Below are positions 1 through 51,136 of a stretch of 51,136 nt of DNA, piece by piece. The stretch lies in contig LXFE01004208.1 in assembly GCA_001929475.1 (NCBI GenBank), forward strand, positions 1 to 51,136, given 5' to 3'. Position 1 is the first letter of the stretch. Each line of letters starts with the position of its first letter. The DNA is from Neolecta irregularis DAH-3. Taxonomy: Eukaryota. The notes beneath the pieces are model-generated. The model had not been told where the DNA came from. It worked only from the letters and a program-made list of their open reading frames with translations, and did not search any database. A program made the translations under genes and the position numbers.

Positions 1-86
1 GTCTCACTTCTTTATTTTCCTTGAGTTCCCTTTGAGATTGACCTTCCACTAAATAGTACTGGGTTTTCACGAAGTTCCCTCTGGCA

Positions 87-3000
87 ATGGACAGTATACC
101 GTTAGCACAGGATTCAGATCTTATGATTACGAGGCAGAACTCCAATATAGTAATCGATCCGCCTTATCGGCAGTATCCATTGTCAAGTTTGGATAAGGCA
201 TACCAAGAATCACCTGATAAATCTATCGACGAGAAAACAATAATAGATGTCCTAGTGGTAGTGGAAGATCAATTCTGAATCTCACATTGTTAGGCTGCTG
301 AAGGCCTGGATTCTGCTAGTCCTGACTACGCGCATGATTACAGTTCTTTTACACTCGAAGATTTCTCATTCTACAGCAAAAAAGAAGAAGACTTTAAGCC
401 GATTGTAAGATTATTGCTTTCTCAAAATGTCAATCACTTGCTCGCCGACGGCTATATTTGTGATGGCAATCATAGATATCGTGTGGAGAAAATATCTGTT
501 CTACGACTTTCCATTGGAAATGTAGTCAACTCTTCCCAAGATTTTGTGGACGGAAACTATAAAAGCGACCTTAGCGAGGCGATCTGGATACAATCAGCTT
601 ACGGAAATGCAAGGAATTTTTGGTATACCCTTGGGAAACCCGCGAAAGAATATGAGCCTTATTGGATGCCGTCATATTGGATTATGCTTTTTGCAAAATA
701 TTTCGCAGAGTACCTCATAGCTCATGAGAAGATCAGCCTCGAATCCTTTCGGTATCATTTTTGCGATTGGTTACAACATTTGCACAAACATAACGAAGCC
801 TTTAATGAGTGGTTTTCTCAGTGTCCACGAAATCGGGACTTGAGACAAGCTGTAGCATCATACATGCCCTTTTTACATCATTTCATTCATACTCTTGATC
901 GTCTTGATATCAGTTGGGACAAGGTCCATCCCGTCATTGAACAGACTTGGCCAGGTTCATTTGAGAAATACCGGACTTTGGTTGATAGGAATGGCAAATC
1001 AGTTCTCGAAGCAACTATTGTTACGCCATATATTTACAACAGGTTCGAGCATTTATACGCCAGAGAAATGTTTGAAGTTCGAGAGAAGCTAGAGTTTGTA
1101 AGTACAGATGGTAAAGAAGGTGATCTTGACCTTTTATGTGGATGGCTAAGGTCTTAGCCGTTCTAGAAATACCTAGGGCTCGCAGAATTGAACGTACTGC
1201 AACCGGTGAGTAAGGTGATTTGTAAGACTAATATATTAGGCATGATTGCTCAATTTGAGTATGCACCTGGCGAAATCAAAGTTGGGGATGTTGTGGCTAT
1301 AAAGCCTGATTGTAGGAGCTCTTGGAATAATAAAGGAATTTGGATGGGGTACTTTGCCAAACTGCCATTCTCCTATCTTGATCTATCTCAAGTTATGTTC
1401 AAGAAGTTCAAAACTTGCATTACAAGGACAAACTCGGAATAATTTGGTTGTATGCGGCCAAGGATACCCACTCATTGACTTTTGACTACGTCAACAAATC
1501 CGAGGCATCTAGTAAATACAAATGCATGATTGGCTAAGCAATTAGCGCTTCTGGTCTAATAACTGCAACTGCGATCAAGCCGCTATTTACAACTATGACG
1601 TTTTAGCAAAGGTTCCTGTACACTTTGGAGATAGTCCCGAGAAGAGTGGTATATTCGGTTAAGAAATATTTGCTAAATTTAGGTTGCGAATATTTTGTTC
1701 GCTTATTCTATCACACGGACAGTTTCTCTTTCCAGACTTTGAAAGCATCAGATATGGATGGCATCAACGGAAATAAACCTTGTGGATGCGCAAACACCAC
1801 ATGTTTCGAGTTTATGCAGAAGGAATTTCCTCCGCAGACACATGTCCTCTTCTTGGCAGCCAAGACAGACGCCTACCTTTCAGTAAGACGAATTGAGTCT
1901 TATGACCTTGAACATCGGACTTTTGCAATGCGAACTTTCCATAAGCGTTTTGACACGCCTGGCGAGCCATTGGATTCTATTGAAGTTTATTGGACTTCTG
2001 AAGTCCTCACTTATGACTTTCACAATTTCGACCTCATAGCTCGTAAATGTACTGTGGTGTACCTAGGCGAGACTAATCAGTTGACACCCGAATTGTTATA
2101 TGATGGTGCGGGAGATTTTGTAAGTTCTATACTTTTCATTTTTGATCCCCTAGTGGTTCTGCAGGAAGGCGAGATCACAGTCCGGACGACTGGAAGTCAT
2201 ACAACTTGATGAGATCGTCTCTCATTCCAGTGAAGACATTCTTGAGAGTGACAAATTATCCGGATTGGACCTTTTTTGTGGAGGTGGGAATTTTGCGAGA
2301 GGCATCAGTGATGCGGGAGCGGTTAAGCACAAGTGGTAAGAAGTAATGTCGCTACTTTCTTCAACTTTTATAGGGCAGTCGACATATATGGACCGGCAAT
2401 AAAAACATATGAAGCAAATTTATCATTGAATGAAGATGTCTATCTCTATCACGGTTCCGTTAACAGCTTCTTGGCTAGTGCCATTGCTGGTAAACGAGGA
2501 AACAAAATTCCGCAAAAGGCGAATATTCCATCATCTTTTCCACTGCTTATGCACTCTAGGGCGAAGTCGATCTCATTATTGCTGGCAGCCCTTGTCAAGG
2601 TTTCAGCCTCGCAAATATGGACCGAACGACAGAAAAATCACTCACAAATTGCTCCCTTGTTGCCTCTGTGGGTGCGTTCATCGATTACTACCGACCAAAA
2701 TTCTTTGTTCTCGAAAATGTACCACAAATGAATCCCCATAACTCCGAGAAAGACCAGGTTAACGTCTTCAAACTTCTCATATCAGCAGTCGTTGGTCTCG
2801 GATATCAAACACGTGGTTATAAACTTACTGCTGATTCGCAAGGTGCATGTCAGGAACGGACAAGATTATTCATTGTTGGGTATATAAATTATATAATCTT
2901 CCTAACTTTGATCAAGAGCAGCTCCCGGTCTAGATTTGCCTGAAAGTCCGCCGTGGTCGCACTGGACTCCACCAGTAGATGGTACTCCTACACAGTGCTG

Positions 3001-4300
3001 TCGTCTTGGTGTGGGTCGCGATGTCGTGGGAAATCAACTTGAACGAACCTCAGTGAAAGATCTGATAGGAGCATATCCCAGACGTTCGATCTCTTCAGCC
3101 CTTGACGATCTTCCAAATGTCTATGACAGCCATGCTCAAGTCTGTGTTTCCCATCCGCTTCATGTTGTATGCGCAAATCCTCATGAGAAACATCGTCGTG
3201 TAGCAAGCTGTATTCCACGATTCAACATACCTGAACACTTAAAATGGCTTTCAGACCTCTCATACAATGATGCTGTTAAACATGATCGAATTCCAAAAGG
3301 TCTGCGTTGGCAACCAGCTGATGAATTCAACGTTTCTTCAAGAGCAAAGTCGAAAGCATTTCATAGATGTAAACGCGACGAACCATCTTGCACTATCACT
3401 ACTCGCCCGGTGATATGGTATTCCCTCTCTTGTGTCAATATATTTAATCATTCAGCTCCAATATCGGTGGTAAAAATCTGCATTACGACTATCCTCGCTG
3501 TATTACGATAGAAGAGGCAAAACGATGTCAAGGTTCATCTTGAGCTCTGAGATCAGGCTAAATTAAAAGGATTTTTTGACTCTGATGTTTTTATAGGGAA
3601 ACCAGAGGATGTTATGCGAATCATTGGAAATTCTGTCGAACGCCATGTAGCATTTTCCATCGGCAAAAGTATTATGGATGCCCATCGAAGCAGCATGTCC
3701 AGGGAGCCTTTTCGGATTCCTCTTTGCAGATCATCAGCTACCGCAGGAGGCACAAGAGCGAAATTACAGGTTTCGGGGGAACAGGTTGGAGACACTACAT
3801 GCGCTACTACCCCAGAGAGATATTGGGTTTCTAGTTTCCCCTCATCAACAAGCACTACAAGCGAAAAGCTGGTGCAACCTTTGCCGGTTAGACCCCTTAA
3901 GCATAGACAGTCATTCTCGAATGACACCCCAAGATCGCCGAGCACTGAAAGCGAAGTTGTCATTCGTCGGCAAAAATATCGTCGAACTCTTAGGATTACT
4001 TCACCTGCGGAAGCCGACATACAGCTCAGCAAATTTCAAGATAATTCTCTACGGCTGAGATCACTATCAGCTCAGAGGCTCAGCTCAGAAGAAGTTAAAT
4101 TTATCTCAGTACCGGTTGTCTTCAGCGGAGTTGAGAGCCTGGACCTTGTGACATCATTACCTACAAATACACAGTCCATTCCAGTAGTTAAGACGGGCTC
4201 GTTTAGACGTCGTATATCTCAGCGTAAATCGGCAGAAAAGTGTAAAGACCTCCCGGATCCAGTTCCTTTTGTTCCATCACAAACACCTTTCAGAAGATGA
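87..4300 (+). CDS. dim-2: DIM-2-type DNA (cytosine-5)-methyltransferase with BAH domains, ~11 introns
   Basis: Spliced frame gives C5-MTase motifs in order: I (LDLFCGGGNFARG, ~2266), IV (GEVDLIIAGSPCQGFS, ~2560), VI (FFVLENVPQM), VIII (QERTRLF), IX (RCITIEEAKRCQGF), X (IIGNSV). The upstream BAH-like segment (IIWLY...DT...ERFWSNNCNC...EYFVR) resembles Neurospora DIM-2. Ends in a low-complexity Ser/Arg tail. Confidence 0.9.
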
Positions 4301-4483
4301 GATGATATCCTCTACATTTCATGAGTTTGAATGATGATTATCCCCCGTTGTCTTCTAATCCATAAATATGGGCGTGATCCATAAACTGAATATAGATCAT
4401 ATTTCTTATGTAATGTGTTACCTTTGGGTAACAGACGGTAATTCTGTGAAAATCGCTAATGGAAGAAGAAAAGGTAATGAATT

Positions 4484-5163
4484 TCATCTCAAGAGTTTCT
4501 GCCTCAATTCTTCAACTAATTTATCGGGTATATATCCCTCGTCCCATTGGAGAATGTGACCTCCAATTAATGACACACTAGTTGGTTTTAAAAGTAATAA
4601 TCCTCTGGAGATTTGGATATTCTTCACCATAATCTAGAAGGTCGGAAGTTTTCTGTGGCAAGAGTGTATACCTTTTGTCCTAGTCTCATTCCAACACAGA
4701 TTCCGTCAATAGGTTTCAGTTCAAACCCAAAACACCGCCGCCCGGCCCCGTCTTCTAGTATCAATTTACAGGTATGTTTTTTACCAACCAGTTCGTTGTT
4801 ATCAATTTGCTCTTCGAAGCCAAGATCTTGTTGTTCCTCTTCGTTTATTGCTTCTCGTATTTGCTGTCCGTGTTTGCTATCTTCAATCTTGTAGATCTGA
4901 CTCAAAGCCGACAGTCCAATATCTTCGACTCGATATATTTGTAACACAAAAGGACCCGAAATTGTGACATTGTGTTTCTCGAGGATATCCGGCGGAAGGA
5001 AGGTTTGGGGATCCGCGGATTGTTTAAGATCAGATACGAGGAAATGTGGGAGAATATGTTGGTGAGTAGAAATATTTGGAAATTCAATAAGAAGGGCTTC
5101 CAGCCATTCCTTGTCGAGATAAATCCCAACAGACTCAAAAGCTGTCAAGTCAGGGAGTACCAT
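4484..5163 (-). CDS. rmi1: RecQ-mediated genome instability protein 1 (RMI1, OB-fold), 1 intron
   Basis: LVSDL...LP...GPFVLQI..VEDIG.S and CKLILEDGAG..CFGFELKPI.GI...M.LGQK. After an intron: IMVKNIQISRGLLLLKPTSVSLIGG, stop at 4484. Confidence 0.85.
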
Positions 5164-5443
5164 TAATGATCAGCTGGAGTGACTAACCGTCGACATCTAC
5201 GGTAAGTGAAGATGATGATGTATTCGAGATATGCTTGAGCAGAAAGCTGATGGGAATAACTTCAAAAGTGAAGTTTGGCATAAAAACGCTCAGCTCAGAA
5301 ATTACAAAACACTTGAACTTTTGTCATTCATTCGCTCTACTATCTCATTTCTATGTTTTGCTGTGCAACCTGTCATGATTACGAGCCTCTTTTGGGTAAG
5401 GATTCCGTCCCTCGGCAGTTTAAGATTTTCAAAACTCAACGCC

Positions 5444-5555
5444 TTTGTCCCGCGTGAAATGTAAAATACGCGAAACGTGAAGGGAAATAACCACCGCCCC
5501 CACACCACTCAAAGTTTTGCTTATACCCTCCTAGATGCCTGTTATCTCGATATTC
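5444..5555 (+). repeat. Left terminal inverted repeat (~110 bp)
   Basis: gaaatgtaaaatacgcgaaacgtgaagggaaataacc...ttgcttataccctcctagatgcctgttatc matches the inverted copy at 6217-6327. Confidence 0.9.
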
Positions 5556-5682
5556 GAAGCGCTGGCTCCTTGGGGTGTCACGAGAGAAGCATGTCAGCCT
5601 ATCATCGAGTGTTTGAGGAAGAACCCAAAGGGATGGGTTGACTTTTTGATGAAGTTCAAACTTGGATTAGAAGACACGAGAA
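5550..5682 (+). pseudogene. Internal fragment of a VIT1/CCC1-family vacuolar iron/manganese transporter gene
   Basis: Translates as IFEALAPWGVTREACQPIIECLRKNPKGWVDFLMKFKLGLE, matching the VIT1/CCC1 cytosolic motif WVDFMMKFELGLE. No start codon or TM segments. Confidence 0.75.
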
Positions 5683-6117
5683 GTAGAATATACTTCTAGT
5701 TCTATGGCATGGGATTGGTTTGATCTCATTCTTTGCTTGTGTCTCTTTAGCAGTATCCCAGAGGAAAAAGTCAATCAAGATAGCGTTATTATTAATATAC
5801 CCAAGCCTTTCAATCTCCTGACGAATCTTTTCAACACATCAGCTTGATGTGCCGCGAAGCTGGATCTAGTATGGATGACCACGTTCTATCACAACTTAGT
5901 TTTTGATTAGGCTCTCCAGATGAGGTGAATAACAAATACAATTCAAGGTGTGGAGTGTTTGAGGTACCCTATGAACTAACTGGCCCGAAGTTTAAGTACC
6001 TTACCGATAGTCTGCAAACATTGTGATATGATCTGTCACAGAATGATCTGTATGACTCGCCGTTGAAATGAGCCCATATATCTGCCACCAATATTTGAGC
6101 GTGTTTACAAAATTTCA
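5683..6117 (-). pseudogene. 3' fragment of queuosine 5'-phosphate N-glycosylase/hydrolase (QNG1/DUF2419), decayed, intron retained
   Basis: FCKHAQILVADIWAHFNGESY...(frameshift) DHITMFADYR|intron 5969-6004|VPQTLHTLNCICYSPHLESLIKN*VVIERGHPY*IQLRGTSS*CVEKIRQEI...NAILIDFFLWDTAKE...IPCHRTRSIFY. This matches DUF2419 motifs KRAQIL, MFADYR.PQ, NAILIDFFL and HRTRSI.Y. Three stops and one frameshift. Confidence 0.88.
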
Positions 6118-6155
6118 CTACTAATAAGAATATTTACATGGACGAAATGCCTGTA

Positions 6156-6173
6156 TAACCCTAACCCTAACCC
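6156..6173 (+). repeat. Interstitial telomeric tract (TAACCC)3
   Basis: taaccctaaccctaaccc, three perfect TTAGGG units on the minus strand. Confidence 0.85.
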
Positions 6174-6216
6174 AATTGTGTGCATTATTAATAGTGTTGC
6201 TGTTTCCTGTAGAGTT

Positions 6217-6327
6217 GAATCACGGATAACAGGCATCTAGGTGGGTATAAGCAAAGCTTGAGTGGGTGTGGTGGCAGTGGTTATTTCCCTTTACGTTTCG
6301 CGTATTTTACATTTCGCGCACGACACA
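6217..6327 (-). repeat. Right terminal inverted repeat (~110 bp)
   Basis: Inverted copy of 5444-5555. Confidence 0.9.
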
Positions 6328-7763
6328 TGTAACTTTCTACGGCCTTCTCAAATTCCACTCGAATCAGGGATACCAGACGCCAAATTTCAGCGCTCTAATT
6401 GAGCGAATAGCCCTCTTTAGCAACAGTATTTAGTGGTTCAATTCCAAATGATCAGCGCTCGATTTCTTTCCTTCCAGGAAAGAAGAAGCTTCTAACGAGT
6501 TTCGCCAATCAATAACTCAAGCCGGAAAATTCCTTCCAATCCCCTATTTTCCAGCGTGATCAGACCCGAAATGGTGAAGGCTTCTGTGGATTCTTTTCGA
6601 AGAATCGATTTTCCATCTCGCTCAATGAGCCTCATTTTGCATTTGGGCTCTTCAGCACTTTCAGATCTGCACATCAACATTTTCCACAGGTCCAGTTTCC
6701 AAAAAATTGGCGCAATTCTAACACCCAGTAATAAGGTTCCGGAAAATCCATGTCAATTCTTGACATTCTATTGCGTTATATTTGCGATTGCAGGTGTGCT
6801 GGATTATTTGCCGACATTTTGGATCGTTGATGTTTTTCAGATTTAAGAACATTCTCAGACATCTCATTACATGGTCTCATGTTTCAGCTAGTGTTTATTA
6901 TTTCTTGATTTGATGAATTGGAGCATTTATTTCTCCGACAAGAGTCTAGGTATACAAAAATGATTGTAATCACTATTGACCTTTCCGAGTGATTTGACCT
7001 AATTTCATTTTATTAACTCCTATGGAGAATATCAGATTACACATCTCCCCAGAGTTATATCAGCGATGGGCTTTTTTCTGTTATCGCCCGCATGGCCTAT
7101 CCGCAAACGTGGAGCCTTTGCGTTTTTTCTGGTATATTTGTTTTTCATGAACTACTGCTACCTGCGTGACGGTTCGTGGGCATACTCGAATGATCTCGGT
7201 TCACTCTTTCAACCAAGGAACTGCCCCAAAAAATTGGAAAAGAACACATTGATGAATTGCTAAACGATGAAGAATGAACAAGGACAATACTGCGGTAGTA
7301 CCTCATTCGTTAGGATTTTCCGCTCGTGTAGAAACTGCACCTCGATATCTTTCCTTCTTTAAACCCTCCTAGCCTCTTAACTCTCATTAGTGCCGATACT
7401 TTTCTGTGGCTTAGACCTTTCCATATGTATTTATATTAACGGGTGTCCAGTTCAATTGAATTAATCCAAGGGTGCGTTTGGCGCGCACCAAATTTCATAA
7501 AAGTCAGTCTCTAAAATAAGATAGCGACAATTTTTAGATTTCCTAAGAACTAATCCGCCGACCTGTCGAATTCCACAAATCTCCCAAAAATTATTCGCGT
7601 TGGTTTGTCAAGCTCCCAAAACATTTCCTCAAATTTCTGTCGTTGCTTGGCTGGGGTTGCAATAATCCTTACTCGACTGCACCGAACCTCTCTTCTATAC
7701 GTAACCATCTCCTTCGTCCTCCGTCATACCCTAAATTTCGATTGATTTGACTGAATAAACGAT

Positions 7764-8171
7764 ATGTCGTCTACTCTGTGGAAACTTGTTGAACCATTTG
7801 TGTTTTTAGTTATTATTGGCATTATGGGGTTCACTGGATATGTTGTTTATTCGATCATGACCAAGTTATCCAGGTACGTCAGTCTCATCATTTGGTTGTA
7901 CCATACCCCCTCTTATTGTTTCTTCGTGCTAACGATGAACAACAGAACTGTTAATCGCAAAATGACAAATAAAGGGGTCCAGGTCACCCGTAAGGGAGCT
8001 CAAGTCCGAGTTAAAGGTGTTTCCAGGGAAGATTATATGGATAAAACTCAGTCGTATGATCGACGGGGTCAGAACTGCTAAAAATCCAGGGTCCTTGTTA
8101 ATGTGTGGAGGAATTCGGAAATGGAAGGCTATAAAAGTCGTTTGTGGAACACCGAGAAGCCAAAGAAATAA
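7764..8171 (+). CDS. Small fungal single-pass membrane protein, unknown function, 2 introns
   Basis: N-terminal TM helix (FVFLVIIGIMGFTGYVVYSI). GT-AG introns 7874-7945 and 8054-8089 join to VRVKGVSREDYMDKTQSVLVNVWRNS...SRLW. Confidence 0.7.
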
Positions 8172-8509
8172 GACTTGATGACAATGGAATGTCCAAGGGT
8201 ATTTACAAGGCCACATGACAAAATACACTACTGTATCAAGGCACAATACAGGATATCTGCACCAAGTAGTGATCCAAAGTAAAAATATTATAACAACCAC
8301 TACGGATACAAAGAAGATGATATTGGATGTGTTTTGCTAAGAGAATTCTGATAAAGATCAACCATATACTCCATATTCCCACAAATAAAGGAAAAAGACC
8401 TCAAACAATACAACAAAGCACAGAGAAAAAACAGTGACACCTTACACCCACAAGCAAGGAAAGAGATATGACTTAGAGAAGTGTGCTTTTTAGAATTGGA
8501 CTCCCATGT

Positions 8510-9088
8510 TTATAGTAGGATATTCATGATCCCGCGTTCTTCGCGCTGTAGTTCTTCGCGAGCAAACTTGTCGAGCGGGCTCTCTTCCCACATAGACGAA
8601 TCAGGAGTAGGAGGATCAGACTCTGGATCTTCGACGACTTCGTCATCGTCTGTCTCGAGCTCGGGCATTTTATTTACGGGCCCACGCTCTGGGAGAATTG
8701 CCATCTGTTCGTCATCTTCGAGCTCGATATGCATGTCTGTGGCGGGAGAGGTGGAGTAGCGAATTTCGATTTCTTCGACATCGTCTGCAAAGTCTTCAAA
8801 GGTGGAGGTTGTGCCAGAGGCGATGTCTACCATCGTCTCGTCGAACCATGCCTGTTCCATGCGGCGGGTCTCGTCGATGTGGGATAGGAGGCGCTGGAAG
8901 ACACGGAAATGGCCGAGGACCTTTTCGAGATGCTCGTGGTTTACGGCCTGTCGTGCTCTGAACTGGGCGAGATGCAGGAGGTGTGTTGCGCGCTGGATGG
9001 ACATTGCGGCAGCGGCGACGGGCGGCGGCTGCGTTTTTAGCTGCGGGTGCGGTATCCTGTAGGGCGGCGACGCAGTATGGGAATACAT
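8510..9088 (-). CDS. ECM13-like protein with acidic C-terminus
   Basis: Intronless ORF. MSIQRATHLLHLAQFR...HLEKVLGH...EQAWFD resembles the ECM13-type motif (L.LLVGH...EQE.WF), followed by a D/E-rich region. The start may be the second Met. Confidence 0.6.
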   Translation of the reverse strand: MYSHTASPPYRIPHPQLKTQPPPVAAAAMSIQRATHLLHLAQFRARQAVNHEHLEKVLGHFRVFQRLLSHIDETRRMEQAWFDETMVDIASGTTSTFEDFADDVEEIEIRYSTSPATDMHIELEDDEQMAILPERGPVNKMPELETDDDEVVEDPESDPPTPDSSMWEESPLDKFAREELQREERGIMNILL

Positions 9089-10303
9089 CTGGCCGAACCG
9101 GATTGCTGATGCTGAGGTGGCAACGAGGGATTACAAAAAGGCGGTGGGTGGAAGGAAAGTCGGCTAGAACATGGAGAGGGACTGGGTGAGCAGGGCAAGC
9201 CGGAGCGAGGGCTAATTAAATAAATAAGGGGTGGGTGACTCGATCGGCTGGGAAATGGCGCGGCTCCACCACAAAACTCGTCCATTTGCATCGGCGAATC
9301 GGCCAGGCTAGCTGCAGCGGCATGTTTATACGCTGATATGCGATATCGTGCGATATCGTGCAAGATGACGCATGCACCCAACTGAGGCGGAACAAAAGCA
9401 CCACCCAGACTACTCGCTGATCAAGCTGCAGACCGGCATTTGAGAGATAAGAGGCCCTTGATGCAATATTGACTGTTTGGAGAAAGCCATCTAGTCGGGG
9501 TGCTGCGCTTGGTGCCAGATATAATCAAATCCTCGTTTGCGAATGCTTCAAATACATACGTAGCGCTGTTGCCATTGTTTGACACCCAGGCTCAGTGTGG
9601 CCTTTACTTCTAGCTCGAATCATATCCACAAACTTGTCATCCAGGTAGGCGAACACACCAGAGATAAGCCGCCGGTTTCTCCCGCTGGCTTTCCCGGAAA
9701 GTCAAACAAAAGATAACGCAGCAACGGGGGAGTCTCCAGTGGAGACTGAGTATCCGTGGAGTGGCAACGTATCTTTGAGTTTCCTCTGTCTCGTTTCCGT
9801 CCCAATCTGGAGTTTCATCCGACTGCTATCCACCAACACCCGTCTATATTTAGCACCTGTTGACCAGCTCGCTGGAATACAAAGAAACATCTCTCGATCA
9901 TGTCACATTACTAAACTCTGTTTTACCCTTGAAATATAATAGAAAAATGCAGCAGATTCAAGTATGCAAGTGCAAGAAACACCAGCATACTATGCCGAAA
10001 CGTGTTCCATGTCTCATGCCTCTATATGGTTTAACGCCAGCCCCTAGCAGTAGCAACCAAAATTACACATCAACATTCGTCAGTTCCCATTATTCAAAGG
10101 AAATCGCATGCGCAACATATCGACCTTCAAGTCAACAGGCAATAGGTACTGTCAAATAGAATTTCCATAGAACAATCGCCATTCACTTCTGATGAGAACA
10201 TTGATATATATGAAGATTCTACTCATTCACTTCAAGGATATGCACAACTAAATATCTACCAGACTGCTTAGCAGTTCTGCTCGCATTCAATCCCTCCAGG
10301 AGA

Positions 10304-12146
10304 TCATGCTGTAATTTTCCCCACAAAGGCGTTAAAATTGTACTTTTCAATCGAGTTTGAAATCTCAACATCGCCTATCCCAGATATCGTTACTCCCGAA
10401 CTGTCCCCGACAAATTCTATAACTTGTTTGCCTTCTTCAAAAGGCAGATTTAAAACTTGCAGACCTGCTTTGACCTCTGTGCAATTCCATGTCGAGCCAG
10501 TTGTAACTGTAAGTTTCCCAGGTTCTTTCAACAGTGCGATAACAATGATATCATCAGATGCGTTGTCTGCGTTTTCAGGGAGACCAAAAGGATCGTTTTG
10601 TGCTGTCGCGGATTTACTATGTGTTCGGTACCAATAGTAAATTTCGTTGAACTCGATGACTGGTTGAGAGCCGGATTTATACCATTGGATATAATACTTT
10701 GCTAAATCGCACCAAATGGAATGATCAAATCCTGTCACGAATTCTTCCGAACCTTGAGGGAGAGATCCTCGGATGTCGGAGACGTATGTCGATTCTCCAT
10801 AGTCATTCCAGGTAATTATTTCTGTAAATATCTGAGAGCTTTCAATTATTTCCATCCATCGTTCATGAAAAAGAAGCTCTGAAGGATAAATCCAGTTCTT
10901 TGATGAAAGGTGAGTGAAGAACCACGGCGACCAACCTAATCGTTAGCCAAACATGACAAAACCAAATAGACCAACCAGACATATAAGTCTTTTGAGTCTT
11001 TAATGACAAAGAAGTATATTTTTCATCAAGTCGAGAGATCTTATTGGTCCAAGCATCCCAGCTGAATGCACCATCGACAAAAGGCATGCTATAAATCTCT
11101 GTAGCATCCATCGCTGTCCAACAAGGAATAAAATAAATTGACAATCCATCGTTCTCCAAGGGATCGATAAATGCAGTTTTCCAACCACTTCTAACATTAT
11201 TCGATCCAAACATCTGATCTTGACCGGAAAAAGTACTGACGAATACCTGATTTTGATATAAAAAGTATGAAGAGTCGGATGCGTATTTCTTTACATAGCC
11301 AACTAATTCTTCCGAAGAATTCATCACCGACATGTCGAAACTGAAAAATAACCGAACATTAAATGATTTGGCGGCTTGGAAAAACGCTGATACGCGTGCA
11401 GGCATCCATTCGTCTGGTCCGAGATTTAATGCAAAAGCATCGATACCCATATTCATCGCTCGATGTAGATCTGTCCTGAAATCTTCTTCCGTATAAGAAT
11501 ATACATTGCCCATCATGAAATGAGCAAAGACATATCGTTTCTGTTTTTCTGCATAACCATCAGAAGACGACGAAGAACTCGAAGATAAAGAGGAAGAAAT
11601 GGTGGAGCGACGAACAGAGTTTGTGGCTAACGTCGTTGCTATCTGCGTAGAAGAACTAATCAAGCTTGCAATTGTTTGTTTTATTGGAATAGACATACTC
11701 GAGGGTTCAGTAATGATTGCAATATTTGATGGAGAAAGAGTGAAGGGTGTCTGGGTACCGAAATTTTGGGACACGGGTAATGTTAAATTAGGAACAGTGG
11801 TAGTAACAGGATTGGGTATAGTTGCTCGCGTGGGTGTCGGATTTGCATTGTTCGGCACGGGTCCAGTTGTCCTCTGAACAACTGTTTCGACAGGAGAATT
11901 TCTTTCCGCGATAGCAGTTGCATACACCGTCGAGTGATTGATGGTTTTGGTGCCACAGACTGAAGCGCGACTAGTGCTTGAAATAACTGGTGGTGTAATG
12001 GATTGTTGACTGAGCGAAAGACAGGCCGTAACAATGACTTGCACATCTATATTCTTTCGGTTCAAATGGAGATGATGTCGATGTCCAACTGGAAAAGCAA
12101 GTATAGTTTGCGTGAGTAGAAAAAAGAATGAATAGTAAATGGTCAT
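10304..12146 (-). CDS. agn1: Secreted glucan endo-1,3-alpha-glucosidase (GH71, mutanase/Agn1-like), 1 intron
   Basis: Signal peptide and S/T-rich region, then YVFAHFMMGN, GIDAFALN, FFSFDM, FVSTFSG, SPWFFTH, KNWIY, EIITWNDYGESTY, YYWYR.H, YNFNAFVG. Intron ~10936-10975. Confidence 0.92.
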
Positions 12147-13279
12147 CTCGAATGACCAAAGTACTTCAAAATGTGGGTTTGATTGCTATTGTATAGGGGA
12201 GGGAGGAAATGAGCGTGGGAATCTTCTTGAAGACAAACGGAAAAATCAAAGAAAGACGAAACGGTTGTAATGAACTGGTTCTTTAGGATCAGGTATTATT
12301 TAAAGACCGAGACAGAAGTTTTTTCTGGTCAATGGTGCCGAGATAGGATGGTTGCCGAAGGGACGGATGGACACCTCGAGACGGCTTCAAGGTAGTACAA
12401 ATATCGAGAGATAGAAGGTCCATATAGGCAGATATACCAATGTATGTCGAGGTTAGATATTGCCGAATGTCAATCTGGAACGGGGGCTTGAGTCGTGCAA
12501 GATGAATGAATGTATGTTTGTCAGGGATAAAAGTTGTTTCGAAATTTGGAGTTTCAGCAGCGCTAGTCTTTCGAAAGCGTTGCTTGAGAATCACAATAAT
12601 TAGAGGTCTGTTGCATACTCCACTCTTTTTATTGGCGCCCCTAATCTGTCTCGCTTCTTTTCCACGCAGCCGATTTCAAATAGGCTGCTGCAGCCTGCAC
12701 CTAGGAAACCCTCTCTGACGTGTCCGATTCCATTGCCAGTGCTTATCATACTTTATTTAATAGCAATGGCTACGAAGCTGATCTTCCCATTCATCCGCGG
12801 GTTCTCAAATAATTTGGGAGTCTCAAAGGCGATAAAAACTATGAAAAGGGAAAAATGTAAGGAAAACTAGCGCCCCGCGGAACGAGGCGTGGGCCCTCGG
12901 GGTGCCAGGTCAAACAAACACACCACCAGAATAATGCGAATCACTCTTTCCAGCACGACTATCCTTTTTAAGCTCTGCCGATAGATACAACCGCGATCCG
13001 TATCCGTAAATGAGGTAGCAGCGGGATTTTGGTGCCGTAGCCAGTGGAGCGAATTCCGTGGATATGGTACAACCAAGTAGCCGGAGCTCCCATTTGCGAG
13101 TTTCCATGCGGTCTAGCCAGATCAGCACAGAACAGCATGGAAAGAGAATAGCGCTGTAGCCGCAATAGGCCGCCTGCATTGCCTGATTTTGCTTTCCGCA
13201 CTTTTCGCTTCGTCTTCTTTTGTCTTGATCGTCTTTCTCTCGTCCCGCCGCCTTTCGACATACACTGCTTGTTGTCTGC

Positions 13280-16200
13280 ATGCGTTGCATCTCCATTCTC
13301 CATGTCCTGCTGCCGCTGTCAGCTTACGCAGCAAGATACAGCGCCGATCAGGTTCAGTACAATCTTAACACCAACAAATCTGCCACCGAGGTCCTTGACT
13401 ACTACGGAAAGTGGGAAGGCCATACCTTCTACCCCTCTCCCGACAATTGGCGCTTTCCTATATATACAATCATCTTGGACAAATGGGTCGATGGTGATCC
13501 CCGCAACAACGACGCTGACGGCACCGTGTACGAATACGATCCATATGAAACACAGTTCCGGCACGGAGGCGATGCAACTGGCTTGAAGAATAGCTTGGAT
13601 TATCTCCAGGGGATGGGAATCAAAGTGGGCATTGTAACGTGTACAAGACTAAATTGAAAGGGTATTTACGTAGCTGGAACTTTTTACCTTCAACAACCTT
13701 GGCAAGCTGATCAATACTCCGTATAGCTCACGCGCAAAGCAAATGTAACTAATATAGCCACTCGACTTTACTCTTCTGGATCCACACCTAGGAGGAATAG
13801 ATGAATGGAGGGCTCTCATCGATGAGATACACTCTCGCGGAATGTACTTTATTACTGATATGACAGTTGCAACGTACGTTTGTGTGACTGGCACTCTAAC
13901 TCTCAGATTGGGTGACCTTGTCGGGTTTCAAGGCTATCTTAATACCTCTACGCCTTTCTCCTTGAATGAACATAAAGCACAATGGAAAACATTAAAAGAA
14001 TACCCGGATTTTCACTTCAATAATGAATATAATGAATCCTGCACATACCCAGATTTTTGGGGCGACGATGGTGAACGTGTTTATGACTCTGAAATTTCTG
14101 GTCGGAAAGGGTGTTACGAGAGGTATGCTTTTCTTTTCAAACTCTGAGCCTAATGTTGCAGTGACTTTGATCAATATGGAGACACGGAAGCTTTCGGTGT
14201 ATATCCGGATTGGCAACGTCAATTATCCAAATTCGCGTCTGTCCAGGATCGTCTTAGAGATTGGAAACCAACAGTTGCAGCCAAACTTCAACATCTAGCA
14301 TGTCTTGCTATTCTCATGCTCGATGTCGATGGGTTTCGAATTGACAAAGCTACGCAAATGACGGTCGACTTCATGGCAGATTGGGCTAGTTCTGTTCGAG
14401 ATTGCGCAAAGTCCGTTGGAAAAGAAAACATTTACATTCCTGGAGAAATAACTGGAGGTGATTACTTTGGTGCAATCTATCTCGGTCGAGGTCGAGAACC
14501 AAGTCAACGTCCAGCGGGAAATGACTCGCTACTCACGGCAATGACAATGACGGGGAATTCGTCCCAGGATCAATATTTCCTTCGAAAGAAAGGTCACAAC
14601 GGTCTTGATTCGACAGCTTTTTCATATACAACTTATCGCGCACTTACTCGTTTCCTGCATATGGACGGTAATCTCCAAGTGGCGTACGATCTTCCCGTAG
14701 ATTTCGCAGAATCATGGAACTTGATGTCTGTCAATGACGATTTTGTGAACCCAAATACTGATGTCATCGATCCAAAACATATGTTTGGTTTGACTAATCA
14801 CGATGTCTTTCGATGGGCTGCACTGGCAGACGGTCAACCACGACAAATCCTTGGTTCAATGATCACAACTATCATGTTTCCTGGAATATCGCTTGTTTAT
14901 TACGGCGAAGAGCAAGCTCTATATCTCTTCGACTCGACTGCAGACAATTATCTCTTCGGTCGACAGCCCATAGTCTCCAGCATCGCGTGGCAAACTCATG
15001 GTTGCTACGCCATGGGTTCGTCTCAATATTTCAACATGCCTGTGGAACCCGCTCGAAATGGTTGCTATGACGACTGGAATTCTCTCGATCATCGTGATCC
15101 AGCTGCGGAAAGTCGAGTTATCTTGAAGCAAATGTATGAATTACGATCCGCTTATCCTTCACTGAATGATGGGTTCAACTTTTATAAAATTCGGAATTGG
15201 ACAGTCGATCTGCAACTTCCCGGATCGAATGGAGTTCCCACAACAACAGGGCTCTGGAGCGTTGTCCGAGGTCCTTTTGATGGTGTCCAAAATTTCTACA
15301 ACAATGCGGGAAATACCAAAGTTTGGGTCTTGTACACCAATCTTGATTCGAGCAAACAATACGAATTTATTTGCAACAGTGCAGATGCAATCGTTAGCCC
15401 ATTTATCAGCGGAACAACTGTCAAAAATCTATTCTGGCCACATGATGAATATACTCTTGCAGATTCAACGGTTTCTTTCTATAAGAACAGCTCCAAGCCT
15501 TATTCTGGGTGTCTTGATAAAATCTTTATGGACCCTTGGAGCTTCAAAGCTTTTGTTCCAAAAGTTAACTTTGTACCGCGACATCCAACTGTAACTGGAT
15601 TTTTACCGGGTCACGATGCCAGATTGAACAATAGCAACACGGTCGACATAGAGATAAAATTTTCCCAAGAAATGGACTGTAAAGGAATATCTTCAGTTCT
15701 ACATCTCGCTTATCGAATTATGGATACGTCAAGAACTCCAACATTTGGAATAGCGAGTTGTGAGACATATACAAACGCGACTCAGCCAAAACTATTCGCG
15801 GCTCCAGGAAGCTCTTTTGTTTGGCGAAACACAATTTCAGACGTCGCCGATGGAATTTATTCCCTCACATTACGAAATGCAAGTAATCTGGCTGGAACAG
15901 ACTGGACGTACGCTAATGATACCTTCTTGCTTCGAATCGGCAACATTGATAATCCTCTCGTCCATACCAGAATTGCCAACTACTCGAAGGACCTATTATC
16001 GAGGAACTCTGATGGTAAATTGCAAATCAAGAAAAACGCTGCCGGGGCCGATCTGTTTCGCTATTCGCTTGATTTTTTCAGCTCATGGACAAACTGGTTA
16101 GAATATCCAAATGGAACTGATCCTATTGCTCTCAACGAAACTCATTGGACGGGAACTTCAGCGCAAGCTTGGGAAGGCACGCATGTTGTTGTTCAGGTAA

Positions 16201-19200
16201 TTATATGCCTCTATATTGTTTTGATCTGCCAGTATTACTCTTTTCTCTCCGGTTCATCGTCCCATATTCAGCACGCCGATCTCGATCTTCCCGAAATGTA
16301 TCCATATCGACGATTCCCACATCTTTGGCTCAATGGACCCTTTAACAAATTTGGATACGATCAAGGTTTAAATAACAAGTTTCATTACGGAGCAGACGGC
16401 AAATGGAGATACGATTTTATGGCGGACTGGGATTCGGGTCCAACTTTTCAAATGAATGTTTGGAATATTAATCCTGACGCTCGACCTGACGTTGCTTTTG
16501 TTTACGGAGATACAGACCTAGATGGAATAATAGATCGTTTACCTCCTTCTGCTCTTGGTATCTCATCCTTTATACCATGAACTCATTAGATCAGCTAGTA
16601 ACCTCATGACGATTACCCATGGTCCAGAAAGTCCTTACCTCTCATGGCAGATTGTTCTTGATGATGCCACAAGACGATGGACAAAGGTTGGGAAAGGAAG
16701 TCGAACGCTCTCGCTCATATTTTTCATTGGTTTATTTATTATCCCCGTTTTTACAGGGGCTCTTGCCGCTTGGACTTTTATGGGCTCCTTTTATGCTGTC
16801 AAATTCAATAAACATGGGAAACCGATTCGACGAAACTTCATTCCTCTCGAGCCGCTCAAAGGCCTCTTCGGAATGAAGGGTTCTTCAGGCGAAAAAATTA
16901 AAAAGTATGATAGCGTTTCTCCTTCCACGCCTGGTATGATCGCATCGTCCTATATCCCGACAAGTGCAGCTGGCGGTGTCCTTGATCCTAATAGAAGACG
17001 TAGAAGTGTTCTAATCGCTACTCTTGAGTATGACATTACGGATTGGGCAATCAAGATAAAGATTGGAGGCTTAGGTGTCATGGCTCAGCTAATGAGTAAA
17101 AATCTTCCCCACGAAGATCTTATTTGGGTTGTACCGAAAGTCGGGAATGTAGAATACCCTCAAGCCGATCCATTGCCGCCAATGGAAGTGAAAATTCTCG
17201 ATCACGTTTATCAAATCGATGTTCAGTGTCACCAGTTAAATAATATCAAGTATGTTATACTCGACGCTCCGGTATTCAGACGACAGACTTCATCTGATCC
17301 ATACCCTGCTCGGATGGATGATCTTGAATCCGCTATTTTCTACTCTGCGTGGAATCAATGTATTGCTGAAACAATACGTCGTTATCCGATTGATATCTAT
17401 CATATCAATGACTATCATGGTGCCCTTGCTCCTCTCTACCTTCTTCCAAATGTCGTTCCTTGCGCGTTATCCCTTCACAATGCAGAGTTCCAGGGCCTCT
17501 GGCCTCTTCGAACCGCTGCTGAAAAAGAGGAAGTGTGCTCGGTTTTCAACATTAGTGAAAGCGTGTGTCGAAGATATGTTCAGTTTGGCAATGTATTCAA
17601 CCTACTTCATGCCGGAGCTTCATTTCTTCGTATTCATCAACAGGGATTTGGCTCTGTCGGTGTGTCTACCAAGTACGGGAAACGATCATGGGCTCGGTAT
17701 CCTATTTTTTGGGGATTAAGCAAAATCGGCAACCTACCGAATCCAGATCCTTCTGATACTGGAAAACCTGATGACGAATCGACTGTTGCTTCGAACAAGA
17801 AGAATGATGCTATTGACATGGAAGCGGAAGCAAAACGAACCGAGTTCAAGGCCCAGGCTCAAGATTGGGCGGGCCTCGATGTCAACCCGGAAGCTGATCT
17901 TCTCGTGTTTGTCGGGCGATGGTCTATGCAAAAGGGCATAGATTTGATTGCTGATATTGCGCCATCAATTTTGGAAGAGTACAACTGTCAACTCATTACC
18001 GTTGGTCCTGTTATCGATCTCTATGGACGGTTTGCGGCCGAAAAATTCGACAAGTTAATGAAAAAATATCCTGGGAAAGTATTTTCGAAACCTGAGTTTA
18101 CTCAGTTGCCGCCCTATATCTTTAGGTATGTCACTAATTGTGGTATTATCTTCTAACCTTTTAGTGGAGCCGACTTTGCCCTTATACCTTCCAGAGATGA
18201 GCCTTTTGGATTGGTCGCGGTAGAATTTGGCCGAAAAGGTGCTCTTGGCATTGGAGGTTTGCGCTATTGCCGATTCAACCTTACTTTCTAGCCCGTGTCG
18301 GCGGCCTCGGTGCCATGCCCGGTTGGTGGTTTACCGTTGAATCCAGTGCAACTCAACATATGATTGCCCAGTTTGAGGCCGCCTGCCACGAAGCATTAAC
18401 GTCCCCCAAGGAAATACGAATGACGCTTCGAGCTCGATCCGCTAAGCAACGGTTTCCCGTAGCTGAATGGGTTCGAAAGATGGATGAGCTTCAATCCGAA
18501 TGCATTCGCTTACTTGAGAAAAACAAGAACAAGAAGAGTATCTTCGGTTCTTCAGTTTCGACTACAGACTTGACGAAGACCGATTCCCCACAGCCATCCA
18601 TTTTACAAACAGCACCTCTGTCATCTTCCGAAAGAGAGGAACTGATGATTATGAACAGCTCCTCAACGCCGAACATCTTGATCACCCCAGACAAACATCG
18701 CCTCGCCGAAGCAGAGAGTTTACCTGAGGCACTCCTGCCCAACCAACCTCTTGCAAACAAAAAAGGCAGCACCAGTCTTCAGCGAATGGGCTCTCATCTG
18801 GGTCCCGGTCATGTATCTAATAAACGAAACCGTGGTCACCGAAAAACAGAAACTAACCTCAACGCAATTGGAGAGATCGATGGCGATGAGTCAGCTACAG
18901 AATTTGATGAACCTCAAATTCCATGGGCTCCACATCGCACGTCTCAAGCTATGATATATGGGAACGACGAACGACCCCTGTCGGAATCTCAAGATCCAAA
19001 CAATTCATACTATCAGGTTGAATCCTCTCGAAGCAGCATTATCAGTTTTTACGAAGATGACTCCCCACCTCGGGATTCTCCATTTGGTCGACTTCAGAAT
19101 CAAAACAACCCTTATGGACTACAATTTAATTCTGGTCTCGGTCTGGATTCTCCAGCTCAAAGCCATCAAAGCATTTCATCCACGCCTAACGCCACAGATC

Positions 19201-21121
19201 AAAGTAAATTCCAAACTCGACCACTCCTTCTGGCCGGCCTTGGAAACCATGCCAACCAATCAGCACTCAGTCTAGCTACGGTCATGAGCGAAAAGAGTGA
19301 TTTTGCATTAAGCCATACAGTGGAGAATTTCACCGATGCCAATGGTAAGGTCTTGGAACAGTTCGCCCTTGCACTAGAAAATATTAACTCAAAAAACTCA
19401 AAAGGAGAACTGTGTATCGAGGAATACCTGATAAAAAGTGAAAAGGCTTTCTTCAACGATGTTCGTGCGAAGAAGCTGGGCTTTGGTGGGGATAAAAAGA
19501 TTACTGTTCACAAAGCGCCAAGCATATATTCTATTGATGGACCAGATTCGAGTCAATCACCATCTGGCTCTCATCGTAAGTATTCCTAACCCAAGTGATT
19601 TGTTGACTTACAGGTGCTTCCTTTTCTATAGAAGAGCCAATACTACCACTAAAACCACCGAGAGGTTTACAATTATTCATGCAACGCCGCCTGGGAGATT
19701 GGCCTTATTACAGTTTGCTCATGGCAGTCGTATATCACTGTTGGCTTCATTTCCTGACTCTCTAGGGGCAAATCTTTGCCGCTTCTTCATATCAATTGAC
19801 GCTACTGTCAGGTTCTGTAGCTACACCGGCCGCTATGGTATACGCCATCTGTATTATATATGCTATGGCCTCGATTATCTGGTGGCTTCTTTACCGTCGT
19901 CTTCCGGCTTATTATTGTCTTTCGATCCCTTTTATCGTGTACAGTGTGGCTTTCTTTCTCATTGGTCTACCTTTTTTCAGCATCTTCAACAGTACAAGAT
20001 CGGTCATGAACCATGTTGCTATGTGTATCTACGCATTCGCTTCTGCCTCCGGTTCTCTTTTCTTTGCCCTCAATTTCGGAGATGAAGGTTTTCGATTCAG
20101 TCAGTGATATTTTTGACCCCATAGGTGGTGCTCCCGTAAAAGAGTGGGTTTTTCGTGCATGCATGGTTCAGGGAACTCAGCAAATCTGGGCTGCTGCATT
20201 GTGGTATTGGGGATTCAAATATGATATCGATAGCTCGAGAGGAACATTATCGAAAAATACAACACTCGCCACACTTTGTATTACATGGCCTTTATCAATC
20301 CTTACATCCTCCGCAGCTTTGGCCATGTTCATTGGATTGCCTGAATACTATCGACAACTCCCGGGTAAAATTCCGTCATTCTATAGAGCTATTGCCAGAA
20401 GAAAGCTTGTCATCGTAATTGATTTCTTCGTTAATGCCTGATGATCTAGTGGTTCCTTATTGCCGTCGTTCTGCAAAATTATTGGCTATCTGGTCCTTAC
20501 GGGCTGAATTGGTCATTCTTATGGGAAAGTTCTTTGAAAGTTTGGCAGACTGTGGTACTGATTGCGGTGTTCTTTGGCGGTGTCTGGGGTTTCATGATGT
20601 TCATTCTCGGTCGTTTCTCAAAGACTCACTCATGGTTTATTCCGATTTTTGCCATTGGCCTCGGTGCGCCTCGATGGTGTCAAATACTTTGGGCCACTAG
20701 TGGTCTAGGACAGTGGGTTCCATGGGCTGGTACAGCAGGACCATTCGTTTCTCGTTCTTTGTGGCTATGGCTTGGTATTCTTGATGCAGTTCAAGGCATC
20801 GGCTTTGGCATGATGTTGCTACAGGTACTTTGGTTTCCTGCGAGTCTGACTAACAATGCATAGACACTTACGCGTGTCCATGTAGCGTTTTCTTTGGTGT
20901 TTGCTCAATTCGTCGGATCTATCACCGCAGTTTTAGCTCGAATAACTTCACCAAGCGCCATTGGCCCTGGTGATGTCTTTCCCAATTTTACAAACTGGCA
21001 ATTTGGCGATGGTTCTGGTCCATGGGGCAAGGCTTACTTTTGGATGGGATTGGCCTGTCAGCTCATAATTTGTGTTGGCTTTTTGCTTTTCTTCAGGAAG
21101 GAACAGCTCTCAAAACCGTAG
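13280..21121 (+). CDS. ags1: Cell-wall alpha-1,3-glucan synthase (Ags1/Mok family), ~12 introns
   Basis: Signal peptide; GH13-like extracellular domain ([20 protein letters not shown]); TM; GT5-like domain ([37 protein letters not shown]); C-terminal multi-TM domain ending FRKEQLSKP. Confidence 0.96.
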
Positions 21122-21445
21122 GTGGAAGCTTCGAAGCTGTCTGGTCGTTTTTATTGGAAATTTGAAGGAATTGCTCGTTCTTGTGTTTTGAATTCAGAAT
21201 ATACGTAGGAAACCGGAACAGGATATAAGGATTTTAAACTTTCAAAATCTAAAAAGTTTAATATGCTTAATGTTGTATGTGATATAGAGAGAATCAATAG
21301 AAGCGAGAAAGGACTTTTGCGGGAAGACAATATTTTTATTCCAATCTCACAGTCCGCATCTTTTCGTTATTAAAATCACTCTTCCTGCCCTTGCTTTGAT
21401 CAAGAGTATGTTGTGTTCATGAAGCTGACGGTAAAATCTTCTATT

Positions 21446-21577
21446 GACAAACCGTTAATTTAACCGGATCGTAATCTTGATTCATTTACAACATTTTGAA
21501 AGATATTTTCGGACAAACCGTTAATTTAACCGGATCGTAATCTTGATTCATTTACAACATTTTGAAAGATATCTTCG
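21446..21577 (+). repeat. Tandem duplication, 2 x 66 bp, one mismatch
   Basis: gacaaaccgttaatttaaccggatcg...gaaagatat(t/c)ttcg starts at 21446 and again at 21512. Confidence 0.95.
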
Positions 21578-21616
21578 TGTGAATGTGAAAAAAAGAGATG
21601 AAATGCTATTAGACAG

Positions 21617-23569
21617 TTAAGATTTTAATCGGTTCGCATTCTCTTTGAGTTTCCTTTCTTTATAGAAGACTGGCGTATGTCCCCACAAATCCTCCTTGTC
21701 CTCACATGATTCCCAAGCTTCACATACCTTACGAGCACCGAAAATCTCTATCCAATGGCTGATCTCTCTTCCCTCATCATCGCGAAGTTGACGAATTTCA
21801 ACACCAGCTAGTTCCCACACCTTGATAGCTGTAACATTGTCATCTTTCACGGCTCCTTTAACTTTTTCGATGATAAATAGCATTTCTTCTGGATGGAAAT
21901 GCGCTCCGTCTGAACGAAGAAGTTGAATGATAGAATTTTGCCCTCGTTCAGATGCCAAAAAGAGAGGCGAATGGCCTGTCCGGGTTCGTAAGTGAACACT
22001 TGCACCGAGACTGAGTAGTTTCCTGACCATTGGTTCGTCAAATAAGGATATAGAAAGGCACTGAAGTAAGTCTAATCGAAAGCTTCAGCAAGTACCAAGG
22101 GAGTCAAGCCACTCTCATCCAAAACGTTTATCTCATTTTCATCTACACTGGTCCCACTTTCAGCAGCTTCAATGTCACCTGCCTTAACAGCTTCCCAGAG
22201 CGACTGCGCAGGAGCTCTAAATCGTGGCGTTGCTTGGGTAATGGTCATTTCTCCACGAATACTATTCTTCATATACTTCCGAATTGTTGACACGTCATTT
22301 GGATACTTCCCGAGAAGATAAGATAATTTCGTAAGAGCTGCTTCGAGAGTAAGATCGTATCCACAGAGCACACCAGCTCGTTGCAGTTCAATTCCAGAGG
22401 CATAAAATGCATTTACGGAACCAGATTTACCTAAGCGTTCAGACTTTGTAAATAATATGGGATTACATTGAGTACAATTCACAATCACGATTCGATCTTT
22501 CACATCTTGCATCGCTTTAAAGAGTTCATTATTTTGAGGCGTATTTCCGGTACCGAATGTTTCCAAAACAAGGCCTTTTATACCGCTAGAAAGAAGTGAG
22601 GAAATCATAGAGACTTCCATTCCGGGGAACAAGCGAAGAGATGCGACAGCTCCAGATAAAACTGACTGAACCCGGAAAGGGGATAAGGCCTGGGGCCGTA
22701 AAATTAAATGCCATTTCGGATCTAGCACTTTAGTCGCGGTGAACAATCCGAAAAATATTACTTATCGTAACTGATTGGGGAATAAGACATGGGAAATTGG
22801 GACTTTCGAAAGCGGAGAAGGCCGTCGAGCTGATTTTCGTAACACTTGCCATTAGCGATGGGAATGGAGCATAACTATACCGATTTCCACGGAACAAAGT
22901 GTGATTGAAATAAACGCTGACTTCTGGAATAACAAAACTTCCGGTAATGATTAAAGATCCAAGCAGATTATTGACTGCATCGTTATACAATTGACTAAAT
23001 GGAATCTGGATGGTTGATAAAAAGCATTTTAACAGTAGGCTCACTTGTGATCCAGTCAAGATAATTGTTTTTCCAAGGTTCTCCAACATGTAACTTAACG
23101 CGCTGCTGGTATATGCCATCGAATCGGTTCCATGCAAAATGATAAAAGCATCAAACCACTGATAATTGTCTTCGATAGTCGTTGCCATGGAAACCCAGTC
23201 TTATATCTGCTCAGTCTAAGTATATAAAGATACTTTTGTATACCATCATGTGTGATCGATGAACTATCCACTAGTTTGTCGTATTCCAGTATACAGTATT
23301 CGACTTTTCGACCATATGCGTTTAAAGGTGTCGATAACTTCTTGAGATTACGTTCTTCACCTTTGTGAAGAACCCGCAAAGTGGAATTCGAATATGGTGA
23401 TTCGTTGAAGGATGGGACTGAGGCAAGATAATTCTCGAGATAATGTGCTCTCTGCGATTAAGTGATGCATGAAAAGATGATCTACAGGGATATAGCCATT
23501 TGCAGATCTTTCCATGCCAATTGTACCTCCTGTGTATACACATAGCACGAATGTAGATGGTAAAGTCAT
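21617..23569 (-). CDS. Type I L-asparaginase / 60-kDa lysophospholipase with C-terminal ankyrin repeats, ~7 introns
   Basis: YTGGTIGM, LVDSSSI, HGTDSMAY, ILTGSQ, LFRGNR, LETFGTGN, DLTLEAALTKLSYL, then ankyrin motifs (GLTPL, GHSPLFLA, WGHTP). Confidence 0.9.
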
Positions 23570-23818
23570 CTGGGAAAGATCGGAGTAACAATAGGTGGAG
23601 ACGTGGTTTCTGAAACATTCCTGTATTCAACAATTTATCTGAGCGCGGAAATAATTATATCTGCTTCCATGATCACGTCGCAAAAATTGTTGGCTGACTG
23701 ATTAAAGTTGCCCCGAAATATAAAATATATTGGAAATATTCTAACAAGAGCCTGACGAAAAGATAAGCAGAAAATAGCCTTGCATACATTCCAATCTCCA
23801 AACTTGCCAAAAAGATTT

Positions 23819-26800
23819 CTAATTCTGATCAAACAAACCGGCGATCATTCGATCTGCATCTCCATTCAGTACGTTATTCGTATTCGTTTCAGCTTGACTC
23901 TCTGGCTTGGCGCCCATTTCTTGTTGAAGGCGCCTGAGCAATGTCTTTGTACTAACATCTGGTCCATAACTGTTGATTTGTTTGTGCCGTTCGCTAGGAG
24001 CATGCTAGAAAATCAGTTAATAGATACAATAACGAAGAAATACCCCTTTGAAAGGTTCGAGAAAGTTTGCAATCAACAGTCGTTGGGTTCGTACGCTTCT
24101 TGTCACGCTCAACCTTTCATCAAGCTTCTTGAGCTGTTCTTCGGTGATTCCTGGTAGCCGAGAAAACACCATCCTTGGAGCAGGACACGTAAACCGAAAT
24201 GTAATATAAATCCCAGCAATAACATGAAGAATGTCGTCTTGGATTTCCACAAAATATTCTTCATTAAGCGCCTCAAGGGTGGATTGTAGAACTTGTTCAC
24301 CGACGAACTCGCGGACATGTGCATTTTGAGAAAGTTCTGGAATTATGTTTCTGAGTATATGAGCAGAATTTCGAGATGATCGGGTATCATGGATTTTGAT
24401 AACATTCGAACAGAGGGTAAGAAGTCCCTCAAGAATTCTCTAGATAATCAAATGAGCCAGAAAACCGATATACGTTGTTGGAAAGGGTATAAGCTCGAAC
24501 ACTTTGCTGAGTTGTCTTTGAATCGTTCCTTCGTTGTTGGGCAACCCCATAGATTAGAGAACTGTGGCCTGCAGGTATTACATCCATACACATTTTGAAA
24601 ACCTTACCAGCGTGCGATGTTTGTTCCACTAGGTCTCCAGCAAATTTCATTGCGGTATATGTCAACAACCTCAAAAGACTTTCTTCCATCATGTCGTCGG
24701 ACAAATCGGAATTAGAATTTAAACTAATTTTCCCTTCAAACGACCTAGATTGTCAAAATGATTTCAAGACATGGTAGAGGATACTCATCTTCCTTCTTTA
24801 TCGACAGCCCTCGTGCAGTCATTCTTGCCCATTCTCTGGTCAAGATAGCATTCAATCCAGCCAGCACCGGAGGAATCATCTGTCCAAGAAACGATTCACG
24901 ATTAGATACAGGACATCTTTTAAGCAAAGGTCGGAGACTCGAATTAATGACGTGCGTCCAACCATGAAGTGACAGCCCATCTACAGTTTCGAACGACGCA
25001 TGCAGAATTTGGTTGGCGAGGTCGGGTATGTGATAGTATGAAGCACCAAGAACGCTTAGAGAGCCCACTGCAATAAAGCTTCGAATTAATTGGGGATTAA
25101 GCGAAACATGTACCTATACTCCCTAGTTCGCCGGATGAAATGGTTGTATGCATCAATCAATTCTTGTAATGTGTTTCTGGCTCGATCGGCTGATGTCATG
25201 AATTCTTCTTTTGACATGACCGAGACTCCATGTAGCCAAAACCTTTCTTCTATGGTTTTGCTCATTATGTATTGGACTTCAGAGGGAAGCGTCTGTTGTG
25301 TAACCGCTGCAAAGTAAGCTTGAAGCTGCCTAATGAAATGAGCCCCTATTGTATATAAGAAGCGACTTGATTACGAGGAGGATATTAGGTATCGCTCTTT
25401 CTATTCGCGGAATCCAGTACTCCTGTAACCATTGATATTCAGAGGTACCCTCTTTTGTATCAAAGAATGTATCTTCCACAAATTTGCGCAACGAGCGTAT
25501 GGGTGTGGCCTAGCAATTAGATACTAATTATAAGATCAAACTTACCCACAAGCGATAGCGAAAACCATTAATACGTTCAACTAGAGCTCGTCCAGGGGCA
25601 TCAATGGGAATTGTGGTTAGGTCGATACCCACTTCAATTCTCTTTGGTTCTAGATTGTCAAAAAACTGAGCATAGCTTGAAGACTCACTTAGATAATCTA
25701 ATAAATCGGTGATCATCATCAAATCCATGAATCCGTCAAGCGAAGAAAGCTGTTGTGACCGTTCGGGGCCCGACCATTCAGCAAGAATTGGCTCAACGAT
25801 CTTATCAAAATTAAGACGCTTTTGCTCGGAAGAAAGCTTTGAACGATGACTAAATAGTTGGTCAAGCTGTAGGTTTCAGACTTACTTCACAATTAGTAAC
25901 GCAGACTGTAAATCTGTGCCATCTCGATCATTCACCTTTTGATTGATGATACAGTCACTCACTACATTCTCCAATTGTGGAAGGATCGTCTGGTTGGTTA
26001 ATAAGTATTTAAACATGCATGTACCGCAAGTGTTGCAGCATTTGTACTAGCCAATCTACGGACTTCCGTAACTGCAGCAGTCCTTAAATCAGAGTACATA
26101 CTCTCAGTAGAAATCGGGATATTTTCCGGTTTCTGGACAGTTGCAGTTAACAAGGTATAAATCTATCAGCCAACCATGTCTCAAGGAAAAGCGAACCTTT
26201 TCAAGAATTCGAAATACAAGATCTGTATCCCCCTCCAAAACTCTCGCAAAGGCGGAAAGGCATTGTAACTGCCTTTTAAGAATTAGCGGATCCTCAATAT
26301 TCATCTCAAAAATAATTCTAGCCCAGTTGGTCAGAATACCGTTAAGACCATCAGGCCGAGGGGTGCGCTTGGATTGATCCCATTTACGAATACCACCAAC
26401 GGTCGCTTCGCAAGCGACAAACATGGCATCTAGCTGAAGGTAACGATCGCTAGTTTTCTCGGTAATTCCTTGTACGACCGAAGGCAGAGGAAACCGAGAT
26501 ATTAGCCAGGTAACTGTATCAAATGGTCGATGAAAAACGATCAATTTGATTATATCGACCATAGATCTTCTATAATTCCCACAGAATGCATGAAGCTCAG
26601 GGAGGTTTTCAAGATCGATGTTGAGGTATGCTTTTACAATGTTGCTGGAACTTTTCATATCTTCATACTAAGCATTGAATTCATGTGCATTGAATTATTG
26701 GAATACCCGCATAGTCCGTTCGGTAGCTAATTCAAGCAACTGAGGAAGAAAGGGAATGAGATATGGAGATATTTCACCACGCGTATTGAAATGGTTGACC

Positions 26801-28237
26801 CAGTAATCTAGTGAAGCGTGTGATACGACGGGCGAAGGATGTTTAGTTGTTTCAATTAGTAAGCTGAAATATCGATTGAGATTCTCTTTTGGAAGATATT
26901 TCGAGCGTCCCATCAAAACGAGGGTTTCAACAATTTTCTTTAGCAGAATATAACTATCTTCCTCGATACCGGAGTCGCTTTGTGGATTTAGCTTGATGTT
27001 GACATCATTATAAACGCCCTGAAAAGCTGTGAGACTATCCGGAGTGAAGAGCGTAGCGACCAAGGACGACATGTCATCGTCTTCGGATATTTCGCGACTG
27101 AGCAAGACGAATAGACAATCGACGGCAACCTTCTCGTCAACTCAGCCGTTAAGCATTCAATACCGTTTGAAAGGTGACATTCTGCGTCAATAGCGAACTG
27201 CATAGTAATGGAAGGATTCCTGCCTCCTTGATGGCTCTAACAATTATTATTGCTCCAGAGGCTTTTGTACTTTGTCAAAGCCCAACCCAGACAACTACGA
27301 ATGGCTTTTAGCACGGCAATTCCGACTTTTTCCACTTCCTCAGCTATTGTTCCATGTCCAGTTTGAACCACAGTCAAACATTTACCAAGAGCATTTCCCC
27401 ATCGAACCAACCAACCGTCATTGTCCGTGGTTTCCCATCCTACAATTCGCTGATTCCCTCCTTTTATACCTTCCGGATAGTTTTCATGGAGAACATTAGA
27501 AGAAGCGGTTATACTCAAAAGGCCATTCGAAATGACAGCTGCCCGTGAATGCACAACTTGATTTTGCTCATCCTGCCCAAAATTGTCCTCTATAAGCATT
27601 GTCAAAATGATCAAGGATAAATGTCGTGTTGTGTCCTGGATAATTAGTACATTCCTTACTAGGCCGAGTATACATTTTGATTCCACATGTTTTGCAATAT
27701 TTCATCCATATCGTGCCACGATGCAAGCCAGGTGCGTTCAGCAATTTGTACAAAGATATCTGCCACCTTCTCTTTGATAAAATGCGCCTCCTTTGAGATT
27801 TCTCTGGTTCCCTAGAGTGCCGCGATTACACCTGATGCATAGATTAAGGTTTGATACCCTTGTTGCCAAAGCGATGCTCCATTGCTGAATTTGAGTCCTT
27901 TCTAAATCCGAGTAAGAGTTCCAGTGATGTTTTATGGCGTTTTCCAGAAGAGATAGTCCAAAATGTCGTATAACGTCTGGCTGAGAGTCCTTTTCTACCG
28001 CCAATTGGTACCCATAAATTGGTGAAGTAGGTTCCGACTTTAATGTATCGAGATACTACTGTGCGTTAGTACACCTCAAGCTGGAAAAATACAGATTGTG
28101 CTTCGCTACGTGTTTGGTTGGTCGACCGATAAGAATGAATTGTTTCCAGGGCTTGCCGAATCTTATCAGAAACAAATGCTGACAGTCAGTATCATGCTAT
28201 ACACTTTGGAGAGTAAGGACATACGATCGATCGACAT
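23819..28237 (-). CDS. msn5: Karyopherin Msn5/exportin-5, ~13 introns
   Basis: IRQALETIH...TNQTRSEAQSYLDTLK, VIRHFGLSLLENAIKHHW, FIKEKVA, MMEESLLRLLT; helical HEAT-type sequence; ends IAGLFDQN. Confidence 0.85.
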
Positions 28238-28845
28238 ATCAACACTCTGAATATTAATTTGCAAGGCGGAGAAAGTTCCTTGGGTTTGAAACGAGTTCAA
28301 ACTTGGCGGCACAGTTCTGCCACTTCGAGGTCAGGATCAAAATTAGTCTTCGAGCTGGGCAGCAACAATTTGCAAAATAACGCGCTTGGCCTATGGTTTC
28401 CGTCGTTGCAAAGCAACGTATTTATTAGGGTCCAGAAACACACTGACAGTGTATGACAAGAATCGTTGCTTAGATATTTGTCAACTGAATTATAATTATG
28501 TCAATTACGGTGACGACTCAGGGCATCACTACGCTCATCGCTTCATCTTGACTAGCAACAGAAACGCCTCAAGCCCTAGCAACTAATCTTTGGATGGCAT
28601 CAAAAGGAGGGTATGAAGAGCACTTATTTCTCAAGCAATACATATTCAGACCATGGAGGTTTAACAATAGTAATTAATTGGAAACCAAAAAGCTACTAGA
28701 GAAGTATAGTAAAATGAGTTATTTTTCGAATACATCCACTTTTCCAAACAATCTGCAAAAAGAGAAACAGGAATGAGGAAAGAAGTCGTCTTTGATACGG
28801 TGGAGGAAAGTATTTGTAATTCTAAAGGCTTCGAAAAACGTAAGC

Positions 28846-29151
28846 TTAGAACAAAGCAAAAGCTCCGGCGAGAATAGCACCCACAGCGACGCCAGCATTG
28901 TGGGAGCCATCGGAAGATGCAGTTGAAGTTGCAGCTGTCGTTGCCTTAGTGACCTTTGTTGCGACGGTCTTTGAAGCCTGGATTGCAGAGGTGGCTATGA
29001 AGTATTAACATTGACCAGGGTATAGGGCATGGGTACCCGAAGACACGTTGCTAACCATGCTAGAGCCAACAGAAACGATGGGGGAGACAGTTGCAGAAGC
29101 GTTTGCAGGTGCGGTGTTGATAGGGGTGCTAATGGTTGGGACTGCAGACAT
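28846..29151 (-). CDS. 87-aa Ser/Thr/Ala-rich protein with C-terminal GPI-like hydrophobic tail, 1 intron
   Basis: atcaaaATG after a CT-rich leader; GT-AG intron 28995-29036. Product MSAVPTISTP...STASSDGSHNAGVAVGAILAGAFALF. Confidence 0.7.
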
Positions 29152-29829
29152 TTTGATTGAGTATCGAAGAGATCTGATGTGTAGAAGAGAAGGTAAAGAA
29201 GGAAAAGTGGGCGGAGAGTTGTTCTTAAAAGGATGTCTCTTATTGTGGAATGTGATACGTTAACATTACGTCTCTGCCTCATTTCCCAAAAGAGAATCCC
29301 CTTCTTTCCTCGCGCTCATGGTTTATGACTGGCTTTGAGACTGGTTCAGAATATTAACGAAGTTTTCACATCGTAATCACTCGAAATTTGCGCGTAGTTA
29401 ATAATAGTGACAGATATTGTCCCATATTTGCCATAGTCCCGGCAGATTGAGGTAAATTCTCGGGCAGACGGAATTCCGTGGGTTGAAAGTCAATGTGACA
29501 ATAGTGACGATGCATAGACAAGAGCAGACTTTTTTGCTTTCTGTGTCTCAGCCTGTTAATGTTCTCGTGATTATGGGAACGATAACGACAAATTTTAGAT
29601 TTAAATGTGTTAGAATCCATCACCGCGGGAGGACCGATTACTCGAAGGTCAAGTTGAGCCAGAGTCACATGGTGTAGATTATGACGTATACCATATACTT
29701 CCGACCAAGAGCTCAGGCACATTCTCGCATCGAAAGAAGTATACAGTTACCGTGATTCTCCATCTAAGAGGAACGGAGGCTCGACGAGTTCGGTCTTTAA
29801 CACACAACTTGAAGGATTGCTATTGGGCT

Positions 29830-30902
29830 ATGGGTACAACCGATGAGCTGCCGCTTTTTACTGACTCTTTCCAGCTGAAAGTATAAACGACTTTGTAGCA
29901 GGATATATTTCGGGTGTTTCCGGTTTGGTATTGGGAAACAGCCTAGATGTACGTAAAATCTCCGTACAATCATCTCGTCCTCAAACAGGAATTTTCGAGG
30001 TATCGAGTCCTTGGCAATTTATCCTGATGTCCTAGCCAATTTTGTTTTTTCACGGGATATTACCTCCTCTGTTAAGTCTTGGGGTATCTATATTTATTAT
30101 CGCTATTTTCAGGCTCAATCTGAAGGTATTGAATGCAATATTATTTACTTGTTACGGACAATCAATTCGCTGGTTGAATGACTCGAGATGCCACCCACAA
30201 AGTTGGAGTAAAGTGTATGCTGCTGGTGCCATTAGTGGGTTAGGAGTCTTCTTTGTTTCAACTCCGACAGAGCTATTAAAATGCCGTGTACAGATAGAAA
30301 AGGGAGAAAATACGTGGAAGGTTTTGGACAGAACGCTCAGACAAGATGGATTAGGAGGTATACTGCTTTCACGATAATTACAGTGACCCTTTAGGTTTAT
30401 ATCGTGGCGGTTTGGTAACTGTTCTACGCGATACCATCGGTTATGGATTCTAGTAATTACTGAATATGAAGCATCGCTGATGTTTTAGTTTTTGGGGATA
30501 CGAAATATCGAAGCATTACCTTGACTTATTCTCTGATACACAAAAGACTTTCATCGCTGGTGGCTTAGCAGGCATATTGAGTTGGACATCAGTATATCCC
30601 CTTGGTGAATATATGCTGTACCTCTTACTAACAGATATAGATGTCCTTAAAACACGATATCAGATTCATTCAACGTCTCTTGGGTCTCTTCTGCCTCAGA
30701 AGTATTCTTCTACTTGGGATTGTGCCAAGAAGACATATGCGGAGGGTGGAGCTCCAATATTCGCTCGTGGATTAGGCATTGCTACCATTCGAGCCTTTCT
30801 GGTTAATTCGGTCACATTTTGTGTACCATAATCATTTGAGCAACCGCTGACATCCAGGTCTATGAATTTCTATACAAACGTCTAGATAGATATATTCGGT
30901 AA
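29830..30902 (+). CDS. Mitochondrial carrier (SLC25; carnitine/acylcarnitine- or SLC25A45-like), multi-intron
   Basis: DFVAGYISG, PTELLKCRVQ, GLYRGG..T.LRD.IGYGF, SWTSVYPLDVLKTRYQ, RGLG...IRAFLVN.VTF.VYE. Confidence 0.85.
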
Positions 30903-31343
30903 TCTCGTGGAAATATTAAGCAGTGTTCCCACCAGCAGGCAACTGAACACATCCTTTCTCGACGATGTTTTATCTATTTGATGCACACCAGATGTGAACA
31001 TGGTTCTCTTGTAATTAGTCTTTACAACGAAGTAAATGCTGAAAATGGGACTATTTGTATACAACCTCCGGGTATATACCCTGCCAATAAGGCTCTAGGT
31101 TTGACCGCTTATCGGAGGTGATGAGTAATCAACGTCTGGTTCCATCACTTACCTTTATTAGCTTCGTCGCTAAATGGACGGGGCTGTTTAATTAGTAGAA
31201 TTTGTTCGCAAAGAGATCTTTCATAGGATATCAACATGCGTATAACATTATCATGTTCAACCTAATGTATCATTCGCACAAATATACTAGAAACCTCAGA
31301 TTTTTAAAATCTATCGTCTAAACGGCCATAAATCCTAAACAAT

Positions 31344-33130
31344 TCACAGAACTATAACATCTTTGCGCAGAGTGTTTCTGACCAAAATTTCTGGTTTTAT
31401 GGCAACGGTCCAGTCTTCAACATCATACTTCAAATCCTTATCCACTATCTCAGCGTCAAATGTCCATATCCATTGAGCAATAACCAAACGCATTTCCATG
31501 TATGCCATGCTGGGAAAGTTACTTAAAATGACTGGAGGATGCAAAACGTACGTTCTGCCAAGACATGCTCTAGGGCCTATGGAAAAAGGTTGATATGCCA
31601 GTCTTCCATATTCCCAGTCTTTCTCAAATCCTTCTTTTATGATCCATCGTTCTGGAATGAATTCATTCGGACGGGTAAAATATCGTTCATCAAGATTAAG
31701 AGCATAAGTAGGGACCGAAAAATCAATGCCACCGGGGAGAATCTCACCAGCAATAGTACAGCCCTCAGGCGGCGAAATTCGTGGAAGGTTCGCTGGAACA
31801 GGAGAAGAAATTCTCATTGATTCTTCGAGTACGGCATTAAGATAGGGAAGAGACGCCACTGCTTGATGAACAATTTCATTTTTTGAAGTGAACAGAGGTC
31901 TGATTTCGGCACATAGTTTTGAATAAATTTGAGGATTCTGGAGTAGATGGAATATCGAAGATGTAATTGAGCCTAAGAAATAAGCAACGTTAAATGAAAT
32001 ATAAGATACTTGAAGTGGTATCAGCCCCGGCAACTCTTGAATGATCAACATAGGGGTCGTGAGCAAGACCTTACATTAAAAGCTGCGCAGCAGCGTGCAG
32101 CATAGATCGATCTTCAGAATAGTAAACATCCGCATCCTTGTCTTCTACCAGGAAGGATATGAAGTCCTTGTGTTCTGGAGTTCTTCGCAGCCGACGATCA
32201 AGCTTCTCATTGGCTTCCTATATATCTAAGCTGCTCCCACTGAACAAGATTCAGCTCACCTGGATCATTCTTTCTCGTTTTTGAATCAATGAATGTGGAG
32301 TTATCAGATTTCGTAAAGGAATGAGAGCTGGACACGTTGCATACTTTGAATCAAATATTATCCAGAAAGTACTTTTACCATCGTCGAGACTTTAATTAAA
32401 CATTGCGCCATTTCAATGATACAATTCGCGTTTCCGGTAGTGATCATATCAAAGTTTTCGCCAAAACACAATTTTCCTTCGTGTGAAGGCCCAAATCAGA
32501 TAGAATTATACCCAAAACATCGAACGTAAGATACGTTACCCATTGTGTAATATCGAGAGGAATCTTTCCATTCTTGCCAAATTTGGACAGGCTATGACAA
32601 AAGACATCAATTTGTTCTTTGATCAGTGGTTCCATTGATTCAATAGCCCTCTGACTGAATGCCTTGTTTAATGGTTTACGCATTCGCGAATGGAGACCGC
32701 GGTCTCGTACACTGACGAGACTGGGGGAATCCTCCGTAGGCTGAAAGGCCACATAGCCGGACGATTTCTCACATCCAGGATCATGGCCATAAATACTCAT
32801 TAGTGCTCTGTAATCGCTGATTGAGACTTCATTGGGAGCAATTCGAACGAAAGTGCCTGAGATGTCAATGGAGGGATTGAACAATTATGACCATATTTCT
32901 TGTGCAATTTCTGTAGAACTAGGTGTCTTTTTCCTTCATAGGCAATATAAAAATACCATAAAGGAGTGACTTTGGCCAACAAAGGTCCTTTATATTTAGC
33001 GAGAGGATGGAAGAAGATTTTGTAAATGACATCTGCGATAATCTGAAGTCAGATTATTCTCGCGGATGAAAAATACCCATGACAATAAAACCACAAATGA
33101 CGCAAATCCAAGGTTGCAAATAATCTGCAT
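31344..33130 (-). CDS. Cytochrome P450 monooxygenase, ~8 introns
   Basis: N-terminal TM; HPLAKYKGP, LHKKYG.FVRIAPNEVS, AGADTT, EESMR (ExxR), PERW, heme motif FSIGPRACLG. Confidence 0.93.
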
Positions 33131-33984
33131 CCTGAGAAATAGTGTTTTTGACGACCAAGAGAAGACATGAAGAGGCTTGTTATATAAATTTCCAATATCT
33201 ACTGTGCGACATTCACAAATACTATTTTTGTTTCCGAGATACTAGAACAGCGACCGGTATCGGAAATGATCGCGTATTCAACAAATGATTCTTTGGACAA
33301 TTCGGGTATAAAGAGCTCGGCCGGTCCTAATGCGCGTGTGGCACGAGGTATGAAACGTGGGCGTACGACAAGCAAAGTCTAGACTGTGACAAAGGGGAGG
33401 TGGGTTGACTTTTGTCAGCAAGGAGATGTTATAGCAGACATTTTCCAAAAGATCTTGCATCATATGGAATACTTGATACTTCTTTAGCGAATCGGATTGA
33501 TGGACATGTCAATGGACCTGTTCGTAAATGAGTGAATATGTCCAGACATAATCGTCTAATGATAAAAAGAATGTTAGCTATTAGCAGCCTACCTTGAATA
33601 GCTTCACATGACATTCGCGTTTTGAAGACCTTCTAGCAAAGACACAAGATTCGCATTTTGACGACCTTCAAGCCAAGAACTAGCGAATATCCTCGAGACA
33701 ACAACGCCAAAAGCAGTAATGAACCAAGGGCCAGACCGACAAATTAAAGATGAAAACAGCCAGTCATTTGATCTGTGAATAATGCTACGATCCAATTTTA
33801 AAGATACACAGCAGTCGAGCATCAAATTCAAATATAACTAATCAGTTGAAATGATAATCTGGTCTTCCAAGCAAGATGATTGTCATTTACATTTGCAATG
33901 AAACACCGAAAACCAGCTGCATCACCGCGGACGCAAGAGCAGATATGAGACATACAGTAGTATACAACGCAGAAAACACGATAG

Positions 33985-35172
33985 CTACATGGTCTCTCCA
34001 CGTCCCAATCTCGCCAACCAAGCCGCTTCAGTAGCATAACTCTGAACACTTAAATGTCGATCTCCCAATGCCATTTCAACAGCAAACATGACACCCTCTT
34101 TTTCCACGACCAATTTTATGTCGTCTGTGATTTCAGCATACCCATTCTTTCCTACCCGATAGAGTATCCTACCGAGCGTTTGAAGTCCAAAACATCTTTG
34201 GCCAGGGACAGTACTGAGTGATTGCTGGATGAGTTCTTTGATAGTATAACCAGCAACTTGAGAAGAATGGTGATGTAAACCATGTGTTACAGGGATTTCC
34301 ATGGCCAATTTAGGAGGAATCAGACGTCCGGAAAAGTCATACCGTAAAGCTGAAACCTCGATATTTGAACTGGGAAGGTATTCCGTCTGGTCTGTTTCCT
34401 TCATCCAGGATAGTTTGGATGGATCATGAGAGAGAGTAGGGAAATATTTATCTTTTAGATCTTGAAGAAATGTCGGAGAGGACAAGTCCAACGATCCTTG
34501 TGTACTTTGCGGACGAGGAAAGTGAATATTGAGAGCCGGGTTGACTATAATATCCTCTGGTACGAACGGGAGTACAGGTTCCCCGATTTCTTTCCATTCT
34601 CCCGGTTTCACATTTTCCTCCTTTAAATAGTTGATAATTCGTTCGTCTTGGTCGTTATTTGCAGTATTTTTCTTTGGGATTGACTGCCTGGGATCTTGTT
34701 GACGGGCTCGTAGCATCGCAATTAAATCCGGCGATAAAGTTTTTTCAATTTCTATCCGAGCATCCTGAATTTCCCTATCGCTCATATTTTTCAGGTTATT
34801 CATATTTTCAGCATCAATTTCAGATTTTAATCGGGACTCGGAATAATCTGATTCCATAGATTTTGGTTTTGTGACATTTTTGCTTGAACGAATAAGCAGA
34901 TTTTTCGGGGAAGGGAATCCTGTTTTAATAGATTGTTTAGGAGCAGTGACAGGGCCATCATTAGTACGTTCAAAGATATCTTTAATCAGCCTTGCACAGG
35001 TCTCAGCTTTCGGGGAATTAACAAATTGGTCTAGATTGTTTTTTATTTGTAAACCGGCGAAATGGGATTTATTTTTAAACTCTTGTGGAGATTTTAAGAA
35101 TTCCTGTTGTTCAGCGAGGAGTTCTGCTTCAGCTTCGTCGATTGTTGTGGCTGTTGAAAACGTTGGGTCCAT
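33985..35172 (-). CDS. rba50: RNA polymerase II-associated protein Rba50/RPAP1, intronless
   Basis: IKDIFER, TGFP, EIDAEN...L.NMS..EI, FLQDLKDKYFP, KLSWM, LRYDFSG, GLHHH...AGYTIKEL, S.VPGQRC...QTLGRILYR. Start taken at ATG 35172. Confidence 0.88.
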   Translation of the reverse strand: MDPTFSTATTIDEAEAELLAEQQEFLKSPQEFKNKSHFAGLQIKNNLDQFVNSPKAETCARLIKDIFERTNDGPVTAPKQSIKTGFPSPKNLLIRSSKNVTKPKSMESDYSESRLKSEIDAENMNNLKNMSDREIQDARIEIEKTLSPDLIAMLRARQQDPRQSIPKKNTANNDQDERIINYLKEENVKPGEWKEIGEPVLPFVPEDIIVNPALNIHFPRPQSTQGSLDLSSPTFLQDLKDKYFPTLSHDPSKLSWMKETDQTEYLPSSNIEVSALRYDFSGRLIPPKLAMEIPVTHGLHHHSSQVAGYTIKELIQQSLSTVPGQRCFGLQTLGRILYRVGKNGYAEITDDIKLVVEKEGVMFAVEMALGDRHLSVQSYATEAAWLARLGRGETM

Positions 35173-35218
35173 GGATGTGGCGGTACAGAAACCAATATAT
35201 TCGGACAGTAGAAATATC

Positions 35219-35352
35219 AACCTCGAATATAATATTAACCTCGGAGTAATAAATAGAATCTCAAAATTCGAATGGATATAAAATTTTCAACCCTAGAATA
35301 GATAGAAAACACATAACCCTCGAATGGATGGATTAGTAACCTTGAATAGATG
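35219..35352 (+). repeat. Degenerate array of ~6 AACC(C)TCGAATRGAT-like motifs
   Basis: aacctcgaata, aacctcggagta, aattcgaatggata, aaccctagaatagata, aaccctcgaatggatg, aaccttgaatagatg at 18-28 bp spacing. Confidence 0.5.
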
Positions 35353-35410
35353 TAATAAACAAGATATTAGACATTAAACAGATCCAGACCCAAGAAATAT
35401 TACACCAGGA

Positions 35411-35849
35411 CTATACACGATGATGAAACAAGGATTCCTTCTGCGTAGACATCACATCTTGGCTCTTTAAAATCTCGCCGACGATTTTCGGAGGATTCAA
35501 CTTCATTTTTTCAGCTCTCTGCCACCTTTTGAGTCTAGTTATTCCAACACAGGGCCCGTATTTTGGAGTCAAGTCAAAGTTGCGCAGAATGATATCAAGA
35601 TGAGTCAGGTCTTGGGCATGGACTTACTATCAGCGTCAAAGTAAAAACAAATAAAATGCCTAATCCGTCCGAGATGTGATCTCGAGATAAGATCTCTGCT
35701 TTGTGCTCATCGTATTTCGATACGGGTGTAACATCTTGATTTATTCTATTTACTCCGAGTTTACGTGACTTTTTCGAGGCGACTGTCTTTGACTGTTTAG
35801 CAAAAGAGGTTCGCAGCGTGGACTGTGGAATGCGAAGTTTGGGCGCCAT
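35411..35849 (-). CDS. cdm1: DNA polymerase delta subunit 4 (POLD4/p12/Cdm1), one GC-AG intron
   Basis: Exon 2 (missed by the ORF track) reads VHAQDL...ILRNFDLTPKYGPCVGITRLKRWQRAEKMKLNPP, the POLD4 signature. Intron 35623-35659. Confidence 0.88.
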
Positions 35850-35970
35850 AGTTTGGTGGTTGTGCCGTCACTCAACAACTACATACCAAAAACAATAAAA
35901 CACCAAAAAACACCAATGCAGCAGATTACAGGGTTAGCATTTGGAATCACTTTCAAACAAGTCAGTGTGG

Positions 35971-37326
35971 TCAATCGCATTCAAAAAGGCAACTGATACT
36001 CTCGCCTACCGTCAGTGTATTGGCGACAAAAAGTATACCGTTATGGGTTCGTCGAATAGCCTCTGCGAAAACGGGACTGACATCGATGACTGATAATTTT
36101 CCACTTTCTCTCCAGCGTTGGTTTACGGGAAATGCATTTGTGACAACGACCTGTGTGATGGCATCGCAATTTTCAATTTTTTCCCAGCATTCGCGCGAAA
36201 ACATTGCATGAGTGACGATTACGATGACTTGTTTGGCTGCGCAGTTGAGGGTGAGATGTTCTGCTGCGGTGACAAATGCGCCGGCGCGGTCGAGCATGTC
36301 GTCTAATACAATGGCGACGCGACCGGATACATCGCCTACGAGAGTGATCATATGTTCAAGGGACTCATCTTCGAGTTCTTCGTCGTCAGAAAGATGGTGG
36401 TCTATTGCACCGCCCAAGGGACAAGCAGTCGAATGGACGCTGATACTCAGCGGATCCTGCTGGATATGGTCGAGTCCTGGACTGGGAAAGTTGGAATCAA
36501 CCACATGGCCCGAGATAATGCGGCTAGTGATGATTTCTGCAGGCGAGTTTCCGCCGGTGACAGGATAGGGACTGTTTTTTCCTCTGCGGCGATCCGTGTG
36601 GATAAGGGCAAAGTTTGCTTTGAGGGCGTCTGCAATGGAGGTGACCCTCGAGTCAGAACTGGAAACGAACAAAAGAGCAGGTACCTTTTAGTGCCGCCGG
36701 GATTTTTTGAGACAATGACACAGTCGCGGTAGGCGGCAATGTTTTCCTTGATCCAGCGAACAAGGGTAGGCTCGGCATAGAGATTATCGACTGGAGTAGT
36801 AAAGAAGCCCTGCATCTGCGAGGCCTGGTCTTATCAATGTATATATATAAAATCTCAACATGCATGGAGATCCATGGTGATGATGTGGTCGGCTCCCGCA
36901 ACAGTTAACAGATTCGCGACCATCCGCGCCGCAATTGCACCGCGCGGCGTCTTCATCTTGCTCTGCTTTGAGTATGGAAAATACGGCATCACTGCTGGAA
37001 CCAGTGATTAGTTTACGGCCTTGCATACTTAATACCCGTAATACGCCGTGCACTGCCGCCTTTTGCAGCAGCTATCAGCACCAGCAGCTCCATCAGATGG
37101 TCATTGACGCTGGGATCAGAAACAAAACGGCGATTAAATACGTCACACTCCCGCTTTGCACGATATACACATCGTGATCACGCACACTTGCCCCAATCTC
37201 GACGCTTGTTTCGCCGTTTGAAAAGCGGCCAAGCGTAGCCGCCGCCAGCACACAGCCCAGACGCTCTGCAATTAATTTCGCGAGCTCTGGATGCGAGGAG
37301 CCACCAAAAATATGTGTCTTGCGCAT
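35971..37326 (-). CDS. Ribose-phosphate pyrophosphokinase (PRPP synthetase) with a non-homologous insertion, 5 introns
   Basis: [104 protein letters not shown]. Confidence 0.95.
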
Positions 37327-37340
37327 GGTGGTGAGGCAAT

Positions 37341-39237
37341 TCAGGATCGATCTAAATAGTCTACTTTTGCGCTTTTCACCCGTTTGCTCCTTCCCACACC
37401 TCCGGAACTCCGGTCCCGCTTCCCCATAGCACTCGGCTTGTCTCGCAGCCCAAAACTCTTTGCCAAATGTCCCAAATGCACTTTCTCCATTCCAAACCAC
37501 CGCCGCTCCTCTTTGACATGCGTCGCATAAGCCCGTACGTGGCTGCGATATGCTTCTGTAGCAACTAAAACATTTTGCAAGACATACCGCTCCATGCCAA
37601 GCTGCGATTCCGTTGCAGAATCCTGCCATTGCGCACCCAAAAGACGCTTAAACAGACCTTCGATGCTCTGCAAAGACACGCCATCAAGGCTTTCCGCATA
37701 ACCAGCCTCCACAGGCGAAAGAAAGAGATACGCAGTCCCGCGCTTGCCTGCCCGTGCCGTTCGTCCTATACGGTGCAGATAGTCGTCAGTAGAAAACGGC
37801 GCGTCGTACTGCACTACCGTTTGCACATCAGGCAGATCCAACCCCCGTGCAGCAACATCGGTGCAAAACAGTATAGCCCGCCCGTCATTCGAAAACACAG
37901 AGATCGTTTCAATCCGTGTCTGGTGCTCCAGGTTGCCATGCAGCTTGAGAATCTTGCGGCCATGAAGGACTGTGCTAAACAGCGTTGCGTAGAAATCTAC
38001 AGCTGCAGTACAACTCGCAAACACCAAAATCTGGCTTTGAGTTTTGGACAAGAGCGTGTGTAGCCCAACCAGTCTCAGTTTGAGAGGAGTGATCAGTGCA
38101 AACTGGTCCAGTTGACCAGGCGCGGATTCATTTCCTTGCAAAGAAAGCAAAACAGGGTCCTCAAGACGATTCGATAACGACTCGACGCTTCCCTGCATCG
38201 TCGCCGAACATAATATCGTCTTCCACCCATTCTTCTTCTCCCGCAATATTTTCAGAATCTTTTCAATCGTCTCCTCAAACCCGAGATCCATCAATCTATC
38301 CCCCTCGTCCATGATAATCCACTTTAGCGAGCGCAGATTCATGCATTCCGTATTCTCAAGATGATCAAGACATCGCCCCGGCGTAGAAACGATAATATTC
38401 CCGCCTTTCCTCAACCGAGATTTCTCAGACTTTTTCTTCTCACCTCCACTCAAGATAACAGATACGAGCCCTGTACCCGGAAGTAAAACGTCCAGCGTAC
38501 TTTGTATCTGCCGCGCCAATTCCCGCGTCGGAACAAGAATAAGCGTACTAGTCCCATCCGCCCTATTACTCTTTTCCTCCAACAAACAATGAATAATCGG
38601 AAGGAGATAAGCAAGCGTCTTCCCAGAACCCGTTTGACTCGATATAAATAAATCACAATGATTCCTCAACAAATAGGGTATACTCTCCTCTTGAATTCCC
38701 GTAGGATTCTCAATCCCCAATTTTTTCAACGATGATAAAATTCGTGGATTCAACATATTAAACGTCCCTTGCAAATTTGGTGCGTTGGTGATTATCCCGG
38801 GTGGTTTTTTATTTACATGTGATATGTCGATGTCAATTTCGGGATTGGATGTAAATAGAGAGGAAATAAATTGCGTTGGTTTTGTGTTGGTTCGTTTGGA
38901 AGAGCGTGTATTTGAAACAGTCGGGATATTTTCGGTTCCATTTGTCGTTGCATTGGCTACCTTTTTCGTCGTAACCTGAACTTTATCTTTGACAGGACCA
39001 TGTTTATGCTTGAAATGATCTTGTTTATCATTCAGCACATCTTCATTGGTTTCTAATATCAACAATTTCTTTCAGAAATTAAATACCCCGTAAGCAATAA
39101 ATTTTACTTTTTTTCTCCTCCCAATGTTTATGAGCCTTTTTAGATCTCACTCGATCCATCCATCTCCCCTTTTGCACCTTCTTGATTGGTTTCCACCGTC
39201 CATCGTCGACTGCAATGTTCACAAGAATGTCCTCCAT
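37341..39237 (-). CDS. dbp7: ATP-dependent DEAD-box RNA helicase Dbp7, 1 intron
   Basis: [77 protein letters not shown]. First exon MEDILVNI...KGRWMDR begins at 39237. Confidence 0.93.
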
Positions 39238-39374
39238 CGAATAAATGAGGTTTGTCGAAAAATATTTCGGTCATGTGAAGCGACCGGCGCTGAAACAATA
39301 CCAATATCACTACCAAAGACCAATACTTTCCGTTTTTTTTAAATCTATTATACACATGTAGGAAAAAAATCCCT

Positions 39375-39641
39375 TTAATTGCGTGAGGTTCTCTTGAACA
39401 GCTTTCGAACAAAACAGTGGATTCCATCAATACGAATAATCGCTTCATGGCAAACCTCTTCAACAGTATGCCCATGCAATCTACCCCTCTCTGCTCGGCG
39501 TGTCTTTACAGCAAGATATCGTCTCCTTTCAGCAGCCAAATCATCCAAATACAGAAATGCAGGTCGATCCGGATATATTTGTGATACAGCTTCGTCAGCG
39601 TCGTCATTGCGCAGGAAGTAGTTTGGCTGTTCATCAGCCAT
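39375..39641 (-). CDS. Hypothetical 88-aa protein
   Basis: MADEQPNYFLRND...KLFKRTSRN, with protein-like composition and a CT-rich leader; no recognised family. Confidence 0.45.
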   Translation of the reverse strand: MADEQPNYFLRNDDADEAVSQIYPDRPAFLYLDDLAAERRRYLAVKTRRAERGRLHGHTVEEVCHEAIIRIDGIHCFVRKLFKRTSRN

Positions 39642-40542
39642 ACTCGCAATTTCCAGAGCAGCGGTAGAAGAAGAAGTAATGGTACGAGTTGTGTTACTGT
39701 AGCTTTCCAAGGTGGCAGTGAGTGTATATCCTAACGAGGAAGACCAATGAATTGCAGACATTGATGAAGAGATAAAGAGCAACTTGGGTGGAATCGAGAA
39801 TTAAAAAGAGAGGAATTGCAGGCATCGCCTAGATGTCGTCATTTACATAGGTTCAAGCATTCCAGCTCGCAACTTCTAAATATTACGACAGAGCCATGTG
39901 CTATACACTTTCCAAACCGGGTGATGACCACCATATCGCTGATTTAGGGTGCGTTCGTCAGCCGTCATTTTGACCCAAAAATCATGATATTAGGCCATTT
40001 TGACGTATTTCAATGAAAACAACTGTGGCGTTCGGCGCCACATCAAATTCCAACGTTTTCTTGAGATATTTGTCAGCATATCTCAAGAAAAGAATACTGA
40101 TCCAGTCAGTGTGAGTAAAATCAAAGGATACGGTCTCAGGTGAGTATCACAGTTCATCCAGTGGGGTTCTTTCAATTGAACGTAAAATTGATTCTCTGAT
40201 ATACACTTACATTGAACTTGAGACCAAGGAATAAAGCCAGGATATTTATCTGAACGCATCATGTAACAAAATTAACCCTATATATAACGACGCCTCAAGG
40301 AAGAAAAGTTGGTACAGTCTGTTGCGGAGCCAGTGAAATTTAAACTTATTCTGAACACTTTCCTATCCCGTGTCTTACTTTCTACAATATGTATTACATG
40401 AGGGTGGTAGTACTGATATTATGAATTCCGAAATGAACATTAATTCTTGAACAAATTGGAATCTCGGGACCACTGGACTAAACAAGTAATTATTACTTTT
40501 GTGTGAAATCATCAGCAAATACAGAGGCGATTTTCAAATCGA

Positions 40543-42528
40543 TTACACAAGCCAATCCCATGCTTTGGCATACCAAGTCCCAGGTAATTGTTCCCGCCAC
40601 TCAGCAGCTTCACGATCAATTCTTTCTTTTCCAGTGAAAAAATCCATCTCCTCTGGCTTGACGAATCGTGTTCGTTTGATGGCCTTGTAACCGAAGAATA
40701 GGACAGCGAAAAGAATGATGCTTATATACGAAGCAAAAAAACCAGAGGTGTCAAACCCATCTTGAAAGGTGTCGAAACCATTAAAAATGATAATTAAAAC
40801 GAGCCAAAAGAGCGCAAAACTAGACAAATTTAGTTTGACAGGAAAATAAATACTTACTAAGAACCGTATGGTTGCCACCGGGATTTGAATGGAAGGTCAT
40901 CCCGCGACAGTTCCTGAACTTCCATCCCTTTCTTGAATCTTAGAAAAGCGACGAGAATTGTACACCACTTGATATAAGTACTCGCTGGAGACCAGGATAC
41001 ATACTGTGACAATGTTTCCAATCGCAATCAAATTGGAAAACCAGTCAAAAACTTGAGACGATGAGCTTCCAAGATTCAAATAAGCCATTAAAGTCAGTAT
41101 GGCGATACTGACGACACACCACAGCGGGACCCCTTGACGGGTACACTTTTTGAAAAATGAAGGTGCTTTCCCGTCGAGGGCTAGTGAGTATAATGTTCGT
41201 GAACCGGCGTAGACGAACGAGTTTCCCGCTGACCAAGCCGATGAGAGGATCACACCATTAATGATGTGTGGGACAACATCTATTCCAACCCTTTTGATCC
41301 CAATAACAAAGGGCGAGGCAGATGCGCCACGTCCTATTCCATGTCAGCTGTTATGCTAAAAGGTTTCCAAGATACCTCCACTCTTGATTTGCTTAGACAT
41401 CTCAGGATCATTGTAGGGAACAAGGACACCTATAGCCAGAATCCCAAGAACGTAAAAAACAAGAATTCGCCAAAAGACTCGTCGAACAGCTTTTGGAACG
41501 TTGCGCCGAGGATTACGGGTTTCTCCAGCAGTAATCGCAATTAGCTCCGTTCCTCCAAATGAAAAAGCAGCTTGAGTCAACACCTTCCAGAGTCTATAAC
41601 CTTAATATATGTCCAAAGAATTTCGAAATACCCCAAAAACAACCCTGCTCCCCCCATAGAAAGATATTCATGCATAGCTCCTGGACTCCTCCAGTATCTT
41701 GATTTTATAAGCAGAAGTGCTGGGCAGTGATATACCTAAATCCAATGCGATCATGTTTGGGGTTTCCTCCCAGACATACGATGAATGATAGTAAAAGTAG
41801 CCCCACTATTGTTACAATCTTAATACTCGCGAACCAAAATTCTGTCTCTCCGTACATTTCAACCCCTACAGTGTCAGTTCCCAAAAATACAAAATTATCC
41901 GAGAACGTAGATACCCAGGAGATTTAGTCCAATAATAACGATATATAAAATGGTAATATAAACTGCGACATTGACTTTATGTTCAGTATCCCAGAAATCA
42001 ATGACGAGCGCGGCAGCGGTGATTTCCGCTGCTGCCGTAACTCCGAATGAAAACCAGTAAAGCCACCCTTGAGCAAATCCCCTTACGATCAGTAAAATCA
42101 TTCTAAAAAATAGCATACCATGCTTCATCTATATACCTTACCGCCAAGCTAGGAACCGCACCAGGTAGCGGAAGATAGGTTACGATCTCACCCAGACTTT
42201 GCATGATGAAATATATCAGAACACCCATGAACGTATACGCCAGGAGAGCAGATAAAGGACCTGCGTTAGCGAGCGATTTTGCTGATCCAACAAAAAGTCC
42301 CTACAAGGATTAGAGCCACTCTTTCGGATGAAGATCAACGGTGCCAATAGTCCCTCCCAATGCAATAAACTGAACATGACGAGCCTTCAACTCTCTCTGA
42401 ACTTCCCCGTATACCTCAACCTCCGCCTTATCTATAACATCACGGGCATATTGTTTCTTGTTTTTCTCATCGATGGGAAGCGATGAAGAATTTCGATCAT
42501 AATGAGGCGGATTGAGTTCTTGGGTCAT
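40543..42528 (-). CDS. Amino-acid permease (APC/YAT family, Put4/Dip5-like), paralog A
   Basis: RELKARHVQFIALGGTIGTGLF, GFAQGWLYW, YGETEFWFASIKI, AAFSFGGTELIAITAGE..NPRRNVPKA, SAWSAGNSFVYAGSRTLYSLA; 8 introns. Confidence 0.93.
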
Positions 42529-43576
42529 CAGGAAAAGCAAGATTCGGAGGGGCAACTCCTTGGCTAGAATTTATATTTGTGATTCCTTTGAAGAAAGATA
42601 AGAGAGAATCGCTTATCAAGAGCTGGCGGGAATTTATCCGGAGCTAGGGAACTCTTATGTTTCGGAAATGCTATAGCCCTTGCAACGAATGTCGAATAAA
42701 GCATTTCCCTTCCTTCATCCAGGAATCCCCACAATGGATAAATCTCTGAATCGAAGTAGACACAATAACCAGCGTCTCTAAGTGATCCTGAAAGTTGTGC
42801 AACCATGTCAAGACACAATTAAGCTGCTTCTTCGCCAATGTCTTTGATTGGACCCTCTTGCCTTCCGTAATCGGCCGAAAGGTTTCATGATAAGGAAACG
42901 AATGATTTGACAGGCAGCCATTGGTTACAAAAAGGCATGGGCCTTACCACTTTTGGGCTTCCTCTATACAGGGTGTTCAGATTAGCGCTATTTTTGAGAG
43001 ATGTAGTCTTCCCGAATAGTACGTACGTAGGTGTCTTAGCGTAGAAGAGATATCCATACGTTTCAAGAATAAACTGATCCCTTTGGTCTGTTACATTGGC
43101 CAAAGCTTTCGGGAGAGATCCTGACTGAACCTATTGCGATAGTCTTCGCTTGGATCTTTCAAGATGGGCTTGCGGGCATACAGAGACCACGAATTTCTTT
43201 TGTTTACATTTCCGCTATTGAGTTGAATTTTAAATGTTGTCAGTGGATTCTCTTACATATCAAGTGTTGTCATCAGAAGTATAAAGAGACCAAGACCATC
43301 AAATGGTGGTGAAATCGTGTTTAGCCTTCAAGGATCACTATTCTATTAAGAACAGGATGCTTAGATTTTAATGATTTGCCCTTTGTCATCTAGAGAATCT
43401 ACAAAACCAAGACCTAGCCAGCCCCGCATCGAATGATTCAACAGTGCGATAGGTAAATTTGGTATGTGGAATTGGCCGAAGCTAATCTATATAATATTGT
43501 GTATATGCATTATTAAGCACTATCTTCTCCCCGAGCACTTTAACATGTTCATTTTACAATTTTCTTTTGATGACTC

Positions 43577-45555
43577 TTATACCAACCAATCCCAGAATCT
43601 TTCATACCAAGTTGTTGGGATGTTTTCCACATGCATGGCTTCTTCCCTATCTATCTTTTCCTGCCCAGTAATAAAATCCATATCTTCATCCCGAACAAAC
43701 TTTGAACGAGACGTAATTTTGTGACCAACATAGAAAACAGCGAAGAAAATCAAACTCAAATATGCGGGAAGAAACTGAGAGAGTGAGAAGCCAGACTGAA
43801 ACGTATCGAAGCCATTGAAGATAATAATCATAGAAATCCAGAAGAGCCCGAAACTTGGAGTTAGAAGTAAGAACCAACGGTATACATTTACTAAGCAATA
43901 TACGGCTGGAAAATCGACTTGAATGGCAAGGAATTTCGAGAAATACCCTGTGTAGAAAGACCTTTCTTGAACCTAATAAAGGCAAGAAGAATAGTATTCC
44001 ACTAGACATCAGTTTTCGACTTGACAAAGGCGTACGGTTATGATATTTGCGATTGTACACAGATTGGCTAGCCAATCAAAAACCTGACTGGATGAATTTC
44101 CAATGTTAAGAAAAGCACTTAGTCCCACTATCGCAATACTTCCCACGCCGAAAATCGGTATTCCATTTTTTGTACATGTTTTGAAAATTGAGGGTGCCTT
44201 CCCATCTAAAGCCAGGGAGTAGATTGTTCGAGAGCCGGCATAGGCGAACGAGTTTCCTGACGACCAGGCCGAGGAGAGAATTACGGCATTTATTATATGC
44301 GGGAGAACATCAATTCCAACCCGGCTGATGCCAATGACAAAGGGCGAGGCCGATGCTCCAGGAACTCAGTGATCAGCAGACAACCGACGATCAGAAATCT
44401 GTACCTCCATTGGCAATTTGCTTCGACATATAGGGATCATTATAGGGGACCAACACACCGATTGCAAGAACACCAAAGACATAGAAGATTATAATTCGCC
44501 AGAATACCCGTCGAACCGCCTTTGGAACATTTCTTCTAGGGTTTCTGGCCTCACCAGCCGTGATTGCGATCAATTCGGTACCAGAGTAGGAAAATGCTGC
44601 TTGTAACATAACTTTCCACAAACTTCAAGATGAGTGTACTGTGAGTGAAGAGAAGATACCCACAAAGACGCCCAATGTCGCCGATGGTAAGATATTCTCT
44701 CATATATCCGGGATCTTTCCAGTATCTTATGCATGAAACTTAGCTTCTATTGGTAAAGAAATACCGAAATCCCAGCCTTTCGTGCTTTGGATTTCCGCCA
44801 AGAACAACGATAAATGACATAAGAAGCAATCCAACAATCGTAACTATTTTTAGACTGGCGAACCAGAACTCCATTTCCCCGTATACTTGGACACCTCTTG
44901 GTCAAAAAATGTGAACATTGAATTGCAAAACGAAAGCGTACTTAAACAATTCATACCTATAATCATGACATACAATACTGAGATGTATATCCCGACAGGT
45001 ATTTTTCGCTCGGCATCCCAATAGGTAATGATCAAAGCAGCAGCAGTAATCTCTACCGCAACGGAAACACCGAAATATAGCCAATAAAGCCAGCCTTGAG
45101 CAAAGCCCCTGGAAGAGTCAGTGCCGTGTTTCTGTTGAGGAGAAAATTGCCATGATTCATCAATGTATCGAGATGCTAAGCTCGGTACTGCACCGGGCAA
45201 AGGCAAATATGAGATCATTTCGCCTAAGCTTTGCATTACACAGAATACGCAAAGTGCGATAAAAGCATATGCCAATAGTGCAGAAAATGGGCCTGCAGTC
45301 GCGAGTGCCTTTGCCGAGCCGACAAATAATCCCTTTCGTGAGCCTTTTCAGAAACGGCAATACAGTTCCAATTGTTCCCCCCAGGGCAATGAGCTGGATA
45401 TGTCGAGATTTCAACCCTCGTTGGACTTCTCCAAACTCTTCTACAACTTCATCGGTAATAACCCCGCGGCAGGAAACATCATGAGATTTCTCCACAGAGA
45501 ACATTGGAAGAGATGAGTCTTTCGAGCTGGACGATGAGTTCATTCGAGCTGCCAT
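43577..45555 (-). CDS. Amino-acid permease (APC/YAT family), paralog B
   Basis: Same motifs as paralog A (RGLKSRHIQLIALGGTIGT...SAWSSGNSFAYAGSRT...WDWLV) with shared intron positions. Confidence 0.93.
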
Positions 45556-46890
45556 TTTCGTTCAAGAAAAAGTGAGGCACAATACACAATATGTGTACGA
45601 ATGATATGAGGGTTTGGAGGAATCTATATAATGAAATAAATGTCAGGTGAAGAAGAACTAAAGAAGTGGATGGGTCGAACTCATCGATTGGAGTTCTGAG
45701 TAGTGCAAACCTACGAAACAGTAAGATACTGAATGTTCTTAGGAGACGGTTGCCTTTGCATGTCGTTTTAATTTATGGTCTACTTGTAAGATATGCCTTC
45801 GGCGGTTTTGCTTTTGTTCGCTCCGATTCGCCATTAAATTTGAACGACCCCCGTGTAGCCTGGTTGCCGGTTGATCGAGCAAACATGTGTCCAACAGCAC
45901 AATACTGGAAGTAAAAGTGTGTTGATTATCGTTATTTTCCCAGTGCTTATCTACTCGCGGCGCCCTAGTAAAAAGCATGTCAGCCAAGATTTGGCTCTAT
46001 CTCCTTGTAGTCTGCGATCGTATCAAAGATCAACAGAAGGCATGATTTGGGGATGACGTCGTTTATATTTCGCAGAAGACATGGCAAGGCATGGCGTACC
46101 GTAACGACTGGTTGAGGCGGTTGTTCAACCTAAAATACCCATGCTTCTTTTTGGAAACTGAAATCATGTTCTATGATTATCTTTAACCGCTCTGTCAATA
46201 CGATCTTGTTTTATATCCCCGTAAGCCATGTCTTGCTTAAGCCCTGGTTTCGCGCTGTCGAACAGTACTTAGAATTCTAAAAGAATTGGAAAACATCTTA
46301 TCAGCTCATCTGGATAAGCCAGGGAGACCAGCTGATCATTAACGGGTTGAACAGCAAAGTTTTCGAGCAAGTTTCACAGGAACGGCCCTCAACGTCGCCA
46401 TTTCTCGAGTAGGATGGGTGATAATAATGGGTTTCTTATCTCCCACCAATGGTTGGTAATCTTCAGCTGGCTTCGTCGATGATCAAGCAACCTGTATCAG
46501 GAAGAAATCCAAAAAAGTGTTACCACCATACTTCATGCCCTCCCTTGCAGTTACTTTGTCTAACACGATGAAAAGAAACCATCAAAGTGCTGATTGATTC
46601 GACCCCTGAGTTTCCGAGAATAGCAAAGATCCTGTGCTAATTCGAGCAATTTATCTCTTCAATGTTTTGAGCATGTATGTTGCATGTCGGACAAAGGAAA
46701 ATCGGGGTTGGGCCAAGAAGCTTGTCTTATGAGACAAGAAACTCTATGCTCCGGAAGATACATCGATAACTAGCTAGGAAAACACTAGGAACTTTATGAA
46801 AGTACTCTCAGACATAGTGCAATTTGCAAAAGTAAGCGCATTCACAGATGTACGTTGTACTGATCGCCAAGAATCGACTGACTCGAAGAA

Positions 46891-48852
46891 CTATGCAATC
46901 CAATCCCAGAGCCTTCCATACCAAGTCGTTGGACCAAGCGAGTCTCTGTGTATTGTCTCTACGAATCTTCAGCACATCCCCGTTGAAAAGGGGTAATGAA
47001 CCTTCAACATCAATACGTTCTTTTCCAGTAAAAAAGTCCACATCCTCCAGCTTAACAAATCTGGGTCTCTTGGTAATCTGATAGCCAAAATACATGACGA
47101 AAAAGAACATTATGCTGATATACGACGCGAAGAATCCCCTGACATCGAATCCATGTTGAAATTTGTCCGCTCCGCTGAAAATGGCCAAAGTAATAGTCCA
47201 GAATAAAGCAAAGCTAAAGTTCAGGAATGGCTTGACAAGCGTAAAGACTATGCCAGGTACGGTTGAAGTGGTCCATGAAATGGTAAAGAAGATCTTGAGA
47301 TACCTTGAACTTGGAGTCCATAGTAGAAACGGATGTAAGAAATGAGAATGACACTCCACTAGTAGGATCAGTATTGTATTGGCAAAATATACTCACTGTG
47401 ATAAAGCCCGAAATTGTAGTTAGATTAGAAAACCAATCGAATACTTGGTTTGAATCTGTGGCAACATTGAGGTACATTACTAAACTCAACAATGCAATAC
47501 TTCCAACGCAGAATATTGGGACTCCAGACTTTGTACATTTCTTAAAGATGGAAGGTGCCTTTCCGTCCAACGCGAGGGAATACAATGTTCTTGACCCGGC
47601 ATAAACGAACGAGTTTCCAGAAGACCAAGCTGACGATAGAATGACTGCATTTATTATATCCGGGAGTGTCGAAATTCCCAGTCTTTTGATACCGATGACA
47701 AAAGGTGAGGCATTTGCTCCATGGCCTCCATTTCTGATTTCTCGAGACATATCAGGATCATTATATGGGACAAGTACTCCGATTGCCAGAATACCGAGAA
47801 CATAAAAGATCAGAATTCTCCAGAAAACACGCCGGATCGCTTTTGGAACATTACGACGTGGGTTCATTGTTTCACCAGCTGTTATTGCGATTAGTTCAGT
47901 CCCACCATAAGAGAATGCTGCTTGTGTAACAACTTTCCATAGCCTATGCAAATAAAAACGCTTGATACGGAATGGAGCAAACCCTAGGAAGCGACCTGTC
48001 GATCCACTGTCAATGTATGTCCTCATTGGTCCGGGATCCTTCCAATAGCTAAAATTCAGATCAGTTATTCCTCGATATCATACCGAAATCCAATACGATC
48101 GTGTTGCGGGTTCCCACCAAGATCCACAATCAATGACATGAGTAGCAATCCGACAACTGTAACGATTTTTAAACTCGCAAACCAAAATTCGCTTTCGCCA
48201 TATAGATTAACGCCTAGAAAATTACCGTTTTACTCAAGGAAAGAACCTACCAAAGCAGTTTAAACCGATAATCACGACATAGAGAACTGTAAGCCATACC
48301 CCGACGGGAACGATCTCTTTCGGATCCCAATAGTGAATGACTAAAGCTGCTGCAGTGATTTCCACGGCAACGGTAATCCCGAATGAGAACCAGTAAAGCC
48401 ATCCCTGGGCGAATCCTCTATAGAATGAACAAAAACGCAATTAAAAACTGATTTACAAAGCCTCGCTGACATATCTTGAAGCCAAACTCGGTACCGCTCC
48501 AGGCAAAGGTAAATAGGTGATCATCTCACCCAAGCTCTGCATGATACAAAAGATCAATATTCCGACGAAAGAATAGGCCATCAATGCCGAGAGTGGCCCC
48601 CCATCGGCAAGAGCATTTGCTGATCCAACAAAAAGACCCTGCGGTCAAGATCAAAATCGATTGTACAAGTACCGTTCCAATGGTTCCTCCTAAAGCAATG
48701 AACTGAACATGACGAGCTTTTAATCCTCTTTGAACTTGCCCATAAAACTGAGCTTCTGAAAGATCGATAATTCCGGCTGTATGTATGGGTTTTGCAATGC
48801 TTGGAGACGGAAGTGCCCCAAATTCATACTTTTCCTTTTGCTTATGGGACAT
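46891..48852 (-). CDS. Amino-acid permease (APC/YAT family), paralog C
   Basis: Same motifs. A terminal intron at 46959-47001 is needed to reach TTWYGRLWDWIA*, homologous to the ends of A and B. Confidence 0.92.
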
Positions 48853-49092
48853 GGCAGGACGGAAAGTGCATTTACGAAAAGCAGCAAGCGGTATTATTGT
48901 TGGAATCTGGTTTAAGATGTCCAGAGCGCGACGATCATATTTGTTTCAAGGGATCCAAGGCAACCGAGCTCGGTAGAAGGTCGTAAGAAAGTTTGCTACA
49001 AGTGACACAAGACAAAAAAGGCGAAGATTGTCAAGGGAGACCGCCGCGTGTTGTAGCATCTTTTTACACAAAACTGGAGATTTTACATGTTA

Positions 49093-50491
49093 TCACTGAG
49101 CCCATGGGTAGCCTGGGGTTTCGATTTGCTGTTCAGGCTGAGGTACGTACCAGTTTTGATGGGTTTGATCGACGACTCCGGCTGCAGTATGCGGATCCCA
49201 TCCTTCTAATCCATACCAATATGTCTGGTCTTCCAGATTCCATTCGCCATGCCGCGTTTCTCCCAGGGAAAGAATTTCTGCAGAGAGTATGTAACTCCGC
49301 GCGGCGGTGACCTTGCCGTAAAGTTTCCCCGTGATTCGTTGGTTAGGTAGAACCGATAATGGCGAATGGAAAAGGAATCGGGTTTGCTGCCAATGCGTTC
49401 TCTGGCACATTGGCGAAGTAGAAAGAACGTGGCTGGAGGGGAACGTCACATCAAACCATCCTATCCGTGTTATCTTAGCTCACAGACGGATCTATACCCA
49501 CAATGCCATGTAGTAGTCCAGGTCGATAGATCACCCAATCAATAGGCACCGTAAATGCGTACAACTCCTCCACGTTACATTTTTCAAAATCAAAAGTTAT
49601 GCTAGAACACCCCGAAATCAGACAGAAGGGATCGATAGGCCCCACAATAACGCTTTCAAATACTTCCCTTTTCGCTTGATCTTTCAGTATACTCAAGTCA
49701 ACTCCAAAAAAACTTGTTTGTTCCCAAAATGACGCTTTTCGTAGCGTCTCGCTGTGGAGATAGTGATCTGAGAAGGCAGAGATTTGGATTGTTCCAGTAT
49801 TTGGATACATCCTTCCATTCGGCTTTAAAAACTTTCTAGCGTAGAGAAAGGATTCAACCATTCGTTCGTGGAGAAGGAAGACCCCCAAAGGTTCCGAGAT
49901 AATTGTATCAATCAATCTGATGCCTTCTGCGTCTTCAATCTTCTCTAAACAAGTCAATTCTATTCCCACCTATACATACGATTGATAACTTCAATTTTCC
50001 CTCCTATCCAAGGATTCCCTTGAATCAATTTGCTTAACGATGAAGCCACGTTTGAAGCTTCCACTGCATAGACTTTCTTTGCTCCTGTTTGAAGAGCAAA
50101 GAATGATAGAATTCCGCTACCCGAGCCAACATCGAGTACTGTCTTGTCATGAAAATCAGGTGGGTAAGATATTGCTAGGCGATAGAGGGACGTTCGGGCT
50201 ATCTGATGATAAGCATAATATAAAAAGTCGACAGTGAGAGTGAAAGCTTCCGTTGGTCTTAGAAAACGAGACATGAAAGTGATTCTCTTTGTGATATATG
50301 GAACCATGAAGGAAATGACACCATGACATCCGATTGTGATATAGGAAATCTTACATCTTGTAACATGTTGGCTTGATGAATCAACCTATCTCGGTCATTT
50401 TCCACAAGCTTGAATCAATATACCTGCTGTAGTATTGTAGATAAATAGCATCTTTCTCTTTGACCGAGGGAGGTTCGTTTTGTGATCCCAT
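49093..50491 (-). CDS. CARM1: Protein arginine N-methyltransferase, CARM1/PRMT4-like, 4 introns
   Basis: YLQYY...HQANMLQD..RT..Y, VLDVGSGSGILSFFA.Q.GAKKVYAVEAS, IISEPLGVFLLHERMVESFLYARKFLKP, ASFWEQTSFFGVDLS, GWFDV.F, LSTSP....THWQQ.R. Confidence 0.85.
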
Positions 50492-50653
50492 TGTTATAAC
50501 TACTGGCAGGACTTTGAGCAGAAAATTGGAACAAGACCGGTGTAAATCGGAAATTTGAAACAGTATCACGTGAATTATATATGTAACACCTGCTAAAATC
50601 AGGCCAAAGATTGAGTTTCGAGTCGTTAGCAGGGAAATAACAGACTAAACGCG

Positions 50654-51136
50654 CTATTTATACATATGATGAGTCGGATGAGCGATATCACTCTGTAAAG
50701 AAAACGAATGCTCGAGCTTTATATCAGCCTGCAAGGTCAATGGATACGTCAGAAGCTTCGTCAAGGTACGCAAACAAGGACTCAGAACATACAGATGCAT
50801 TGAGACGGAAATGCTATTGTAGTGCGATGACTGCCAATTCTTATCACAGAGAAAAATATGAAGTATATCTTCAACTATCATCTGTGGGGACTTAATCATG
50901 CCCCACGACGAGACAGCACCGGCGCCCCTCATCGCAAACTTGTACATGTTGAACATTTGCAAATTTACATAAAAAAGGGTACCTGAGCGGCAAGAAATGC
51001 CCATTGTTGATGGTGCTCCTATTCAACCATATTCGTTATCACAAACTTTTGAAATTCGAGTTTGTTTGAATGTGAGTACTTGACCAGTTTGGTCTACACT
51101 CCGCTGAGTCTTAAGGTCGTAGAATGGGGAATGGTT
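50654..51136 (-). CDS. 3' end of an unidentified spliced gene extending past the window
   Basis: Two plausible GT-AG introns join NHSPFYDLK...|EHHQQWAFLAAQ|FAMRGAGAVSSWG...; family not recognised. Confidence 0.4.

Follow-up and report, generated by a model that had tools for sequence, protein, structure and literature searches.

In the intergenic DNA upstream of RMI1 in Neolecta irregularis DAH-3, pieces of two host genes, the iron-transporter gene VIT1 (VIT1/CCC1) and the queuosine-salvage gene QNG1 (Q_salvage), lie tail to tail between two long inverted arms. The locus raises the question of what kind of structure holds these pieces, and from where, and in how many steps, they were acquired. 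The initial annotation had read it as a Pack-MULE-like transposon that encloses a chimera of two captured genes. We analysed it within the whole contig stretch of 51,136 nt (the window), together with contigs of two sequencing runs. It is probably a decayed, transposase-less, non-autonomous TIR (terminal inverted repeat) DNA transposon of 880 bp, of the 'Pack-type' or transduplicating kind, which belongs to a multi-copy family in Neolecta (Taphrinomycotina) and carries cargo from one VIT1/QNG1 donor locus. Its features are collected in Table 1.

Table 1. Features of the element upstream of RMI1, in positions of the window
Feature	Positions	Strand	Remarks
Left terminal inverted repeat	5446-5555		ungapped arm, 5446-5546
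Captured VIT1/CCC1 fragment	5550-5682	+	open 44-codon frame, residues 114-157 of Neolecta irregularis VIT1
Internal junction VIT1/QNG1	5682-5683		donor-like cDNA contig has 329 nt more here
QNG1 (Q_salvage) last exon	5683-5968	-	pseudogene, three in-frame stops
Retained QNG1 intron	5969-6004	-	36 nt, GT..AG; from the sequence and a cDNA-like X2 contig skipping 5967>6004
Upstream QNG1 exon piece	6005-6154	-	frameshift and further in-frame TAA; homology stops at 6154
(TAACCC)3 telomere-like filler	6156-6173	+	between two breakpoints
Sub-terminal backbone	6172-6216		common to family members with other interiors (X1 record 7; X2 records 12 and 13 begin at 6172)
Right terminal inverted repeat	6217-6325		ungapped arm, 6225-6325

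Arms, ends and related copies

Aligned without gaps, the two arms are complementary at 87% of 101 nt, and a gapped blastn alignment extends them to ~110 nt at ~90% likeness, in agreement with the TIRs of ~110 bp that had been annotated. On the inner side, the likeness of the left arm to the right one fades over positions 5549-5555, which is where the donor homology starts. The arm pair is the sole inverted repeat of at least 50 nt that the repeat search found in the 51-kb window, and it lies far beyond chance, because the four remaining inverted pairs measure only 25-32 nt at 72-76%. No second copy of the arms or of the element occurs within the window (blastn with word size 7, and the repeat search), and the 23-nt core of the arm has 0 matches in a metagenome collection, a result that speaks only for that collection.

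Six-frame translation, Pfam and tblastn found no transposase or other open reading frame (ORF) between the arms, as the initial annotation had stated. Pfam likewise found no transposase among the neighbouring and large ORFs (20 ORFs of the window), the large ones being ordinary fungal genes, i.e., RMI1, GH71, an alpha-1,3-glucan-synthase-like gene, a P450, amino-acid permeases and Dbp7. The Dbp7 ORF had no near relative among the named proteins listed, the best identities being 38-44%. The element encodes nothing functional, and its movement would be possible only with a transposase supplied in trans. Two of the marks of a Pack-MULE are present, namely long TIRs (tens to hundreds of bp, here 101 nt ungapped and ~110 nt gapped) and host gene fragments between the arms in place of a transposase. 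The third, a target-site duplication of 9-11 bp, is absent at this locus, where a search for duplications of 8-11 bp had been proposed: a scan of 22 x 22 boundary pairs gave no convincing candidate, the perfect direct repeats are at most 4 nt long, and the best 8-mers resembling a duplication carry 2 mismatches and need asymmetric boundaries. On this point the label 'Pack-MULE-like' is not supported.

The rest of the window has several features of its own. A multi-exon gene at 294-4300 (+) begins with an ORF that contains DUF7893 (E 5e-18) and a weak DNMT1-RFD match (E 0.0019, below the cutoff), and its later ORFs resemble, by eye only, the C-terminus of a C5 DNA methyltransferase; this DNMT1-like gene lies two genes away from the transposon. 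On the other side, a GH71 alpha-1,3-glucanase gene at 10304-12185 (-), with PF03659 on two ORFs (E 7e-51 and 6e-56), adjoins the alpha-1,3-glucan-synthase-like gene at 14154-19589 (+), which carries Glyco_transf_5 (E 2.4e-16), and together they would degrade and synthesise one and the same polymer. A 66-nt unit is duplicated head to tail at 21446-21577 with 98% identity. Three tandem paralogues occupy 40500-48800 at a spacing of about 3.03 and 3.3 kb and with a DNA identity of 65-75%; one ORF among them, 47214-48077 (-), is an amino-acid permease (PF00324, E 2.8e-60). The two introns confirmed by cDNA-like contigs, at 4872-4907 and 5969-6004, are both exactly 36 nt long with GT..AG ends, which is unusually short for a fungus.

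Related copies were sought in two public runs of one study, X1 (DNA contigs) and X2 (cDNA-like), whose contigs were aligned to positions 4300-7500 at a likeness of at least 80%; the window may itself have been assembled from X1. The 3.2-kb stretch drew 104 X1 contigs, 33 of them at 99% or above, 20 at 95-99%, 32 at 90-95% and 19 below 90%, with 41 of the 104 lying only partly on the stretch and 12 fitting two places. Among the 33 X2 contigs, 24 lie only partly on it and two fit two places. The summed X1 depth is 1133-11370 in the bins of 5370-6332 against 408 and 362 in the flanks, it rises only between the ends of the repeat, and it is highest in the right arm (11370, against about 362-408); summed contig depth is not a copy number, and these values are read only as many diverged arm variants and several interior variants.

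The contigs also define the ends of the element. A unique X1 flank contig (record 1) enters the left arm by 40 nt and ends at 5485, and another (record 8) begins inside the right arm at 6290, so that unique flank sequence reaches 36-40 nt into either arm before the contigs break, as expected at a repeat. Two X1 contigs part from the window exactly before 5446, and three X2 contigs part from it after 6315 or 6319; these breakpoints mark the element ends. In other contigs the likeness is confined to the arm-proximal 6172-6325, and a different sequence precedes it (three from X1 and two from X2 beginning at 6172, and three from X2 at 6190), and hence the same backbone carries different interiors. 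Opposite-strand joints of 5481 or 5973 to 6259, present in two X1 contigs, suggest rearranged family members whose arm borders on the QNG1 intron region in reversed orientation. In neither run of this one study did a contig joint skip 5446-6325, as an empty site would.

The same arms, with a common terminal base, are thus found at several dispersed loci, as read from contigs rather than from a full genome. The membership in a multi-copy TIR family that had been proposed is supported by the contig variants of both runs and by the depth rise confined to the element, and the diverged arm copies in both runs speak against a TIR restricted to this locus.

Cargo pieces and their donor

The VIT1 piece lies where, and on the strand on which, it had been annotated. 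Its Pfam VIT1 match has an E of 6.3e-4, under the curated cutoff, and its sole protein match is OLL21692.1 (187 aa), annotated as Vacuolar iron transporter 1 of Neolecta irregularis DAH-3, with 36 of 40 residues identical in BLASTP and 40 of 46 in tblastn (residues 114-159), i.e., 87-90%. No VIT1 residues other than 114-159 are found in the window by tblastn. The annotated VIT1 gene itself stands elsewhere, because the contig that carries OLL21692.1 is 46,492 nt long and cannot contain a window of 51,136 nt.

The QNG1 piece, on the opposite strand and tail to tail with VIT1 as had been annotated, comprises the C-terminal ~138 codons, 6133-5683 (-), interrupted by the 36-nt intron; in tblastn, only QNG1 residues 228-363 are present in the window. 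Its two parts match Pfam Q_salvage over profile positions 189-285 of 285 (5683-5967, E 7.2e-26) and 150-177 (6005-6133, E 3.7e-7). The last exon contains the in-frame stops TAA (5896-5898), TAG (5866-5868) and TGA (5839-5841), a further in-frame TAA stands at 6134-6136, and there is a frameshift near 6030-6040; as judged from these lesions, the copy is a pseudogene. Its own stop codon is missing as well, since the VIT1 piece is joined on at 5682/5683, directly after the last codon, and the reading frame runs on past the residues ...SIFY. A protein search (18 proteins at E <= 0.001 among 59 candidates) gave QNG1 proteins of Morchella, Lipomyces and Tuber as the closest, the best only 54% identical. 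An annotated Neolecta QNG1 was not among the protein-database matches; it is either unannotated there or was missed by the word filter.

The GT-AG intron, too, stands where it had been placed: an X2 contig skips exactly that stretch (5967>6004, 36 nt, with CT..AC ends on the + strand), and a DNA contig, X1 record 4, spans it. Because the intron is retained, the cargo was captured from genomic DNA, as the initial annotation had proposed.

X2 contigs skip two 36-nt GT..AG introns, 4871>4908 in RMI1 and 5967>6004 in QNG1, and give no cover over 6333-6974, from which we infer that X2 is an RNA-derived run. One of its contigs (record 11, 1313 nt) carries both cargo pieces colinearly, ordered and oriented as in the element but separated by 329 additional nt: positions 466-599 correspond to 5549-5682 with 8 other letters and positions 929-1214 to 5682-5967 with 29 other letters, after which the contig skips the intron and continues for 99 nt more. 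Its loose end before 5549 reads in frame, by eye, as the residues of OLL21692.1 that just precede the fragment. At the positions of the three stops it has 5898 A>G, 5868 A>C and 5839 T>C, i.e., CAA, GAG and TGG on the coding strand, and the GAG and TGG agree with the Glu and Trp of Morchella and Tuber QNG1. With its intron spliced, its sense codons and its upstream VIT1 frame, record 11 is best read as mRNA-derived sequence of an intact, spliced and expressed donor that exists elsewhere.

The donor is, in turn, best read from this contig as a pair of convergent neighbours, VIT1 and QNG1, whose ends lie within 329 nt, the gap being mostly remaining VIT1 coding sequence; this adjacency is read from a single assembled contig of the presumably RNA-derived run X2. 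About 100 remaining VIT1 codons fit the 329-nt gap, because the VIT1 protein P0142 covers only positions 1-154 of the 214 of the Pfam VIT1 profile. Among the X1 contigs listed, none could be recognised as genomic DNA of the donor itself. The donor search that had been proposed for both genes thus led to VIT1 on another contig and to QNG1 as X2 record 11, so that an intact donor elsewhere, a further mark of transduplication, is at hand. Since record 11 carries both pieces colinearly, a single capture with a later 329-nt deletion is the simpler reading, and the cargo is most likely one captured segment that spanned a tail-to-tail gene pair and later underwent internal deletions.

Copy history and alternative readings

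The stop codons of the QNG1 pieces order the events. The TGA at 5839-5841 is derived, X2 and other fungi having Trp at this codon, and it is kept by all three X1 contigs: at position 5839, 0 of the X1 depth of 1503.2 shows another letter, and by depth three contigs contribute (460.3 + 523.4 + 519.5). Because all of the X1 depth keeps this TGA, there are at least three genomic copies derived from a single captured copy in which the Trp codon was already lost. The TAA and TAG (5898 and 5868), on the other hand, are private to the present copy, two of the three X1 contigs and X2 carrying sense codons there; the present copy gained these two stops after the multiplication. Shared and private stop codons thus give the copy history, i.e., capture, then multiplication, then private decay. 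We considered repeat-induced point mutation (RIP) as the cause of the decay and found no support for it, since transitions and transversions are about equally frequent between the arms (7 versus 8) and the X1 contigs differ at 51 transition and 37 transversion sites.

The capture of donor genomic DNA would most likely have taken place by template switching during gap repair of the element. The cargo-bearing element would then have multiplied to at least three copies, and the present copy would afterwards have lost both the 329 nt that separated the gene ends and another part of QNG1.

The second of these losses coincides with the telomere-like repeat. The (TAACCC)3 block that had been annotated occurs at one place in the window (2 overlapping matches, 0 expected by chance), between a breakpoint at 6154 and another at 6172: three X1 contigs have loose ends behind 6154, and three X1 and two X2 contigs have them before 6172. 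The repeat is crossed, among the contigs listed, by record 6 only, which is identical to the window. The three X1 contigs that pass 6154 continue into sequence that reads in frame as more QNG1 (by eye, against the QNG1 protein P0004), and therefore other copies hold more of QNG1. In the present copy, what once linked 6154 to the backbone at 6172 was lost, and only the telomere repeat stands in the gap. Three telomere repeats fill this second deletion junction, on the QNG1 side, and either telomerase or copying in the course of break repair probably put them there. Short blocks of telomere repeats at sites of double-strand-break repair are described in mammals, in the accessible text of two reports (PMC2246262, PMC7215372). 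The likeness to those interstitial telomeric sequences is a short telomere block exactly at a rearrangement junction (6154 and 6172); the differences are that, as far as this text goes, those blocks lie in vertebrate chromosomes, whereas the present one lies inside a fungal transposon and its mechanism is only inferred. A telomere patch where internal sequence was deleted gives a hint of how such elements are rearranged.

There are other ways to account for the locus. The structure may be no transposon but a dispersed inverted-repeat structure formed by break repair or segmental duplication, whose arms are some other genomic repeat. The missing target-site duplication in the boundary scan and the missing transposase speak for this, and the telomere-repeat filler, the several internal breakpoints and the odd opposite-strand joints 5481>6259 and 5973>6259 point to repair events. 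We nevertheless regard it as unlikely, because a sharply bounded arm pair, other copies that end at the same base, 5446, and one arm-proximal backbone joined to different interiors are the marks of a TIR element family. An assembly artefact that wrongly joined repeats at this locus is highly improbable. The short-read contigs do break inside both arms, and over 5772-5811 the sole X1 contig listed departs from the window by A>G at 5778, T>A at 5810 and a 3-nt gap at 5785, so that it either comes from another copy or shows a minor conflict between assembly and run. However, X1 contigs match the window letter for letter over 4300-5485, 5616-5771, 5812-5947, 6074-6248 and 6290-7500 (X1 being possibly the window's source data), and X2 record 10 crosses the junction of left flank and arm without a difference.

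The cargo, for its part, might be a true chimera, its VIT1 and QNG1 fragments deriving from two separate captures at unlinked loci, as the initial annotation had it. Multi-locus chimeras are common in plant Pack-MULEs, and the two pieces abut tail to tail at 5682/5683 without a spacer. Nonetheless, such a chimera is quite improbable given record 11, in which both pieces keep their order and orientation at a distance of 329 nt, with intact codons, with upstream VIT1 coding sequence and with a gap that the remaining ~100 VIT1 codons fit. In-situ decay of a VIT1 and a QNG1 gene that once stood at this locus is favoured by nothing beyond the presence of the fragments, and it is already contradicted, and next to impossible, on several counts: only internal or C-terminal parts are present and these are bounded by the arms, an annotated VIT1 stands on another contig, an intact expressed donor sequence exists elsewhere and the interior is multi-copy. 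The preferred reading therefore remains that of a TIR element with one captured segment.

An RNA fold of the whole element pairs both arms at -321 kcal/mol (z -12.3 against 20 shuffles). This fold-back is strong in silico only, and the hairpin or antisense RNA against the donors that had been suggested is not supported. In X2, no contig was found to carry the present copy's own interior letters, the listed interior positions being covered only by variant contigs, an outcome that says little either way. It is a long shot that Neolecta, with its small, intron-rich genome, harbours a still-active Pack-type TIR family that repeatedly takes host genes, has its breaks healed by telomerase and yields hairpin or antisense RNA against VIT1 and QNG1. 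The element is dead, and apart from its position upstream of RMI1 it is probably without effect.

Comparison with known transposons

Plant Pack-MULEs, as Jiang et al. are said to have described them in 2004, have long TIRs, no transposase, and host gene fragments with introns between the arms. The present element is like them in its TIRs of ~100 nt, the lack of a transposase, the intron-bearing host fragments, the multiplied cargo copy and the insertion near the 5' end of a gene (RMI1). Unlike them, it is without a 9-11-bp target-site duplication and its host is a fungus; moreover, a single locus, not several, seems to have supplied its cargo, and nothing links its family to a Mutator (MULE) transposase. 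With MITEs and internal-deletion derivatives it shares its small size, its non-autonomous, TIR-bounded and multi-copy nature, and interiors that vary by deletion and filler DNA, whereas classical MITEs are without recognisable host gene fragments; the present family seems to have a modest number of copies.

Fungal gene capture had been attributed in the initial annotation mainly to Helitrons and giant elements, which overlooks the transduplications by hAT and Tc1/mariner elements. In Pyrenophora tritici-repentis, such elements carry histone H3-like genes, a case that Manning et al. (2013; PMC3538342) called the first in fungi, and in Pseudocercospora fijiensis and relatives a hAT element captured a histone H3 retrocopy (Dhillon et al. 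2019; PMC6710886). In the accessible text of these two reports, the likeness to the present element is that of a fungal TIR transposon that carries and multiplies host coding sequence, of which the copies may be inactivated. The elements described there are 2.3-9.5 kb long, keep a transposase or dimerisation domain, and have TIRs of 18 bp and 8-bp duplications, whereas the present one has 0.9 kb, arms of ~105 nt, no transposase remnant and no clear RIP signature. In the P. fijiensis case, according to the same text, the cargo is a spliced retrocopy, whereas here it is genomic DNA with an intron.

We found no paper with a title on Neolecta transposons, and the string 'transpos' has 0 occurrences in the main text of the genome paper. 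In sum, transduplication by TIR transposons in fungi is already known, and the general understanding of it is unchanged by this finding. The present element differs from the known fungal cases in that it is small, has no transposase remnant, and combines long arms with intron-bearing genomic cargo. As far as the two reports above present them, those cases are large hAT or Tc1/mariner elements in Dothideomycetes; beside these, the present locus is a clear example of a small TIR element without a transposase that has captured gene fragments, in an early-diverging ascomycete lineage, the Taphrinomycotina.
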